A stretch of DNA of 64,000 nt from an uncultured Planctomycetales bacterium (GTDB lineage: Bacteria; Omnitrophota; Gorgyraeia; Zapsychrales; JANLHA01), in contig CAZAXH010000008.1 in the NCBI GenBank assembly GCA_964489065.1, forward strand, positions 64,130 to 128,129, read 5' to 3'. Positions 1-64,000 of the stretch are shown here, one piece after another (the first letter of the stretch is position 1; every line of letters starts with the position of its first letter). Below the pieces are notes generated by a model that was not told where the DNA came from, ran no database searches, and saw nothing but the letters and a program-made list of their open reading frames with translations. A program made the position numbers and the translations under genes.

Positions 1-2
1 AT

Positions 3-308
3 TTGTGTTATCAATTTCTTGACACCATTGTAGGGGAATTAGATATGGAAAAACAGGCCCCGCCTAGCATATTTCGAAGTGACACCAAACGGTTCCCGGA
101 AAAAGCCGGGTTATCCGGGTGGGTTCCTTTGATAGAAAGCTCGGTTGTCATTCATACGTTAAGCTTGAAAAATTTTATTACAATCGATATTTATTCCTGC
201 CGGGATTTTGATGAAGTCAAAGCTTTGGAATCATCCAAAAAGTATTTCTTACCCGCTCAAGTTGAATCGCAGTTTCTTTATCGTGGGCTTGCTTATTATG
301 ATGCCTAA
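3..308 (+). CDS. S-adenosylmethionine decarboxylase proenzyme, small SpeH-type; 5' partial because the gene begins upstream of the window
   Basis: Motif ...PLIESSVVIHTLSLKNFITIDIYSCRDFD resembles the pyruvoyl-forming E-S-S/H cleavage region and following beta-strand of class 1 AdoMetDC (ESHISIHTWPE-type). The ORF runs to the window edge. Confidence 0.5.
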   Translation: MCYQFLDTIVGELDMEKQAPPSIFRSDTKRFPEKAGLSGWVPLIESSVVIHTLSLKNFITIDIYSCRDFDEVKALESSKKYFLPAQVESQFLYRGLAYYDA

Positions 309-341
309 AACTGCTGTGTTTCAAAAAAGGTAATCGGGACT

Positions 342-944
342 TTGGATCAAGCATCGATAAATCACGAAAAATATCTAGAGAGAAAGGCCGTATACCGGAG
401 TTTTGGTTATGATGTTGATGAAGAACGGGGATTTGTCCTTAAAATGGCGCAGCCCATTCAGGGGAGGATTCTTGAAGCCGGAACCGGGAAAGGGTATTTC
501 GCTGCTCTTTTGGCACAAACCGGTCATTCATTCACCACATTCGATATATCGCAGGAAGAACAGGACTACGCAAAACTCAATCTGCGTTATTGGGGGCTTG
601 ATCACCTGGTTGATTTCCGCATTGAGGATGGCGAGGCATTGAGTTTCCCGGATCATAGTTATGATGTGATTTTCTGCGTTAATGCCCTTCATCATTTTCG
701 CAAACCCTATCAGGTGATTCATGAAATGCTTCGCGTGCTTGCGCCGGCTGGAAAGTTTGTCTTAAGTGATTTTACTGATAGAGGGTTCTCTATAATAAAG
801 AAAATTCACGCCCGGGATGGAGGCAATCACGAGACGGGAAAAGTCAGGATTGCGGATATTCAACAATATCTGCTTAATCAAAAGTTTAAAATAAAAACCG
901 CTCAAACCCGGTTCCAGGAAGTTCTTGTCGCGAGTAATGAATGA
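342..944 (+). CDS. Class I SAM-dependent methyltransferase (Methyltransf_11/25-like)
   Basis: Motif I ILEAGTGKGYF, acidic-loop FDIS, post-I DVIFCVNALHHF. The start at 342 is TTG with AAAAGG about 11 nt upstream; an internal ATG (MAQPIQ) is an alternative start. Confidence 0.7.
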   Translation: MDQASINHEKYLERKAVYRSFGYDVDEERGFVLKMAQPIQGRILEAGTGKGYFAALLAQTGHSFTTFDISQEEQDYAKLNLRYWGLDHLVDFRIEDGEALSFPDHSYDVIFCVNALHHFRKPYQVIHEMLRVLAPAGKFVLSDFTDRGFSIIKKIHARDGGNHETGKVRIADIQQYLLNQKFKIKTAQTRFQEVLVASNE

Positions 945-1172
945 CGGATATTTTTCTCAGATAGCACGCCTTCTTAAAATATCAAATTTTATAAATTTGT
1001 TTTGGGTATTTTCCCACCGAGTGGGGGGAGCCGGGAGGGTTATTATAAAAGCGTAATCAAAGCCGTATTTTATAAGAACAGGCAAGTGACCCGTATCACC
1101 CCCTTTAAGAGGTGTGAACCGATAATGGCTTACGTGGAACGTCGTTGAAAGTCTGAGGAAGGGAGGAACCGG

Positions 1173-2843
1173 ATGTTAAAAGCAAGAAGATGTTTGTGCC
1201 CGTGGGTTTTAGGTTTTTTGATTATATTGTTTTTAAACGGAGTGCCGGCGCCACAAGCCCGGGCCCAAGAGAAAGCCGAGCAATCATTGTGCGCCGTTTA
1301 TATTACCGGGAACGGTTGCAGCAATTGCGCTCTAACCGACCCCGCTCTTTTTACGGAAGCAACCGTCCTTAACCCCAACCTGGTTATTTTGGAGTATGAA
1401 ATTTATAGAACCCAGCAAGACAATATGGAGGTTAAAGATCAATATTTTCAAAATTATATCCCGCGTCGAAGACCAGGCGTTCCTTTCTTGATATGGGGAG
1501 AAGGGAAAACAGCTGTAGGGCGGATTGAAGTCCTTAAAGCCGTAAAACAGCTGACCGACACCAAGGTCGTTTCCCCCTGTGCTTTGCCCGATGGTTCCAG
1601 TAAAGCCTTCGAGGAGTTGGACGTGGGGCAATTGCCTGGCCGGGTCAATATTTGGACCAAAAACCGTTTGCTTATTTCTGAAAACACCTCCCAAGAGGCA
1701 AACCCGTCTTTGCGGCGGATTGTAAAAATGCAGGACATTTCTCGGGCTTTAGAAGGGTCCCGATTTGAAACGGTGGCTCCGAAGCCTTTTGAAATTTCTC
1801 AAGGCAAAGTTGATTTTGAGTATGCGGTTAAGATCGCTGATTGGGTTTTGCAATGGAACGGCGAGCCGTTGTCAGTCAGGCGAAGCGAAAAGGATATTTC
1901 CAAAAACATCGCCGGCATATTTATGCTCTTGGTGTTATGCGGAATCCTTTTTACGTTTTTTGAAGTCGAGCGCGCCCCGGCCGGGTTCAAAATTAAGTTC
2001 CGGTTAGGGGCCAAGATGAAAGACTGTCTTACTGTCGGCGTTTCTGTCCTAGGCTTAGTGCTGTTTTTTATTTTCGCCGGGCGAATTCCCCCGGACCTCA
2101 TTGAAAAAAGCGGTTATTCCATGCCGCTGTCGGTTTTTACTTTCTTGATCGGGTTGGTCGACGGTTTTAACCCCTGTAACATGTTTGTCCTGACCTGTCT
2201 TTTGGGGCTGCTGGTTTCAACGTCAAGCACGCGTCAACGGCTTTACCTGGTGGGTTTCTGTTTCGTGTTCGTCGTTTTTCTGTTTTATTTTTTGTTCATG
2301 GCCGCCTGGTTAAATGTTTTTAAATACATGGGATTTATCACGCCCTTAAGGATTGCTTTAGCGCTGATCGCCCTGCTTGCGGGGACGATTAACTGCAAAG
2401 AGATCCTTTTCTTCAAGAAAGGCGTCAGCCTGACGATCCAGGATCAGCATAAAGGCCCTTTGTTTAAAAAAATGCGGGATTTGCGCGCGCGTATTGAGAA
2501 AGGATCTTTATTTGTTCTGCTCGGATCTGCTATCAGCCTTGCAGTATTTTCTTCATTGATTGAATTGCTGTGTACGGCAGGGTTCCCTATCATTTATACG
2601 GGAATTCTGACAGGGAAAGGGCTGAAGGATTCATTCCAGTATTACCTGTATTTAATTTATTATAACCTTGTTTATGTCCTCCCTTTGGCTGTCATTGTTT
2701 TTGTGATTATTCACACCTTCAAAGCAACCCATGTCACACAGCGCCAGGTAGAAATTATGAAGTATGTCGGAGGGATTATCATGATTCTTCTAGGGCTGGT
2801 GCTTTTGGTTAACCCGATGTTATTAGGTATAGCGGTCCAATAA
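1173..2843 (+). CDS. Exported thioredoxin-like domain fused to a polytopic DsbD/CcdA-like membrane domain (putative thiol-disulfide transfer protein)
   Basis: Signal peptide, then GCSNC (CxxC) in a soluble N-domain, then about 8 TM helices with DGFNPC and LTCLLG cysteines typical of CcdA/DsbD transmembrane electron-transfer domains. RBS GAAGGGAGG upstream. Confidence 0.45.
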   Translation: MLKARRCLCPWVLGFLIILFLNGVPAPQARAQEKAEQSLCAVYITGNGCSNCALTDPALFTEATVLNPNLVILEYEIYRTQQDNMEVKDQYFQNYIPRRRPGVPFLIWGEGKTAVGRIEVLKAVKQLTDTKVVSPCALPDGSSKAFEELDVGQLPGRVNIWTKNRLLISENTSQEANPSLRRIVKMQDISRALEGSRFETVAPKPFEISQGKVDFEYAVKIADWVLQWNGEPLSVRRSEKDISKNIAGIFMLLVLCGILFTFFEVERAPAGFKIKFRLGAKMKDCLTVGVSVLGLVLFFIFAGRIPPDLIEKSGYSMPLSVFTFLIGLVDGFNPCNMFVLTCLLGLLVSTSSTRQRLYLVGFCFVFVVFLFYFLFMAAWLNVFKYMGFITPLRIALALIALLAGTINCKEILFFKKGVSLTIQDQHKGPLFKKMRDLRARIEKGSLFVLLGSAISLAVFSSLIELLCTAGFPIIYTGILTGKGLKDSFQYYLYLIYYNLVYVLPLAVIVFVIIHTFKATHVTQRQVEIMKYVGGIIMILLGLVLLVNPMLLGIAVQ

Positions 2844-2863
2844 AATAGTGAAAGAGAGCGAAC

Positions 2864-3691
2864 ATGAATCAACAAAATTCAGCAGAAGAACAAAACCGGC
2901 GCCTTGACGAAAAGATGTCGAGAATTAAGCATAAATTGATCGTTATGAGCGGAAAAGGAGGCGTGGGAAAAACATCTGTCGCGGTTAATTTGTCCTATGG
3001 ATTAGCGTTGTCCGGACAGAGGGTAGGGCTCCTGGACGTTGACCTGCACGGCCCGAATATCGCCAAAATGCTGGGCATTGAAGATGCCGTCCTTTATGCC
3101 ACGGATTCCGGCATTGAGCCCGCGGAAGTTACCAGCCATCTCAAGGCCGTGAGCTTGGCTTTAACTGGAATAGACCGTAATCAGCCGATTATTTGGCGGG
3201 GACCGATGAAAGCATCGGCGATCCGGCAATTTTTAAGTGACGTCAACTGGGGATGCCTGGATTATTTAGTGATTGATTCCCCTCCCGGGACCGGAGACGA
3301 ACCTTTGAGTGTCTGCCAACTGATCCCGGAGATCACCGGGGCCCTTGTTGTTACGACCCCTCAGGATGTGGCTGTTTTAGACGCAAGGAAAAGCGTGCTT
3401 TTCGCAAAAGAATTGAATATCCCGGTCATCGGCGTGATTGAAAACATGAGCGGTTTTATATGCCCGCATTGCCGCCAAGAAATAGATATTTTTAAAAGGG
3501 GGGGCGGGCAAAGGATCGCGGCAGAATTCAAAGTCCCTTTCCTGGGGAGCATCCCTTTGGATCCGGGACTAGTACATTTTGCGGATAGCGGCAAGCCGTT
3601 TGTTTCTTCCCGAGATCAATCCGGGGCGGCTCCGGTTTTCCTTGAAATCATCAAAAGGATTGAAACGGCGCTCGTCAAAGAGCCGGATTAG
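2864..3691 (+). CDS. Mrp/NBP35/ApbC family Fe-S cluster carrier ATPase
   Basis: Deviant Walker A VMSGKGGVGKTSVAVNL, and CPHC near the C-terminal third that bridges an Fe-S cluster in ApbC. Length 275 aa. Confidence 0.85.
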   Translation: MNQQNSAEEQNRRLDEKMSRIKHKLIVMSGKGGVGKTSVAVNLSYGLALSGQRVGLLDVDLHGPNIAKMLGIEDAVLYATDSGIEPAEVTSHLKAVSLALTGIDRNQPIIWRGPMKASAIRQFLSDVNWGCLDYLVIDSPPGTGDEPLSVCQLIPEITGALVVTTPQDVAVLDARKSVLFAKELNIPVIGVIENMSGFICPHCRQEIDIFKRGGGQRIAAEFKVPFLGSIPLDPGLVHFADSGKPFVSSRDQSGAAPVFLEIIKRIETALVKEPD

Positions 3692-3742
3692 CCCGGAAAG
3701 TTTCCCCCCGTCAAAAACTAAAATTATACGAAGGATAAAACG

Positions 3743-4609
3743 ATGAGAACATTTGTAGAGTGTGTCCCGTATTTTCTAAAACAAGCGCTTGAGCATGGCC
3801 GCTTATTCACCGGGGACGAGATGATTCATAAAGAAATTCTGGATGAAGTGGCGCACTTGATCCCGAATTTTTCCTTGGGGTGTACTCCTCCGGAGATGGC
3901 ACGGGAAATGCATAAACTGTTTGGGAAAAAATTCGGAGGGGAAGACCTTTATAAAGAGGTCAAAGAGCAAAGTAACCGAAGAGCTATGGACTTATATCCG
4001 GAACTAAAGAAAAAAGTTTCGCGCTCTCCCGATCCCCTGTTAACCGCCGTCGAGTTGGCCATCGCGGGCAATGTTATTGATTACGCCGTAAAAAATACGC
4101 TCAATATTGAGGACGAAATTCAAAAAATGCTAGACGGGAACTTTGCCGCAGGACGGAAAGGCATTTTTGAATACGAAGAATTCCGGGAGGATTTAGCCGC
4201 GGCCGAAACGGTGCTTTATTTAGCGGATAATGCCGGTGAAATCGTTTTTGACAGGGTCCTGTTGGAGGAACTCCCCAGCCGCCAAGAAATTATTTTTGCC
4301 GTGAGGGATAAACCGGTCATTAATGATGCGCTCCTGGATGACGCCCTGTTTTGCGGGATAGATAAAATAGCCCGGGTTATTTCCAGCGGAGTCGACGTAC
4401 CTGGGACGGTTTTAAAATATTGTTCCCAAGAGTTCCTGAAAATTTTTAAGCGGGCCGACCTGATCATCAGTAAAGGACAGGGCAATTATGAAGCCCTGAG
4501 CGATCTTAATGGGAAAATCTATTTTCTTTTTAAAGTCAAGTGCCCAGTCATCGCCCGGCATTCCGGAGCAAGTCTGGGGGATATCGTTTTGAGGCGAGCT
4601 GAAACATGA
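3743..4609 (+). CDS. DUF89/ARMT1-like damage-control phosphatase family protein
   Basis: Conserved LADNAGEIVFD and SKGQGNYEAL motifs that define the DUF89 metal-dependent phosphatase family. Confidence 0.7.
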   Translation: MRTFVECVPYFLKQALEHGRLFTGDEMIHKEILDEVAHLIPNFSLGCTPPEMAREMHKLFGKKFGGEDLYKEVKEQSNRRAMDLYPELKKKVSRSPDPLLTAVELAIAGNVIDYAVKNTLNIEDEIQKMLDGNFAAGRKGIFEYEEFREDLAAAETVLYLADNAGEIVFDRVLLEELPSRQEIIFAVRDKPVINDALLDDALFCGIDKIARVISSGVDVPGTVLKYCSQEFLKIFKRADLIISKGQGNYEALSDLNGKIYFLFKVKCPVIARHSGASLGDIVLRRAET

Positions 4610-5157
4610 TTACCAATCTTTCTTTATGTTTTAATCATGAAAGAATGGTTTCTCGCTGTAAACATTTTATTTTTAAAGATGGGTTCAATGCCGTTATCGG
4701 TCCCAACGGCTCCGGGAAAAGCACCTTATTACGGGCTGTTTATCAGTGTCGCGAATGCCGGCGCGATGAAAACGGGCCAACCCATTATCGGTATTTCAAC
4801 GGGGAAACCATGAATCCGCACAAAGCGTATAAATATTTTAAAGGACCGCCTGGGACCAGGATCCGTGCCCGGGCTTTGTTTTCGTCGCATGGAGAAACCA
4901 TGAGGGATGTATTGAGTTCTTATAATCCTCTGCCCGGGGATTGTTTTATTTTAGATGAACCGGAAACAGGGCATGACCTTCATTGGGTGCTTAAGATCCG
5001 TCAAGGACTGGATCTCTTGGTGCAAAACGGCTGTCAGGTGTTTGTATCTTCCCATCACCCGATTTTCTGGCGCCACGCTCATATTATCGAATTACAACGC
5101 AATTATCAACAGAAGGTTCTTAAAATTCTCCTCGATCAGATGAACCGGACTTCGTAA
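4606..5157 (+). CDS. Small (183 aa) Walker A/B ATPase, SMC/ABC-like minimal nucleotide-binding protein
   Basis: GPNGSGKSTLLRAV (Walker A) and CFILDEPETGHD (Walker B plus D-loop). No ABC signature is evident. ATGA overlap with the DUF89 gene. Confidence 0.5.
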   Translation: MITNLSLCFNHERMVSRCKHFIFKDGFNAVIGPNGSGKSTLLRAVYQCRECRRDENGPTHYRYFNGETMNPHKAYKYFKGPPGTRIRARALFSSHGETMRDVLSSYNPLPGDCFILDEPETGHDLHWVLKIRQGLDLLVQNGCQVFVSSHHPIFWRHAHIIELQRNYQQKVLKILLDQMNRTS

Positions 5158-5178
5158 TTTTTATCCCCCAATGGGGGA

Positions 5179-5934
5179 TTATTTCTTCTCGGCTTCCCAG
5201 CTCCCCGATTCAACAACAGTTTCCCCAACCTGGACTTTCCATTCTCCCTGTATCACCTTTCCGGAAATTACCCCTTCAATTTCGACAATTTCATTTTTAT
5301 CAGAGACGATGGAGTAGGCGAACAGCTCCTTATTGTTAACATATCCTTTGAATTCTTCTTCTTGCTCCCGTATTGTAATCTTTTGCCCTTCCTGGAAAAT
5401 GACAATAGTCCGTTCCTCGGCCAGGCCGGCTTCATTAAAGATTTTGAATGCCCAGTTGCCGTTAATATCAGGGATGCTGGATTCCATAGTGGCGCATTGA
5501 TCAAGCGCATCCCGACTTTTTTCGGCAATCCAACGCCCGGTATTCACAACTTCCGCATTTCTGACATCTTTCCATGTCCCGCTTAAAACGTCCCTTGATA
5601 TGACCCCATGAACTTCTGTGGTATCGCAACCTTGAGTTTTATCGCAGGGAGCCGAAAGGTGTATTTTGTTTTTGTCCATATAGCCTTCATAGGTACGTGT
5701 CCCTTCCAGTAAAGATATCAGCTGACTGGAGTCCTGGCTGATCGTCACAACAGCGCTTTTACCTACTGGCGCGCCGTTTGCATCATAAGATTTTAAAAAC
5801 CATTCTCCAGCAATGACCGGGGTCGTCTGGCGCACGCCAAGTGTGTAGCCGATTCCAAAACATAGACAACCAACGAGAAGGCCAACAGCCAGAGATGGCA
5901 AAAGGACGTTTTTTTGAAAATATTTTTTTTGCAT
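5179..5934 (-). CDS. Hypothetical exported protein or lipoprotein
   Basis: Start taken at MQKKYFQKNVLLPSLAVGLLVGC (signal peptide with Cys). The ORF extends to 6024, but the upstream 30 codons lack an ATG start. No recognisable catalytic motif. Confidence 0.45.
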   Translation of the reverse strand: MQKKYFQKNVLLPSLAVGLLVGCLCFGIGYTLGVRQTTPVIAGEWFLKSYDANGAPVGKSAVVTISQDSSQLISLLEGTRTYEGYMDKNKIHLSAPCDKTQGCDTTEVHGVISRDVLSGTWKDVRNAEVVNTGRWIAEKSRDALDQCATMESSIPDINGNWAFKIFNEAGLAEERTIVIFQEGQKITIREQEEEFKGYVNNKELFAYSIVSDKNEIVEIEGVISGKVIQGEWKVQVGETVVESGSWEAEKK

Positions 5935-6123
5935 AACAGCAATCCTTTTTATGTTTTTGATACATTTTGGGTTCAAATTTTGGATTATTATAACATGGAA
6001 AAAGGAGGGGCGGTTCAAAAACATTATTATTTCTTTCCCTTAGGGATGCTTAAAGAATGTCTTAGTTCCATTATTGATATATTCATTTAAAATATTCATA
6101 ACTAGTTATTAGTGTTTGATTTA

Positions 6124-6148
6124 AAATAGTTCAAAATTAGAACTATTT
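6124..6148. promoter_or_regulatory. Perfect 9-bp inverted repeat AAATAGTTC-N7-GAACTATTT (operator-like)
   Basis: Read directly. Lies in the AT-rich 430-bp intergenic region immediately 5' of a -35-like TTGACT, upstream of the first island gene. Confidence 0.4.
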
Positions 6149-6150
6149 CC

Positions 6151-6181
6151 TTGACTTTTTGAGCCAAAATTTTAAGATAAT
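6151..6181 (+). promoter_or_regulatory. Sigma70-like promoter candidate (TTGACT-16 nt-TAAGAT/GATAAT) facing the island
   Basis: -35 TTGACT at 6151-6156 and -10 TAAGAT at 6173-6178, about 185 nt upstream of the DegT gene start at 6366. Confidence 0.35.
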
Positions 6182-6365
6182 ATAAGTAGGCTGGGGCCCT
6201 TAGCCCGTTTATAGGATACCAATAAAGCAGTATCAAGGTTTGATGCTTTAATATATAATAAGTTAACATGATATATAACTATAAATTAATTCTATGTTAT
6301 ATTAATCAAATATTATGTGGACTATGTGCCCGGGATGATCCGGGAAAAAGACATAAAAACGGGGT

Positions 6366-7421
6366 ATGATAGAACATTCCAAACCGACATTGGGGCCGCG
6401 CGAGAGACAGGCGCTCCTGAAAACTCTGGCTTCCAATTATATTGCGGAAGGCCAGGAAGTGCATTGCTTTGAAAATGAGGTGGCCGCTTATATCGGTTCC
6501 CCGGGCGCTGTCGCAACGTCCACCGGAACTTTGGGGCTCCATCTCGCACTTCTTTGCCTTGATATGAAGCCAGGGGCCGAGATCATCATCCCAAGCTACA
6601 CTTGCCGCTCTGTTTTAAACGCGGTTTCCTACTGCCGGGCTAAACCGGTGGTATGTGACGTGGAGATAGAAAATTATAATTTGTCTTTTGCGGATGTAAA
6701 AAAAAAAATGACGGCTCGCACGCAAGCGATTATTGTGCCGCATATGTTCGGGTGTCCGGCGCCGATTGACCACTTTAAAACACTGGGGGTTCCTCTTATT
6801 GAAGACTGTGCGCACGCTTTGGGCACCGAATATAAAGGGCGGAAAGCGGGCTGTTGGGGCGATTTGGCCCTGCTTTCTTTTGAAGGTACAAAATATATTG
6901 TAACGGGGGAAGGGGGGATGGTCTTAGCCAACTCTGCCCGCATGCTCAAAAGGCTCCGCAAGTTGAAGGAGGGGGATTCTCCCGATCTTCCTGCGAAATA
7001 CACGTATCGTATGACGGATTTACAGGCCGCCGTGGGACGGGTTCAACTGAGCAGGCTGGAAGATTTTATTAAGAAACGCCGGAGCATCGCCCGGGTTTAT
7101 GATAAAGCCTTCGCATCTGTGACCGAAAGGCATCCGTTGGCGCACATTGACGGCCGCCATATTTACCAGCGTTACATGGTTCAGGTCCGGGGAAACATCC
7201 GTAAACTCATGGAAGATTGCCTTCGCCAGGGGATAAAAGTGAAGCAGCCGGTCAAACCTTATCCTCTGCACCGCTATCTGGGTCTTGCCGGAGGTTTATT
7301 CCCCAACACCGAGCGTATTATGCGTTCGGCGGTCTCTATCCCGATATATCCCTCGTTAACAAAAAAAGAGATTATGCATATAACACAAATACTGCCACCC
7401 TTATTCAAGCGCTATGCCTGA
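6366..7421 (+). CDS. DegT/DnrJ/EryC1/StrS family PLP-dependent aminotransferase
   Basis: N-terminal KPTLGPRE...YIAEGQEV...TGTLGLHLAL...IIPSYTC and the FEGTKYI lysine region typical of sugar aminotransferases or dehydratases. Contains an A11 homopolymer at 6698-6708. Confidence 0.8.
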   Translation: MIEHSKPTLGPRERQALLKTLASNYIAEGQEVHCFENEVAAYIGSPGAVATSTGTLGLHLALLCLDMKPGAEIIIPSYTCRSVLNAVSYCRAKPVVCDVEIENYNLSFADVKKKMTARTQAIIVPHMFGCPAPIDHFKTLGVPLIEDCAHALGTEYKGRKAGCWGDLALLSFEGTKYIVTGEGGMVLANSARMLKRLRKLKEGDSPDLPAKYTYRMTDLQAAVGRVQLSRLEDFIKKRRSIARVYDKAFASVTERHPLAHIDGRHIYQRYMVQVRGNIRKLMEDCLRQGIKVKQPVKPYPLHRYLGLAGGLFPNTERIMRSAVSIPIYPSLTKKEIMHITQILPPLFKRYA

Positions 7422-8406
7422 TACTGAAAAAACAATTATCCCGGTTCCTGATTTGTCCCATGTTGACGCCGGCCCGTTCCCGCCCATGGTGGTTGTCGAA
7501 ATCACGAATGTCTGTAATCTGCAGTGCATCCACTGTCCGTTTTGCTATATATCAAAAGAGCCCGGGTATAAACCGTGCTATATGGCCTGGCCGCTTTATA
7601 AAAAGATCGTGGATGAGGTCGCCGGCCATCCCGGAACCATTTTTCGGCTTTTATGTGACGGAGAGCCCCTCTGCCATCCTCGGTTTATCGATATGGTCCG
7701 CTATGCTAAGACGCGGGGGGTAAGCCCGGTTAATTTTATCACCAACGGGCTTTTAATGGACGGGGCCCGGGCTGCGGCGGTGCTGGAAGCCGGAGTGGAG
7801 GCGGTTGAATTCAGCCTGGATGCGCTTAATAAGAACACATACGAGCGCATCCGGAAAGGTTCGAATTATGAAACGGTCATGCATCATGTCAAAGGCTTTA
7901 TCCGGCTGCGAGACACGTTAAAGGCTCCGACAAAAATTTTTGTCAGCATTATTGACCAGCCTGAAGCCGAAGCCGAGTTGGACGCTTTTGTCGCTTACTG
8001 GACCCCCCGTGTCGACCGGGTTATTACCCGGGCCTACACGTCCATACGGGGCCTTGTTGACCCGGCCAAGATCAAGACCGACCCGCAGATTAAACGCTGG
8101 CCCTGTCCTGACCTTTGGAGGCGTTCGTTTATCAATGTCGACGGTTTTGCCGAATTCTGCGTGGAAGATTGGCACGACCAATCCGTGGTCGGGGATATTA
8201 ACAAAACGACCCTTCAGGCCGTCTGGCAGGGTCCGGATTACGAACGGCTCCGGACCCTGCACAGGCAACGGAGGTTTCAGGAAATTCCTTATTGTGCGGG
8301 CTGTCTGGATTGGCGGGCCCGGGACTGGCATTATGATTATTTTTTGGCTTTGAGAGATACGTTAGGCTCAACGGCAGCCCCAGAGCGGCGGGAGGTGCGG
8401 CCATGA
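7414..8406 (+). CDS. Radical SAM protein with C-terminal SPASM-like cysteine-rich domain
   Basis: VVEITNVCNLQCIHCPF (CX3CX2C), GEPL motif, C-terminal CPDLW...FCVEDW...YCAGCLDW cysteines. Overlaps the DegT gene by 8 nt. Confidence 0.75.
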   Translation: MPDTEKTIIPVPDLSHVDAGPFPPMVVVEITNVCNLQCIHCPFCYISKEPGYKPCYMAWPLYKKIVDEVAGHPGTIFRLLCDGEPLCHPRFIDMVRYAKTRGVSPVNFITNGLLMDGARAAAVLEAGVEAVEFSLDALNKNTYERIRKGSNYETVMHHVKGFIRLRDTLKAPTKIFVSIIDQPEAEAELDAFVAYWTPRVDRVITRAYTSIRGLVDPAKIKTDPQIKRWPCPDLWRRSFINVDGFAEFCVEDWHDQSVVGDINKTTLQAVWQGPDYERLRTLHRQRRFQEIPYCAGCLDWRARDWHYDYFLALRDTLGSTAAPERREVRP

Positions 8407-9779
8407 CTTCACGGATTCTCCGAAAAACTCAAAGTGTCTGTCCCCGGTGTCTCGAGACCCTGGACACCTTTATCGTGGAAAAGAACGCAAAAATCGTTAT
8501 GAAAAAAACCTGCCCCCGGCATGGGCTGTTTGAAATCGTATTGTCTTCGACTCCGACTTACTACGCCGAACTCGAGGAGTATTATTTTTCCCTGGCGGAC
8601 ACTCGTTATGAAGTCCCGGAATATGAATTTTGGCCAACCTACCGGTGCAACGCTGACTGCACGATCTGCTGTTTCGGGCGGCAGAATTGGGAGATGGCGG
8701 GGCAGGACGCCTCGACGGGCGAAATTGAAAAACTGGCTAAAAACAGCAAGAAGCGTTTTTTTATTATTTCCGGGGGTGACCCGACCTGCCGGGATGACCT
8801 GGGTGATATTATAAGGACTTTTCGTAAACACGGGAAAGTCGTGACGATCAATACCAACGGCTTAAAATGCGCGGATTTAAACTACCTGAAGAAGTTGAAA
8901 AAGGCGGGCCTGGATCGACTGAATTTGCAATTTGACGGGTTTGACCCCAGATATTATCTGGCTCTGCGGCGTCAGGATTACCTGGACATCAAGCTGAAAG
9001 TTCTTGAAAACCTGCAGACTTTGGGGATTCAGACGACATTCAACGCGACCATCGCCCGGAATCTTAATGAAGGAGCGATCAAGGAATTAATGGATTTCGC
9101 CTCTTCGCACCCTTTTATCAACGGCGTTAATTTCTTTTCCATCTGTTTTCTGGGAGGGGCGAGGGACTGGGAACAAAGTTCATACATCATGCCGGATGAA
9201 ATCATTGACCTGCTCATCAGCCAAATAAGACCCGTTATTTCTAAAAAGAATGTTTTTGTTTTTCAAAAACTTCATCTGGCGGTCAAGTCGTTCCTGGCTC
9301 AGAAATGGTGCTTTTATAATCAGGTCTATCTTTTTGTCCGCAGAAACGGCTCTTTCGAGCCGATTGACCGCTTTCTCAACCTCGCTAAAGCCGAACCTTG
9401 GCTGGACCGTTACAGGGACAACTTCAAGACCAAGCCCTTCTGGGCGCGCGCCTGTCTGGGGATAGCCGTGGGGTGTCTCTTCCTGAAAAAAGAGTCCGTT
9501 ATTATTTTAAAGGAGATCCTTTTGAGGAGCGTGTCCTATTTTCTGAAGACGCGCCATTATCTTCGCGGCAGCCGGTTTTTCTCCGTGAGCTTTTCAACCG
9601 GCTGTGATCCTTATAAATTTGATTTTAACATTGTGAAACATTGCCAGAATGAAATCATCGCGGCCCGGGACCAGGACGGCGTGTTGACTCACTTAGGGAG
9701 CGACGGCCTGTATTGCATGGGGCTGGAGAAACGGTATTTGAGAAATAAACTCCAGAAAGAGGGGATGAGTTCTCGTTGA
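8403..9779 (+). CDS. Zinc-ribbon (CPxC...CPxHG) N-domain fused to a radical SAM domain; uncharacterised family
   Basis: N-terminal SVCPRCLE...KTCPRHG, then WPTYRCNADCTIC (CX3CX2C with Ile instead of the usual aromatic), ISGGDPT, and C-terminal conserved FSTGCDPYKFD and HCQNEI. ATGA overlap upstream. Confidence 0.7.
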   Translation: MTSRILRKTQSVCPRCLETLDTFIVEKNAKIVMKKTCPRHGLFEIVLSSTPTYYAELEEYYFSLADTRYEVPEYEFWPTYRCNADCTICCFGRQNWEMAGQDASTGEIEKLAKNSKKRFFIISGGDPTCRDDLGDIIRTFRKHGKVVTINTNGLKCADLNYLKKLKKAGLDRLNLQFDGFDPRYYLALRRQDYLDIKLKVLENLQTLGIQTTFNATIARNLNEGAIKELMDFASSHPFINGVNFFSICFLGGARDWEQSSYIMPDEIIDLLISQIRPVISKKNVFVFQKLHLAVKSFLAQKWCFYNQVYLFVRRNGSFEPIDRFLNLAKAEPWLDRYRDNFKTKPFWARACLGIAVGCLFLKKESVIILKEILLRSVSYFLKTRHYLRGSRFFSVSFSTGCDPYKFDFNIVKHCQNEIIAARDQDGVLTHLGSDGLYCMGLEKRYLRNKLQKEGMSSR

Positions 9780-9780
9780 T

Positions 9781-11052
9781 ATGATGAAAGCCTACCCCCG
9801 ACATTCCGTTGACATTACCTGGCGCGATTACAAGCGCATGGTTTCGTTTTTCTTCACATCCCCGGCCCGGAGGAAAGAATTCCTTCCGGAATTCGAACAA
9901 CGCTTTGCGGAATATACCGGCACCCGCTTCGCCCTGTCCGTGCCGTCCGCCCGGGTGGGGCTTTATGCGATCCTGCAGTATTTTAATTTCCCTAAAGGGG
10001 CCGAAGTTATCATCACCCCGTTCACGCACCAGAGTATTTTTACGGTCCTGAAGACGTTCCGGCTTAAGCCGGTTTTCGTCGATATCGATGAAAAGACGCA
10101 CAATATCGACCCGCACCTGGTCAGGAAATCGGTTTCGGAGAAAACCCGTCTGCTGATTTTAACTCATATGTGGGGGCAGCCCTGCGACATGGCCGCGTTC
10201 ACCGCCTTGAAAAAAGAGTACGATCTGAAAATTATTGAAGATTGCGCCATGGCCGCCGGCGCGACTTACCAGGGGCGGAAAGTGGGGAGTTTCGTCGATG
10301 CCAGCATATTCAGCTTCGGGAAAGCTAAGGCCATTTGCGCTTTCGGCGGCGGGATGCTGTGCTGCCATGACGCCTCCATGAAGGATTTTATCTCCGGCCT
10401 GATCCGGGATTTTAAGCCCTCCCGGAGCCTGCCGCTGGCGGTTTCCGTCATTAATTCCGTGATCGCCAATATCCTGACCCGGCCCCGCTTTTTTTTCTTC
10501 TCCCTTTATCCGGTGATGCGGCTTTTCAACCTGCGGGATCCCTACAATCCGGTTGAACATAAAAAAGACTCCGAAGTCATCCTGGAGCAGATGCCGGAAG
10601 AATGGAAAGTCAAAATGTCGCCGTTTCAGGCCGCCCTGGGGCTGGAACAGCTCCGGAGCCTGGACGCCCGTAACCAGGCCCGGGCCCGTAACGCGCAGCT
10701 TTTGAACTTTTTGTTGGAGGGGACGCCGGGGATCAGTGTGCCCCGGCCGCAACCCGGAGGTAATCATATTTATCTTTACTACGCGGTTCATATACAGAAC
10801 GCCGCTTCTCTGGACGCCCTTAGGTTGAGCTTGCTGAAGCGTTCGGTCGACACGCAATTAAATGAGTTGACGACTCCCCGGCAGCTGCGTGTTTTCGGGG
10901 CGGACAGCCGGACGGTCCCTGTTTTTGAAACCATATCCGCGAATATCCTTGTCATCCCCAACGGGATTTATTTAAATGACCGGGATATCCGGCTTGTGGC
11001 GGAGGCGTTAAAACAGAGCCTGAGGTCCCTTCCGGGGAAGGGGGATGCATGA
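9781..11052 (+). CDS. DegT/DnrJ/EryC1-like PLP-dependent aminotransferase (divergent)
   Basis: ALSVPSARVGLYAIL, IITPFTH, ILTHMWGQPCDM, IIEDCAMA and FSFGKAKAI (lysine) arrangement typical of the family. Confidence 0.65.
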   Translation: MMKAYPRHSVDITWRDYKRMVSFFFTSPARRKEFLPEFEQRFAEYTGTRFALSVPSARVGLYAILQYFNFPKGAEVIITPFTHQSIFTVLKTFRLKPVFVDIDEKTHNIDPHLVRKSVSEKTRLLILTHMWGQPCDMAAFTALKKEYDLKIIEDCAMAAGATYQGRKVGSFVDASIFSFGKAKAICAFGGGMLCCHDASMKDFISGLIRDFKPSRSLPLAVSVINSVIANILTRPRFFFFSLYPVMRLFNLRDPYNPVEHKKDSEVILEQMPEEWKVKMSPFQAALGLEQLRSLDARNQARARNAQLLNFLLEGTPGISVPRPQPGGNHIYLYYAVHIQNAASLDALRLSLLKRSVDTQLNELTTPRQLRVFGADSRTVPVFETISANILVIPNGIYLNDRDIRLVAEALKQSLRSLPGKGDA

Positions 11053-12431
11053 AAACGGCCCGGCCATCCCGCTCGATATTACGGACAACGGAAAGCGTCT
11101 GCCCGAAATGTTCCGCGCCCCTGCCCGCCAGTATTGTCGCGGATGAAAAAGGCGTGTTTATGGAGAAACGCTGCCCGCAGCATGGAGATTTTCGCGTGCG
11201 CCTGTCCGAAACCCCGGCCTTGTACGCCGAACTGGACGGGTTTTACTGTTCCCTGATGGGGCGGGCGCAACCTTGTTTTGATTATGAAATCTGGCCCACC
11301 CTGCGGTGCAATATGAATTGCGCGATATGTTTTTTCGGCTGTCCGCGGGAATCTTCCCGGGTTTTTGAGCCGACGCTCAACGCCATCGAACAGTTCGTCA
11401 GCCGGGACCCGCACCCGTTTTACTGCCTCTCCGGAGCGGAAGCGACTGTCCGGGATGATTTGCCGGATATCATCCGTATTTTAAAAAAGCACCGGAAAGT
11501 CGTGACGTTGAACACTAACGGAATGCGTTTCGAGGATGAATCTTATCTGTTAAAACTGAAGAACGCCGGGCTGGACCGGGTTATTTTGCAATGCGATGGT
11601 TTTGATCCCCGTGTTTCCCTGAAGATGAGGGGAGAGGATGCTGTCCCCCAACGGCAGCGTGTCTTGGCCCTCTTGGAAAAGCATCATATGCCGACCGCGC
11701 TCAGTTCCACGATCGCCCGGGGCCTCAACGAACATACGGTTTCGGAATTGCTGGATTACGCGCTGGCGCATCCTTTCATCAACGGGATCGCGTTTCTGTC
11801 CATCGCCTTTGACGGCGGGGCCCGGAACTGGAGCCAGGAGCGCTACATGATGCCGGATGAAGTGATCGACGTTGTCTGCCGTGTCCCCGGCTATAACGTA
11901 AAAAAAGAAAACGTGCACAGATTTCAAAAGCTGCATTTCGCCGTCAAGGCGTTCTTGAAGCAGCGCGCGTGTTTATATAATCAGCTTTATGTCCTGGTGC
12001 GCCGGCGGGGTTCCTTTGAGCCTATTGACGCTTTCATGAATCTCGCTAAAGCCGAGCCCTGGCTGGACCGTTACCGGCACGCTTACGCGGGGAAGAAACA
12101 CGGCCTGGCCGCTCTTTATCTGGGGCTGGCTTTGCTATGCCTGTGCTGCCATCGCCGGATTTTAGTCCTGTTCCGGGACCTTCTCGGCTCGGGGGTGTCT
12201 TATTTCTTCCGGACGTCACGATATCTAAGAACAGGCCGACTGCTTGCTTTAAGTTTTACGACCAGCTGCGACCCGTATAAGCTCGACAAGACAATCCTCC
12301 AGAATTGTCAGAATGAAATTATGGCCGCGGATCAAACACCGGACTCTTTACGCCCTATCGGAAGGGAAGGCGCCTATTTCGTGAACCTGGAAAAACATTA
12401 CGCTGAATCTCAACCCCGGGGGGAACCATGA
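11049..12431 (+). CDS. Zinc-ribbon-radical SAM family protein (paralog of 8403-9779)
   Basis: SVCPKCSAPLP...KRCPQHG, WPTLRCNMNCAIC, LSGAEAT, TSCDPYKLD, NCQNEI. ATGA overlaps on both sides. Confidence 0.7.
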   Translation: MKTARPSRSILRTTESVCPKCSAPLPASIVADEKGVFMEKRCPQHGDFRVRLSETPALYAELDGFYCSLMGRAQPCFDYEIWPTLRCNMNCAICFFGCPRESSRVFEPTLNAIEQFVSRDPHPFYCLSGAEATVRDDLPDIIRILKKHRKVVTLNTNGMRFEDESYLLKLKNAGLDRVILQCDGFDPRVSLKMRGEDAVPQRQRVLALLEKHHMPTALSSTIARGLNEHTVSELLDYALAHPFINGIAFLSIAFDGGARNWSQERYMMPDEVIDVVCRVPGYNVKKENVHRFQKLHFAVKAFLKQRACLYNQLYVLVRRRGSFEPIDAFMNLAKAEPWLDRYRHAYAGKKHGLAALYLGLALLCLCCHRRILVLFRDLLGSGVSYFFRTSRYLRTGRLLALSFTTSCDPYKLDKTILQNCQNEIMAADQTPDSLRPIGREGAYFVNLEKHYAESQPRGEP

Positions 12432-15184
12432 AACCTGACACGATCATTCGCGCGACGCAAAGCGTTTGCCCTGTATGCCTGGAAGCCGTGCCCGCGACGG
12501 TGCTTGAGAAAGACGGCCGGGTTTACCTGACTAAGACCTGCCCCCGGCACGGGGCCTCCGAAGTCCTTCTGTCTGAGACCGCGGGTCTTTACAAAGAACT
12601 GGAAGGCTTTTTTTCCGCCGTTATGAACCCGTCTTACCGCATCCGCGAATATGAAATCTGGGTGACAATGCGCTGCAACACGTCTTGCACCATCTGTCAT
12701 CTCGGAGACAGCAACAGGATCGACATCCCGGACCCGAGCCTGGAAAAAATCGAGGAGTTTATCCTCCGGCATGACCAGCCGGCTTATATCCTTTCTGGGG
12801 GAGAGCCCACCTGCCGGGAAGACCTGCCGGATATTGTCCGCCTTTTTAAAAAGCACGGCAAGCATATCAGCCTGCACACGAACGGTCTGGCTTTAGGGAA
12901 CAAAGATTACATCCGTTCCCTGCAGGAAGCGGGGTTGGACCGGATCAATCTTCAATTTGACGGGTTCGCGCCGGACGCGTATAAAATTTTCCGGGGGAAA
13001 AATATCCTGGATAAGAAGCAACTGGCTTTAAAAAACCTGGAAGACCTGCGTCTGCCGACGGATTTGAATATCACGGTTGCCCGGGGTGTCAATGAGCCGG
13101 CCGTCATGGACAGCGTCCGGTTTGCCGTTAAACATCCTTTCATCTCTTCCGTTAACTTCTTCACGATCTGCTACCTGGGAGAAACGGCCCGATGGCCTTT
13201 AAAATATTTCCTTATGCCGGATACGATCGGAGACATCCTGGAAAAAGAAACAGGCGGCCGGATTTCCAAGCGCGGCATCATCCTTTTTCAGAAACTGCAC
13301 CTGGCCGTTAAATCCCTGCGTTCGGAGCGTTATTGCCTTTACAGCCAGATTTTTGTCCTGTTCCGAAAACGGGACGGGACGTATGACCCCATTGACCGCT
13401 ATCTTAACCTGGAACGGACGGACAGGCTTCTGAAACTTTATCAAAAAATGGCTCCCGGGCATCCTGTCCTCGCCAAAATAATTTTAATTTTAGGCCTGCC
13501 GTTTTTTATGATGCGCTGGTCCACGCTGGTGATCCTGAAAGAAATCTTGCGGACCGGATTTTCTTTTATGATCAACGAGGATTACGCTTTAAAAACCAGC
13601 CCGTTCCTTTATTTGAATTTTAATACGAGCTGTGATCCTTATAAAATCGATTACGGGTTCGTGCAGGATTGTCAGGATGAAATCATTTTTTATGACCGTC
13701 AGCAGGAACACTTGGTGAACCAGGGAGTGGACGGATTGCGCGCCATCGAGTTCGAGCGCCGCTACCGTAAGGCCGCCCCCAAGGAGACGATTCGCATTGA
13801 TCGGAAAATGGAAACATCCCAGAGGCATAAGCCTGCCGGCTTGGGCAACCGTGTCATTCGGGAGACAATGAGCGTGTGTCCTGTTTGCCTGGCCCCGCTC
13901 CCGGCCAGGATCCGGGCCGGAGCGGATGGCGTTTATCTGGAAAAGACATGCCCCCGGCACGGGGCCTTTCGCGTTTTTGTTTCGACTCATCCGGATGATT
14001 ATCAGGCCCTGTCCGACACTTATTTTTATTTTATCCCCGGGGCTCTGGAACAACGGGAATATTACGTCTGCGCGAGCACGCGGTGCAACATTTCGTGCCC
14101 GATTTGTTACCTGAATTATTGCCCTGAGCGGCCTCCTCTGACGCCCGAGGATATGAACAGCGCCGTGGGGGATAAACCGCAGGTGGAGCGCTTCACGTTT
14201 TCCCACGGCGAGCCCACGGTCTCTCCGCAACTGCCGGAGATGATCCGGGCTTTAAAGAAAGCCGGGAAATTTGTCAACATTCATACGAACGGCGTGAAAC
14301 TTGCCGATTATGCTTATACTCAATCCCTGAAACAGGCGGGGCTGGATCACGTGAGCCTCCAGTTTGACGGTTTTCGTGATGAAATTTATGAGACCCTGAG
14401 AGGCGGGAAGCTCTTGGAGGCCAAAACGCGCGCTTTGGATAATCTTAAGGCGCTGGAAATCCCCGTGACATTAAACGTGACGATCGCCGGGGGCGTTAAT
14501 GAAGACGAGTGGGGCAAAGTTTTTGATTACGTTGTCCGGAATGATTTTATTAAAGACGTGAGTTATATCACTTACTGCCATTACTCCCCTCAGGGGGATG
14601 CCGAGGGCCGGTCCATGATGCCGGACGACCTGGTGATACGCCTCGTGGAGCATTCTCAAGGGACGATTGAGAGGGAGGATGTGGTCTGTTTTCAGAAATT
14701 GTTTTACGCCTATTTAAGCGCCTTCCGCAAGAAAAAATGCTTTAACTATTATCATTATTGCGTTGTGCGGACATCCGGCGGATACCGTGGGATTGAGCGT
14801 TATCTGGATGTGCGGAAGATCGCCGGGAAGATTGACGCGTGCCGGGAGAGAGGACAAACGATGACGAAAACGTTGTTGCTGAAAATATTGTTAACCTCTC
14901 TGCGATGGGATAGTGTGGCGTTGATTCCTTACGGATTATTTTTGCTGTCGCGCGGGGGGTATCCCCCAAGCCCCGGGAAACTTTTAGTCGTGACGTTGGC
15001 CAGTATCTGCGACCCGTATAAATATGACGCAACGGTCGCCTTAAATTGCGGGCAGGGCATTATTACTCAAACCATGCAACATGAGAGTTACGGGACATAT
15101 ATTATCGAGGAGATGAAGCGTTCGCCGCGTCCCGACGCAGCTCGTGTCCTGCCTGACGCGTTTCCTCAAGGGGGTTCGGTATAA
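12428..15184 (+). CDS. Didomain fusion: two tandem zinc-ribbon-radical SAM modules in one 918-aa ORF
   Basis: Module 1 has SVCPVCLEAVP...KTCPRHG, MRCNTSCTIC, LSGGEPT, TSCDPYKID, DCQDEI. Module 2 starts near aa 470 (about 13835) with SVCPVCLAPLP...KTCPRHG, STRCNISCPIC, FSHGEPT, SICDPYKYD, NCGQGI. There is no stop between the modules. Confidence 0.7.
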   Translation: MKPDTIIRATQSVCPVCLEAVPATVLEKDGRVYLTKTCPRHGASEVLLSETAGLYKELEGFFSAVMNPSYRIREYEIWVTMRCNTSCTICHLGDSNRIDIPDPSLEKIEEFILRHDQPAYILSGGEPTCREDLPDIVRLFKKHGKHISLHTNGLALGNKDYIRSLQEAGLDRINLQFDGFAPDAYKIFRGKNILDKKQLALKNLEDLRLPTDLNITVARGVNEPAVMDSVRFAVKHPFISSVNFFTICYLGETARWPLKYFLMPDTIGDILEKETGGRISKRGIILFQKLHLAVKSLRSERYCLYSQIFVLFRKRDGTYDPIDRYLNLERTDRLLKLYQKMAPGHPVLAKIILILGLPFFMMRWSTLVILKEILRTGFSFMINEDYALKTSPFLYLNFNTSCDPYKIDYGFVQDCQDEIIFYDRQQEHLVNQGVDGLRAIEFERRYRKAAPKETIRIDRKMETSQRHKPAGLGNRVIRETMSVCPVCLAPLPARIRAGADGVYLEKTCPRHGAFRVFVSTHPDDYQALSDTYFYFIPGALEQREYYVCASTRCNISCPICYLNYCPERPPLTPEDMNSAVGDKPQVERFTFSHGEPTVSPQLPEMIRALKKAGKFVNIHTNGVKLADYAYTQSLKQAGLDHVSLQFDGFRDEIYETLRGGKLLEAKTRALDNLKALEIPVTLNVTIAGGVNEDEWGKVFDYVVRNDFIKDVSYITYCHYSPQGDAEGRSMMPDDLVIRLVEHSQGTIEREDVVCFQKLFYAYLSAFRKKKCFNYYHYCVVRTSGGYRGIERYLDVRKIAGKIDACRERGQTMTKTLLLKILLTSLRWDSVALIPYGLFLLSRGGYPPSPGKLLVVTLASICDPYKYDATVALNCGQGIITQTMQHESYGTYIIEEMKRSPRPDAARVLPDAFPQGGSV

Positions 15185-15188
15185 AATT

Positions 15189-16751
15189 ATGAAGATCGCC
15201 TTTATTAATGATTCCTGTGAACGGCTGGGTGTTGAATATATTTCAGCCGTGCTTAAACAGCATGGGCACACCGTCAAATTGTTCGCCGATCCGCAGCTCT
15301 TTGATGACGAAAATTTTACAATCGCGCCTCTGGCCAGGTTTTTTGACCGGCAGGAAGACCTGCTGGCCCAAATTCAGGCGTTCCAGCCGGATCTGATCGG
15401 GTTCTCGGTCGTGACGGACTTTTATCAGTGGGCCTGCCGCCTCGCCAGGCGTATCAAAGCGGTGATGGATGTCCCGGTGCTTTTCGGAGGGATTCACGCG
15501 ACATCGGTTCCCGAAAAGGTCCTGCAGCAGGATTGCGTGGATATGGTCTGCCGGGGGGAAGGGGAGTTCGCCCTTTTGGACCTCGCCGACAGCATGGAGA
15601 AGGGCCTCCGGGATTACACGATCCCCAACATTTGGTTTAAAAAAGACGGTGCGATCATCAGGAATGATGCGCGTCCCCTGATCGAGGACCTGGATGCGCT
15701 GCCGTTCGCGGATAAAGACCTTTTTTATGAGGCCAGCCCCCATTTTTCCCGTTGCTATTTCCTGATGACCAACCGCGGCTGCGCTTACGCCTGCAGTTAT
15801 TGCTGTAATTCATTCCTGAAAAAATTTTATCATGCGAAAGGCCGGTACCTGCGTTTCCGCAGCGCCGGAAACGTGATCCGGGAGTTGACCCTGGCCAAAC
15901 AGAAATACGGCATTAAAATGGTCCGTATCCACGATGATGACTTCCTCACGCACGACGTGCCCTGGTTCGAGGAGTTCGCGGAAGAATACTCCCGGCATAT
16001 ACAGGCCCCGTTCGCATGCTTCACGCACCCCAACAGCGTGACGGAAACCAAAGCCCGCCTGCTGAAGAAAGCAGGGTGCCACGATATCGAAGTGGGGGTC
16101 CAGTCCATCTCCTCGGACACGCGTTACCGGATTCTTAACCGCCGCGTTTCGGATGAGCAATTGGTCCGCGCTCTGCAGATATTAAAAGACGCGGGCATCA
16201 AGGTGATCACGGATAATATCCTGGGGCTTCCTCACCAGGGGCGGGAGGAGCTTCTGGATCTCATTAAATTTTATAATAAAAACAGGATCATGAAGATTTA
16301 CTGTTTCGGCTTCCGGCATTATCCGGCCACGGATATCGTCGAATATTCCAGGGACGAGAAACTGCTGAGCGCACAGGATGTCGAGAACCTGGAGAACGGG
16401 ATCAATGTCAAGACCTTCATTCAGAGCGGGGATAATTTGAGCCGTGAGGACCGGCAACTGCAGACATTTTTTGCGTTTCTGCTCTACCTGCCGGAGACGG
16501 TCAATAATTACATCCTTGAGAAAAAGCTGTACCGTTATTTTATCCCGCTCCCGTATTATGTCCTGGTTATCTTTTCCAATTGGCTGCGCATCCCGTACCG
16601 GTACAACTGGGCGCTGCATATTACCGTGTGCCGGTACCGGGTTTATGCTTATAAAACGATAAAGAAAAAGTTTACCTCGGGTATCAGGGCGTTGCTTAAA
16701 AAGTTCCGCCCTTCGGCCTTTAACACGGCGCGGGGGACGCCTGTCCGGTGA
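15189..16751 (+). CDS. Predicted B12-binding-domain radical SAM protein (MKIAF subfamily, paralog 1 of 7 in tandem)
   Basis: N-terminal Rossmann-like MKIAFINDSCERLGVEYISAVLKQHGH, then NRGCAYACSYCCNS (CX3CX2C) and DLDALPFADKDLFY. Start chosen at the ATG just after the upstream stop, with AGGGGG about 15 nt upstream. Confidence 0.7.
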   Translation: MKIAFINDSCERLGVEYISAVLKQHGHTVKLFADPQLFDDENFTIAPLARFFDRQEDLLAQIQAFQPDLIGFSVVTDFYQWACRLARRIKAVMDVPVLFGGIHATSVPEKVLQQDCVDMVCRGEGEFALLDLADSMEKGLRDYTIPNIWFKKDGAIIRNDARPLIEDLDALPFADKDLFYEASPHFSRCYFLMTNRGCAYACSYCCNSFLKKFYHAKGRYLRFRSAGNVIRELTLAKQKYGIKMVRIHDDDFLTHDVPWFEEFAEEYSRHIQAPFACFTHPNSVTETKARLLKKAGCHDIEVGVQSISSDTRYRILNRRVSDEQLVRALQILKDAGIKVITDNILGLPHQGREELLDLIKFYNKNRIMKIYCFGFRHYPATDIVEYSRDEKLLSAQDVENLENGINVKTFIQSGDNLSREDRQLQTFFAFLLYLPETVNNYILEKKLYRYFIPLPYYVLVIFSNWLRIPYRYNWALHITVCRYRVYAYKTIKKKFTSGIRALLKKFRPSAFNTARGTPVR

Positions 16752-16761
16752 AACAAGATAA

Positions 16762-18114
16762 ATGTCTATGAAAACTTATTTCATAAGCGCGTCGACATTC
16801 TGCATGGAACGGATGCTGGACTGCCAGCAGGTTTCCGATTATCTCAAGTTGAACGGCTGGCGTCCGGTGACGCGGGTTCGGCAGGCCGGGCTGGTCATCA
16901 TAAGCACCTGCTCGTTCGGGCGCGAAGAGGACGCGAGCTCCCTGGATTATATCCGTTATTTTCTGCGGAAGAAATCGCCCCGGGCCCGTTTCCTGATTAT
17001 GGGGTGCCTTCCGGTGATCAACCCCGACTTATTATCTTCTTATCAGGATATTCCCGTGCTCACACCGACCACTTTATCCCGGATCGAAACCGTGGCCCCT
17101 CCGGAGAGGACCCGGTTCGCGGATGTCCCGGAACCCAATAAAATTTTGGCGACAGAAGTCACGCACAGTGTTTTTCTGAAAAAAGCGTTAAGTTTCCGTT
17201 CCGCGTTCAGGCAGGGCCTCCGGTGTTTTAAGCCTGATGTAGCGACGTTGCGGCGGGGGCTGTCCTTCCTGAAAGCCGCGGTGCGTTATGTCCCGGTTAT
17301 GAAGGCGCACATTAACCCGTTCTTATCCTGTAACCGGAACGGATTTTATTATTTGAGATTATCCAAGGGCTGCCTGGGGAACTGCAGTTACTGCGCTAAA
17401 AGACATTCGACAGGGACCTTGCAGAGCAAATCCACAACCTCTATCCTCGATGAATTCCGCGCCGGGCTCAGGGCCGGGGAAAAGCAGTTTTATTTATTGA
17501 CGGAAGACGTCGGCTGTTACGGGGCCGACCGGCACACAGATATCGTAGCCTTGTTGAAAAATCTTTTTGAAGCCGGGGAGAGGCATGATTTCCGGATTGT
17601 CCTGTCCAATTTCAATGCCCGGTGGTTCGTGCGGTATTATGAGGACCTGGAGCCGGTCTTGATCCGGAATCAGAACAAAATTTTGTATCTGCAAATACCG
17701 ATCCAGTCAGGCAGCACCCGCATCCTGGAATTCATGAACCGGCATTACACCATTGAAGACGTGGAATCCCGGCTCCTGACTTTAAGAAAGAACGCCCCGG
17801 CGGTCGCCTTCACGACCGATATCATCGCCGGATTCCCGGGGGAAACGGATGAGGATTTTGAACTCACCAAGAAGTTTTTGTCGAAAATACGTTTTCAGCA
17901 CGTTGATATTTTCGCTTACGAAAAACGCCCCGGCACTAAAGCGGGAACGCTTCCCGGGGACGTCCCCCCGGAGATCATCGAAGCCCGTGTCCTGCAGTTG
18001 GCCCGGCTTCAGAACAGCTATCACCGGGGCCCCATGCTTGCTAAAAAAGTGCTGGATGTTATCCGGGAAAACCTGCAGCGCTACCGGAATAAAGCCGTGA
18101 CCCGTACGCCATGA
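16762..18114 (+). CDS. MiaB/RimO-like radical SAM methylthiotransferase family protein
   Basis: N-terminal MTTase-like domain with LVIISTCSF, rSAM motif LSKGCLGNCSYCAKRHSTG, and ITDIIAGFPGETDEDF typical of the MTTase C-terminal region. Confidence 0.6.
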   Translation: MSMKTYFISASTFCMERMLDCQQVSDYLKLNGWRPVTRVRQAGLVIISTCSFGREEDASSLDYIRYFLRKKSPRARFLIMGCLPVINPDLLSSYQDIPVLTPTTLSRIETVAPPERTRFADVPEPNKILATEVTHSVFLKKALSFRSAFRQGLRCFKPDVATLRRGLSFLKAAVRYVPVMKAHINPFLSCNRNGFYYLRLSKGCLGNCSYCAKRHSTGTLQSKSTTSILDEFRAGLRAGEKQFYLLTEDVGCYGADRHTDIVALLKNLFEAGERHDFRIVLSNFNARWFVRYYEDLEPVLIRNQNKILYLQIPIQSGSTRILEFMNRHYTIEDVESRLLTLRKNAPAVAFTTDIIAGFPGETDEDFELTKKFLSKIRFQHVDIFAYEKRPGTKAGTLPGDVPPEIIEARVLQLARLQNSYHRGPMLAKKVLDVIRENLQRYRNKAVTRTP

Positions 18115-19625
18115 CAAAACAAGGCCTGAGAATTGCTTTTGTGAATGATTCCTGCGAGCATTTGGGGGTTGAATATATCTCCGCCGTGCTGAAATCCGCA
18201 GGGCATGATACCCGTCTATTCGTTGACCCGCTTTTGTTTGATGATGAATTTATCACCGTTAAGGGGCTCAGCCGCCGCTTTGATTACACTAAGAAGATTA
18301 TCCGGGACCTCAGGGCTTATCAGCCGGATCTGGTCAGCCTGTCGGTGGTCTCAAGCTTCTATCCCTGGGCCGGCCGGATGGCCCGGGCTATAAAGGCGGA
18401 GATGGACGTCCCCGTTATCATGGGCGGTATTCATCCGACATCCGTTCCCGAAAGTGTCATCCAGAACGACGCCGTGGATATGGTCTGCCTGGGGGAAGGG
18501 GAATACCCCCTGCTGGAACTTGCCGACAGTATGGCCCGGGGAAGTATCGACGACACCGTAAAAAACATCTGGTTTAAAAAGAACGGGAAGATCCTGCGCA
18601 ACCCTTTGCGGCCGCTTATCGACGATTTAGATGCCCTCCCGTTTCCCGATAAAGACCTTTATTATTCCGTCAGCCCGCATTTTTCAAAAAGTTATTATAT
18701 CGCGACCAGCAGAGGCTGCCCCAACGCCTGCAGTTATTGCTGTAATTCTTACCTGCATTCTTTGTACAAGGGCCTGGGCGCGCCGCGGCGGTCGCGCAGC
18801 GTCCGGAATGTCATTGAAGAATTAATGTGGGCCCAAAACCGTTACCGGATCGATCCGGTTTTCTTCCTGGATGACTGTTTCGGGACCGATTTGGGATGGT
18901 TAAAAAAATTCGCGACGGAGTACCGAGAAAAAGTCGGCGTTAAGTTTTACTGCATGATGTTCCCCGCACCCCAGATGGAAGAGGCGGTTGAATATCTCGC
19001 GCAGGCCGGCTGCGGGGAAATCGAGATCGGCGTCCAGTCCTGGGATGAAGATGTCAGGCGCCGGATATTCAACCGGCGCGTTTCGAACGACACGATGATC
19101 CGGACGATGAAATTGATCAGGAAGGCGGGGATCAATCTCGTGACAGGCGATATCCTCGGTTATCCCGGGCAGAAAGAGGAGCATATTTTAAAAACCGCGG
19201 AGATTTACACAGACATAAAACCCAGCCGGACGTACGCTTTTATCCTGAAATATTTTCCCAAAACGGAGATCACGGAACAGGCGCTGCAGAACGGATGTCT
19301 GAGTCCGGCGGATCACGAAAAAATATTGGACGGCCATTACGGCAAATACTTATCGAAAGACGGCTCCATGACAGAGAGGGATGTCATGCAATATCTGCTT
19401 CTATTTTTGCTGGTGCGTATTTTACCGGTCTCTTGGGCCAAGACAGTAATCCGGAAAAAATTTTATAAGCGTTTCCCGGTTTTGTTCACGCCGGCCGTGA
19501 TTTCAATCCTGAATAATTTTTCGACATCCACCTTTGAATCGCAGGTCAACCGGAAAAGCGCCCTGGCACGGTACACTTTTTTCATTAAACGATTGTTTTC
19601 TAAATCCAAAGCAGGTGCGCGATGA
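18111..19625 (+). CDS. Predicted B12-binding radical SAM protein (MKIAF subfamily, paralog 2)
   Basis: LRIAFVNDSCEHLGVEYISAVLKSAGH, SRGCPNACSYCCNS. ATGA overlap with the upstream gene. Confidence 0.7.
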   Translation: MTKQGLRIAFVNDSCEHLGVEYISAVLKSAGHDTRLFVDPLLFDDEFITVKGLSRRFDYTKKIIRDLRAYQPDLVSLSVVSSFYPWAGRMARAIKAEMDVPVIMGGIHPTSVPESVIQNDAVDMVCLGEGEYPLLELADSMARGSIDDTVKNIWFKKNGKILRNPLRPLIDDLDALPFPDKDLYYSVSPHFSKSYYIATSRGCPNACSYCCNSYLHSLYKGLGAPRRSRSVRNVIEELMWAQNRYRIDPVFFLDDCFGTDLGWLKKFATEYREKVGVKFYCMMFPAPQMEEAVEYLAQAGCGEIEIGVQSWDEDVRRRIFNRRVSNDTMIRTMKLIRKAGINLVTGDILGYPGQKEEHILKTAEIYTDIKPSRTYAFILKYFPKTEITEQALQNGCLSPADHEKILDGHYGKYLSKDGSMTERDVMQYLLLFLLVRILPVSWAKTVIRKKFYKRFPVLFTPAVISILNNFSTSTFESQVNRKSALARYTFFIKRLFSKSKAGAR

Positions 19626-21136
19626 AAATCGCTTTTGTCAACGATTCATCCCAGCAGCTGGGTATACAATATATTTCGGCCGTCCTTAAACAGCACGGCC
19701 ATGACGTGAAGCTGTTCATGGACCCCCAGTTATTCGATGACGATGTGATCCGGGTCCCCCGATTGAGCCGGTGGCTTGATTCCAAGAAAGAGCTTGTCCG
19801 GCGTCTGAAAGCCTATCAGCCCGACTTGGTCGGGATCTCCGTGGTGACGGATTTTTACCAGTGGGCCCGCCGGATCGCCACGATGATCAAGGAAGAAATG
19901 GATGTCCCGATTATCGCCGGCGGAATCCACCCGACATCCGTTCCCGAGAGAGTGCTGAAAAACGATTGTTTTGACATGGTGTGTCTGGGAGAAGGGGAGT
20001 TTGCTTTGTCGGAACTGGCCGACAATATGCAGAAGGGAACGCCTGACTACACGATCCGTAATATCTGGTTCAAACGGGACGGCCAAATCATAAAAAATGA
20101 ACTCCGGCCGCTTATCGATGACCTGGACGACCTGCCCTTTCCGGATACGGACTTGTATTATTCCGCCAGTCCTCATTTTAAAAGGACCGGCCTGTACGTT
20201 ACCATGACTTCTCGCGGCTGTCCGAACGCCTGCACGTACTGCTGTTTTTCTTACCTGCAGGGGCTTTACAAAGGGAAAGGGAAAAGGATCCGGCAGCGCA
20301 GCGTCGGCAATGTCATGAGTGAATTGCGGACCAACAAGGAAAAATACAACATCAAGTTCGTCGCGTTTATGGACAATTGTTTCGGGTATGATTCGAAATG
20401 GTTGCGGGAATTTGCGCCCGTTTATCAGGCGGAGATCGGGATTAAATTCTGGTGCATCATGCATCCCAAGGATGTCACGGAAGAAACCCTGAAGCATTTG
20501 AAGCGGGCCGGGTGCCACACGATTGACATGGGGGTGCAGTCGTGGAACGAGCGCATCCGCAAGGAGGTCCTGCACCGGGATGTCGGGAATGACACGATGG
20601 CCCGCGCGATCCTCCTGGTCAAGAATGCGGGGATCGAAATCATGACCGACAGCATTTTCGACCTTCCCGGGCAAACGGAAGACGACATCCTGGAAAGTGC
20701 CCGCCGTTATGCGGAAATCCGGCCCAAGCGGATATATTTTTACATGCTCCGGCATTACCCCAACACCCTGATTACCCGGATGGCGAAGGAGGATAATCTT
20801 CTGACCTCATCCCGGTATGAAGAAGTGATGGACGGGGTGAACGTCACGTCTTTCACCATCGGAGGCGACAAGGTCAATAAAGACATGATCCGGTTTCAGA
20901 TCCTGTTTTATCTGATCGATTTGATCCCCAAACGGATGAGCTTGTTTATCATCCGCAGGAGACTGCACCGGTATTTCCCTCTCATGTTCGGCCCCGCCAT
21001 GATCGTGATCCTGCGTAATTTGCTGGCCTTTGACATGAACGCCCGGCTTCAGCGCGCCTGGGCCTTTAACCGTTACGCGCATTTTATCTGGGAGAAAATC
21101 CGTCCCGTCCGAAAATGCCGGGGACATCAGCCATGA
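19622..21136 (+). CDS. Predicted B12-binding radical SAM protein (MKIAF subfamily, paralog 3)
   Basis: MKIAFVNDSSQQLGIQYISAVLKQHGH, SRGCPNACTYCCFS. ATGA overlap. Confidence 0.7.
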   Translation: MKIAFVNDSSQQLGIQYISAVLKQHGHDVKLFMDPQLFDDDVIRVPRLSRWLDSKKELVRRLKAYQPDLVGISVVTDFYQWARRIATMIKEEMDVPIIAGGIHPTSVPERVLKNDCFDMVCLGEGEFALSELADNMQKGTPDYTIRNIWFKRDGQIIKNELRPLIDDLDDLPFPDTDLYYSASPHFKRTGLYVTMTSRGCPNACTYCCFSYLQGLYKGKGKRIRQRSVGNVMSELRTNKEKYNIKFVAFMDNCFGYDSKWLREFAPVYQAEIGIKFWCIMHPKDVTEETLKHLKRAGCHTIDMGVQSWNERIRKEVLHRDVGNDTMARAILLVKNAGIEIMTDSIFDLPGQTEDDILESARRYAEIRPKRIYFYMLRHYPNTLITRMAKEDNLLTSSRYEEVMDGVNVTSFTIGGDKVNKDMIRFQILFYLIDLIPKRMSLFIIRRRLHRYFPLMFGPAMIVILRNLLAFDMNARLQRAWAFNRYAHFIWEKIRPVRKCRGHQP

Positions 21137-22653
21137 AGATCGCGTTTGTCAATGATTGCGTCGAGAGGCTGGGGGTTGAATATATTTCGGCGCTCCTGAA
21201 GGGGCAGGGGCATCAGGTGAAACTTTTTGTCGATCCCCAGCTTTTTAATAACGTGTATGTGCAGATCAACCGCCTGAGCCGGTATTTTGATTACACGGAA
21301 AGAATTATTCGCGGTCTCATGGAATATCAGCCGGACCTGATCGGATTCTCCGTGGACACGGAATCCTATCAATGGGCTTCCCGTCTGGCGCGGCGCATTA
21401 AGGAGCGCATGGAAACTCCCATTATTTTCGGCGGGATCCATCCGACATCCGTGCCGGAGCGGGTTATTTTAAATGAAGCCGTGGATATCCTTTGCGTCGG
21501 GGAGGGGGAACACCCCATGCTGGAACTGGTCAACAGCATGGCCCGGGGCGGCGTGGACACGGCAATAAAGAATTTGTGGTTTAAAACGAACGGCAGGATT
21601 ATCACAAATCCCTTAAGGCCTCTTTTGGCCGACCTGGACAGACTCCCGGTCGCCGATCACGGCCTTTTTTATGACACTTACCCCTATTTCCGCAAAGGGT
21701 ACAGCACGATCGCTTCGCGCGGCTGCCCTTACGCCTGCAGCTACTGCGGGCACGCGTATCTGCGGCAATTGTATCAAAACAACGGGGCCTATTTCCGTCA
21801 CCGCAGTGTCGAAAATCTGCTGGATGAATTAGCGCTGCGCCTGACGCAGTATAAAATCGATATCATCACTTTCTTTGACGACAATTTCGGTTTTGAACCG
21901 GAGTGGCTGGAGAAATTTTCCGTCCGGTACGCCAGGGATATCAGAAGACCGTTTACCGTGACCGCCCGCCCGGAAATGATTTCCCGTGATTATGTCCGCC
22001 TCTTGAAACAGGCCGGATGCTGCTCCGTGACCCTGGGCGTTCAAACCTGGGATGATGCCGTTCGAAAAGAGTGGTTTAACCGGGATGTGAACCCGGAGGT
22101 GATGCTGAAGGCCATGCGGCTCGTCAAGGAAGCGGGCCTGGAATTGATCTGTGATAACATATTCGGGGTTCCCGTTGAAAACGATGAGGGGTATATGCGG
22201 GCGTTGCTGCCCTATGCCGATATTAAACCCGACCGGATCCTGTTTAATCAGCTGAAATATTTCCCGCGCGTGCCGATCACGGAAAAGGCCCGTGAAGGAA
22301 ATTTCATATCGGAGCAGCGGTATGACGCCATTATGGACGGCCGGGACCAGAAAGGAATTTTCCTGGGGCCGTCTGCCGCGAGCCGTGGGGACCGTAGACA
22401 GCTGATCCGGAAAAAACTTTTTTTATATTCATTGGATTGGTTGCCAAAAACATGGGCGCGGTTTATTATTAATAAGCGTCTTTACCGTTATTTCCCGACT
22501 TTCATTAACCCGGCGGTTCTTCCGGTTTTGCGGACGTTTTTTTCGTCCGACACGGACACGCGATATTTTAAACGCCGGACTTTATCACGCTACTGGTATC
22601 ATTTGACCCCACGCCTGCGGGGTCGGAGGAGACACGATGAGCCCACAAACTGA
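21133..22653 (+). CDS. Predicted B12-binding radical SAM protein (MKIAF subfamily, paralog 4)
   Basis: MKIAFVNDCVERLGVEYISALLKGQGH, SRGCPYACSYCGHA. Start placed at the ATGA overlap with the upstream stop, matching the pattern of the neighbouring genes. Confidence 0.7.
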   Translation: MKIAFVNDCVERLGVEYISALLKGQGHQVKLFVDPQLFNNVYVQINRLSRYFDYTERIIRGLMEYQPDLIGFSVDTESYQWASRLARRIKERMETPIIFGGIHPTSVPERVILNEAVDILCVGEGEHPMLELVNSMARGGVDTAIKNLWFKTNGRIITNPLRPLLADLDRLPVADHGLFYDTYPYFRKGYSTIASRGCPYACSYCGHAYLRQLYQNNGAYFRHRSVENLLDELALRLTQYKIDIITFFDDNFGFEPEWLEKFSVRYARDIRRPFTVTARPEMISRDYVRLLKQAGCCSVTLGVQTWDDAVRKEWFNRDVNPEVMLKAMRLVKEAGLELICDNIFGVPVENDEGYMRALLPYADIKPDRILFNQLKYFPRVPITEKAREGNFISEQRYDAIMDGRDQKGIFLGPSAASRGDRRQLIRKKLFLYSLDWLPKTWARFIINKRLYRYFPTFINPAVLPVLRTFFSSDTDTRYFKRRTLSRYWYHLTPRLRGRRRHDEPTN

Positions 22654-23980
22654 AACCCTTGTCCGCGAAACCACCAGCCTTTGCCCGGTGTGCCAAAAGC
22701 AGATTAAGGCGGCCGTTGTGGAGTCCGGGGACGGGATTTTTCTTTCCAAAAACTGCGATGTGCACGGGCCGTTTAAACTCAGGGTTTCGCGCCACGCTTG
22801 GTATTATAAAAACCTGACGGAGTATTATTTCCGCGTCATGCCGGCTGATATGCCCCAGAAACGTTTTTATATTTATTTAAGCAACCGCTGCAACCTTGAT
22901 TGCCCGATTTGCCTGCTGGAACCGAACCAGGATAAAGCGGCCGATGTCTCCCTGGACCAGTTTAAAAAGCTGATCCGCGATAACTCCGGTTTCCGTTATT
23001 ACCTTTACGGCGCGGAACCGACCCTGCGCGATGATCTCCCGGAATGGATCGCCCTTCTGAAAAAACACGGCAACCTGGTTAATATTCACACCAACGGCAT
23101 TAAACTTGATGATATCGCCTATCTCCGGTTCTTAAGAGACGCCGGGCTTGATTATGTGAGCCTGCAGTTTGACGGCTTCGACGATCAGGTCTATCTGGCG
23201 CTCCGGAACCGCACATTGCTGGATTCGAAGCTGAAAGCCCTGGAGAATCTTGAAAAGCTGGATATTCCGACGGGGCTCAATGTCACTATCGCCAAGGGCC
23301 TGAATGAGAAGGAAATAAACCCTATTATAGACTACGCTGTCGGTAAACCCTTTATCCGGGACGTGAGTTTCGCTTCGGTGTCTTTCCTGGGGAACGCGGA
23401 AAGGAATTTTTCTTCCGCGGACCTGCTGATGCCGGATGACGTGGTGGACCTGGTTGAAAACGCCACAAAAGGCAAAGTGAACCGCCGCAGTCTCTTCTTA
23501 TTTCAGAAATTGTATTATGCCGTGTTGTCTATTTTTAACATCCGCCGGTGCTATAATTTTCATCAGCTCGCTTTGGTCCGGGACGGACGGGGGGGATACC
23601 GATCCTTTGACGCGATCTATGACCTGGCGGGGTTTGAAAAAAAGATGGACCGGTTCAGCCATCTGGCGCCCCGGAATAAAACCCTGGCGGCGGGATATTT
23701 CTTCCTGCAGTTTATCATGAACATGCTGTCGGGCGACGTGAAGGAAAAGGTCCAGATCCTGCCGCTCAACATGCTCCTGCCGGGGCAGAAACGGAACGTG
23801 AAAATCCCGTCCAAGATCCTGCTCGTCAGCTTCGGGACGGTCTGCGATAAATATAAATACGATGCGGGGATTTCCCGGTACTGCGGGCAGGGGTTTGTTT
23901 TCAACCGGGATGGAAGCCTGGCGCTATCGGATTCCGTTTCGGACATGACGCTTTTAAAAAAGGGTGAGGCCTGCGGTTGA
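22637..23980 (+). CDS. Zinc-ribbon-radical SAM family protein (fourth gene, fifth module)
   Basis: SLCPVCQKQIK...KNCDVHG, LSNRCNLDCPIC, LYGAEPT, TVCDKYKYD, YCGQGF. RBS GGAGGA upstream. Confidence 0.65.
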   Translation: MSPQTETLVRETTSLCPVCQKQIKAAVVESGDGIFLSKNCDVHGPFKLRVSRHAWYYKNLTEYYFRVMPADMPQKRFYIYLSNRCNLDCPICLLEPNQDKAADVSLDQFKKLIRDNSGFRYYLYGAEPTLRDDLPEWIALLKKHGNLVNIHTNGIKLDDIAYLRFLRDAGLDYVSLQFDGFDDQVYLALRNRTLLDSKLKALENLEKLDIPTGLNVTIAKGLNEKEINPIIDYAVGKPFIRDVSFASVSFLGNAERNFSSADLLMPDDVVDLVENATKGKVNRRSLFLFQKLYYAVLSIFNIRRCYNFHQLALVRDGRGGYRSFDAIYDLAGFEKKMDRFSHLAPRNKTLAAGYFFLQFIMNMLSGDVKEKVQILPLNMLLPGQKRNVKIPSKILLVSFGTVCDKYKYDAGISRYCGQGFVFNRDGSLALSDSVSDMTLLKKGEACG

Positions 23981-24013
23981 ACCAGGGGGATGAAGGTCGG
24001 CAAGGATAAGGTT

Positions 24014-25540
24014 ATGAAAATCGCGTTTATCAATGAAGCGGATCAGCATATAGGCCTTCAGTACCTCACGGCGGTGCTGAAGGAGAACGGGCATGAGGTG
24101 AGGACATTTTCCGATCCGCGTTTATTCGATGACCTCTACATCACGATCCGGAGGCTCAACCGGATTTTTGATTTCCAGGACGACATCCTTAAGGACATCG
24201 CCGAATTTAATCCGGGATTGATCGGGTTTTCAGTATCCAGCCCGATCTATCGATGGGCCTGCGCTTTGGCCGCCAAGATAAAAGAACGCAGGGATATCCC
24301 CATTATTTTCGGCGGAGTTCACGCCACGGCCGTGCCGGAACGCGTGATTCGGAAAAGTTTCATAGATATGGTTTGTGTCGGGGAAGGGGAGTTCCCTATG
24401 CTGGAACTGGCCAACAGCATGGACCGCGGGCAGCCGGATTATTCCATTAAAAATATATGGTTTAAAACCCCACAGGGAGAAATTATCCGGAACGATATCC
24501 GTCCCCTACTTGATGACCTGGACGTTCTGCCTTTCCCGGATCAGGACCTGTTTTATTCCAGCAGTTCCTGTGACACCCGAAGCTACGTAACCATGATCTC
24601 CCGGGGCTGCCCGCACGGCTGCAGTTACTGCACCATGTCTTATCTGCACGATCTTTACCACGGGAAAGGGAAACGGATCCGGCTGCGCAGCGTCCGAAGC
24701 ATTATCGCCGAAATCACCGGGGTCCTGCAGAAGCACAAAGATATCAAAAGGGTCATGTTCCCGGACAACTGCTTCGGGACGGATATCGCCTGGCTGCGGG
24801 AATTCTCCCGTGAGTATTCGCAGAAAGTCGCCAGAGATTTTTTTTGCGTGATGCATCCCGCATCCGTCACTGAAGAATCCGTCGCGTGTCTCAAGGAGGC
24901 GGGATGCCGGTCCATCTCCCTGGGAATTCAGGCCTGGGACGCCCCGCTGCGTTACACCATGCTTAACCGCAAAGTTTCCAATGAGGTCATGGAAAACGCC
25001 CTGCGGCTTATCCTGGAGGCCAGGATTGAGCTCTTAATCGATAACCTGTTTGATTTTCCGGGGTACAGCATGGAGCATTATATTGAATCCCTGGAAGTTT
25101 ACACGCGGTATAAGCCGACGCGGAATTATTTTTATAAGCTGCATTTTTATCCGCACACCCAAATGAGCCAGATTGCCGTTCAGAATCGCTGGATCACGGC
25201 CGCGGAATACGAAGATTGCTTGGAAGGAGGGGACACCCTGGGGATTCTGCGTTATGATGCGTCACACGACGGCAATCGGACCCGGCAGCAGGACCGTGAA
25301 TCGAGACAGGGGCAAATTTTGTTTGTTTTGATGGACCTGATCCCCGCCCGCTGGACCCGGGCCATCATTCAAAAGAAATGGTACCGGTATTTTCCGTCTT
25401 TTCTGAACCCGGCTTTACTAACGATGCTCCGGACCCTGCTGGCCAACGATTTTGAATCACGTTACTTTAAGGACATAACATTCTGGCGGTATCGCCATTT
25501 TATGATGAAAAAATTGAAAGCATATTTTAAAAGAAAATGA
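24014..25540 (+). CDS. Predicted B12-binding radical SAM protein (MKIAF subfamily, paralog 5)
   Basis: MKIAFINEADQHIGLQYLTAVLKENGH, SRGCPHGCSYCTMS. An alternative upstream ATG at 23990 is too close to its AGGGGG. Confidence 0.65.
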   Translation: MKIAFINEADQHIGLQYLTAVLKENGHEVRTFSDPRLFDDLYITIRRLNRIFDFQDDILKDIAEFNPGLIGFSVSSPIYRWACALAAKIKERRDIPIIFGGVHATAVPERVIRKSFIDMVCVGEGEFPMLELANSMDRGQPDYSIKNIWFKTPQGEIIRNDIRPLLDDLDVLPFPDQDLFYSSSSCDTRSYVTMISRGCPHGCSYCTMSYLHDLYHGKGKRIRLRSVRSIIAEITGVLQKHKDIKRVMFPDNCFGTDIAWLREFSREYSQKVARDFFCVMHPASVTEESVACLKEAGCRSISLGIQAWDAPLRYTMLNRKVSNEVMENALRLILEARIELLIDNLFDFPGYSMEHYIESLEVYTRYKPTRNYFYKLHFYPHTQMSQIAVQNRWITAAEYEDCLEGGDTLGILRYDASHDGNRTRQQDRESRQGQILFVLMDLIPARWTRAIIQKKWYRYFPSFLNPALLTMLRTLLANDFESRYFKDITFWRYRHFMMKKLKAYFKRK

Positions 25541-27012
25541 AAATCGCTTTTGTAAATGATTCCTGTGAACGTCTGGGTGTCGGTTATATCGCGTCCTTGT
25601 TGCGGTCGCGCGGGCATGACGTGCGGCTTTTTGTCGACCCGCAGTATTTTAATGATGAAAATATCAGTATCCGCTGGCTTCACGCCCGGTTTGATTATAA
25701 AAAGACAATCGTTCCGGCGCTAAAGGCTTTTACGCCCGACCTGATCGGCTTTTCCGTGGTTTCGGATTTTTATCCATGGGCTTGCCAGATGGCCGAACTG
25801 ATCAAGAAAGAACTGCCGGTTCCGATTATTTTCGGCGGGATCCACCCCACGTCCGTTCCGGACCGGGTCATTAAGAATGATTGCGTTGATATGGTCTGCG
25901 TGGGGGAAGGGGAATACCCTATGCTGGAGCTTGTGCAGAGCATGAGTTCCGGGAGGCCGGATTATTCCATAAAGAACATCTGGTTTAAAAAGAACGGGGA
26001 GATCATCAGGAACGAACAGCGTGATTTAATCGCCGACCTCAATGTCCTGCCGTTCCCGGCCAAAGACCTGTTTTATTCCGTGAGCCCGCATTTGGCTCAA
26101 TGTTATTACATTATGGCCAGCCGGGGCTGCATGTATTCCTGCAGCTACTGCTGTCATTCTATTTTAAGACAGCGCTGTAAGGGCAAAGGGGCCTACTTCC
26201 GGCAACGGCGGGTCGGGCATGTCATGGATGAACTCAAAGCCGCCAAAGAGCGGTATAAAATACGGTATGTGCGCTTTTTTGATGATAGCCTGGGTTCCAA
26301 CATGACCTGGCTTAAAGAGTTTTCTGAAAAGTATCCCCGGGAAGTCGGTCTGCCTTTTATATGCTACATGTATCCCAGTCACGTGTCCGCGGAGACGGCC
26401 CGCCTGCTGAAAACCGCGGGCTGCTGCGAGGTGGAAATCGGCGTTCAGAGTCTCAATGAAGATTTGAGCCGCAGCGTTTTGAACCGGAACATGTCCGTGG
26501 AGACGATCGCCAACGCCATCGACCTGTTAAAAAAGGAAAAGATCCGGCTTGTCGCGGACAATATCGTGGGCCTTCCCGGACAGGAAGAAGCGGATATCGT
26601 CCGCATGGCCGAATTTTACAACCAGCGCCGGGTCAACCGGATATATTTTTTCTGGCTGCGTTATTACCCCGGGACACAGATCACGGAATACGCGAAAAAA
26701 CACGGATTTTTAAGCGCCGAAGAATACGAGCTTATCATGGAAGGCGCGCCGAGCCGGCCCTTTTCAAGGGGGGGGAACACCATGAACGCGGAATGGATGG
26801 GGCTGCAGTTTTTATGTTTGCTTATTCCGCTTTTGCCGCCCCGTGTTATAAACTGGATTATAAGAAAACGGATATACCATTATTTCAGCAAGATTAAATC
26901 ACCGGGCATTTTCGCCGCCTTAACCAGCTTATTTTCAACCGCCTATAATGATAAACTTCTTATCAGGCGGGAATTCGCCCGTTACAGCCGCCTTTTTAAA
27001 GGCGCGCATTAA
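25537..27012 (+). CDS. Predicted B12-binding radical SAM protein (MKIAF subfamily, paralog 6)
   Basis: MKIAFVNDSCERLGVGYIASLLRSRGH, SRGCMYSCSYCCHS. ATGA overlap. Contains a G8 tract at 26768-26775. Confidence 0.7.
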   Translation: MKIAFVNDSCERLGVGYIASLLRSRGHDVRLFVDPQYFNDENISIRWLHARFDYKKTIVPALKAFTPDLIGFSVVSDFYPWACQMAELIKKELPVPIIFGGIHPTSVPDRVIKNDCVDMVCVGEGEYPMLELVQSMSSGRPDYSIKNIWFKKNGEIIRNEQRDLIADLNVLPFPAKDLFYSVSPHLAQCYYIMASRGCMYSCSYCCHSILRQRCKGKGAYFRQRRVGHVMDELKAAKERYKIRYVRFFDDSLGSNMTWLKEFSEKYPREVGLPFICYMYPSHVSAETARLLKTAGCCEVEIGVQSLNEDLSRSVLNRNMSVETIANAIDLLKKEKIRLVADNIVGLPGQEEADIVRMAEFYNQRRVNRIYFFWLRYYPGTQITEYAKKHGFLSAEEYELIMEGAPSRPFSRGGNTMNAEWMGLQFLCLLIPLLPPRVINWIIRKRIYHYFSKIKSPGIFAALTSLFSTAYNDKLLIRREFARYSRLFKGAH

Positions 27013-27029
27013 CCGCGGAAAGGATTAAC

Positions 27030-28640
27030 ATGCGAGTCGCGTTTATCAGCAATGCTTATGAGAGCATGGGATTCGAATATCTTTCTGCCGTTTTAAAAAA
27101 GGCCGGCCATGAAGTCAGATTATTCATGGACCCGGAACTTTTTAACGATTCCGACACGACGATTTCTCCATTGGGTAAATTTTTCGATTTCAAACCGCAG
27201 CTGCTCGCGGACCTGAAGCCCTTTAAACCTGATTTAGTCGCGTTTTCCGTCATCACGGATTCTTTCCTCTGGGCCGCCGACCTCGCCCGCCGGATTAAAA
27301 GCGAAATGAACGTGCCTATCATTTTCGGTGGCATTCACGCCACATCCAGCCCGGACAGCGTTATCGCCAACGATTGTATCGATATGGTTTGCCTGGGGGA
27401 GGGGGAATACGCCATGCTTGACCTGGTGGCAAGTATGGCCCTAGGGGAAACCGACTTGTCTATCAGGAACATCTGGTTTAAAGCGGATGGGAAAATCATC
27501 AAAAATGATATGCGCCCTTTAATTGAAGATTTGGACACGCTGCCTTTGGCTGATAAAAATCTTTATTATTCGGTCAGCCCTCATTTTCGCTTCTGCTATT
27601 ATACGCTGACCAACCGGGGCTGTCCGCACGCCTGCTCTTATTGTATCCATTCTTATTTAAGAAAATTGTACCGGGGGAAAGGGGCGTACTGCCGCCAGCG
27701 CAGCGTCGATAATGTCATTCAGGAGCTGGTGGACGCCAAGAAAACTTATAATATCTCCCTGGTTCGGTTCATGGATGACTGTTTCCCTTCTGAAATCGGC
27801 TGGCTGAACGAATTCAGGGAAAAATACGCCAGAGAAGTCGGCCTGCCTTTCCTGTGTTACCTTTATCCCTGTCAAGTCACCCCCGGGGTGCTGGAAGCCC
27901 TTGAGGCCAGCGGCTGTGTGGAGATTAATCTAGGGATTCAGTCCTGGGATGAAAATGTCCGAAAAAAAGTCTTGCACAGGATGGAAGACAATGAGACCCT
28001 GGAGAATTTGCTGGATATCTGTTGCCGGTTTAAATTCAGTTATGTCCTGGATATTATCAGCGGAATCCCAGGGGAAAATATTGATTCCCTGTTCGAATTC
28101 CTGCAAATGTGCCGGGCCAAAAAGTTTAAAAGCGTTAATTTTTACTGGTTAAAGTATTATCCGGCAGTCACCATCACACAGGAGGCGTATAAAAACGGCG
28201 TGATTACCCTCGAACAGGTTTCAAAAACAGCCGCGGGGAAGCTGGGCCGAAATTTCGCGGTGGGAGGGGATACCGAAAACGCCGATAGCCGGAAGCTCTA
28301 TCTTTTCTTCCTCCTCTGCCGGTGCCTCCCCGGAAGAACCGCCCGGTGGCTTTACCAAAAAAAGGCGTACCGTTTTATGCCGGGTTTTGTCCCTTTGCGG
28401 ATTTTATATTTTTTTTGGAATTTCCCGGCCAACAATTATGAACTCAAATACATTCATAAAATGCAAACGTTTTATTACCGGCATTTTATCCTGGCCAGGC
28501 TTAAACAGCATCTCGGGCAGGCCTGGCGTTCCCTGAAGAAATGCGCGCGGCGTTTATGGCCGAGCCAAGGACCTGTCCGGATTTCGCAAGGCGAAGTCCG
28601 GGTGGCCGGTGAGAAGTCAAAACCGACATTTAAGTCATGA
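27030..28640 (+). CDS. Predicted B12-binding radical SAM protein (MKIAF subfamily, paralog 7)
   Basis: MRVAFISNAYESMGFEYLSAVLKKAGH, NRGCPHACSYCIHS. RBS AAAGGA upstream. Confidence 0.7.
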   Translation: MRVAFISNAYESMGFEYLSAVLKKAGHEVRLFMDPELFNDSDTTISPLGKFFDFKPQLLADLKPFKPDLVAFSVITDSFLWAADLARRIKSEMNVPIIFGGIHATSSPDSVIANDCIDMVCLGEGEYAMLDLVASMALGETDLSIRNIWFKADGKIIKNDMRPLIEDLDTLPLADKNLYYSVSPHFRFCYYTLTNRGCPHACSYCIHSYLRKLYRGKGAYCRQRSVDNVIQELVDAKKTYNISLVRFMDDCFPSEIGWLNEFREKYAREVGLPFLCYLYPCQVTPGVLEALEASGCVEINLGIQSWDENVRKKVLHRMEDNETLENLLDICCRFKFSYVLDIISGIPGENIDSLFEFLQMCRAKKFKSVNFYWLKYYPAVTITQEAYKNGVITLEQVSKTAAGKLGRNFAVGGDTENADSRKLYLFFLLCRCLPGRTARWLYQKKAYRFMPGFVPLRILYFFWNFPANNYELKYIHKMQTFYYRHFILARLKQHLGQAWRSLKKCARRLWPSQGPVRISQGEVRVAGEKSKPTFKS

Positions 28641-28680
28641 ACTCTGTTTTGTGCCTTTGTTAAGAGAGGAAAAAGGTTTT

Positions 28681-30291
28681 ATGCAGACCAATAAAGTGAT
28701 GGCCGCTTATTTAAAATACCGTTTTTTTCTCTTGCCGTTATTATTCATCGAGATTATACGCAATCCTTTTTATAAAAATTTTGTCGATTCCTCGGATTCC
28801 ATCCGCGAATTTTTTAAATACATTTTTTTGAAGTCAGCGCTCCTTAATAACATCACGGATAACGCTGTCGTCCTGATAAACGGCCAACTCCATCTGTTAT
28901 CCGGGTCCATCATCTCAATCCTGTTTTATGGGACGGTCGTTGTCGCGGTCAACGGCGTGGTTTGGTATCGCCAAAGCCGCGCGCCCGGAAGGCCTTCAGC
29001 GGCCATTTTCCCGCATTTAATTTGGACGGCCGTATTTTGTTTCGCCATTAAATCTTTCCCGCCGCTTACGGCTGTTACCTTAACATCCCTGCTGGGCTTT
29101 GTCTACATAGCGGATTTTGTGTTTTTTAACAACGATTCGTTTTTTTTAACCCGTATAAAAAGATCCTTCTTCTTTATATTCTCGCTGGCTGCCGTTTTTC
29201 TCGCAGAGTGGCTCTGCTTTCCTTTATACATAAAGTTTCTATATTTTCTTCAGGATAAAAAAATTACGCCTGCGAAAGCCCAGCTCATCCAATGGGGGCA
29301 TTATTCCCTCTTTGTTTTTTTTACCCTCCTCATGGTTTCTCCATTGAAGAATCCGTCTATCATTGACATGCAGCTTTTGCAGAAAGGCCGTTATTTCGAC
29401 CTGCAATATTATGAAAAAGGCGACGCCCTGATCGTCCTGAATGACTTTGAAGGGCAAGTGGAACGGATATCCGTGAAACATATGGCACCCCCGGCTGTGC
29501 TTTACAAATCCCGGATGTCAAGCGGGACAGAAGATTCGATGGGAGACTGGCTGGCCGTCAATAACGAAACACAGGAGCTGTATTTTACAGACCGCAGTTT
29601 TCATGAATTGATGATCCTGGATTTGACGACCCATGCCATCAAAAAGACCCTGTCATCGGAGATCTTTAACGCTGGGGACAATTTTATCACGTCCCTGAAT
29701 CACCACATTTATGGGATCACGGAAGAGGGGGCCTGTATTTATAAAATTGACCCGGAGAATGTTTCTCCCGTTGACAGCATGCTGAACTTTTGCATTCGGG
29801 AAGGAGAGGGGTCCATGCTCGTCCCGAATCCCCGGCTTAATGTTTTATACGCGACAAACTGGAATGAGCCCTCATCAAAATTTTTTATTTATAAAATTGA
29901 TGCCGACACTTTGGCCGTTCTGGGCCGGTTCCCCTTAAGCTCACCGGGGATCGTGATGGTTTCCGAAGATGGGGAACGGTTGCACTGCGGCGTCAGCACA
30001 GGGCCGGTGAATATTTTCACGATCGACGCCAGGAGCCTGCGACTGGTGGACCGCTTTCTGATTCCATACGGAACGGAAAACGGGGCCCTGGACAAAAAGC
30101 GGGAACTGTTGTTTGCCGCCAATCATTTCACCAACATTGTTGAAGTCATTGATCTGAAGACCAAAAAGACGGTTCAGTATTTTCGAGCCGGGGATGGGCG
30201 GTCTTACATCCGCAGGATCATTGTCGACGCCTCTAACAAACGGTTTTTTGTCACGGTTTTTAACGAAGGCATTTACGTGGGGGCCTATTAA
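28681..30291 (+). CDS. Polytopic membrane N-domain fused to a C-terminal beta-propeller (YVTN-like) domain; hypothetical
   Basis: Start at MQTNKV with GAGAGGAAAAAGG upstream. About 8 hydrophobic helices in the first 250 aa. The C-terminal half has repeated motifs such as FTNIVEVIDLKTKKTV and LNVLYATNWNE, consistent with beta-propeller blades. Confidence 0.4.
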   Translation: MQTNKVMAAYLKYRFFLLPLLFIEIIRNPFYKNFVDSSDSIREFFKYIFLKSALLNNITDNAVVLINGQLHLLSGSIISILFYGTVVVAVNGVVWYRQSRAPGRPSAAIFPHLIWTAVFCFAIKSFPPLTAVTLTSLLGFVYIADFVFFNNDSFFLTRIKRSFFFIFSLAAVFLAEWLCFPLYIKFLYFLQDKKITPAKAQLIQWGHYSLFVFFTLLMVSPLKNPSIIDMQLLQKGRYFDLQYYEKGDALIVLNDFEGQVERISVKHMAPPAVLYKSRMSSGTEDSMGDWLAVNNETQELYFTDRSFHELMILDLTTHAIKKTLSSEIFNAGDNFITSLNHHIYGITEEGACIYKIDPENVSPVDSMLNFCIREGEGSMLVPNPRLNVLYATNWNEPSSKFFIYKIDADTLAVLGRFPLSSPGIVMVSEDGERLHCGVSTGPVNIFTIDARSLRLVDRFLIPYGTENGALDKKRELLFAANHFTNIVEVIDLKTKKTVQYFRAGDGRSYIRRIIVDASNKRFFVTVFNEGIYVGAY

Positions 30292-30304
30292 CACAAAAAC
30301 TCAT

Positions 30305-31366
30305 ATGAGGACTCCCAAACATAATATTCTACGCACGATTCTGATGCTGCTCATCCCCGGGGCCGCCACCGCGGCTGTGTTATACCTCATTTTCAGGAAT
30401 CTTGATTTCAAGGTTCTGTTGATATCCCTCAAAAATTCCGACTATAGATTTCTCACGCTCGCTTTAGGGGTTTCCCTCACATGGAATATCGGTCTTTTCG
30501 GTCTACTCCGGAAAATAATCTGGCAATATATGGGATATGTTATTTCCCTGAAAGAATGCCTGTTTGTTCGGGCCGGGAGCCTGCCTTTTCAGGCGATCCC
30601 GTCTTTTAAGGACACAGGCTTAGCCATGGCGCTGTATTTAAAAAATTACCGCCATATGCCTTTAAGTGAAGGCATATTATCAAATATCATCGTTAATCTT
30701 TTTAGTCTGGTGGGCCTGTTTTTTTTAATTATACTGGGCTACTTGTTTTACAGACCCGGATTCCCAGAGGGAGGAGACCTCTTCCCTCATCTAACGGCCA
30801 GGATCGTGCCTGTCGTTCTGTTCCTTGGGTTCATTGCGTACGCCTTTTATTTTAACCAGGCCTTGGGGAAACGGATTCTTTTTTACGCTTGCTTCAAGAA
30901 AAAGACCCCTTTATTTAATATTTTTGAAAAAAATATTGATCTGTGGAAAATCCTTCCCAAACATAAAATTATCATTTTCTTTCTATTGACGACAATATAC
31001 AAACTGGCGGAAGTGCTTCTTTTTTGCGCGCTGGCGCAATCTTACCAACTTAGAGTCCCGCTGTCAGCCATTTTGCTGTATGTGCCTCTGGCCATGATGA
31101 TCAGTGAATCCCCGGCCAATATCAGCGGGATCGGGGTGAGGGAAGGAGCCCTGATTTTGTTTTTTTACAATTTCGCGCCCAAAGAAATTTTAGTCTCCGT
31201 GGCCGTTCTAATTTTTATTATAAACAGGATCGTGCCGATCATGGTCGGGTTCTTTTTCCTGGCCCCTTTCCTCTCCCGAACCCAGCTATCCTTTGCTAAA
31301 ATATGGGAACAGGTGCGGTTCATCTCAGGCGGAGGGCCGAAAAACTCTCCGGAGGCGTTATGCTGA
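30305..31366 (+). CDS. Flippase-like (UPF0104/LPG_synthase_TM-type) polytopic membrane protein
   Basis: All-helical membrane protein of about 350 aa with the 6-8 TM layout and charged loop pattern seen in flippase-like proteins encoded next to GT2 genes. The family assignment rests on architecture and context, not a strict motif. Confidence 0.4.
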   Translation: MRTPKHNILRTILMLLIPGAATAAVLYLIFRNLDFKVLLISLKNSDYRFLTLALGVSLTWNIGLFGLLRKIIWQYMGYVISLKECLFVRAGSLPFQAIPSFKDTGLAMALYLKNYRHMPLSEGILSNIIVNLFSLVGLFFLIILGYLFYRPGFPEGGDLFPHLTARIVPVVLFLGFIAYAFYFNQALGKRILFYACFKKKTPLFNIFEKNIDLWKILPKHKIIIFFLLTTIYKLAEVLLFCALAQSYQLRVPLSAILLYVPLAMMISESPANISGIGVREGALILFFYNFAPKEILVSVAVLIFIINRIVPIMVGFFFLAPFLSRTQLSFAKIWEQVRFISGGGPKNSPEALC

Positions 31367-32076
31367 ATACCAGTATTTCCTTGGTTGTCCCTGTTTATAA
31401 TGAAGCGGAAATCATCGCCGACACGTTGGCGGCCTTTACCCGGGAACTATCGGGTGTCTGCAGGGATTTTGAAATTATCGTTGTGGATGACGGGAGCACG
31501 GATGACACCGCGGCCATATTACGCCGGATTTCAGAAAATAACGCGCGTATCAAAGTTGTCTATAACCCGGTCAATGAAGGGAGCGGAGCCAGCGTCTGGA
31601 AAGGGTTCAAGAGCGCCGGCAAAGAACTGATCATCAGTAATTTCGCGGACCGCCCTTTTGCCCTTTCGGATTTAGAGGGGGTTATCCGGGCGGCCGACCT
31701 GAACAGCGCTGATTTTATCGTCGTGGTCAGACAGGACCGGAGCGCCAACACGGGCTATAGGAAAATAACGTCCCTGACGAATTACTGGCTTATCCGATTC
31801 CTGTTTAAGGTGAAGATATCTGATTTCCAGTTTGTCCAGGTCTATAAACGCCCGGTCATTCAGGGCATCCCTATCCGTTCCCGGGAGACGTTTGTCCCGC
31901 CAGAACTGATGATCAGGCTTCTGGACAAAGGCTTTCAGTATCGGGAAGTCATCCGGCCGTTTCATAAAAGACCGGGAGGGCAGTCGAAATGCGGCCGCCC
32001 GGGGAAAGTGTTGAGAAGTATGCTGGAAATCTTTAACTTTTGGATATATTGGGTCATCCTCAAAAAGCGAGATTGA
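31360..32076 (+). CDS. GT2 family glycosyltransferase (polyprenyl-phosphate/dolichyl-phosphate sugar transferase-like)
   Basis: ISLVVPVYNEAEII...EIIVVDDGSTDDT (DXD region) is classic GT-A GT2. ATGCTGA overlap with the upstream gene and GGAGG RBS. Confidence 0.8.
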   Translation: MLNTSISLVVPVYNEAEIIADTLAAFTRELSGVCRDFEIIVVDDGSTDDTAAILRRISENNARIKVVYNPVNEGSGASVWKGFKSAGKELIISNFADRPFALSDLEGVIRAADLNSADFIVVVRQDRSANTGYRKITSLTNYWLIRFLFKVKISDFQFVQVYKRPVIQGIPIRSRETFVPPELMIRLLDKGFQYREVIRPFHKRPGGQSKCGRPGKVLRSMLEIFNFWIYWVILKKRD

Positions 32077-32077
32077 A

Positions 32078-32773
32078 ATGCGGATCAGTATCATGCAGCC
32101 CGGATATATTCCCTGGCTGGGATTTTTTGAACTTATGGCGCGGTGTGACGTGTTCGTCATCCTGGATGACGTGAGTTATACAAAACGTGATTGGCGCAGC
32201 CGCAACCGGATCCGCACAAAACAGGGATGGATATGGCTTACCGTCCCTGTCCTGTCCAAAAACCGGAGCGGACAGCTTATCCTGGAGACAAAAATCAACA
32301 ATGATAAAAACTGGCGTGCCGCGCATCTGAAGTGTCTTGAAATTCATTATTCCCAATCGGCTTATTTCAAGAAATATATTCATCCCTTTACAGACCTTTA
32401 CCGCCGGGAGTGGGAGCTTTTGATTGATCTGGATATGGCCATTATTTCCTTCCTCGCAGAAGCCCTGGACATCGGGACTCCGGTGATCCGTTCTTCCCAG
32501 TTGGGAATCCGTGGCCTGAACGGAAACCAGCGTATCCTTACCATTTGTGAGAAGCTGCAGTCCCGGGAACTCTATGACAGCCAAGGGGCGAAACCTTTTA
32601 TCGATCTGGCTCTTTTTCAGGAGAAAGGAATTCGTGTTGAATTTCAGGAATTCCGGCATCCCACATATCGTCAGGTTTATGCTCCTTTTTTACCTTTTAT
32701 GTCCGTGGTGGATTTGCTGTTTAATGAAGGTCCGCGTGGTAAAGAGATTATTTTAGGCAACCGACCTGCTTAA
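32078..32773 (+). CDS. WbqC-like family protein
   Basis: MRISIMQPGYIPWLGFFELMARCDVFVILDDVSYTKRDWRSRNRIRT matches the conserved N-terminus of WbqC-like proteins from O-antigen and glycan loci. Confidence 0.7.
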   Translation: MRISIMQPGYIPWLGFFELMARCDVFVILDDVSYTKRDWRSRNRIRTKQGWIWLTVPVLSKNRSGQLILETKINNDKNWRAAHLKCLEIHYSQSAYFKKYIHPFTDLYRREWELLIDLDMAIISFLAEALDIGTPVIRSSQLGIRGLNGNQRILTICEKLQSRELYDSQGAKPFIDLALFQEKGIRVEFQEFRHPTYRQVYAPFLPFMSVVDLLFNEGPRGKEIILGNRPA

Positions 32774-32977
32774 AAACAGAGGAGGACAAAAGGGCCGCCC
32801 CCTGGCAAAAATTATGGAGCCCCATGCCCATAGGCATGTGGCTATTAACAATTCGTTTCGCGGAATGATCTGACCACCTTAATATATGTACGGACATCCC
32901 CGAAACAGAAAACCTTGTTAGTCCTCCGGCATTCATCCACGGGCACGCCTGCGGTCTTCTGCCAGGGGGATAAAAAT

Positions 32978-34765
32978 ATGAAAAAAAGACCCTGGCTAAC
33001 TTTAATAGTTTTTTCCGCCCTGACTTTTCTTTTCACATCCCCGGTATTTACCCATATTTCTTACTGGGGGCATCTGGACTGGGACCAATTCACGTTCTGG
33101 CACGCGGTGCCCCGAGAGATTATTTTGAGGCATGGGCAATTCCCTTTATGGAATCCCTATGCCAATGGGGGGAATGTTTTGCTGGCGCATCCGCAGTCGG
33201 CTTTTTTGTCCCCATTTTTTATTTTTGTGTTTCTGGGGGGGCCGATTTTAGGACTCAAGCTGGAAATCCTCGCGCATTTATGGCTGGGCCTGCTCGGCAT
33301 GCATAACCTTTCCCGTCATTTGGGCTTGAATTGGCGGGGCGCTTATTTAAGCGCATGCGTTTATATGCTGAATTCCGTATTTTTCTTGCACCTGGGAGAA
33401 GGGCAGATGGAATGGGTGGCGCTTGCTTTTGTCCCCTGGATTTTTATGTTTTATTTAAAAAGCATTCCGCCTGCCCGCACGCAGGGCCAGACTACCCCTG
33501 CCCTGAATCGTTTTTCTTTGGCCGGGGCTATCCTCACCCTGGGATTGATTCTCGTCACCGGGGTTTATGTGGTGAATTTGTTCCTTGTGTTTTTGTCCCT
33601 ATACGCCGGCTTTAAGTCTGTTCAGATGAAACGGGGACAGCCTGTCCTGATTTTGGGGGTTGCGTTTGCCGGCGCATGTCTTATCGGCGCTGTCAAATTT
33701 CTGCCTATGCTGGAATTTGTGCACCAGGTTCCCCGGTTAGTGGATCAACAAAGCGGAGTTAGCCCAGCGACCTTATGGACAATGCTGTTCAGCCGGAACC
33801 AGGCCTTCCTTGACTCACGGCTCTGGGAAACAACCTTTCTGCACGACGGAACCTATCGTTACGGCTGGCATGAATACGGAGCTTATATCGGATTTTTACC
33901 GTTTCTTTTATTCGTGGTGGGAGGGATGAGAGACTATAAAACCCGCTGGCCTTTACTGGGCTCGGCTGCCGTCTGCCTGCTTTTGGTGATGGGGCATTCT
34001 TCGCCTGTCAATCTTTGGGGAATTTTGCATCACCTCCCGGTTTATAGATCCTTGACTGTTCCGTCCCGGTTTATATTTTGCGTTATATTCCCGGTCGCTC
34101 TTTTATCCGGGTTCGGCCTCGCTCATGTCGAAAACAGCCTGCGCAAGTATGGCCGCGTGGTGTCGTGTCTAATCCTGATTTTCGTGACCTTAGATTTATG
34201 GCAGGTGAATGGGGTTTTGCTCAAAAACGTTTTCCGCATTCCGCCGCAACAAGTGGCCCGGGAAAGAATGTTCAGGCAACGCTACGCCGCCATTAATTTT
34301 TATAAGGAAAAATCCCTGAGCCGGAGTTCCCAGTACCCGATTTTTTTAAGCAACAGTGGTATTCTAGAGGCCTATGAATGCGCCGCGATCAAAAGGGGAG
34401 ACGTGAGAATCGCATCCGATCCGGGGTACCGGGGGGAAGCGTATCTGAAAAGCGGGAACGGCAGGATCCTGAATGTCCGTTTTTCACCCAACGCCATCGC
34501 AGTAAGCGTCGATATGGACAGGGATGACACCCTTATCGTGAATCAGAACTATTATACCGGCTGGCGCGTCAGAGCCAACGGAAACGATCTGCCGCCCGCT
34601 GTTTATAACGGCCTTACGGCCGCGCGCCTTAGCCCTGGCCGGCAGGATGTGGTCTTTTATTATTTACCGGGCAGTTTTATCCTGGGATTGTGCTTGAGCT
34701 TGAGTTTTTCCGTTACTCTGATTTTTTGGTTGCAGCGCGGGCTTAAAACGCCGGCAATTCCCTGA
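32978..34765 (+). CDS. Large polytopic membrane protein, YfhO/GT-C-like candidate
   Basis: Start at MKKRPW. About 12 TM helices followed by a C-terminal soluble domain of about 180 aa. The assignment is by architecture only. Confidence 0.35.
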   Translation: MKKRPWLTLIVFSALTFLFTSPVFTHISYWGHLDWDQFTFWHAVPREIILRHGQFPLWNPYANGGNVLLAHPQSAFLSPFFIFVFLGGPILGLKLEILAHLWLGLLGMHNLSRHLGLNWRGAYLSACVYMLNSVFFLHLGEGQMEWVALAFVPWIFMFYLKSIPPARTQGQTTPALNRFSLAGAILTLGLILVTGVYVVNLFLVFLSLYAGFKSVQMKRGQPVLILGVAFAGACLIGAVKFLPMLEFVHQVPRLVDQQSGVSPATLWTMLFSRNQAFLDSRLWETTFLHDGTYRYGWHEYGAYIGFLPFLLFVVGGMRDYKTRWPLLGSAAVCLLLVMGHSSPVNLWGILHHLPVYRSLTVPSRFIFCVIFPVALLSGFGLAHVENSLRKYGRVVSCLILIFVTLDLWQVNGVLLKNVFRIPPQQVARERMFRQRYAAINFYKEKSLSRSSQYPIFLSNSGILEAYECAAIKRGDVRIASDPGYRGEAYLKSGNGRILNVRFSPNAIAVSVDMDRDDTLIVNQNYYTGWRVRANGNDLPPAVYNGLTAARLSPGRQDVVFYYLPGSFILGLCLSLSFSVTLIFWLQRGLKTPAIP

Positions 34766-36262
34766 TCACCAGAAATCACCCAACGGCGTTTGGGGATCGG
34801 ACACGCATCGAAACGGTTCAAAAGTGGAGGAACGGACCAAACGGTATTTCCCGGAAGAAGCCGTGCGGATATAATCAACGGCCTGAAAGCGGATATCGGT
34901 CCCGCTCCCTAAGACATGTTTCAATTTGTCCCGGAGCCCGTCTAAATCGGTTTCTTTTTGAAGGGCATCCTGCACGAATTTAAAATCAAACTGGTCCGGC
35001 GCGCGCTGGATCAATTGAAATAATTTAATGCCAGGATGGGACAAAGACAGCTCAAGAATTTCACGGGAAGGGATGGCATGCCCGTCAGCCGTCATGATTA
35101 AATCCTGAAGGCGTCCTTCCACCCGCATGAGGCGTGATGTCCGGCGGCAGGGGCAAGGGTCATCAGCAAAGGACCCGACGTCGCCGTGCTCGTAACGGAT
35201 AAAAGGCATGCCGTAAGAATTTAAGGCGGTCATAATAATATTAGCGAGTTCCCCGGGCCGGGCCGGCTCGCCGTTGGCGCGGATAAATTCCAGATAACAT
35301 TGGTCTTCCAGAACGTGCATCTGCCCGTTGCTCATCGCGCAGGAGCTGGCCACCCGTCCCAATTCACACCCGCCGTAACTTTGGAAAACCGGAGCGCGAA
35401 ACTGTTCGCCGATGAATTGCCGCATGCCCGGGAAAGACAACCCGGCGGTTAAGTCCAGTCCTTTAAGAGGCGGGATGGATATCTGTTTCTTCTGCATAAA
35501 ATTTGCCAGCAAATATAAATAGACAGGGTATCCGGAGATCATATCTGGCTTGAATTCCTGAACCACGCGGATATAATCCAGTATGTCTTCATCGGAGAAA
35601 TCAGAATTTAACGGCGGGGGGAAGCGGCGGTTGTTCAGCAATCCGTTGGTGATGTGCCGTTCCACAAAGATATAGTAAGCCTGCCTTGCGTGCTTGTGAC
35701 GGGACAAGACCATCTTAAGGTATTTGAGAAGAGGAATATCCGGGCTTTCTCCGGTCGGGAGGCAGGGCTGGCATTCATTCGGTGTGATCCGGACGACCGT
35801 GTCCCCCAGATCACACCCCATCAAGTGCCAGCTTCTAAGCTTGGAGGCGTACTTGTGATTAATATCGTCATGGTCGTGGACCAACATCAGGGACGCACCT
35901 GTGGTCCCGGATGTGTTAGAATAACGCATCCTCCCTAATGGATAATTATCTGCGACCGTGTGCCGGGGAAAATTTTCCCGGAGCTCTTTTTTCGTTACCA
36001 CCGGCAGTTTCCTGAAATCGGCTTCACATTTTATATATTCAGGTTTGATTCCGGCCTGATCGTACTTCTTCCTGTAAAAAGGCACGTGGTAATACGCATG
36101 GTTCACGAGGCTTAAGATGCGTCGCCATTGCCGGGCTCTGCGGGTTTCAACGGGCTCAAAGTCAGCCCGGATATAATCGTTATAATAGCACCACCCTTTA
36201 TTGGAGCTCATCCGCAGGGAGAGGGGCATGACGATTTTTTTTAGAAAATATTTCCGCATCAT
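34766..36262 (-). CDS. Phenylacetate-CoA ligase (PaaK)/CapK/F390-synthetase-like adenylate-forming enzyme
   Basis: N-terminal ...RILSLVNHAYYHVPFYRKKYDQAGIKP... and AMP-binding core (SGTTGASLMLVHD-type) characteristic of the PaaK-like subfamily. Confidence 0.65.
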   Translation of the reverse strand: MMRKYFLKKIVMPLSLRMSSNKGWCYYNDYIRADFEPVETRRARQWRRILSLVNHAYYHVPFYRKKYDQAGIKPEYIKCEADFRKLPVVTKKELRENFPRHTVADNYPLGRMRYSNTSGTTGASLMLVHDHDDINHKYASKLRSWHLMGCDLGDTVVRITPNECQPCLPTGESPDIPLLKYLKMVLSRHKHARQAYYIFVERHITNGLLNNRRFPPPLNSDFSDEDILDYIRVVQEFKPDMISGYPVYLYLLANFMQKKQISIPPLKGLDLTAGLSFPGMRQFIGEQFRAPVFQSYGGCELGRVASSCAMSNGQMHVLEDQCYLEFIRANGEPARPGELANIIMTALNSYGMPFIRYEHGDVGSFADDPCPCRRTSRLMRVEGRLQDLIMTADGHAIPSREILELSLSHPGIKLFQLIQRAPDQFDFKFVQDALQKETDLDGLRDKLKHVLGSGTDIRFQAVDYIRTASSGKYRLVRSSTFEPFRCVSDPQTPLGDFW

Positions 36263-37674
36263 ACCCCCAGGACTGTTTTCAGGATTGTTTTGGGATAATA
36301 TTTCAGATAAAAATAAAAACGTTTATCCTGATTTTTCATGGCAAGGACGAGCATCCCTGCCATGATCAGGACGTTAGGAACGAAGCGAAAAAATTTCCAC
36401 CGGTTCTTATGCCGCAGAAAAGAATTCACGGCCGGGGAAAACAACGGGAGTATCTTAAAATATTTTTGAAAACAGGCGTTAGGGATTTTCATGTCCGGGC
36501 TTCCGGCCACAGCGGAAAAAAAGTCCGACTGGTAACGGTCGTCGTTTTTAATGTCGGCTGGAGCCCATTCAAATATTTTCGCCTGACGGTAAAAAACCAG
36601 GTTATGGCATTTGATTCTGTTGAGGCCGCGCAAGTTAGCGTATATTCCCGCCGCCGTTATATGGTCGTCCAGGCTTTCTCCGGGAATGCCGAATAGATGG
36701 TCGGCATCATAGGCGAGATGGTGCCGGTCACATAGGGCAAAGGCTTTTGCAACCACCGCATTGTGTTCCTCCCGGGACAGGACGCGCCGTTTAAGGGATT
36801 CATTCAGTGTCTGCACCCCGAACTCCACGCAATAGCAACGGCTTTCTTTGAGCATCCCGGCCATTTCCTCGTCGAAACTTCCAGCTTTGGCAAAACATTT
36901 ATAGGGCAGGCCAATCTGCTTGCGGTATTGCGCCAGGAATTGCCGAAGCCAGTCCTTGTTTAAAGCAAAAATGGGATCTTTAAAAATGACTTCTCTCATG
37001 CGGTAACGTTTTTGCGCCTCTTGCAGTTCCGCGATCACGTGTTCAGGGAGCCGTCTCCGGCAATAATGCGCGCCCAGGGTGTCCTTTAACACCGTTTCAA
37101 GGCAGTAAGAGCAATGGGCGGGGCAGCCCTTGCTGGTAAACACCATGTAACTGTCCCGGAAGTTCACGTAACGTTCAAATAAGCTTTTATCCGGCAACGG
37201 CAGTTTATTGACATCAACCACTCCGGGAATCCGGAAAACCACCGGTGCCCCCGTGTCATATCGTTCACGCAGGAAAACGTCGAATGCGAGTTCCGGTTCA
37301 CCGATAAGGGTGAAATCAACCCCGCAGGGCGCCGGGAGATCGATAACGGATAAATAAACTGTTTTGACTCCGGGCAGAGATGTTTTGATGCCCTCCGCGA
37401 AACCCTCTATCCCAGGTTTATTCAAATGAATAGCATCATAAAAGACAACAAGGTCAGGGTTCAGGGTTATTATTTTTTTTATGGACTTTTGGGGCCGGGA
37501 AAAAATTTTATGAAGGCGGGGAGAAGAAATAATGTTATCGGAAAGGCCGAAACTATCCTGGTCATAAATCAGGGCTGTTTCATGCCCGTAACCCCTGGCA
37601 ATCGCCGAAAGGGTCTCCGTGACAAGGGCATCCTGCAAAAAGTAACGGCCTTTGTAAAAAAATGCGATTTTCAT
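36259..37674 (-). CDS. Predicted B12-binding radical SAM protein (MKIAF subfamily, eighth paralog, opposite strand)
   Basis: MKIAFFYKGRYF...IARGYGHETALIY, TSKGCPAHCSYCLET, VDVNKLPLPDKSLFE aligns with DLDALPFPDKDLFY of the tandem paralogs. ATGA overlap with the PaaK-like gene. Confidence 0.65.
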   Translation of the reverse strand: MKIAFFYKGRYFLQDALVTETLSAIARGYGHETALIYDQDSFGLSDNIISSPRLHKIFSRPQKSIKKIITLNPDLVVFYDAIHLNKPGIEGFAEGIKTSLPGVKTVYLSVIDLPAPCGVDFTLIGEPELAFDVFLRERYDTGAPVVFRIPGVVDVNKLPLPDKSLFERYVNFRDSYMVFTSKGCPAHCSYCLETVLKDTLGAHYCRRRLPEHVIAELQEAQKRYRMREVIFKDPIFALNKDWLRQFLAQYRKQIGLPYKCFAKAGSFDEEMAGMLKESRCYCVEFGVQTLNESLKRRVLSREEHNAVVAKAFALCDRHHLAYDADHLFGIPGESLDDHITAAGIYANLRGLNRIKCHNLVFYRQAKIFEWAPADIKNDDRYQSDFFSAVAGSPDMKIPNACFQKYFKILPLFSPAVNSFLRHKNRWKFFRFVPNVLIMAGMLVLAMKNQDKRFYFYLKYYPKTILKTVLGV

Positions 37675-37978
37675 TTTTGACTCAATCGTCCTTTTTAAGC
37701 CGGATGGTTCCTGGCAGACCAGCGGTGAGCATGAGCGCCCGGTGACAAGACAATGTTTATAATACTAGAAACCAGAAAGCTAAACCAGTAAAAACTTAAA
37801 ACGATTACCGGTGTTGTGCTGTCATCAAAGCCGGGAAGTTATCAGGTCGTGAATTTATAATTTTTTTCTATAAATATGATTATTAATATTCAAATAACAT
37901 TTAAAGTATCGTAAAGAATTCCTGCTATAATAAAAGGCCGTAGATAAAAATTGTTTTCAACATTTCTTTAAGCGGGCT

Positions 37979-39181
37979 GTGATGAATTACCATTTTTCAG
38001 AAAAAATAAGGTTTATTTTCGGCCTTCTGGTGTGCCTTCTTTTTATTTTTGCTGATCGAATCATGACGGTTAAGGACCGCCCTGAAATTCTCGCCCCCGG
38101 CGTGAAAGTACCATTTATAAATAGTTCTGATATAGATATCCCAGACACCGCCCTTTTGGAATATCAAAGTTATATCCAAAGAACCGGACACCACGATTTG
38201 AAACAGCTCAAGGCATTGCTTTATAACCGGCTTGGGCATAACGATATTCGTGTGCGGATGAATGCCGTGGAAGTCTTGGGGGAAGTGGATGACCCTGATG
38301 TCCTGGACCGGCTTTGGAAAATTTACCTTCATGATGACGAGGCGTTTATAAGAAATTCAGCCATAGCCGGGATGCTTAACCACGGAACCCCCGAGGTTTT
38401 AGAGTTTCTTACGCAATCCATATCAGACACCGATCCAGAAGTCCGAAGGCAATCTGTAGAAGGGTGTATGGTCTTTGCCGATGCGGCTCTCCAAGGCCTC
38501 ATAGAAACGCGGTTTGCGCAGGAAACTGACACCCTGAACCGGATCGCGCTGGCAGCGCTTTTGTATAAGATCGGCGATAAGGAAAAACTGGCCTATCTCA
38601 CGGACGTTCTGCTTCATGAGCCGTCCCTGGAGTTCCGTATCTACACGGCCCATATGTTGCAGGATTCCGGCGTCAAAATTAACCCGGAAGACATAAAAGA
38701 AATTTTCGTTCAGGAGACTCACCCGGAAGTCAAAATCTGGCTGGCCGCTCTTTTGGCCGGACAAGGAGACACCTCCGGATTAGATGACTTAAAACATATC
38801 GTGTCCGGGGACGCTGATCCCGTTTTAAAATCTTCAGCTGCTCAGGCTTTGAACGCTTTAGGCGAACAGGCCTATGTTTATCCTTATTTATTGGATCTTT
38901 TAAAAACCGGCGATGAGGCCATCCGGGAGCGGGCTCTTGAGGATTTAGTGGATTTTAAAGATTATCCGCTATTACCGGTTTTAAGCCGAGTCCTCAAGGA
39001 TGACCCTAGCATAACGGTCAGGGAAATCGCCGCCTGGGTGATGGGCGAAAGAAAAGACATCGAGGCGCTGCCCTGTCTGGAGCAAGGGCTCAATGATAAA
39101 AGCGCTTTTGTGCGGACCGGCGTTATTGCCGCGCTTTATAAAATTTTATCAGCTCAGGAGCTGAAACAAGGGAAAAAATAA
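37979..39181 (+). CDS. HEAT-repeat (PBS-lyase-type) protein with N-terminal membrane anchor
   Basis: N-terminal hydrophobic helix, then repeated ...VR..A...LG.. units (for example IRVRMNAVEVLGEV, FVRTGVIAALYKI, VREIAAWVMGE). Confidence 0.6.
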   Translation: MMNYHFSEKIRFIFGLLVCLLFIFADRIMTVKDRPEILAPGVKVPFINSSDIDIPDTALLEYQSYIQRTGHHDLKQLKALLYNRLGHNDIRVRMNAVEVLGEVDDPDVLDRLWKIYLHDDEAFIRNSAIAGMLNHGTPEVLEFLTQSISDTDPEVRRQSVEGCMVFADAALQGLIETRFAQETDTLNRIALAALLYKIGDKEKLAYLTDVLLHEPSLEFRIYTAHMLQDSGVKINPEDIKEIFVQETHPEVKIWLAALLAGQGDTSGLDDLKHIVSGDADPVLKSSAAQALNALGEQAYVYPYLLDLLKTGDEAIRERALEDLVDFKDYPLLPVLSRVLKDDPSITVREIAAWVMGERKDIEALPCLEQGLNDKSAFVRTGVIAALYKILSAQELKQGKK

Positions 39182-39369
39182 AACCGGCGTCCATAAATTT
39201 TTTTTAAAAGACTTTGCGCTCTACGTGATACGCGCCCGCTGCCCGGGATGGAGATTTTAAGGATTCAATGGGTTTATGATACAATGAACATGGGGATGTT
39301 TAAGAATTAGACCATAAAATACTGATGTGATATGACGGGGATATCCGATAATACCAGAAAGCAGGGGGC

Positions 39370-40875
39370 ATGAAGTTATCTCTGATTTTCAATCCCTTCT
39401 CCTATAAGGCGCACGAAGAAAATCTTAAAATCGTCCAGAAATATTTCGGCCTATTTCCCCCTTTAAGTCTGGCCTGGGTGGCCGCCATCGCGGAAAAGTC
39501 CGGGCATCAGGTCCAGCTAATCGACGCCCGGACTTTAAAACTCTCCATGGAAGAGACTTTTCAACAGGTCCGGGCTTTTAATCCGGACATTATGGGATTT
39601 ATGATGACGACCTATATGTTTCAGGACACGTTGTCCTGGATCAAATTCTTAAAAGCCCGTATCTCCGTCCCGGTCGTGGTGGGAGGATATAATCTCCGGG
39701 TGTACCCCAGAGAGTCTTTGTCTCATCCGGAAATAGATTTCGGCGTGGTCGAGCACGCTTACTACACCATCCCGCGTCTTCTGGAAGAACTGGAGAGCGG
39801 TCGTCATGATTTCACCACAGTGCCCGGCCTGGTTTATAAAAAAAACGGATTAGTTCTAGTCACTCCGCACCCGCAAAAAATCAACTTTAACGATTTCCCC
39901 AACCCGGCGAGGCACCTTTTGCCGAATCATCTTTACGCCGAATTCCCGACCGAACGGAGGAACTTCACGGTGATGGTGACGTCCCTGGGATGCCCTTACG
40001 GCTGTACCTTTTGTGAAGCGGGGCGTACGCCGTATAATCCCCGTTCTCCGGAAAAAGTCGTGGCGGAAATGGAGGAATGTTATTTGCATTACGGGATCAG
40101 GGAAATTGACATTTTTGATTATGAATTCACGGGAATCCGTGACCGGGTTATGAAAATCTGCCAGATGATTAAGGAAAAAAAATGGGACATGATCTGGGCC
40201 TGCCGGTCCCGCATTGACACCGTTGACGCGGAATTGCTCTCTGAAATGAAACAGGCCGGCTGCCGGAGGATATATTTCGGGCTGGAATCAGGGCGGCAGG
40301 ACATCCTGGACAGTGTCCACAAAGGATATTCCCTGAAACAAGTCCGGGACATTATTGCCGCCTGCTCCTCTCTGGGAATCCGGACCCTGGGGTTCTTTCT
40401 GGTCGGCGCGCCGGGTGACACGAGGGAAACGGTTAAAGAAACGGTCGCGTTCGCCAAAAAACTCAACTTGGATTATGTGCAGTTTTCCAAATGCCTAGCC
40501 AAACCTTTAACCCCACTCTGGAAAGACATGGTCGTCCAGGAGCAGAAAGACTACTGGGGCGACTGGGTTCTGGGAACGGAAACAGACCGGGAGTTGCCCC
40601 GCCCCTGGACCGAATTGACAAACCAGGAGGTTGATCAGCTGGCCCGATGGGCCTATATTTCGTATTACGCGCGGCCTTCCTTTTTATGGAAGCATTTGCT
40701 GAAAATCGGCTCATTCCTGGAACTGAAACGCAAGGTGCTTGCGCTTATCGATATGTTATGGAAACAGGAACCCTATTCGCGGCCGGAAAAGGATTTTAAG
40801 GCTTTTAACGAGAATCCGGCAGCCCGGGTCCGGAACTATCAGGCGGCCCCAAAACACACGGCCCCGCAAAGGTGA
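39370..40875 (+). CDS. Class B-type B12-binding radical SAM protein (classic subfamily)
   Basis: N-terminal B12-like Rossmann segment (LSLAWVAAIAEKSGHQVQLID) and TSLGCPYGCTFCEAG. Confidence 0.7.
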   Translation: MKLSLIFNPFSYKAHEENLKIVQKYFGLFPPLSLAWVAAIAEKSGHQVQLIDARTLKLSMEETFQQVRAFNPDIMGFMMTTYMFQDTLSWIKFLKARISVPVVVGGYNLRVYPRESLSHPEIDFGVVEHAYYTIPRLLEELESGRHDFTTVPGLVYKKNGLVLVTPHPQKINFNDFPNPARHLLPNHLYAEFPTERRNFTVMVTSLGCPYGCTFCEAGRTPYNPRSPEKVVAEMEECYLHYGIREIDIFDYEFTGIRDRVMKICQMIKEKKWDMIWACRSRIDTVDAELLSEMKQAGCRRIYFGLESGRQDILDSVHKGYSLKQVRDIIAACSSLGIRTLGFFLVGAPGDTRETVKETVAFAKKLNLDYVQFSKCLAKPLTPLWKDMVVQEQKDYWGDWVLGTETDRELPRPWTELTNQEVDQLARWAYISYYARPSFLWKHLLKIGSFLELKRKVLALIDMLWKQEPYSRPEKDFKAFNENPAARVRNYQAAPKHTAPQR

Positions 40876-40879
40876 CGAT

Positions 40880-42124
40880 ATGATTTTTAAACCGATCCCC
40901 CGGCAAAAATCCTGCAACACTTTTCGCGACCTCTGGCGTGTTTTCTGCCTCCTTGCAACAAAACGTTTCTGGCAGGGGGAAGAAACACGAGAATTTGAAA
41001 CTCTCTTCGCCGAAAAATATGGCATGAAATACGCTCTGGCCACGGGGTCCTGCCGCTCTGCTTTCGCGCTTCTTCTTGATGCGCTGGAGATCAAAAGCGG
41101 GGATGAAGTCATTTTACCGGCTTATAACATGCCGGCTTTCCCGAAAATATTAAAATGCAAGGGGATCCAACCGGTTTTTATCGATATTAATGAAAATACC
41201 CTGAATATGGATGAACGCCTGATTGGACCCAAAATCAGCTCGAGAACCAAAGCCATCGTCGCGGTTCATCTTTTCGGGAACGCCTGCCCTATGGACGAAA
41301 TCCTGTCCCTAGCCCGCAAACATAACCTATATGTCATTGAGGATTGCGCCAACGCGTGGGGAGCGTGTTTCCGATCCCGGTATGTCGGCACTTTTGGGGA
41401 CGCGGCCTGTTTCAGCCTTGGGGCCACAAAAGACATCCCGACTTTCGGCGGCGGGATGATTTTGACAAACAACCAAACCCTCTTTGACAAACTGGCTTGT
41501 ATTTATGAACAACAAACGAGTTGTCCCTCTTGGGGGAATGTCCTGATAGACCTCGCCAGGAACATGATAATGTTACTGATGGGCTTCGGCCCTTTCTACA
41601 GCCTGCTGGTTTTTCCTGTCCAGTTCCTTTGTTCCCGGGCCGGGTTTGACCTGATGGATTATCTCATCGAGGAAAAAGACCGTCCTCTGACGGCTGTCCC
41701 GCAAAAAAAATATGTTAATTTTCAAGCTGTCGTGGGCCTGCATCAATTCAAGCCCGGAGAACAAAACCAGCAGCGGAGGATATGGAACGCCCGGATTCTC
41801 AACGCCCGGCTGCGCGATATCCCGGAGGTCCATATCCCGCAAACAGCGCCGGAGGGAGATCACACATACTGGAATTACCCGCTCCTCGTTCCCCGACGCG
41901 GGCTTTTAGTCACAAGGTTGCTCAAACACGGGATCAGCACAAAAATTCTGGATACTTATAACTGTAATCAATTAAAAACTTTTAGTGATTTCCGGCAAGA
42001 CTGCCCCCGGGCAGACCGGATCGCGAACACAGTCCTGATTTTGCCGGTATACCATCATTTGCACGAAACCGAAATGAATTTCATCGCGGAAACCATAAAA
42101 AAAGAATGCCAGTGTCTCGTTTAA
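40880..42124 (+). CDS. DegT/DnrJ/EryC1-like aminotransferase (third paralog)
   Basis: YALATGSCRSAFALLL, EVILPAYN, IVAVHLFGNACPMDE, VIEDCANAWG, SLGATKDI (lysine). Confidence 0.65.
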   Translation: MIFKPIPRQKSCNTFRDLWRVFCLLATKRFWQGEETREFETLFAEKYGMKYALATGSCRSAFALLLDALEIKSGDEVILPAYNMPAFPKILKCKGIQPVFIDINENTLNMDERLIGPKISSRTKAIVAVHLFGNACPMDEILSLARKHNLYVIEDCANAWGACFRSRYVGTFGDAACFSLGATKDIPTFGGGMILTNNQTLFDKLACIYEQQTSCPSWGNVLIDLARNMIMLLMGFGPFYSLLVFPVQFLCSRAGFDLMDYLIEEKDRPLTAVPQKKYVNFQAVVGLHQFKPGEQNQQRRIWNARILNARLRDIPEVHIPQTAPEGDHTYWNYPLLVPRRGLLVTRLLKHGISTKILDTYNCNQLKTFSDFRQDCPRADRIANTVLILPVYHHLHETEMNFIAETIKKECQCLV

Positions 42125-42133
42125 ATTAAAAAG

Positions 42134-43612
42134 ATGGACTTGTTCACGCCCCCACTTCAAACAAACTGTAAGTGCAGGATTATGTTATTACGCCTCGTTC
42201 CGGATGTATACCGCCGGTCCAATCATCCGATTGGCCACCGGCCGCCGTATACCCTGAAATATATTGAAGCCTGCTTAAAACGGGAGGACCAGTTTTCAGT
42301 CACGCTTCTTGATCAGCATATTTCTGATATAAGGATGACCTTGGCCGGAATTGGAGGCATCCAGCGCCGGATAAAACCGCATGTCCTCGTATTGGACGTG
42401 TCCTCCCTGAACGAATCCGTCACGAAAACTTTTTTGCGCGGCATGGACGCTTCACAAAACGCGCAGACCATGCTGATCGCCGTGGGCCACGCTCCCAGCG
42501 CCGGCACGGAAATTTTCCGTGAAAAACATCCGCAATTTCATATCACACTAGCCGGGGAAGCGGAACAGGAGGTGGTGGGCCTCATTCAAAAATTTGCCGC
42601 GGGAGTGTCCTTAAAGGATCTGCGACCCATTTATGAAAACCCGCCTTTGTCCCGGCAAACATGGCTTGTCCGGGATCTGGATGCCCTGCCGTTTCCAGAA
42701 TACGACCGGGCCGAACTGCGTGGATATCATTTTGTTTACCCTCTTCCGGTGGCCAAACGGATTGTTTGGGGGCATATTTTAAGCAGCCGCGGCTGTCCCC
42801 ATCGGTGTGTTTTTTGTTCTCAACTCATGCGGGAAAGCTACGGGACGGAAATACGACGACGTTCAGCCCCCAGCGTGGTGGATGAAATCGAGCATCTTTT
42901 AAAATTAGGCGCCAATGTTATCAGCTTTGACGATGACAATTTCACCTATTCCCCCGCGCATGTCCGCTCCATTTGCGGAGAAATTTTGCGCCGTCACCTA
43001 AAAATTCGTTGGATCGCGCATGCACGGGTCGATGAAGTTGACGGCTCGCTTTTAACTTTAATGCGGGACAGCGGTTGCCTTTTGATACGTTATGGGGTCG
43101 AAACAGTCAGCAAGCTCATTCTCGATCGCCTCGAAAAGACCCCGGATCCCGAGACCTGGCCGGAAAAAACCCGGGAAGCGGTGGCCATGGCTAAAGCGCG
43201 CGGCATAGGCGTGGTGTGCCTGTTCATGATCGGGTGTCCCGGAGAAACCCGACAGGAACTGGAAAACGACATCCTGTTCGCGCAAAACCTTCAGCCCGAC
43301 ATTATTCAAGTCGCTTATTTCACCCCGTTTCCTGGATCCCGTTATTACGCGACCTTCCGGGGGCAGTTACCCGTCCGCAATGATTCGAAATTATATCATT
43401 ACAGTATCCCTGCGATAAATCCCAGTCGCATGAGAGACCGGGAATTTCAAACAGCCCAGGTTTTGTTTTATAAAAAATTTTTGCTACGGCCGGCTTTTCT
43501 CTGGAAACATCTGTGCCGTTATTTCATCTGTTATATAATGAATCCTGAAATCTTCCGTGAACTGATTAAAATAAAGAAAGAGCTGTTAAAACCCGGCCGC
43601 GACCTGTCATGA
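42134..43612 (+). CDS. B12-binding radical SAM protein (classic subfamily)
   Basis: SSRGCPHRCVFCSQ and ISFDDDNF. The N-terminus aligns with the 47599 paralog (LKYIEACL versus LKYTQALL). An alternative start at 42182 (MLLRLV) is possible. Confidence 0.65.
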   Translation: MDLFTPPLQTNCKCRIMLLRLVPDVYRRSNHPIGHRPPYTLKYIEACLKREDQFSVTLLDQHISDIRMTLAGIGGIQRRIKPHVLVLDVSSLNESVTKTFLRGMDASQNAQTMLIAVGHAPSAGTEIFREKHPQFHITLAGEAEQEVVGLIQKFAAGVSLKDLRPIYENPPLSRQTWLVRDLDALPFPEYDRAELRGYHFVYPLPVAKRIVWGHILSSRGCPHRCVFCSQLMRESYGTEIRRRSAPSVVDEIEHLLKLGANVISFDDDNFTYSPAHVRSICGEILRRHLKIRWIAHARVDEVDGSLLTLMRDSGCLLIRYGVETVSKLILDRLEKTPDPETWPEKTREAVAMAKARGIGVVCLFMIGCPGETRQELENDILFAQNLQPDIIQVAYFTPFPGSRYYATFRGQLPVRNDSKLYHYSIPAINPSRMRDREFQTAQVLFYKKFLLRPAFLWKHLCRYFICYIMNPEIFRELIKIKKELLKPGRDLS

Positions 43613-44613
43613 AAAAAAGCACCATCCTTCTTATAGTGAAAAATTTATTGCGCGCCCGGCTCTACAAAGAAAACATCCCAGTTATCGTCAGCTGGGCTAT
43701 TACCTATAAATGCAACGCGCGGTGTCAATATTGCGAAAACTGGACTTGCCCCACTGACAAGGAACTGACTAGGGAAGAAATCATGGCGGTTATTGATGAC
43801 CTGGCGGCCATGGGCACAGCGGTCATATCGTTGACGGGAGGGGAGCCTTTGTTGCGCCCGGATCTGGCGGATATCATTGATCATGCCGTGCACCGGAAAA
43901 TCTATGTGTCGGTTAATACCAATGGGATTCTCGTATCCCAACATCTTCCGGTTCTTAAAAAAGCGGACCGCGTGACGGTTAGTTTTGACGGGCCGGAAGC
44001 CGTGCATGATTCCATCCGCGGCCCCGGCACGCACGGCCTTGTCCTGAAGGCGATAGAAATTTTGGTGGAGAACGGGTGTGCGCCGGCATTAAACACCGTG
44101 TTGACAAAAATGAACGCCCCCTACGTTGACGACATCCTTAAAACCGCCGGACAATATAACGTTAAAGTATCATTTCAACCCGTTTCTCTTTGTTTACTCG
44201 AGAGTAAAAAAGAAAATCCGCTCGCGCCCGCGTCGGAAGATTATCAGGCGGCCATCAATAAGATCATAACCGCAAAAAGAAAAGGCAACCCGCATATCTT
44301 AAATTCACTGGGAGGGTTAAATCACCTTGCTCACTGGCCCTGTCCGGCCGCCATCGCGTGTTCGGCCGGGAGCGTGCATTTCCGTATCGAACCGGACGGG
44401 TTGATGACAAACTGCAGCCGGCAGTTTCTTTTAAAATCCAAGCACAGCCAAAGCGCGGATATCCGGGAAGGGGGTGTCCTCAGGGCTGTCCGTCAGTTGA
44501 AAGTCGTCCCGTGCTGTGAATGCTGGTGCGCCTCTACCGTGGAAACAAATTTAGCGACGTCTTTTAACGTTTCATGTGCTTGGAATATGCTGAAACGCGC
44601 CCGGGGGCATTAA
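43609..44613 (+). CDS. Radical SAM protein with SPASM-type C-terminal domain
   Basis: ITYKCNARCQYCENW, LTGGEPL, C-terminal CPAAIACSAG...NCSRQF...PCCECWCAS cysteine cluster. ATGA overlap. Confidence 0.7.
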   Translation: MKKSTILLIVKNLLRARLYKENIPVIVSWAITYKCNARCQYCENWTCPTDKELTREEIMAVIDDLAAMGTAVISLTGGEPLLRPDLADIIDHAVHRKIYVSVNTNGILVSQHLPVLKKADRVTVSFDGPEAVHDSIRGPGTHGLVLKAIEILVENGCAPALNTVLTKMNAPYVDDILKTAGQYNVKVSFQPVSLCLLESKKENPLAPASEDYQAAINKIITAKRKGNPHILNSLGGLNHLAHWPCPAAIACSAGSVHFRIEPDGLMTNCSRQFLLKSKHSQSADIREGGVLRAVRQLKVVPCCECWCASTVETNLATSFNVSCAWNMLKRARGH

Positions 44614-44620
44614 AAACCTT

Positions 44621-45982
44621 ATGAGTCAAATGGGATATATCGATCGTATAAAAAAAATATTATCTAGGGACAACACCCAATATACCCCGGCAGGGACGAT
44701 CCTGACCCTGTGCCTTACGGCTGGATTCTTGCTGCGGATTTATGCCGCAACAACAGTCCCCCGGGTTTTGGATGAAGAAGAAATTTTAATGCACGTGCCC
44801 GCCTTCAGCGGAATAACGTCCATAGCCGCCGGCAGTGATTGGACTCATAATCCTCCGTTAGTCCCTTATTTGCTTCAATTAAGCTTGGCGGCCGGAGGGA
44901 ACAATACCTTGGCCATGCGCTTCCCGGGGGTGTTGGCAGGGACGTTAACATTATTAATTCTGTATCTGCTCGTAAAAAAGCATGTAAACACACAAACAGC
45001 TTTATGGGCTCTTTTTTTCGCGGCCTTCAGCCAGTTTTTTATAGGATTCTCCCGCTTACTGAAACCAGACGGGATATCGTTATTTTTTATTGCCTGTGTT
45101 TTATTTCTTGCCGAGCAGGCGCATATAACGCGAAAGAAGTATTACCTTTGGGGTGCCGGGCTTTTTATGGGGTTCGGGCTTCTGGTAAAATTGAACATCA
45201 TAACCCTCTGGCCCGTCATCCTGTGTTATCTTTTTATCGGCTCTCCCGACCGCCGGGGTTTCTCGGGAAAAGATTTTATTCTTGTGCATATTCTCATGCT
45301 TCTTTGCCTTGCTCCGTATATCCTCTGGAATATCCAGAACTCCTGGGTTGACTATTCCGTCAAAACCGGCCGAACCGAGTTCCTTTCCATTAGCCTTGTG
45401 CCAACAGCTCTTTTTCTGGGGGAAATTTTTATTTCCAATATGCCTGAATTCACCAGTGAATACATATTTAAAATTTGTTCGGTGGAATATCCTTTCTTTA
45501 ACTGGATGCTGGGTCTGATCTGTATCACGGGAGCCGTATATTTTCTGTTTCGTGACACAAAGAATAGTTTTTTAACCTTATTAAAATGGGTCTTTTATTC
45601 CAATTACCTTTTTTTCTCACTCATGCGGCCCAGGACAGGGGGCGGGTATCATTTCCACCTGGATAATTTCTGGTGGGCCATTGTTCTGGTCATCCCCGGA
45701 CTTATCCTGGGATCCGCCATGATCGCTGAATTCTGGGACCGTTTCCGTTGGACCCGTTACCTTTCGCCGTTTTTGATTATCTATCTGATCCTGAACGCTT
45801 TTTCTTTCGCGTCTTTTCCCGCAAATTGCTGGGTGCCGGATGAGGGGTTAAAAGTACGGGAACTGTGCCTGACGGAAAATCACTATCGGGAAACGGGCGA
45901 TATCAGACGGGCAAAAAAAATTCGGGCTTATCTTCTCAAACATTTCCCGGAAAAAAGTCATTGCCGTTATTATAATTTTTGA
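44621..45982 (+). CDS. ArnT/PMT-like GT-C fold polyprenyl-phosphate-sugar-dependent glycosyltransferase
   Basis: RFPGVLAGTLTLLILYLLVKK and following loops resemble the ArnT/GT39/GT83 signature R.PsaL.g...v.l.y.l. About 12 TM helices. Confidence 0.55.
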   Translation: MSQMGYIDRIKKILSRDNTQYTPAGTILTLCLTAGFLLRIYAATTVPRVLDEEEILMHVPAFSGITSIAAGSDWTHNPPLVPYLLQLSLAAGGNNTLAMRFPGVLAGTLTLLILYLLVKKHVNTQTALWALFFAAFSQFFIGFSRLLKPDGISLFFIACVLFLAEQAHITRKKYYLWGAGLFMGFGLLVKLNIITLWPVILCYLFIGSPDRRGFSGKDFILVHILMLLCLAPYILWNIQNSWVDYSVKTGRTEFLSISLVPTALFLGEIFISNMPEFTSEYIFKICSVEYPFFNWMLGLICITGAVYFLFRDTKNSFLTLLKWVFYSNYLFFSLMRPRTGGGYHFHLDNFWWAIVLVIPGLILGSAMIAEFWDRFRWTRYLSPFLIIYLILNAFSFASFPANCWVPDEGLKVRELCLTENHYRETGDIRRAKKIRAYLLKHFPEKSHCRYYNF

Positions 45983-46006
45983 GAAAGACGCCCGTATTGT
46001 AACGTC

Positions 46007-47602
46007 ATGAAATTAACCATGCCCATAAAGATTCCCGAACTCCGGTTTCAACTCCAAGACATCAAATATGTCACTGGAGCGGCCGGCTGGGCCATCGGGA
46101 CCTATCTTTTCGGCTCATATCTGCTCAGCCTGCTTTATCATTGCAGCTTTCGAGAGGTCCGCATTTTCAGCCCGGACAACCTTAGTACGGCAGCGGTCCT
46201 CATGAGCTTCCTGATTTTCGGGGCCGGATTTATAATGACCTTCTTTATCCCGGGGTGGATTCTGTGCCTGCATTTCCGGCGCTTGCAAAATGATCTTCCG
46301 GGATTCCTGACAGCCGCATTTTTTTCCAGTATCGGAATTTGTATCCTGGGGAGCTCAATTTATAAAATCATGGGGGGGAGGATTTTGTGCAGGAATAATT
46401 TTCTGGGTATTATCATTTTGTTGATAATATTAGAACTCATCTCGCTATTATGGAAAAGACACCGCCGTCAAGAACAATGTCCCCCAAGAGATATTATGTT
46501 TTCACTGCCATCTCTTATGCCATATTGTGTTTTGATTCTTCTAGCCATTTTGTTCCTCCTGACTTCAGGCCGGGACCTTATTAACGGGGCTCCTGTGGCT
46601 TATCAATACGACCCCCAAACGGTTCTGGCCATTCCCCTGGGAGAGCAGTCGGATTCTCTTGAAGCTTTCGGCCTGGCGCACAGCCTCCGGACCCATCTTT
46701 TGCCGTACTGGGACCTGGAATACGCTGATAAATTCGGCTATGTTTTTACAGATACCCCGCTGTATCCTTATGTGGCTCTGTTTGCTATTTTACTTTTCGG
46801 GGAAAGCTTCGCGGCCGTATCTCTGTTGTCTGTCAGTTTTATTATTATGATATTCAGCTCTGTGCTGGCCCGGGGGTATCCGCTGCGCTCCCAGATACGC
46901 TTTGTAACCTGCGCCGGGCTCATGCTCGCCTATCTTTTTTTTCTTCTCAAAGAACCGGCTGTTTTTGTTTACATGGAACATTTTTTCCTCCTGCAGATTA
47001 TTCTGGTTTATATCTTCCTCCTTAAAAAAGACAAGGTTGTTTTTTGGCTGTTGGCCATCAGCGCGACCCTGACGAAATTTTATGGAATTTTTTTTATTCT
47101 TCTGGGGATCGGCGCTTTATTCCTGTTTTTTAAAAAAAGACAAAGGGAAGCCCGGGGCCTGCTGGCTGGATATGGACTGATCGTTGCCAGTGTGTTGGTC
47201 GGCATTCTGTTCATGGGTGTTATAACCGGGAATACCGGCACGTATATAAAATGCCTGTTCATCGAGCATCTTAACCGTCTGGATTATTTTTCCTTACTCC
47301 CCAGGATATACCCTCAGGACGTCGTGTATCGCCCGACGCCGGATTTTAACCAAAGCACCCGGTTTCTCACCTGGACGTTATTGGCGACCGCGTTCACGTT
47401 CCCGGCTTTATTTGTTTTTGGAGACGACCGGGAAGAACGGTTTTACTCGTTGATCGGTCTGATTTATTTCACCCTTGTTTTTGTCAGCACCTACAGCTTG
47501 CCCCGGTATGTGCTTCCGCTCATCCCGTTTGCGGCCATGGTCGTGAGCAGCCAGGGGGAAAGATATCTGGCCCGGAGGATAAAAAGGGAGACTTATTCAT
47601 GA
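46007..47602 (+). CDS. Polytopic membrane protein (about 14 TM), possible second GT-C-like transferase
   Basis: Hydrophobicity pattern only; no diagnostic motif recognised. Confidence 0.35.
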   Translation: MKLTMPIKIPELRFQLQDIKYVTGAAGWAIGTYLFGSYLLSLLYHCSFREVRIFSPDNLSTAAVLMSFLIFGAGFIMTFFIPGWILCLHFRRLQNDLPGFLTAAFFSSIGICILGSSIYKIMGGRILCRNNFLGIIILLIILELISLLWKRHRRQEQCPPRDIMFSLPSLMPYCVLILLAILFLLTSGRDLINGAPVAYQYDPQTVLAIPLGEQSDSLEAFGLAHSLRTHLLPYWDLEYADKFGYVFTDTPLYPYVALFAILLFGESFAAVSLLSVSFIIMIFSSVLARGYPLRSQIRFVTCAGLMLAYLFFLLKEPAVFVYMEHFFLLQIILVYIFLLKKDKVVFWLLAISATLTKFYGIFFILLGIGALFLFFKKRQREARGLLAGYGLIVASVLVGILFMGVITGNTGTYIKCLFIEHLNRLDYFSLLPRIYPQDVVYRPTPDFNQSTRFLTWTLLATAFTFPALFVFGDDREERFYSLIGLIYFTLVFVSTYSLPRYVLPLIPFAAMVVSSQGERYLARRIKRETYS

Positions 47603-49071
47603 CCCCCTGTCATAATATTTTGTTAGTGCGGGTTGGGTATGCAGAGAGGAAAAAAATCGACCATCCTCTGCATCACCCGCCGCCTTTGGCCCTGAAATAC
47701 ACCCAGGCCCTGCTGGAACAAGACAGACGTTTCAAGACCCGGATTCTGGATGGCCTGATTGAGCCTATGCCGGATCAAGTGGTCGTGGCTATGATCGGGC
47801 AATGGCCGGCACACACGCTGTGCGTTGAAATCGCCTCACCGTCCAGTGAAAAGGGGCTGGCGCTATGCAAAAGCGTCCGGGAAAAGTATCCCGCCCTTTT
47901 CATTGTCGCCGTCGGCTCTGACGTCAGCGAGCGTCATCTGTTTTATGCAAACACAAACGGCCTTTTCGATGTGATCCTGAGGGGGGAGTTTGAACTGGAA
48001 TTCAGCCGCTTGATGGCCCGTGTTCAGGACAAGGGGAAAGCCGACGTTATTCAGGCGTATGGAAGCTCCGCTTTAGATCAGGAGGTGTGCCTGGTGCCCG
48101 ACCCAGGCGCCCTGCCTATCCTGGATTGGACCAGGCGTGATCTCAAGAAATATCCTTACCGCTACCCTTTGCGGCTTCCTAAAAAAATACGGCCGGGTTA
48201 TATCGCCAGTTCGCGAGGATGCCGACATGGCTGTTCCTTTTGCTCGCCGTCTGTCAGGAAAAGTTACGGGAAGAAACTCCGGCTGCGGCCGGCCAGCCAC
48301 ATCCTTCAGGAAATTGAAAGCCTGCAAAGGTTAGGGGTCAATATCATTGCATTTGAAGATGACGATTTTACGGGAGACCCCGAACACGTGCGCTCGCTCT
48401 GCGCTGAAATACGGCGCAAAAAATTAAACATCCACTGGACCTGTCACGCCCGGATTGACGAGGTGACCCCTGAATTGTTGCGCGATATGAAACAGGCCGG
48501 ATGCGTTCTCATACTATTCGGCGTTGAATCCGGTTCCGCGAAAATTATCCGTTTGCTGCACAAAAGTTCCCGGGAGCGTGACTGGAACTCCCTGGCCAGG
48601 GAAACCTTCCGGCAGGCGAGGGCCATTGGCATCGCGACCTGCGCTTTGTTTATGGTGGGGAACCCGAAGGAAACCCGGGCGGATGTGGACGAGAGCATCA
48701 AACTTGCTTTTGAATTACAGCCGGATTTTATCAAAGTACATAACTTCACCCTTTATCCCGGGTCGCAGGATTACAAACGCTATGGCGCAACTCCTGACCT
48801 GTCTGCCGCGCCGCACCATTACCTTCGGCCCATTGTGAATGTAAGCCGGTTAACAGACCAGGAATTAAAAATCCTTCAGAAGGAATTTTACAGGAACTTT
48901 TTTTTCAGGCCAGGGTACCTCTGGCCTCATATTAAGAATTATTCTCTTTTTTATCTGTTCAACTGGACTTGGAGTTTCAGGATGATCGGTGAGCTCCTTT
49001 GTTTTTTGCTCTCCCGGGAACAGCAGGGGGCAGCCGGCGCTCCGTCAACAACACCCAGCTTGTTAAAATAA
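47599..49071 (+). CDS. B12-binding radical SAM protein (classic subfamily, paralog of 42134)
   Basis: SSRGCRHGCSFCSPS and IAFEDDDF. ATGA overlap. Confidence 0.65.
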   Translation: MTPCHNILLVRVGYAERKKIDHPLHHPPPLALKYTQALLEQDRRFKTRILDGLIEPMPDQVVVAMIGQWPAHTLCVEIASPSSEKGLALCKSVREKYPALFIVAVGSDVSERHLFYANTNGLFDVILRGEFELEFSRLMARVQDKGKADVIQAYGSSALDQEVCLVPDPGALPILDWTRRDLKKYPYRYPLRLPKKIRPGYIASSRGCRHGCSFCSPSVRKSYGKKLRLRPASHILQEIESLQRLGVNIIAFEDDDFTGDPEHVRSLCAEIRRKKLNIHWTCHARIDEVTPELLRDMKQAGCVLILFGVESGSAKIIRLLHKSSRERDWNSLARETFRQARAIGIATCALFMVGNPKETRADVDESIKLAFELQPDFIKVHNFTLYPGSQDYKRYGATPDLSAAPHHYLRPIVNVSRLTDQELKILQKEFYRNFFFRPGYLWPHIKNYSLFYLFNWTWSFRMIGELLCFLLSREQQGAAGAPSTTPSLLK

Positions 49072-49081
49072 GGATTTGAAT

Positions 49082-50962
49082 ATGCCGCCTTTTTATGGAA
49101 CCATTTCCTGGGATAAGCCGCTCACGTCAGACATCAGGCATCGCCTGAAGGCGCTCGCGCCGCACGTTCAAAATAATTCCCGGAAGGGGGCTGATGAAAA
49201 CCAGCATGTCCTGCTTGCTTCTCAAGCCCCTCACGGGGAGAGGGGGAATTACTGCGAAATTCCGGGGTGTTGTGTGCTATTTAACGGCATCCTTTATAAC
49301 GCGCAGGAACTGCTGCCGCTTTTACCGGAACACGACCGGGCTTGCGCCCAGAGATGCCAGGCCCGTTTAGTCGCCTCGCTTTTTCAAAAATTCCATCATG
49401 CCTGTTTCACCCGGTTTAATGGGGATTTTTCCCTCGCCCTTCATGACGTTTCCCAGCGAACATTTTATTTGCTCAACGGGAAACTCCAGCCCAGGAAAAT
49501 ATATTATGCCTGGCAACAGGGATATTTGTTCTTTGCCGAAAACATGGAAACCATCGTAAAGATGTCCGGCTCACTTCCGCCGTTTAACAGCCGGTTCTTG
49601 CCGAAATATTTTGCCTACGGCTTTGTCCCCAGCCCCCACACCTTGCTGGAAGGGATCCATCGCCTGCCTTCCGGGAAATTCCTGCAATTCAAACCAACCA
49701 ACCTGGCTTTAGAGACTTATTGGGACATCCAATTCAGCGAGGAGAAGATGGAGGCGGCCCCAACAGGGAAGACCAGTTATAGCCAAGAAGCCTTCCGTGT
49801 ACTGTGTGAAAGCACGCAACGACGTTTCAATGCCGGCGCCCGGATTGGCTTATTTTTAAGCGGCGGGCTTGATTCCGGTTCTTTGGCAGCCGTGCTAAAG
49901 CATATCAGCCCACAGACCCCTCTGCAGACCTTTACCGCCGTATTCAACGAACAATCCTTCAATGAAGCCTCCCGCGCCCGGACTGTCGCGTCTTTTTTTC
50001 AAACGCAGCACCATGAAATTTTGTTCACCCAGGAGAAGGCCCTGACGTTTGTGACGAACTGGATAGAACGGCTGGATGATCCGTTCTCGGATGATGACGT
50101 TATTTGCGGAGGCATCCTTTCCCCCGTGGCCGAAAAATCCGCGGAGGATATCTTTCTGGGGGACGGTCCGGACGAACTGTTCATGGGCTACCCGTCCTTC
50201 CTGGCTCATCGTATCACGGAGATCTACGAACGCGTCCCGGCCTTGGTCAGGAAATATTTTGAACGGGCCGTCAGAGTCCTGCCGGTGTCCTATCGATACT
50301 GCGCCTTTGACGCGCGGTTCAGCCAGTTTTTAAGCGGTGTCGGCTATCCTCCCGCTCTCCGTGACGCGGCCTGGTGGGGCCCGTTTCCCCCGGCTTCTCA
50401 AAAGCCGTTATACCTGGATGCGGGGTTCTCTTTGGACGCCACGGATGTTTTTCAAGACGTCTTGACCGCACAGGACCGGGCTCGGGCCCAAACATTTGTG
50501 AATCAGGTTTTAACGGCTTATATTAAAATTTTAAGTGAACGCTGGCTCATGAAACTCAACGCCGTAAGCCTTGACACGCCCCTGCGGTTTAAAATGCCGT
50601 ACCTGGACGACGACTTTATGGCCTTTGTCAACAGGATCCCCTGGCAATACAAATTAAAGCCGAAATACATTTTAAGACAAGCAATAAGCCCTTATCTTCC
50701 TCAACGTATCGTCCAGGGGACCAAACGGCCGTTCTTTGTCCCCCTGGCACTCTGGATTAAAAATGGTTTTAAAGGACTGATCAGCGGCATTTTAACCCCG
50801 GAGAACCTTCAGCAGACAGGGTTGAATCATCCTACGGTTTTAAAGATGTGTGACGAACATTTTTCCGGGCACAGGAACTACGCCAGGCAAATATGGAATA
50901 TATTTATATTGACCGCCTGGCACCGGAGGATCCGAAGGATAGGGCAGGGCTTAAATCTTTAG
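49082..50962 (+). CDS. Asparagine synthase (AsnB)-like PP-loop amidotransferase lacking the N-terminal Cys nucleophile
   Basis: LFLSGGLDSGSLAAVL (SGGxDS PP-loop) and C-terminal AsnB-like fold. The N-terminus is MPPFYG rather than MCG. RBS TAAGGAT lies 8 nt upstream of ATG 49082. Confidence 0.65.
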   Translation: MPPFYGTISWDKPLTSDIRHRLKALAPHVQNNSRKGADENQHVLLASQAPHGERGNYCEIPGCCVLFNGILYNAQELLPLLPEHDRACAQRCQARLVASLFQKFHHACFTRFNGDFSLALHDVSQRTFYLLNGKLQPRKIYYAWQQGYLFFAENMETIVKMSGSLPPFNSRFLPKYFAYGFVPSPHTLLEGIHRLPSGKFLQFKPTNLALETYWDIQFSEEKMEAAPTGKTSYSQEAFRVLCESTQRRFNAGARIGLFLSGGLDSGSLAAVLKHISPQTPLQTFTAVFNEQSFNEASRARTVASFFQTQHHEILFTQEKALTFVTNWIERLDDPFSDDDVICGGILSPVAEKSAEDIFLGDGPDELFMGYPSFLAHRITEIYERVPALVRKYFERAVRVLPVSYRYCAFDARFSQFLSGVGYPPALRDAAWWGPFPPASQKPLYLDAGFSLDATDVFQDVLTAQDRARAQTFVNQVLTAYIKILSERWLMKLNAVSLDTPLRFKMPYLDDDFMAFVNRIPWQYKLKPKYILRQAISPYLPQRIVQGTKRPFFVPLALWIKNGFKGLISGILTPENLQQTGLNHPTVLKMCDEHFSGHRNYARQIWNIFILTAWHRRIRRIGQGLNL

Positions 50963-51804
50963 TCGTATTGATAAATAATCTGCATTAAATCATACAAATT
51001 AAGCGCGATGCCTTTCTGATACCACGAGTCGGGGATATGTAATGCACTTCCTTTGGCCACAAAATCAATAAAATACTGGCCAATATAACCGATAGACCTA
51101 AAACGCGTGAAATGTGCGAAGCCCAGTTCCTTTAATCCATGCTCCCCCGCAACCTTCCTGAGCGTGCCGCGGGAAAAAAATGAAAAATGATATTTGTTAA
51201 TGTAATGCCAATTTCCCCCGCACAGACGCGCGAAGAAACTGTCCGCATTAGGCGTGCAGACATAGACCACAGCCCCTCGATCCAGCACCAAGCCGAGATC
51301 GTGGAAGAAAATCCGGGGGGCCCTGACATGTTCCAGCACGTCCGAAATAATGACCGCGTCATATCTGGCCTGCGGAGCGGAAGCCCCGGGCAACCCTTTA
51401 ATGTCTGTTAAGAAGAAAAATGGCTCCCGGGAAAGATACCGGTTATATAAAGCCGCGGAAGGTTCAATCCCGTAAGCGTCAACCGAGTTCCGGCGAAGAT
51501 AGCGCACGAGTTTCCCCGTGCCCGTGCCGATATCCAAGACGCGCAATCCCTTTAAAGGTTTAAACCGTTCGATCCATGCCAGCATCCTTGCGAAATTCAC
51601 TGCGTCTTCAGGGGAATCTTCTAAATAATGGATATACGCAGGCTCATATTCTTCCAGGGTATTATGATCCAGATTAGGGTTCTGCGTCTGCCCGGAAAAC
51701 AGGAAACCGCACGACAGACAGCGGAAATAGGGGACGGCATTTTTCTTAAAAACTTCTTTTATATGTTCTGTGGAGCATAAGGGACATTGGCTTATCATAT
51801 CCAT
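50959..51804 (-). CDS. Class I SAM-dependent methyltransferase with N-terminal Cys4 zinc-ribbon
   Basis: CPLCSTEH...YFRCLSCGF, then LDIGTGTGKLVRYL (motif I) and VIISDVLEHV. GAGAGG upstream. The ORF extends to 51837, but there the start would be TTG. Confidence 0.65.
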   Translation of the reverse strand: MDMISQCPLCSTEHIKEVFKKNAVPYFRCLSCGFLFSGQTQNPNLDHNTLEEYEPAYIHYLEDSPEDAVNFARMLAWIERFKPLKGLRVLDIGTGTGKLVRYLRRNSVDAYGIEPSAALYNRYLSREPFFFLTDIKGLPGASAPQARYDAVIISDVLEHVRAPRIFFHDLGLVLDRGAVVYVCTPNADSFFARLCGGNWHYINKYHFSFFSRGTLRKVAGEHGLKELGFAHFTRFRSIGYIGQYFIDFVAKGSALHIPDSWYQKGIALNLYDLMQIIYQYD

Positions 51805-52045
51805 CCGCCTCTCGAGAATAATGGTCTTGCGTATCAAGTATACTATACAATAATTAAGTTTAAATGAAAGGAGAATAATCCTTATCTCCTTTTTCAGAAA
51901 CCGGCAAGAAATTCAAGGAATCAAAGTCATAAACCCCAGAGCAAGCTCTGGACTCAATTAACCGCAGCAAGCTGCGGGGTATGAAACCAAGATCTTTCGA
52001 CTCCTTCGCTCTAGCTCACTCGCCTCAAGGATCAATTCGTATTTC

Positions 52046-52076
52046 TAGTTTACACTCCCTGGGGTCGTGTAAACTA
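52046..52076. promoter_or_regulatory. Perfect 10-bp inverted repeat TAGTTTACAC-N11-GTGTAAACTA in a divergent intergenic region
   Basis: Read directly. Lies between the minus-strand methyltransferase start and the plus-strand ABC ATPase start. Confidence 0.4.
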
Positions 52077-52123
52077 AATACTCATTGAATAAATTTTTGG
52101 GAAAGAGAGGAAATGATGTTAGA

Positions 52124-52969
52124 ATGGATTCCATCATGCCTGACGTGTGTTTCCAAGACCCATATTTTATGAACACAAAAGCCATCAGCGTTTCAAAGTT
52201 ATCAAAATGTTTCAACGGCGTCCGCGCGGTTGACGGGATTTCTTTTGAAGTCGAGGAAGCCGAACTGTTTGGCTTCCTGGGGCCTAACGGCGCAGGGAAA
52301 ACAACGACGATTAACATTCTTTGCGGCCTGCTGAACCCCACGGGTGGGGAGGCCCGGGTGAACGGGTTTGATGTCATGAGTTCCCCCACGGAAGTCAGGA
52401 AATCCATAGGGATTATTTTTCAGGACCCCAGCCTGGATGAACGGCTCACAGCGCACGAAAATTTGAATTTTCACGGGATGATTTACCATCTTCCCCAAAA
52501 AATCAGAAAGGCGCGCATTGATGAAGTCCTTAATATGGTGGGGTTATACAGCAAAAAACACAATGTCGTGCGCACGTTTTCCGGGGGCATGAAGCGGAGG
52601 TTGGAAATAGCCCGGGGTCTAATGCATAGACCTAAAGTCCTGTTCCTGGATGAGCCGACCATAGGGCTGGACCCGCAGACAAGACAATATATCTGGGATT
52701 ATATCTTAACCCTTTCCGAGATAGAAAAAATCACCGTATTTCTCACGACACACTATATGGACGAAGCGGAAATATGCCGGCGGGTCGCAATTATGGATCA
52801 TGGTAAAATCGTGGATATGGACACACCGGACACTTTAAAAAATAAATACCGTGTTTCTTCCCTGAATGAAGTATTTCTGCATGTAACGGGCCGGGAGATA
52901 AGGGAAGGGGAGTCCCATGGAAAAGAACACCTGGGGAGTTTCCTTCGCGCCAGGCATAAGGTGAGATAA
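52124..52969 (+). CDS. ABC transporter ATP-binding protein (ABC-2 exporter type)
   Basis: GFLGPNGAGKTTTI (Walker A), FSGGMKRRLEIARGL (signature), LFLDEPTIGLD (Walker B). Start at MDSIMP with GAGAGGA RBS. Confidence 0.85.
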   Translation: MDSIMPDVCFQDPYFMNTKAISVSKLSKCFNGVRAVDGISFEVEEAELFGFLGPNGAGKTTTINILCGLLNPTGGEARVNGFDVMSSPTEVRKSIGIIFQDPSLDERLTAHENLNFHGMIYHLPQKIRKARIDEVLNMVGLYSKKHNVVRTFSGGMKRRLEIARGLMHRPKVLFLDEPTIGLDPQTRQYIWDYILTLSEIEKITVFLTTHYMDEAEICRRVAIMDHGKIVDMDTPDTLKNKYRVSSLNEVFLHVTGREIREGESHGKEHLGSFLRARHKVR

Positions 52970-52972
52970 AGT

Positions 52973-53716
52973 ATGGATTTCGACGCTATATATATGATTT
53001 GGATACGGGATATTACCCGCCATTTCCGGGATCAAGTGCGGCTTTTAGGCTCTATTTCCCGCCCTGTGATGTGGCTGCTGATTATGGGCACGGGACTAAG
53101 GGCCACGTTCTATATACCGGGGGTGTCTTACTCCCATTTCATTTTTCCTGGAATTATCGCGATGAACCTTATTTTCGCAGCCATGATATCCACCATCAGT
53201 ATTATATGGGACAGGGAATTCGGTTTTCTCCGTGAAATCCTGGTGGCGCCCATACCGCGCAGTTCGATTGTTATCGGGAAAGCCTTAAGCGGCTCAACCG
53301 TCGCTTTTATTGAAGGACTGTTTGTCCTGGCCTTCGCGCCTTTTATAAAAATAAACCTTTCCGTGGCTCAGCTTCTCTTGCTTTTCCCCCTCATGTTCCT
53401 GATTGCGTTTGTATGCACCAGCCTGGGAATCGTTATCGCGGCAAGGATGACGTCTTTCGAAGGGTTCGGTGTCATATCCAATTTCATCATTATGCCGATG
53501 TTCTTCCTGAGCGGGGCCGTCTTTCCCATAGATAACCTGCCTCATTGGGTGAATTACGTGGTCCGGATGAATCCTTTAACCTATGGGGTTGACCTTCTGC
53601 GGTGGGCCAGTCTGGGGATAAAAACATTTCCACTATACATCAATTTTCTGTTTCTTCTAAGCTTTGCCACGGTCATGCTCATGATCGGGATTTTCGAATT
53701 TACTAAACGTGATTAA
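52973..53716 (+). CDS. ABC-2 family transporter permease
   Basis: Six TM helices and the ABC-2 layout of about 250 aa, immediately downstream of its ATPase. Confidence 0.75.
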   Translation: MDFDAIYMIWIRDITRHFRDQVRLLGSISRPVMWLLIMGTGLRATFYIPGVSYSHFIFPGIIAMNLIFAAMISTISIIWDREFGFLREILVAPIPRSSIVIGKALSGSTVAFIEGLFVLAFAPFIKINLSVAQLLLLFPLMFLIAFVCTSLGIVIAARMTSFEGFGVISNFIIMPMFFLSGAVFPIDNLPHWVNYVVRMNPLTYGVDLLRWASLGIKTFPLYINFLFLLSFATVMLMIGIFEFTKRD

Positions 53717-53962
53717 ACAAAAAATATACAAGCTTGGATCCAGATACACCGGGTGTTAAAATCAAACATTATCTACCGCTATGGCCCTGCGCTGAAGGCG
53801 ATGACTTTTACGTGATGCGGGGGTTGAGACCGTTTCTGGAGAACCACCACCGATTTGAATAAACCATGGATGGCGGCCAGCAATAAAAGAAATAAAAAAC
53901 AAGCTCTTCCTTTTTGAAAGAAGGGGGGCTTAACCTGTCCTTCATTTGTTAGTCAATGTCTT

Positions 53963-56900
53963 ATGCTTGAAAAATTTATTCAATACTTCGTTAAACGCCA
54001 CCTTTTAACAAACCTGATTTTCATGACCGTTATTATAGGCGGAGTCCTGAGCTGGCGGTCTATTAAGAAAGAGGAGATGCCCGATGTCACTTTTGACAGG
54101 GTACGTATTTCCGCGACCTACCCCGGCGCAACAGCCGAGGAAGTCGAACATTTTGTTACCAAACCCATCGAAGACGAAATCCAAGGTCTTGATGGCATTT
54201 ACCGCGTCACCAGCAGCGCCAGTGAGGGGCAAACTGATATAACCGTCGAGATCGAAAAAAATTATCCCGACAAGGAGGAGGTGATCACTGAAATCCGCAA
54301 CGCGGTCCTTGATGTCGACCTGCCGGATGACGTGCGGGATGCCCCGACCGTGCGCGTTTTTAAGACCGCTAAAATGGCTATTATGGATGTGGCTTTATAT
54401 CATACCGGCCAACATCTTTTAAACGCCGATGACCGCCGGATCCTCCAGGAATACGCCCACGCCCTGGAAAACCAGCTCTTAAATCTTCCGCAGATCAACA
54501 GTTTTAATAAATCCGGGTACATGCAGGAAGAAATTCAGATTAAAGTGAACCCGGCTAAGCTGGTCGAGTATGAAATTCCTCTCAGCCAAGTCATGCGGGA
54601 GGTGCGGGACAATCATGTCCGGCAACCGGCCGGAAACATTGAAGTTAAAAATGAGCCCAAGGTCACTTTAAATTCCCAGCTTGATACGATCGAGAAACTC
54701 GGCCATTTGATTATCCAAGCCGGCTTTGAAGGCAGGGCGGTCCCTTTAAGAGATATCGCCCAAATTCAATCCGGGTTCAATCTTGAGAAGGAAATCACCA
54801 AAGTTAACGGCCACGAAGCCGTCATCCTTAATGTCGTAAAAAACACCTCGTATGGAATTCTGAACTCCATCACCGCCGTCCAGAAGGAAATAGAACGGTT
54901 TAGAATGAACTGCCTCCAGAACGCCCCGGTTGCGATCAGCATCATGGACGACGAGTCCACGGATTTACGCAACCGGCTGTCCATCATTACCGTTAACGGC
55001 ACGATCGGATTCTTTTTGATCCTTTTTTCCCTCTTTTTATTCCTAGATAAAAAATCCGGATTCTGGGTGGCCATGGGGATCCCTTTCACGATCTGCTTTA
55101 CATTGCTAGCCGCTGTCCTCTTGGGTTACTCAATCAATAATATCACCCTAGCCGCGGTCATTATCGTCATGGGGATGGTGGTTGATGACGCGATCGTCGT
55201 TACCGAGAATATCGCCCGTCTCCGCTCCCAGGGGATGGGTTCACAGGAGGCGGCCGTTAAGGGGACGGCCCGTGTTTTTTTCCCGGTCATGGCCAGCATC
55301 GTGACAACCTGCATCACCTTTATTCCGCTCTTTTTCTTCACCGGCCGGTTCGGACAGATCAACAGGTTTATCCCGCCCATTATTTTTCTTATGCTCGGCT
55401 CAAGCCTGCTGGAAGCCCTCATTATTTTACCCGGGCACATGCATTTTGAAATTCCTCATCTCCAAAATTACTTCCGTAAAAAAAAGCATACGATTGCCGA
55501 AACCCGGGCGCACTGGTTTGAAAAGGTTGAAAACGCTTATGGCGGTTTTCTTATCAAAATTTTGCCGTATAAAATTCTGATTATAGCGATGTTCGTTCTG
55601 CTGCTGGTTGTTTCCTGGTTTATTCTGACCCGGTACATGAAATTTGTCATGTTTCCCGATGAAGAGACGAGGGCGGTGACGGTTATCGGTGAGGCCCCTG
55701 ATACCTATGACCGATATGACACCGCCGCCCTCACGCGCAGGATCGAAGATGTCGTCAGGCCGTTTATCGGCAGGGAAGTGATCGGCGTGAGAACCGATAT
55801 CGCCCGCAACCGCAGAGGCGGAGGGGTGGAAGAGAACCGTTTCCGGACTATCATTGAAATTGTCCCCAAGGAAAAACGGAAAGAATCGGCGGACCAGATG
55901 ATCACCCGATGGAGAGAGGATTTCGACAAAATAGAAGACCTGAAGAAACTAACGATTCAGAAAAACCGTTGGGGGCAATCGAGCGGCAGCGCGATTGAAA
56001 TCCTCATCCAGGAAAACGACGACCATCTGCGGGACCAGGCCGCCCATAAGCTCGTGGAATTCATGAAAAAGAACCCGGACCTGATCAATGTCGACATCGA
56101 GCGTCCAATGCAAATCCCGGAATACAAGATTGGCCTGAAAATGGAAAAAATCAAACGCCTGTCCATCAGCCCGGTGGATATCGCCGACGCTTTCCGCGCC
56201 GCTCTGGAAGGCACGGTCCTTTATGAATTGCCTAAAGGTGACGAAGAGGTCGATGTGCGTCTGACCATTATCGATGAAGCCAAACGGGATATGAACGATA
56301 TCCTCCAAGTGCCGGTTGAGAATCAAAATAATTACCTGGTACCTCTGGGAGACCTGGTTGATGTTCAAAAAACCACGACTCCCATTTCGATTTCCCGGCG
56401 AGACCGGAAACGCACCACCACCGTTTATGCGGATATCAAACCTAAAACAGGCTTGACCCCGATTGAGATCGCCCGCAACCTGGAGATCAACGCCTTCCCC
56501 CATATTACAGCCGATCATCCTTCGACAACCCTGTCCTTTACCGGCGAAATCCAGGACACGCGGGAATCACAGGGGGATCTGCGCCAAGGGATCATCCTCG
56601 TTCTGTTCCTGATTTTTTCGGTTTTGGCGATTCTCTTCAATTCATTGACCAGGCCGCTGATTATCATGCTGGCAATTCCCTTCGGTCTGGTGGGGATTAT
56701 TTTAGCGTTCTGGCTGCACGGAAAAATCCTTTTTGGCTTCTTCGCCGCTATCGGGGCCCTGGGGCTGGCAGGGGTTGTCATCAATGATTCCATTATCATG
56801 CTCTCAAAGCTGGATGAGGAATTCCTGGAGGTCAAATTCAAAAATGCCGTTGACATAAACGCCTATATAAGCCGGGTGGCCCAGACGCGTTTGCGCGCCG

Positions 56901-57112
56901 TGATTCTGACAACACTCACCACTGTCGCCGGGCTTTTTCCCACCGCTTACGGCGTGGCCGGCTATGACGCCATGCTGGCGGACATGATGCTTGCGATGGC
57001 CTGGGGGTTGTGTTTCGGGACGTTCATCACCCTTATCCTGATTCCCTGTATTTATAGTGTTATGCAGGAAAGCAAGCTAAAATTTCAATCAGCCTTGGGA
57101 TTAATAAAATGA
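53963..57112 (+). CDS. RND superfamily efflux transporter (AcrB/HAE1-like, 1049 aa)
   Basis: Twelve TM helices with two large periplasmic loops, and conserved TM4/TM10 regions (AAVIIVMGMVVDDAIVVTENI). Confidence 0.85.
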   Translation: MLEKFIQYFVKRHLLTNLIFMTVIIGGVLSWRSIKKEEMPDVTFDRVRISATYPGATAEEVEHFVTKPIEDEIQGLDGIYRVTSSASEGQTDITVEIEKNYPDKEEVITEIRNAVLDVDLPDDVRDAPTVRVFKTAKMAIMDVALYHTGQHLLNADDRRILQEYAHALENQLLNLPQINSFNKSGYMQEEIQIKVNPAKLVEYEIPLSQVMREVRDNHVRQPAGNIEVKNEPKVTLNSQLDTIEKLGHLIIQAGFEGRAVPLRDIAQIQSGFNLEKEITKVNGHEAVILNVVKNTSYGILNSITAVQKEIERFRMNCLQNAPVAISIMDDESTDLRNRLSIITVNGTIGFFLILFSLFLFLDKKSGFWVAMGIPFTICFTLLAAVLLGYSINNITLAAVIIVMGMVVDDAIVVTENIARLRSQGMGSQEAAVKGTARVFFPVMASIVTTCITFIPLFFFTGRFGQINRFIPPIIFLMLGSSLLEALIILPGHMHFEIPHLQNYFRKKKHTIAETRAHWFEKVENAYGGFLIKILPYKILIIAMFVLLLVVSWFILTRYMKFVMFPDEETRAVTVIGEAPDTYDRYDTAALTRRIEDVVRPFIGREVIGVRTDIARNRRGGGVEENRFRTIIEIVPKEKRKESADQMITRWREDFDKIEDLKKLTIQKNRWGQSSGSAIEILIQENDDHLRDQAAHKLVEFMKKNPDLINVDIERPMQIPEYKIGLKMEKIKRLSISPVDIADAFRAALEGTVLYELPKGDEEVDVRLTIIDEAKRDMNDILQVPVENQNNYLVPLGDLVDVQKTTTPISISRRDRKRTTTVYADIKPKTGLTPIEIARNLEINAFPHITADHPSTTLSFTGEIQDTRESQGDLRQGIILVLFLIFSVLAILFNSLTRPLIIMLAIPFGLVGIILAFWLHGKILFGFFAAIGALGLAGVVINDSIIMLSKLDEEFLEVKFKNAVDINAYISRVAQTRLRAVILTTLTTVAGLFPTAYGVAGYDAMLADMMLAMAWGLCFGTFITLILIPCIYSVMQESKLKFQSALGLIK

Positions 57113-58551
57113 AAAAAACGAGCCGGAAATCATCCGTGAACACCGCTATGTTCGGCCTCCTGCTGGCTGGAGTCCTGCTGGTCGCCTGCCGGGGCAGCGC
57201 AGCCGGCAGCCCCGCGATAGCGCTGGAGAATTTTAGCAAACAGGACGCCACCGTGTTAACCATCGAAGAGTTTGTCCGGCGCACCAGTCAAAATGACACG
57301 GTCTTCGAGCAAATCCTGATGGATGAATTAAAGCTCCAGTACCGTAAGGACCTATCCCTCCCAGCCGGAGATATTATTTTGTCCGTAAAAGGACACTATG
57401 ACTTTATCCTGAATCAAAACAGAGAAGAGCCGGACATGGCCCTTGGGTTGGACAAACTCTTCCCCGATACGGGTACGAACATATCCCTGTCTTACGAAAA
57501 CACCCCTTCGATCAGTTCAACAACGGAAAAGTCCCAACTGGATTTCCTGGTATCCCAGCCGATCGCCGAGAATGCGTTCGGCCATGCCACCCGTATGCAG
57601 GATAAGATTTCCGGCATTGAAATCGACGTCATTCGGTATCAAATTACCGAGGCATACGAAGACTATTTGGCCAGCCTCATCAATATTTATTATGACTGGT
57701 ATTCGGCGTGGGAAAATCTCAAAATAGGACAATCCTCCTATGCGCAGAATAAACAGTTATTGGACAACATGAACCGCAGGGCCCAAAACAAAATCGCCCT
57801 GCCGGTGGATGTCAATAAGGTCCAGCTTTTGGTCATCGCCAAAGAAGAAAACATGATTTCCCTGAAGGAAATATATGAAAATTATACAAATCTGGTCAAA
57901 AAGGCCATCCGGAGCGACAAAAATGCTGCATGGGTCCCGCAGGACCCCTCCGGATTCCATGATTTTGAAGTCAATTTCGAGGAACGATACAAGCAGTTTA
58001 CCGATTCTAGCCGGACTTATGCGATCCTGAAGCTGCTAGAAGAAAAAAGTTCCCTGGATGTCAGTAAAAACACGGATGCTCTTTTGCCATCGACAAACCT
58101 GATGTTTGGCTATACGATGGAGGGAACCCGATGGGGGATTCAGGAGGAGGATCATATGGTTTACACGGGGATTTCCATGAAATGGCCCTTCCCGGGACAA
58201 AAGGAGCGCGCCGGACATAAAACCGCAGAAATTGATTTTCAAAAAACCCGGCTGACCCATCAGAACAAATATCTTGAACTCTATACCGATTTAAAAAACC
58301 TGCAACTTCAGGTCATGAGAGAGAAAGAGCTCATACGGCTGGCGGATGAAAAGATTAATTTGTCTGAAGCCGTCCTAACGGATGAGACCCGGAACTATTC
58401 ATTTGGGAAAATTACCTTGAACGATTATATCGACGCGGTCAACACGGTCGACCTCAATAAATTCAAGAAGATTCTGCATACCGTTGAGCTCAAAAAACTT
58501 CTCCTGGAATGGCTTCGCCTGACCGACCGGTTAGTCGATAAAACACATTGA
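57109..58551 (+). CDS. Outer membrane efflux protein (TolC/OEP family) lipoprotein
   Basis: Lipobox LLVAC, N-terminal LTIEEFVRRTSQNDTVFEQIL, and tandem coiled-coil repeats typical of outer-membrane-factor (OMF) proteins. ATGA overlap with the RND gene. Confidence 0.7.
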   Translation: MKKTSRKSSVNTAMFGLLLAGVLLVACRGSAAGSPAIALENFSKQDATVLTIEEFVRRTSQNDTVFEQILMDELKLQYRKDLSLPAGDIILSVKGHYDFILNQNREEPDMALGLDKLFPDTGTNISLSYENTPSISSTTEKSQLDFLVSQPIAENAFGHATRMQDKISGIEIDVIRYQITEAYEDYLASLINIYYDWYSAWENLKIGQSSYAQNKQLLDNMNRRAQNKIALPVDVNKVQLLVIAKEENMISLKEIYENYTNLVKKAIRSDKNAAWVPQDPSGFHDFEVNFEERYKQFTDSSRTYAILKLLEEKSSLDVSKNTDALLPSTNLMFGYTMEGTRWGIQEEDHMVYTGISMKWPFPGQKERAGHKTAEIDFQKTRLTHQNKYLELYTDLKNLQLQVMREKELIRLADEKINLSEAVLTDETRNYSFGKITLNDYIDAVNTVDLNKFKKILHTVELKKLLLEWLRLTDRLVDKTH

Positions 58552-58649
58552 AATAATAAGGACGCCCCCCAGATGGCCACGGGGCCGCAATCCCTTTAAG
58601 ACGTAAGACGGGGCCGGGCCCCTATCAGAAAAGAGTTAAGGAAGCGCAT

Positions 58650-59444
58650 ATGAAAAACAGAAAACCGCCTTTACTGGAATTTAATGACCTAACTGTTCTA
58701 AAAGGAGGACGGGTTGTCCTGGACGCCCTGTCTTTGAAAATTTATGAAGGCGAGGATGTGGCCATATTGGGGCCTAACGGAGCCGGGAAATCCTCGCTCA
58801 TCAAAGTCATCACCCGGGACTATTATCCCATACAGCCCAACCAGGGATGCCCGTTCAGAATATGGGGGCAGGATCAGTGGAATATCTTCGAACTAAGGAA
58901 ATTATTGGGGATCGTGTCCAATGACCTTCAATACACCTGCACCAGAGACACAACAGGGGGGGACGTCGTCCTGTCCGGTTTCTTCAGCAGCATCGGCCTG
59001 TATAGAGAGCGCCTGACTCCCGTTATGAAACGCAAAGCCCAGGAGGTCATTGAATTCCTGGAAATAGGGCATCTACAGCATAGGAACATGAATGAGATGT
59101 CCTCCGGGGAAGCGCGCCGCTTCCTGATCGCACGGGCCCTGGTTCATGACCCTAAGGCGCTGATCCTTGATGAGCCAACCAACAGCCTTGATCTGCATGC
59201 CACCTATAAATTCACGGACATGATCCGGAAAATCACCCGGGCCGGGACAAGCCTGATTCTGGTGACGCAAAACCCTTCTGATATTATTCCCGAAATCAGA
59301 CGGGTGATCCTGATGAAGGACGGAAAATTTTATCAATATGGGACTAAAGAGTCTGTCCTGACGGGAGAGAGAATCAGCCGTCTGTTCGGCTCTTCCATCC
59401 ATATTATGAAAAAAAATGGATATTATTACGCCCTGCGGGCGTAG
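58650..59444 (+). CDS. ABC transporter ATP-binding protein (orphan, no adjacent permease)
   Basis: GPNGAGKSSLIKVI, SSGEARRFLIARAL, LILDEPTNSLD. Confidence 0.8.
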   Translation: MKNRKPPLLEFNDLTVLKGGRVVLDALSLKIYEGEDVAILGPNGAGKSSLIKVITRDYYPIQPNQGCPFRIWGQDQWNIFELRKLLGIVSNDLQYTCTRDTTGGDVVLSGFFSSIGLYRERLTPVMKRKAQEVIEFLEIGHLQHRNMNEMSSGEARRFLIARALVHDPKALILDEPTNSLDLHATYKFTDMIRKITRAGTSLILVTQNPSDIIPEIRRVILMKDGKFYQYGTKESVLTGERISRLFGSSIHIMKKNGYYYALRA

Positions 59445-59504
59445 CCTGATACTTTTATTATTAAAAATAAAACACGGGAAAGTCGATTAAAAAAGGAGCC
59501 CATC

Positions 59505-60068
59505 ATGAACCCGGTTATTGAAAACATTTTTGCCAGAAGGTCCGTGAGGATTTATGCTGCCACACCGATTCCCCGGGACACGCTCTTGACGATCATCGAA
59601 GCCAGCAACATGGCGCCGAGCGGATGCAATGCCCAGGGATGGCGGTATATTATCGTGGAAGACTGTGGGTTCCGGGAAAAACTCGCGGACCTCGCCTTAC
59701 CGAAGTATAAAAAATGGATGGAGAATATTTCCGGCCCGCTCAAAGACCTGCGGGAGGACATTGACAAAAAGACACCCGACCCTGTATATTATTCGGCGCC
59801 GGCCGTAGTTTTCGTTGTCGGTTCAGGGATGACCGCTGATTTTGACTGCTCCATGGTATGTCAAAACATGATGCTCGCGGCCCGTTCGTTCGGCATAGGC
59901 AGTTGCTGGGTTTATTTCGGCCAGCTGGTTCTGGATGACGCCGAAATCAAAAAAATATTTGCCCTAAGCCCCGAGGAGAAAGTTTACGGACCGGTTTTGC
60001 TTGGGTACCCGCGGGAAGGATTCCCAGAGGCGCCCGCGAAGAAATCACCGGAAATTCAATGGATATAA
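59505..60068 (+). CDS. Nitroreductase family protein
   Basis: RRSVRIY...IIEASNMAPSGCNAQGWRYIIV conserved FMN-binding N-terminus. Confidence 0.8.
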   Translation: MNPVIENIFARRSVRIYAATPIPRDTLLTIIEASNMAPSGCNAQGWRYIIVEDCGFREKLADLALPKYKKWMENISGPLKDLREDIDKKTPDPVYYSAPAVVFVVGSGMTADFDCSMVCQNMMLAARSFGIGSCWVYFGQLVLDDAEIKKIFALSPEEKVYGPVLLGYPREGFPEAPAKKSPEIQWI

Positions 60069-60889
60069 TGCGGCCCAAAAATACCGCGTGGGAGAACAAC
60101 GTGAAAACAATCCTATTTTCTTTGTGCTTTCTGCTTCTGCAATCCTTTGTGTCGTACGCCCAAGACATCGACAAGGCCCTTTTTAAGGAATACGAGACTG
60201 CTCTGGTCATTCACAACAGGGCCAGCGGAGAAGTCATCAATCCCAATCCGATATTCACTTCCAGGCGGCTATCGCCCTGTTCAACTTTCAAAATTTATAA
60301 TACCCTGATAGGGTTAGAACTTGGCTTGATCCAAGGGCCGGACGAACCGTGGTATCAATGGGACGGGGTCCACCGCGCCCTCAAGGAATGGGACCGGGAT
60401 TTGACTCTCCGCGAGGCCTTCCAGGTCTCCTGTGTACCGGCCTATCAGACTTTAGCGCGCCAGATCGGGGAAGAGAGCATGCAAAGGTACATTGACCTGC
60501 TTGATTACGGGACGAAAGATATGGCATCCGGAATCGATACCTTTTGGCTCCCCCGTCCAGAAACCGCGTCAATCATGATCAGTGCTGAAGAGCAGGTTTC
60601 CCTTCTGGATAAACTTTTAGATGGGGATTTGCCGTTCTCCAACGATAACATTGCCATATTGCGAAGTGTTATGGAAGCGGGCAAGACAGAACGCGGGACG
60701 CTTTACGGCAAAACCGGTTCCGGGCTTGATGAAGAGGGGAAAGCCAATCTGGGATGGTTTGTCGGGTTTCTGGAAACCCCTCAAACGACCTACACTTTTG
60801 CGTGCAACATTATGGGAGGGGACAATCCTACCGGCAGGACCGCAAAAGCCATTGTGGAAAATATTTTTAAATCGCTGGGGCTTTTTTAA
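60059..60889 (+). CDS. Class D (OXA-type) beta-lactamase with signal peptide
   Basis: S-T-F-K active-site motif (CSTFKIYN), SxV-like SCVPAY, YGT (YGN position), KTGSG, and WFVGF (WxxG). Signal peptide ends ...SYAQD. The start may be ATG 60068, which overlaps the nitroreductase stop as TAATG. Confidence 0.8.
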   Translation: MDIMRPKNTAWENNVKTILFSLCFLLLQSFVSYAQDIDKALFKEYETALVIHNRASGEVINPNPIFTSRRLSPCSTFKIYNTLIGLELGLIQGPDEPWYQWDGVHRALKEWDRDLTLREAFQVSCVPAYQTLARQIGEESMQRYIDLLDYGTKDMASGIDTFWLPRPETASIMISAEEQVSLLDKLLDGDLPFSNDNIAILRSVMEAGKTERGTLYGKTGSGLDEEGKANLGWFVGFLETPQTTYTFACNIMGGDNPTGRTAKAIVENIFKSLGLF

Positions 60890-60917
60890 CCTAAAAGAAA
60901 CTGTGAGGTTTTGATTC

Positions 60918-61093
60918 ATGCGTATTCTTGTCGTGGGAGATGAGAAGAAACTCGCCAGCTTCATAAAAAGAGGCAAGAGCAAGACTACGCTGTGGATGTT
61001 GCTTTTGAGGGCAACAAAAGCCTTTTTCTGGCCGATGGGGACCCGAATGATCAAATCGTATTGAATATCATGGCCTTCTTACCCGCCCTCTAA
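60918..61093 (+). pseudogene. Frameshifted, truncated OmpR-family response-regulator receiver domain remnant
   Basis: Frame 1 gives MRILVVGDEKKLASFIKRG. A +1 shifted frame continues as EEQDYAVDVAFEGNKSLFLADGDPNDQIVLNIMAFLPAL*, which matches the canonical receiver domain. It stops after about 60 codons and has no DNA-binding domain. Confidence 0.55.
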
Positions 61094-61230
61094 CTCGCGC
61101 AGAATTCCATTGACAAGATAATTTGGGGGAAGTAGCATGATTGTCAATGTGACAGTGTGGCCACATGGAATATCTAACAAGGAAGTCCTTTTGAGAAAGA
61201 TATTTTCTGAAAGGACTTATTTTTTTCTTT

Positions 61231-62091
61231 ATGAGTCTAGGGATCTCAAATATTTTCAGCCGCAAAAATATGGGGAGCGCAGCGCTGATCTCATTTCTCA
61301 TGTTAACGCCGGCCGCCGCCTTGGGAGATGAGGGGGGCATTACTGCGACATTACTGAAGGAAATATCCAACAGTCATACGGAGGAGATATTTCCCCTGCT
61401 TAACCCCATCCCCCTGCCTGCGGGATTATCCGTTCATCTCCTCATGCTTTTTCTTTCCGCAGGCATGATGCTTTCCCTGTTTTTTTACGCGAAAAGGAAT
61501 GCCTGTTTACGCCCCCGGGGGCTGCTCGTTGCCGTTGAAAGTGCCGTCCTTTTTATCCAGGACGATGTCGTTTGCCCGGTCATGGGAGAAGAGAGGGGCA
61601 AACAGTGGTTGCCGTTTTTCTGTACATTATTTGTCTTTCTCTTAATCGTCAATCTCCTGGGCCTTATTCCCGCTTTTAAAACCGCGACCGGGAATATCAA
61701 CGTGACAACAGCCTTGTCTATTATGATTTTAGGGCTCATTTTTCTGGAGGGCATCAAGAATTTTGGGCTAAAAAATTTTTTCATTAATTTTTATCCGAAA
61801 AATACGCCCTGGCCGGTAGGTTTTTTTGTGGTTTTTTTAGAATTCAGCGGTTTATTTATTAAAACGGCGGTCTTAAGTCTTCGCCTTTTTGCCAATATGT
61901 TTGCCGGACATTTAGCGATCAGCTCGTTTTTAGTCCTGATTTTCGTTATCAGCCCCTGGATAAGCGCCGTGTCCGTTTCCTTTTCGGTTTTTACGTGTCT
62001 TTTGGAAGTTCTGGTGGGATTTATCCAGGCCGTAGTTTTTACGCTGCTGAGCTGTATTTTTATCACATTGTCCAGCAGTAGTCACGAATAA
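61231..62091 (+). CDS. atpB: F0F1 ATP synthase subunit a
   Basis: LSLRLFANMFAGHL (conserved Arg helix) and LGLIPAFKTATGNINVTTALS. The start is uncertain: 61231, or ATG 61270. Confidence 0.8.
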   Translation: MSLGISNIFSRKNMGSAALISFLMLTPAAALGDEGGITATLLKEISNSHTEEIFPLLNPIPLPAGLSVHLLMLFLSAGMMLSLFFYAKRNACLRPRGLLVAVESAVLFIQDDVVCPVMGEERGKQWLPFFCTLFVFLLIVNLLGLIPAFKTATGNINVTTALSIMILGLIFLEGIKNFGLKNFFINFYPKNTPWPVGFFVVFLEFSGLFIKTAVLSLRLFANMFAGHLAISSFLVLIFVISPWISAVSVSFSVFTCLLEVLVGFIQAVVFTLLSCIFITLSSSSHE

Positions 62092-62115
62092 GTCAACACT
62101 TGAAGGAGGAAGTCA

Positions 62116-62346
62116 ATGGAATTAACTACGATGTCACACGCAATCGCTGTTATTGGCGCGAGTATCGGTGTTGTCGGAGGCAGTCTAGGGATCGCGATCA
62201 TCGGCGCCAAGGCCATGGACGCCATCGCGCGGCAGCCGGAAGAAAAAAAGGATATCCGCACGAATATGATCCTTATGGCAGCCTTGATAGAAGGGTTAGC
62301 TTTCTTTGGCGCGATCGTCGCCTTGCTGGCCATCTTCACAAAATAA
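62116..62346 (+). CDS. atpE: F0F1 ATP synthase subunit c
   Basis: Two-helix hairpin, ARQPE loop, carboxylate in ALIEGLAFF. RBS AAGGAGG. Confidence 0.9.
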   Translation: MELTTMSHAIAVIGASIGVVGGSLGIAIIGAKAMDAIARQPEEKKDIRTNMILMAALIEGLAFFGAIVALLAIFTK

Positions 62347-62452
62347 TTTTACCCTTCTTGGGCCAAACTTTATTGGGATGGTTCAAAAAGAAGACTACCG
62401 TTTTATTATGTGAACGAGACAGGATGTTTCTCGTATTGCAGGAGGCCTACTT

Positions 62453-62935
62453 ATGGAGTTGTTTCAACTAGATCCCGGGCTGGCGCTGTGGACCTGGGTT
62501 GTTTTTGGCGTAACGTTTTTTATTCTTCAGAAATTCGCGTTCCCTCAGATTCTGGAAAATATCAGGGACCGTGAAATGATGATTTCCAAGGCCGTTCATA
62601 AAGCCGAGCAAATAGAAAAACGCCTTTCCGAAATCGAAAAAGAAAGAGACGATATCCTCAGGGAGGCCCAAAGGCAAGCCAACGAAATATTACAGCAGTC
62701 CCGGCTGCACGCCGAATCTTTGAAAAAAGATATTCTGAAAAAAGCGGAGGAAGAAGCGAAAGCTGTCCTGAACGAAGCCAAGGTCAAAATTGACGCTGAG
62801 CGGGCGGTTATGTTCGGGTCTCTGAAATCCGAGATTGCCGATCTTGTCTGCGACACTTCGGAGAAACTCATCGGTCAATCATTTGTGGAAGAAAAAGACC
62901 GCCAATGGGTTAAAGAATTGATTAAAACAATATGA
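62453..62935 (+). CDS. atpF: F0F1 ATP synthase subunit b
   Basis: Single N-terminal TM helix followed by a long charged coiled coil (EAKAVLNEAKVKIDAERA). RBS GGAGG. Confidence 0.8.
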   Translation: MELFQLDPGLALWTWVVFGVTFFILQKFAFPQILENIRDREMMISKAVHKAEQIEKRLSEIEKERDDILREAQRQANEILQQSRLHAESLKKDILKKAEEEAKAVLNEAKVKIDAERAVMFGSLKSEIADLVCDTSEKLIGQSFVEEKDRQWVKELIKTI

Positions 62936-63471
62936 ACGGGACAACAGTCACCATCAGGTACGCCAGGGCGCTTTATGAGGTAGCCGTTGAGAAGGGGGTT
63001 CTTGATATGGTTTCGGAAGACCTTTCTCAATTAGACAGGATCATCAAACAGGCCCCTTCCATAAGGGCGTATTGCCTGAAGCGCCATAAGGACCATATCC
63101 TGGAGATGGACTTTGTCGACATCGCTTTTATCCCTTATGTCAGTGACTTAACCGCGGCCGTCTTAAAGACCGCAGTCCGAAACGGGAGGTTGTCCGCCCT
63201 GGTGTACCTGCCCTCGGCCTTTCATCAGATAAGGGCTGAAAAAACCGAGATCTCGGACGTCACCCTGGAAACCACGTGGCCGGCGGACCAAACTCTTCAA
63301 GAGGCGGTCAGGGCAAAAATGAGTTCGCGACTGGGAGGGGAAATAAAACTTACAACCCGTGTCGTTCCCGGACTGCTGGGCGGGGTCAGGATTTTATGGG
63401 ATAACCGCATGATCGATCTATCAGCCTCCGGGCGTTTAAAAAAAATACGGTCAAGAATCAAGACCGTCTGA
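62932..63471 (+). CDS. atpH: F0F1 ATP synthase subunit delta (OSCP)
   Basis: IRYARALYEVAVEKG N-terminus typical of the delta subunit. ATGA overlap with atpF. Confidence 0.8.
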   Translation: MNGTTVTIRYARALYEVAVEKGVLDMVSEDLSQLDRIIKQAPSIRAYCLKRHKDHILEMDFVDIAFIPYVSDLTAAVLKTAVRNGRLSALVYLPSAFHQIRAEKTEISDVTLETTWPADQTLQEAVRAKMSSRLGGEIKLTTRVVPGLLGGVRILWDNRMIDLSASGRLKKIRSRIKTV

Positions 63472-63486
63472 CAACAGGAAATTTTT

Positions 63487-64000
63487 ATGCGTAACGAAAT
63501 AAAACCACAGGAAATTCTGGATGTCTTAAAAAAGAAAATCGCGGATTTTGACGTCCCTTCCGCAGAAACAGAAACCGGCCGTATCATCCAAGCCGGCGAC
63601 GGGATCGCCCGGGTCTGGGGGTTAAACAGGATTATGGCCGGCGAGCTTGTTGAAATCGAGGCGGATCAGGACAAAACAGTTTCCGGCATGGTCATGAACC
63701 TTGAAGAAGAGACCGTCGGAATTATTCTGTTCGCTGATTATGAACATGTCAAAGAAGGATGCCTGGTGCGCCGGACCAGCCGGGTGGCGGAAGTCCCGGT
63801 CGGCGAAGGACTCTTAGGCCGAATCGTCGACCCGTTAGGGAATCCTATCGACGGGAAGGGCCCGGTCAAGGCGTCCGCACGCCAGATGGTGGAGGTTAAA
63901 GGTCCTGGCATCACGGACCGCAAAAACATTGACGAACCGCTGCACACCGGAATTAAGGCTATTGACGCCATGATCCCGATCGGACGCGGACAGCGAGAGT
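63487..64000 (+). CDS. atpA: F0F1 ATP synthase subunit alpha, N-terminal part (runs off the window)
   Basis: IIQAGDGIARVWGL, VGEGLLGRIVDPLGNPIDGKGP and beta-barrel domain motifs. No stop within the window. Confidence 0.9.
   Translation, partial: MRNEIKPQEILDVLKKKIADFDVPSAETETGRIIQAGDGIARVWGLNRIMAGELVEIEADQDKTVSGMVMNLEEETVGIILFADYEHVKEGCLVRRTSRVAEVPVGEGLLGRIVDPLGNPIDGKGPVKASARQMVEVKGPGITDRKNIDEPLHTGIKAIDAMIPIGRGQRE

Follow-up and report, generated by a model that had tools for sequence, protein, structure and literature searches.

The analysed window, a stretch of 64,000 nucleotides, harboured a locus of approximately 45 kb with 19 radical SAM domains in 18 genes. A long co-directional gene block from 6366 to 34765 within this locus included seven paralogous genes for B12-binding radical SAM enzymes, named B1 to B7. 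They were located between 15189 and 28640 on the plus strand (the strand of every other feature unless stated otherwise): B1 (15189-16751), B2 (18111-19625), B3 (19622-21136), B4 (21133-22653), B5 (24014-25540), B6 (25537-27012) and B7 (27030-28640). ORF inspection showed intact reading frames with zero internal stops. A separate gene prediction for the source contig gave identical starts at 15189 and 21133 and placed the start of B5 at 23990 instead of 24014. Pairwise amino acid identities were about 38-50%, with BLASTP E values from 1e-130 to 1e-177, a similarity far beyond chance. The seven same-strand paralogues of the initial annotation, densely packed in one operon and carrying intact cysteine triads, were thus borne out at these positions. 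The array is not contiguous, although it had been described as a tandem array, because two other radical SAM genes interrupt it: a MiaB-like gene (16762-18114) and the Tes/GDGT-MAS-like gene Z5 (22637-23980).

The motif RGCxxxCxYC was present in all seven paralogues. The more restrictive form proposed earlier, with alanine or glycine at one position, did not apply to B6, which has serine there. Likewise, the motif reported as DLDxLPFxDxDLFY in all seven was found as DLDxLPxxD in six, the exception being B6 with DLNVLPFPA. Four ATGA overlaps (at 18111, 19622, 21133 and 25537) and one 17-nt overlap (at 22637) were counted, in agreement with the five ATGA or similar overlaps noted before. One ATGA junction and the 17-nt junction adjoined non-paralogous genes, and ATGA overlaps ran along the whole operon and were not peculiar to the B paralogues.

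Bit scores for B1, B2 and B7 were 60-67 for the B12-binding domain PF02310 (cut-off 32.1) and 57-90 for Radical_SAM PF04055 (cut-off 29.5), and precomputed Pfam hits of the source contig comprised both domains for all seven proteins. With CxxxCxxC and the Radical_SAM domain, B1 to B7 are members of the radical SAM superfamily. The predicted N-terminal B12-binding Rossmann domain followed by the radical SAM barrel is the class B architecture, and by sequence the seven form one previously uncharacterised subfamily of cobalamin-type enzymes. The AF2 model of B3 (pLDDT 91.6) was closest in Foldseek to TsrM, MgmA, CysS, AprD4, OxsB and TokK, with E values of 1e-17 to 1e-22, TM scores of about 0.6-0.66 and sequence identities of 19% or less; MgmA was the second-best distinct match. 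These class B structures share with the B proteins the B12 Rossmann domain, the CxxxCxxC barrel and a helical C-terminal domain. They occur in one to three copies in antibiotic or cofactor pathways, whereas the locus analysed here holds seven close and four distant paralogues in an uncultured phylum. The best sequence match among solved structures was AprD4 (PDB 6FD2, E=4e-13). Class B enzymes are not all methylases, and AprD4, OxsB, BchE and HpnJ are not. The fold by itself is no proof of methylation, since the structurally close AprD4 acts as a dehydratase.

None of the B paralogues reached the cut-off of a curated NCBIfam family. Scores were 27-62 bits for the AprD4 family NF033070 (cut-off 500), 80-109 bits for TIGR04072, the lipid-biosynthesis B12/radical SAM family of a 'ladderane-type' cluster (cut-off 360), and 87-118 bits for HpnJ TIGR03471 in B1, B3 and B7, with 160 bits in the more distant B9 (cut-off 577.6). 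The RiPP C-methyltransferase family TIGR03975 of the PoyB/PoyC type gave 76, 68 and 52 bits for B1, B3 and B7, respectively, compared with a cut-off of 281.85.

A second paralogous family, Z, was present with five Tes-like domains. Z1 (8403-9779) comprised a Zn-ribbon (PF23545) and a radical SAM core (PF04055) and matched GDGT-MAS 7TOL with E=3e-39. Its top NCBIfam matches were TrsS and Tes, and its score of 144 bits to Tes NF045702 was below the cut-off of 450 bits. Z2 (11049-12431), identified by BLASTP and Pfam, was an accessory copy found only in the closest relatives. Z3 and Z4 were fused in one ORF of 918 aa (12428-15184) with two Zn-ribbon and radical SAM units in Pfam; in the related locus L007 they are separate genes with a TAA stop in between. 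Z5, assigned by Pfam and located between B4 and the next B genes, kept this position in all related loci and had a dN/dS of 0.113. The MiaB-like protein possessed UPF0004 and Radical_SAM domains, with the invariant residues C14/C50/C82 and C204/C208/C211. In this it resembles MiaB, RimO and MtaB, which share the three conserved cysteines of UPF0004 and the CxxxCxxC motif, but it lacks their RNA-binding TRAM domain and scored 212 bits to TIGR00089, below the cut-off of 251. In one related locus (L003), B1 and the MiaB-like enzyme form a single fused protein, so both probably work in one pathway.

Four further B-type genes were more distant, and CxxxCxxC was found in every one of B1 to B11. The eighth paralogue reported on the opposite strand, B8 (36259-37674, minus strand), is real but divergent, with 25-29% identity to B1-B7 and the motif CPAHCSYC. 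Three B12-radical SAM-like genes were additional to the eight annotated initially. B9 (39370-40875) belonged to a different subfamily in Pfam and NCBIfam searches and was located directly upstream of the first aminotransferase gene of the operon in L005 and L013. B10 (42134-43612) was BchE/HpnJ-like according to BLASTP, Pfam and NCBIfam, and B11 (47599-49071) was its paralogue with 36.5% identity. Pfam detected Radical_SAM in B8 and B11 and did not detect a B12-binding domain in B8, B10 or B11.

The radical SAM genes were accompanied by sugar and envelope genes. The operon started with a DegT/PseC/ArnB-like sugar aminotransferase, DegT_a (6366-7421; PF01041, 270 bits), which held the same position in related loci. 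A second copy, DegT_b (9781-11052; 223 bits), was also retained there, and a third, DegT_c (40877-42124; 249 bits), was given an estimated start, the longest ORF beginning at 40739. The best NCBIfam matches of DegT_a were PseC, LegC and ArnB, all below cut-off. A radical SAM enzyme with a SPASM domain (7414-8406) adjoined DegT_a in every related locus and showed weak similarity to PqqE (1e-6) and BtrN (3e-5) in PDB. Downstream of the array, a membrane protein without a Pfam match (28681-30291) had hydrophobic segments and a C-terminal region with weak beta-propeller matches; its position after the array is shared by L002, L003 and L020. It was succeeded by a flippase-like LPG_synthase_TM protein (30305-31366; PF03706, 78 bits), whose start follows the gene prediction for the source contig (20684 in L001, offset 9621). 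A small GT2 glycosyltransferase (31360-32076; PF00535) was of the polyprenyl-phosphate sugar synthase type, with ArnC and PpgS as best NCBIfam matches below cut-off; its start is an estimate, the longest ORF beginning at 31303. The block ended with a WbqC-like protein of a family known from O-antigen clusters (32078-32773; PF08889, 248 bits) and a YfhO-like polytopic GT-C-type membrane protein with many hydrophobic segments (32915-34765; PF09586). Further genes encoded a PaaK/F390-synthetase-like adenylating enzyme (34766-36262, minus strand; NCBIfam matches below cut-off), a small radical SAM enzyme of 334 aa detected in Pfam and NCBIfam scans (43609-44613), an ArnT-like PMT_2 GT-C membrane glycosyltransferase (44621-45982; PF13231, 88 bits) and an asparagine-synthase-type amidotransferase (49076-50962) with the XrtA/PEP-CTERM EPS amidotransferase as best NCBIfam match. 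An ABC-2 exporter adjoined the locus.

The duplications that gave rise to B1-B7 are ancient. Third-codon identity was 33-43% and overall nucleotide identity 48-58%. Phylogenetic analysis assigned each core copy to its own orthogroup, with bootstrap values of 100 (B1), 88 (B2), 98 (B3), 100 (B4) and 82 (B6). B1-B4 and B6 are a fixed five-member set: almost all related Omnitrophota loci recovered that cover the respective position had a single orthologue of each, with gene order preserved. In L004, B2 and B3 were swapped and the assignments of B4 and B6 were weak. B5 (bootstrap 98) and B7 are lineage-specific additional copies, with zero to three B5 copies in other lineages and B7 restricted to the closest relatives, L007 and L016. 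The comparison of copy number across related loci, suggested earlier, yielded between 5 and 7 or more paralogues depending on the lineage. All seven copies are under purifying selection, with dN/dS values of 0.076, 0.111, 0.083, 0.111, 0.081, 0.071 and 0.068 for B1 to B7. Group-specific invariant residues were located almost entirely at 248-480, in the second half of the barrel and the C-terminal domain, and were largely missing from the B12 domain, which is consistent with specialisation of the paralogues on the substrate side.

These data bear on the idea of redundant copies, produced by recent tandem amplification with gene conversion or diversifying selection, or by expansion during assembly. 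Short nucleotide strings were shared at the 5' ends and the cluster-binding motif, and copy number does vary by lineage. The 5'-end similarity had been regarded as a substrate for gene conversion, but the longest exact run was 25 nt (B1 and B2) and synonymous sites were saturated. A diversifying family was contradicted by the low dN/dS of each copy and by orthogroups kept across genomes. The order from B1 to B7 was identical in three independent assemblies, and amino acid identity of only 38-49% also argues against recent copies. Old divergence, ordered orthogroups and purifying selection exclude that the array is an artefact of assembly, was recently homogenised by gene conversion or is a diversifying family, and the likelihood of redundant or artefactual copies is negligible. 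Loss of the cysteine triad and disrupted frames, which had been named as grounds for rejecting the array, were excluded as well.

Site-specific modification by the individual copies, one site or step each, is the best reading of the sequence data, as had been proposed. We assign a probability of about one half to a cluster that builds a heavily modified, non-peptide amino-sugar or glycolipid for the cell envelope through successive site-specific C-H functionalisations by the B paralogues. Judging from the gene neighbourhood, the substrate is probably a lipid-linked amino-sugar envelope precursor, and the chemistry of the B enzymes is probably C-methylation. Each paralogue would catalyse one C-H functionalisation, most likely a methylcobalamin-dependent C-methylation, on successive intermediates of an amino-sugar-containing building block; some copies may perform non-methylating class B chemistry. 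Amino groups would come from the DegT aminotransferases and the SPASM enzyme, and the Tes-like and MiaB-like enzymes would be responsible for additional C-C or C-S modifications. The ArnC-like GT2 would attach the finished product to polyprenyl phosphate; after flipping to the other side of the membrane, it would be passed on to an acceptor in the envelope by the YfhO and PMT_2 GT-C enzymes. Variable B copy numbers may then result in lineage-specific decoration patterns.

The amino-sugar reading is supported by the three DegT genes, whose best matches were PseC, LegC and ArnB, the ArnC/PpgS-like GT2, LPG_synthase_TM, WbqC, YfhO and PMT_2, as well as the EPS-type amidotransferase and the neighbouring exporter. 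Remote TRAM-less relatives of the MiaB-like enzyme (31-38% identity) are embedded in NDP-sugar clusters amid genes for NTP_transferase, RmlC-like proteins, epimerases/dehydratases, DegT, glycosyltransferases and Wzx. Remote B-type relatives occur as multiples, beside a PMT_2::sulfatase fusion or beside Tes-like genes. Three-component periplasmic glycosylation of the Arn or GtrB/YfhO type, which consists of a polyprenyl-phosphate sugar synthase, a flippase and a GT-C transferase, resembles the present set of DegT, small GT2, flippase-like protein, YfhO and PMT_2. However, all matches of the locus were below equivalog cut-offs, and formyltransferase, decarboxylase and deformylase of the Arn pathway were missing from it. 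To our knowledge, no such system carries a radical SAM tailoring block. Against the amino-sugar reading, a nucleotidyltransferase or 4,6-dehydratase for an NDP-keto-sugar was absent from the window, and a single sugar would have to undergo a large number of steps, at least five of the B12 type and at least three Tes-like. A further objection is that Tes and GDGT-MAS, the sole characterised enzymes related to the Z family known to us, act on lipid tails.

As a rival explanation, the Z and B enzymes may tailor the hydrocarbon chains of a membrane lipid or polyprenyl carrier, with the sugar genes adding only the head group. Similar to archaeal Tes together with ring-forming or methylating radical SAM enzymes, they would produce cross-linked, cyclised or multiply methyl-branched lipids. 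The close match of Z1 to GDGT-MAS, the presence of HpnJ and TIGR04072 among the best NCBIfam matches of the B paralogues, and moderately hydrophobic C-terminal segments in B2, B3, B6 and B8 and a segment of Z1-Z3 fit this explanation, as does a remote locus (L022) with B and Z genes and no recognisable sugar genes among those matched by Pfam. Still, the family scores were far below curated cut-offs, and the window and related loci contained no fatty-acid, isoprenoid, ether-lipid or glycerol-phosphate gene. The radical SAM genes were instead interleaved in fixed order with sugar aminotransferases, and the sugar clusters around the MiaB-like relatives also point away from lipid tails. Compared with Tes and GDGT-MAS, with which the Z proteins share the N-terminal Zn-ribbon and the radical SAM core, three to five Z paralogues per locus occur amid sugar aminotransferase genes and without nearby lipid-synthesis genes. 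Tailoring of lipid chains is considered unlikely. Far less probable is a peptide or protein substrate, either a ribosomal peptide methylated at many sites or a full-length envelope protein modified and then glycosylated by the GT-C enzymes. B12-type radical SAM enzymes of this superfamily also C-methylate RiPPs and methyl-coenzyme M reductase, MgmA ranked high among the fold matches, ApyD and rSAM_ocin_1 were among the weak NCBIfam matches, and some YfhO and PMT_2 family members are protein glycosyltransferases. Yet the six gaps of more than 50 nt between 5157 and 53963 contained no plausible precursor peptide ORF, and leader-recognition, protease and RiPP-export domains were absent from the Pfam and NCBIfam hits obtained for the locus proteins. 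The polytheonamide-like repetitive peptide put forward earlier was not supported on these grounds, and the low TIGR03975 scores of B1, B3 and B7, the sugar aminotransferases as conserved partners and the neighbouring sugar and envelope genes also speak against it.

ThnK/L/P of thienamycin, BotRMT1-3 of bottromycin, GenK/GenD1 of gentamicin and PoyB/PoyC of polytheonamide biosynthesis are sets of paralogous B12-radical SAM methylases. Each of these methylases is responsible for particular C-methylations, and several class B paralogues share a cluster, as here. Those sets have two to three members with peptide, beta-lactam or aminoglycoside substrates, whereas the present set has five to eight, in orthogroups conserved across the related Omnitrophota lineages sampled, and is paired with Tes-like and MiaB-like radical SAM enzymes and envelope glycosylation genes. 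As a speculative and quite improbable extension, the B12-type, Tes-like and MiaB-like enzymes could operate as a radical SAM 'assembly line'. Methyl groups and C-C bonds would be added one after another to an amino-sugar or polyprenyl-linked scaffold to give a branched, cyclised or cross-linked carbon skeleton, and polyketide, fatty-acid or terpene-cyclase chemistry would play no part. If true, the product would be a structurally unprecedented envelope glycolipid of Omnitrophota that might also serve as a biomarker. No published description of the cluster was found, and among named sequences it was seen only in Omnitrophota bacteria. The MiaB-like family was rare: 5.8 billion proteins contained 45 clusters with E values of about 1e-80 or lower, and in its close tier (E<=1e-130) every named member belonged to Omnitrophota.

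Seven intact ORFs (B1-B7) were located between 15189 and 28640, with forward-strand starts at 15189, 18111, 19622, 21133, 24014, 25537 and 27030. Genes in the window were densely packed and co-directional. The seven products matched each other in pairwise BLASTP with E=1e-130 to 1e-177 and 39-50% identity. B1, B2 and B7, which were scanned with Pfam, showed an N-terminal B12-binding domain with 60-67 bits (cut-off 32.1) and a Radical_SAM domain, and both domains were listed for all seven proteins in the precomputed Pfam matches of the source contig. The seven paralogous B12-type radical SAM genes of the initial annotation were thus confirmed. RGCxxxCxYC was conserved in every copy, and DLDxLPxxD was found in six of the seven. 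Overlapping junctions numbered five, as had been counted, with ATGA at four and a 17-nt overlap at one. The eighth paralog proposed on the opposite strand (B8) does lie on the minus strand, but at only 25-29% identity.

The array was interrupted twice. The gene at 16762-18114 encoded a MiaB-like enzyme with UPF0004 and radical SAM domains, in which both cluster-binding cysteine triads were kept and the TRAM domain was absent. A Zn-ribbon and radical SAM gene at 22637-23980 belonged to a second paralogous family, Z. The five domains of this family, with 35-46% mutual identity, were spread over the genes at 8403, 11049, 12428 and 22637, of which the third encoded two. Z1 was related to the tetraether synthase GDGT-MAS (7TOL) with E=3e-39. 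In Z3-Z4 (12428-15184), two Tes-like genes were fused in a 918-aa ORF. In the related MAG locus L007, a TAA stop separated the same two genes, so the fusion is recent, or possibly a sequencing difference. Three further genes similar to B12-type radical SAM enzymes were present beyond the eighth copy, at 39370, 42134 and 47599. When a SPASM enzyme (7414) and a small radical SAM enzyme (43609) are included, 18 genes of the locus, from 7414 to 49071, encoded 19 radical SAM domains.

An AlphaFold model of B3, based on an alignment of 82 sequences, reached a pLDDT of 91.6 and a pTM of 0.90. Its best fold matches in the PDB were TsrM, MgmA, CysS, AprD4, OxsB and TokK, with E=1e-17 to 1e-22 at no more than 19% identity. 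By sequence, AprD4 was the closest solved relative (E=4e-13). None of the B paralogs scored reached a curated family cut-off of NCBIfam. Assignment to HpnJ (about 87-118 bits; cut-off 577.6), TIGR04072 (80-109 bits; cut-off 360) and the RiPP C-methyltransferases PoyB/C (52-76 bits; cut-off 281.85) was rejected. Membership in the AprD4 equivalog family was likewise rejected on scores under the curated cut-off, as was that of Z1 in the Tes family and of the MiaB-like enzyme in the MiaB family. Since their fold and sequence relatives are distant and every curated cut-off was missed, the B paralogs form a subfamily of their own within the class B radical SAM enzymes. The subfamily was large in metagenomes, with 4514 representatives at E<=1e-30 in a phmmer search of 1.84 billion. 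The top 150 were all full-length with 34-45% identity, and some were fusions of 738-950 aa. The hydrophobicity of the C-terminal segments was too weak for transmembrane helices to be called. The chemistry of class B enzymes ranks among the most difficult in biology and extends to the methylation of unactivated carbon as well as to ring contraction and C-C coupling. To our knowledge, substrates are established for only a handful of them.

The order B1 to B7 recurred in two other independent assemblies, L007 and the activated-sludge contig L016, with about 80-93% protein identity, which rules out an assembly artefact. The source contig was a metagenome contig of the Omnitrophota type (Logan SRR15237810), and the named close homologs were all from Candidatus Omnitrophica or Omnitrophota. 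Scans for related loci yielded eight in genome contigs and six in metagenome contigs, a low number because the back-translated patterns were strict. The related loci shared the fixed core order DegT - SPASM - Z - DegT - Z - B1 - MiaB-like - B2 - B3 - B4 - Z - (B5)n - B6 - (B7) - membrane protein - LPG_synthase_TM - GT2 - WbqC - YfhO, with three to five Z domains per locus. The phylogeny proposed in the initial annotation was calculated by neighbour-joining with 200 bootstrap replicates and resolved orthogroups B1 to B6 with support of 100, 88, 98, 100, 98 and 82, respectively. Mean identity was 0.59-0.71 within orthogroups and 0.44 between them (maximum 0.51). B1-B4 and B6 were present as single copies in nearly every locus covering their position. 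The exception was L004, in which B2 and B3 were swapped, the copy at the B4 position grouped loosely with B4 (bootstrap 26) and the copy at the B6 position was weakly placed (23). B5-like copies varied from zero to three per locus and B7 was limited to the closest relatives. Copy number, also suggested for comparison, amounted to five, six or seven B genes in fully covered arrays.

The initial annotation had regarded similar 5' ends as a substrate for gene conversion and a diversifying family as one explanation of the paralogs. The 5' strings exist with lengths of 14-17 nt, but the longest exact string shared by any two B paralogs measured 25 nt, over the cluster-binding motif. Nucleotide identity in the codon alignment of B1-B7 was 48-58%, falling to 33-43% at third positions, and recent duplication with gene conversion is thereby ruled out. 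Comparison with the L007 orthologs gave dN/dS values of 0.07-0.11 for B1-B7 and of 0.08-0.14 for Z1, Z2, Z5 and the MiaB-like gene. Diversifying selection on B1-B7 was rejected on these values, and the orthogroups were conserved across the related Omnitrophota lineages sampled. Residues invariant within a single orthogroup and missing from the others were almost all located at B3 positions 248-480, which span the latter half of the barrel plus the C-terminal domain, with few in the B12 domain. This region holds the substrate in class B enzymes. Taken together, these results are the signature of old, subfunctionalised enzymes and not of a diversifying or redundant family.

Sugar and envelope genes made up the conserved partners of the array. 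Three DegT aminotransferases were encoded in the locus, with PseC, LegC and ArnB as top matches, and a small GT2 matched ArnC and the polyprenyl-phospho-GalNAc synthase PpgS best. Other conserved partners were a flippase-like LPG_synthase_TM protein, WbqC, the GT-C membrane transferases YfhO and PMT_2, an EPS-type amidotransferase, a PaaK/F390-like ligase and a SAM methyltransferase. An ABC-2 exporter followed immediately downstream of the cluster. While the anatomy, orthology, selection, fold and gene context are shown, we assign a probability of roughly 0.5 to an inferred pathway in which radical SAM enzymes tailor an amino sugar that is delivered to an envelope acceptor. A (di)amino sugar could arise from the DegT - SPASM - DegT trio through radical SAM-dependent oxidation and subsequent transamination, a logic resembling that of BtrS/BtrN in butirosin biosynthesis, although similarity to BtrN was weak. 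One C-H bond, at a given position or step, would be functionalised by each of B1-B4 and B6, in all likelihood by methylation, and additional C-C or C-S modifications would come from the Z and MiaB-like enzymes. The accessory copies B5 and B7 would contribute lineage-specific decorations. Delivery of the product to an envelope acceptor would fall to the GT2, together with the flippase-like protein and the GT-C enzymes. The TRAM-less MiaB-like family was rare, as a search of 5.8 billion proteins yielded 45 clusters with E of about 1e-80 or lower. Its remoter relatives (31-38% identity) were embedded in classical nucleotide-sugar and polysaccharide clusters with NTP_transferase, RmlC-like isomerase, epimerase/dehydratases, DegT, GT1/GT2/GT4, Wzx flippase and pyruvyl transferase. 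This context is a hint that the enzyme methylthiolates a sugar instead of tRNA. In L003 (5696-8506), a B1 ortholog was naturally fused to the MiaB-like enzyme in a protein of 936 aa, which argues that both act in one pathway. Remote B-type relatives also came in multiples, adjoining Z-type genes in L022, and in L023 neighbouring a SPASM enzyme and an EptA-like PMT_2::sulfatase fusion. Together with the sugar clusters of the MiaB-like relatives, they point the same way as the envelope-sugar reading.

The main competing reading is that the B and Z enzymes act on lipid chains, in the manner of archaeal Tes and of radical SAM enzymes that form rings or add methyl groups. The analogy arises because the only characterised relatives of the Z family known to us are lipid-tail couplers. 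Lipid-synthesis genes were absent, and the radical SAM genes were interleaved in fixed order with sugar aminotransferases, so that lipid tailoring appears unlikely. Modification of a peptide or protein is considered highly improbable. A repetitive substrate modified as in polytheonamide had been suggested from the depth of paralogs, but the six intergenic gaps >50 nt between 5157 and 53963 contained no plausible precursor ORF. Leader-binding, protease and RiPP-export domains were absent from the Pfam and NCBIfam matches obtained for the locus proteins, and with the low score against the RiPP model, modification of a RiPP precursor was rejected. The verdicts against an artefact, diversification and recent duplication are far more secure than the envelope-sugar picture.

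The thienamycin, bottromycin, gentamicin and polytheonamide clusters contain small sets of paralogous class B methylases, two or three in number, whereas the present locus holds seven close and four distant copies. We know of no described locus that combines these with five Tes-like domains, a TRAM-less MiaB-like enzyme and orthogroups conserved among the sampled related Omnitrophota lineages, and no description was found in the literature on Omnitrophota radical SAM enzymes, WbqC and B12-radical SAM paralog clusters. The proteins add new members to a known superfamily; the novelty is the architecture of the system, not a new principle. Omnitrophota are mostly uncultured, partly predatory, ultra-small bacteria, and the locus provides an unusually rich and untouched collection of radical enzymes, together with a prediction for envelope chemistry that can be tested. 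Five to eight closely related, individually conserved class B members are combined here with partners of the Tes-like and MiaB-like types, and a module for export and attachment is obvious. If true, the pathway would represent a novel kind of tailoring for glycoconjugates or glycolipids and a natural series showing how site-specificity evolves within one enzyme scaffold. It would also predict a lineage-variable surface molecule that could matter in contact with host or prey and serve as a chemical marker of Omnitrophota.

Several minor features were observed. L022 (GCA_046331705, contig JAXLQJ010000028.1), from an unclassified bacterium, carried three B-type and two Z-type genes, so the B-Z partnership reaches beyond the Omnitrophota cluster. 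It also encoded large uncharacterised proteins, one with a faint MtrC/MtrF-domain match, and no sugar genes were found among its genes with Pfam matches. Two polytopic membrane proteins were without a Pfam family, one at 46007-47602 and one at 28681-30291, which had a C-terminal beta-propeller-like region and in related loci came directly after the B array. Between the divergently transcribed B8 and B9 lay a HEAT-repeat protein (37979-39181) that carried a hydrophobic segment at its N-terminus. Downstream, at 52085-58551, the ABC-2 type exporter (ATPase and permease) preceded an RND pump of the AcrB type and an outer-membrane factor, possible routes of product export. An Rfam scan of the window gave no match, so neither a cobalamin nor a SAM riboswitch was found. 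Scanning for promoters and terminators returned only a terminator-like hairpin (5163-5179) and a promoter-like site (6151-6178), both upstream of the operon. G+C content was 0.50-0.55 in the radical SAM block (8000-28000) versus 0.445-0.49 on both flanks. An Mrp/NUBPL-type Fe-S cluster carrier ATPase was encoded at 2864-3691, about 2.7 kb upstream, and its position next to a locus requiring at least 19 [4Fe-4S] clusters may be a coincidence.
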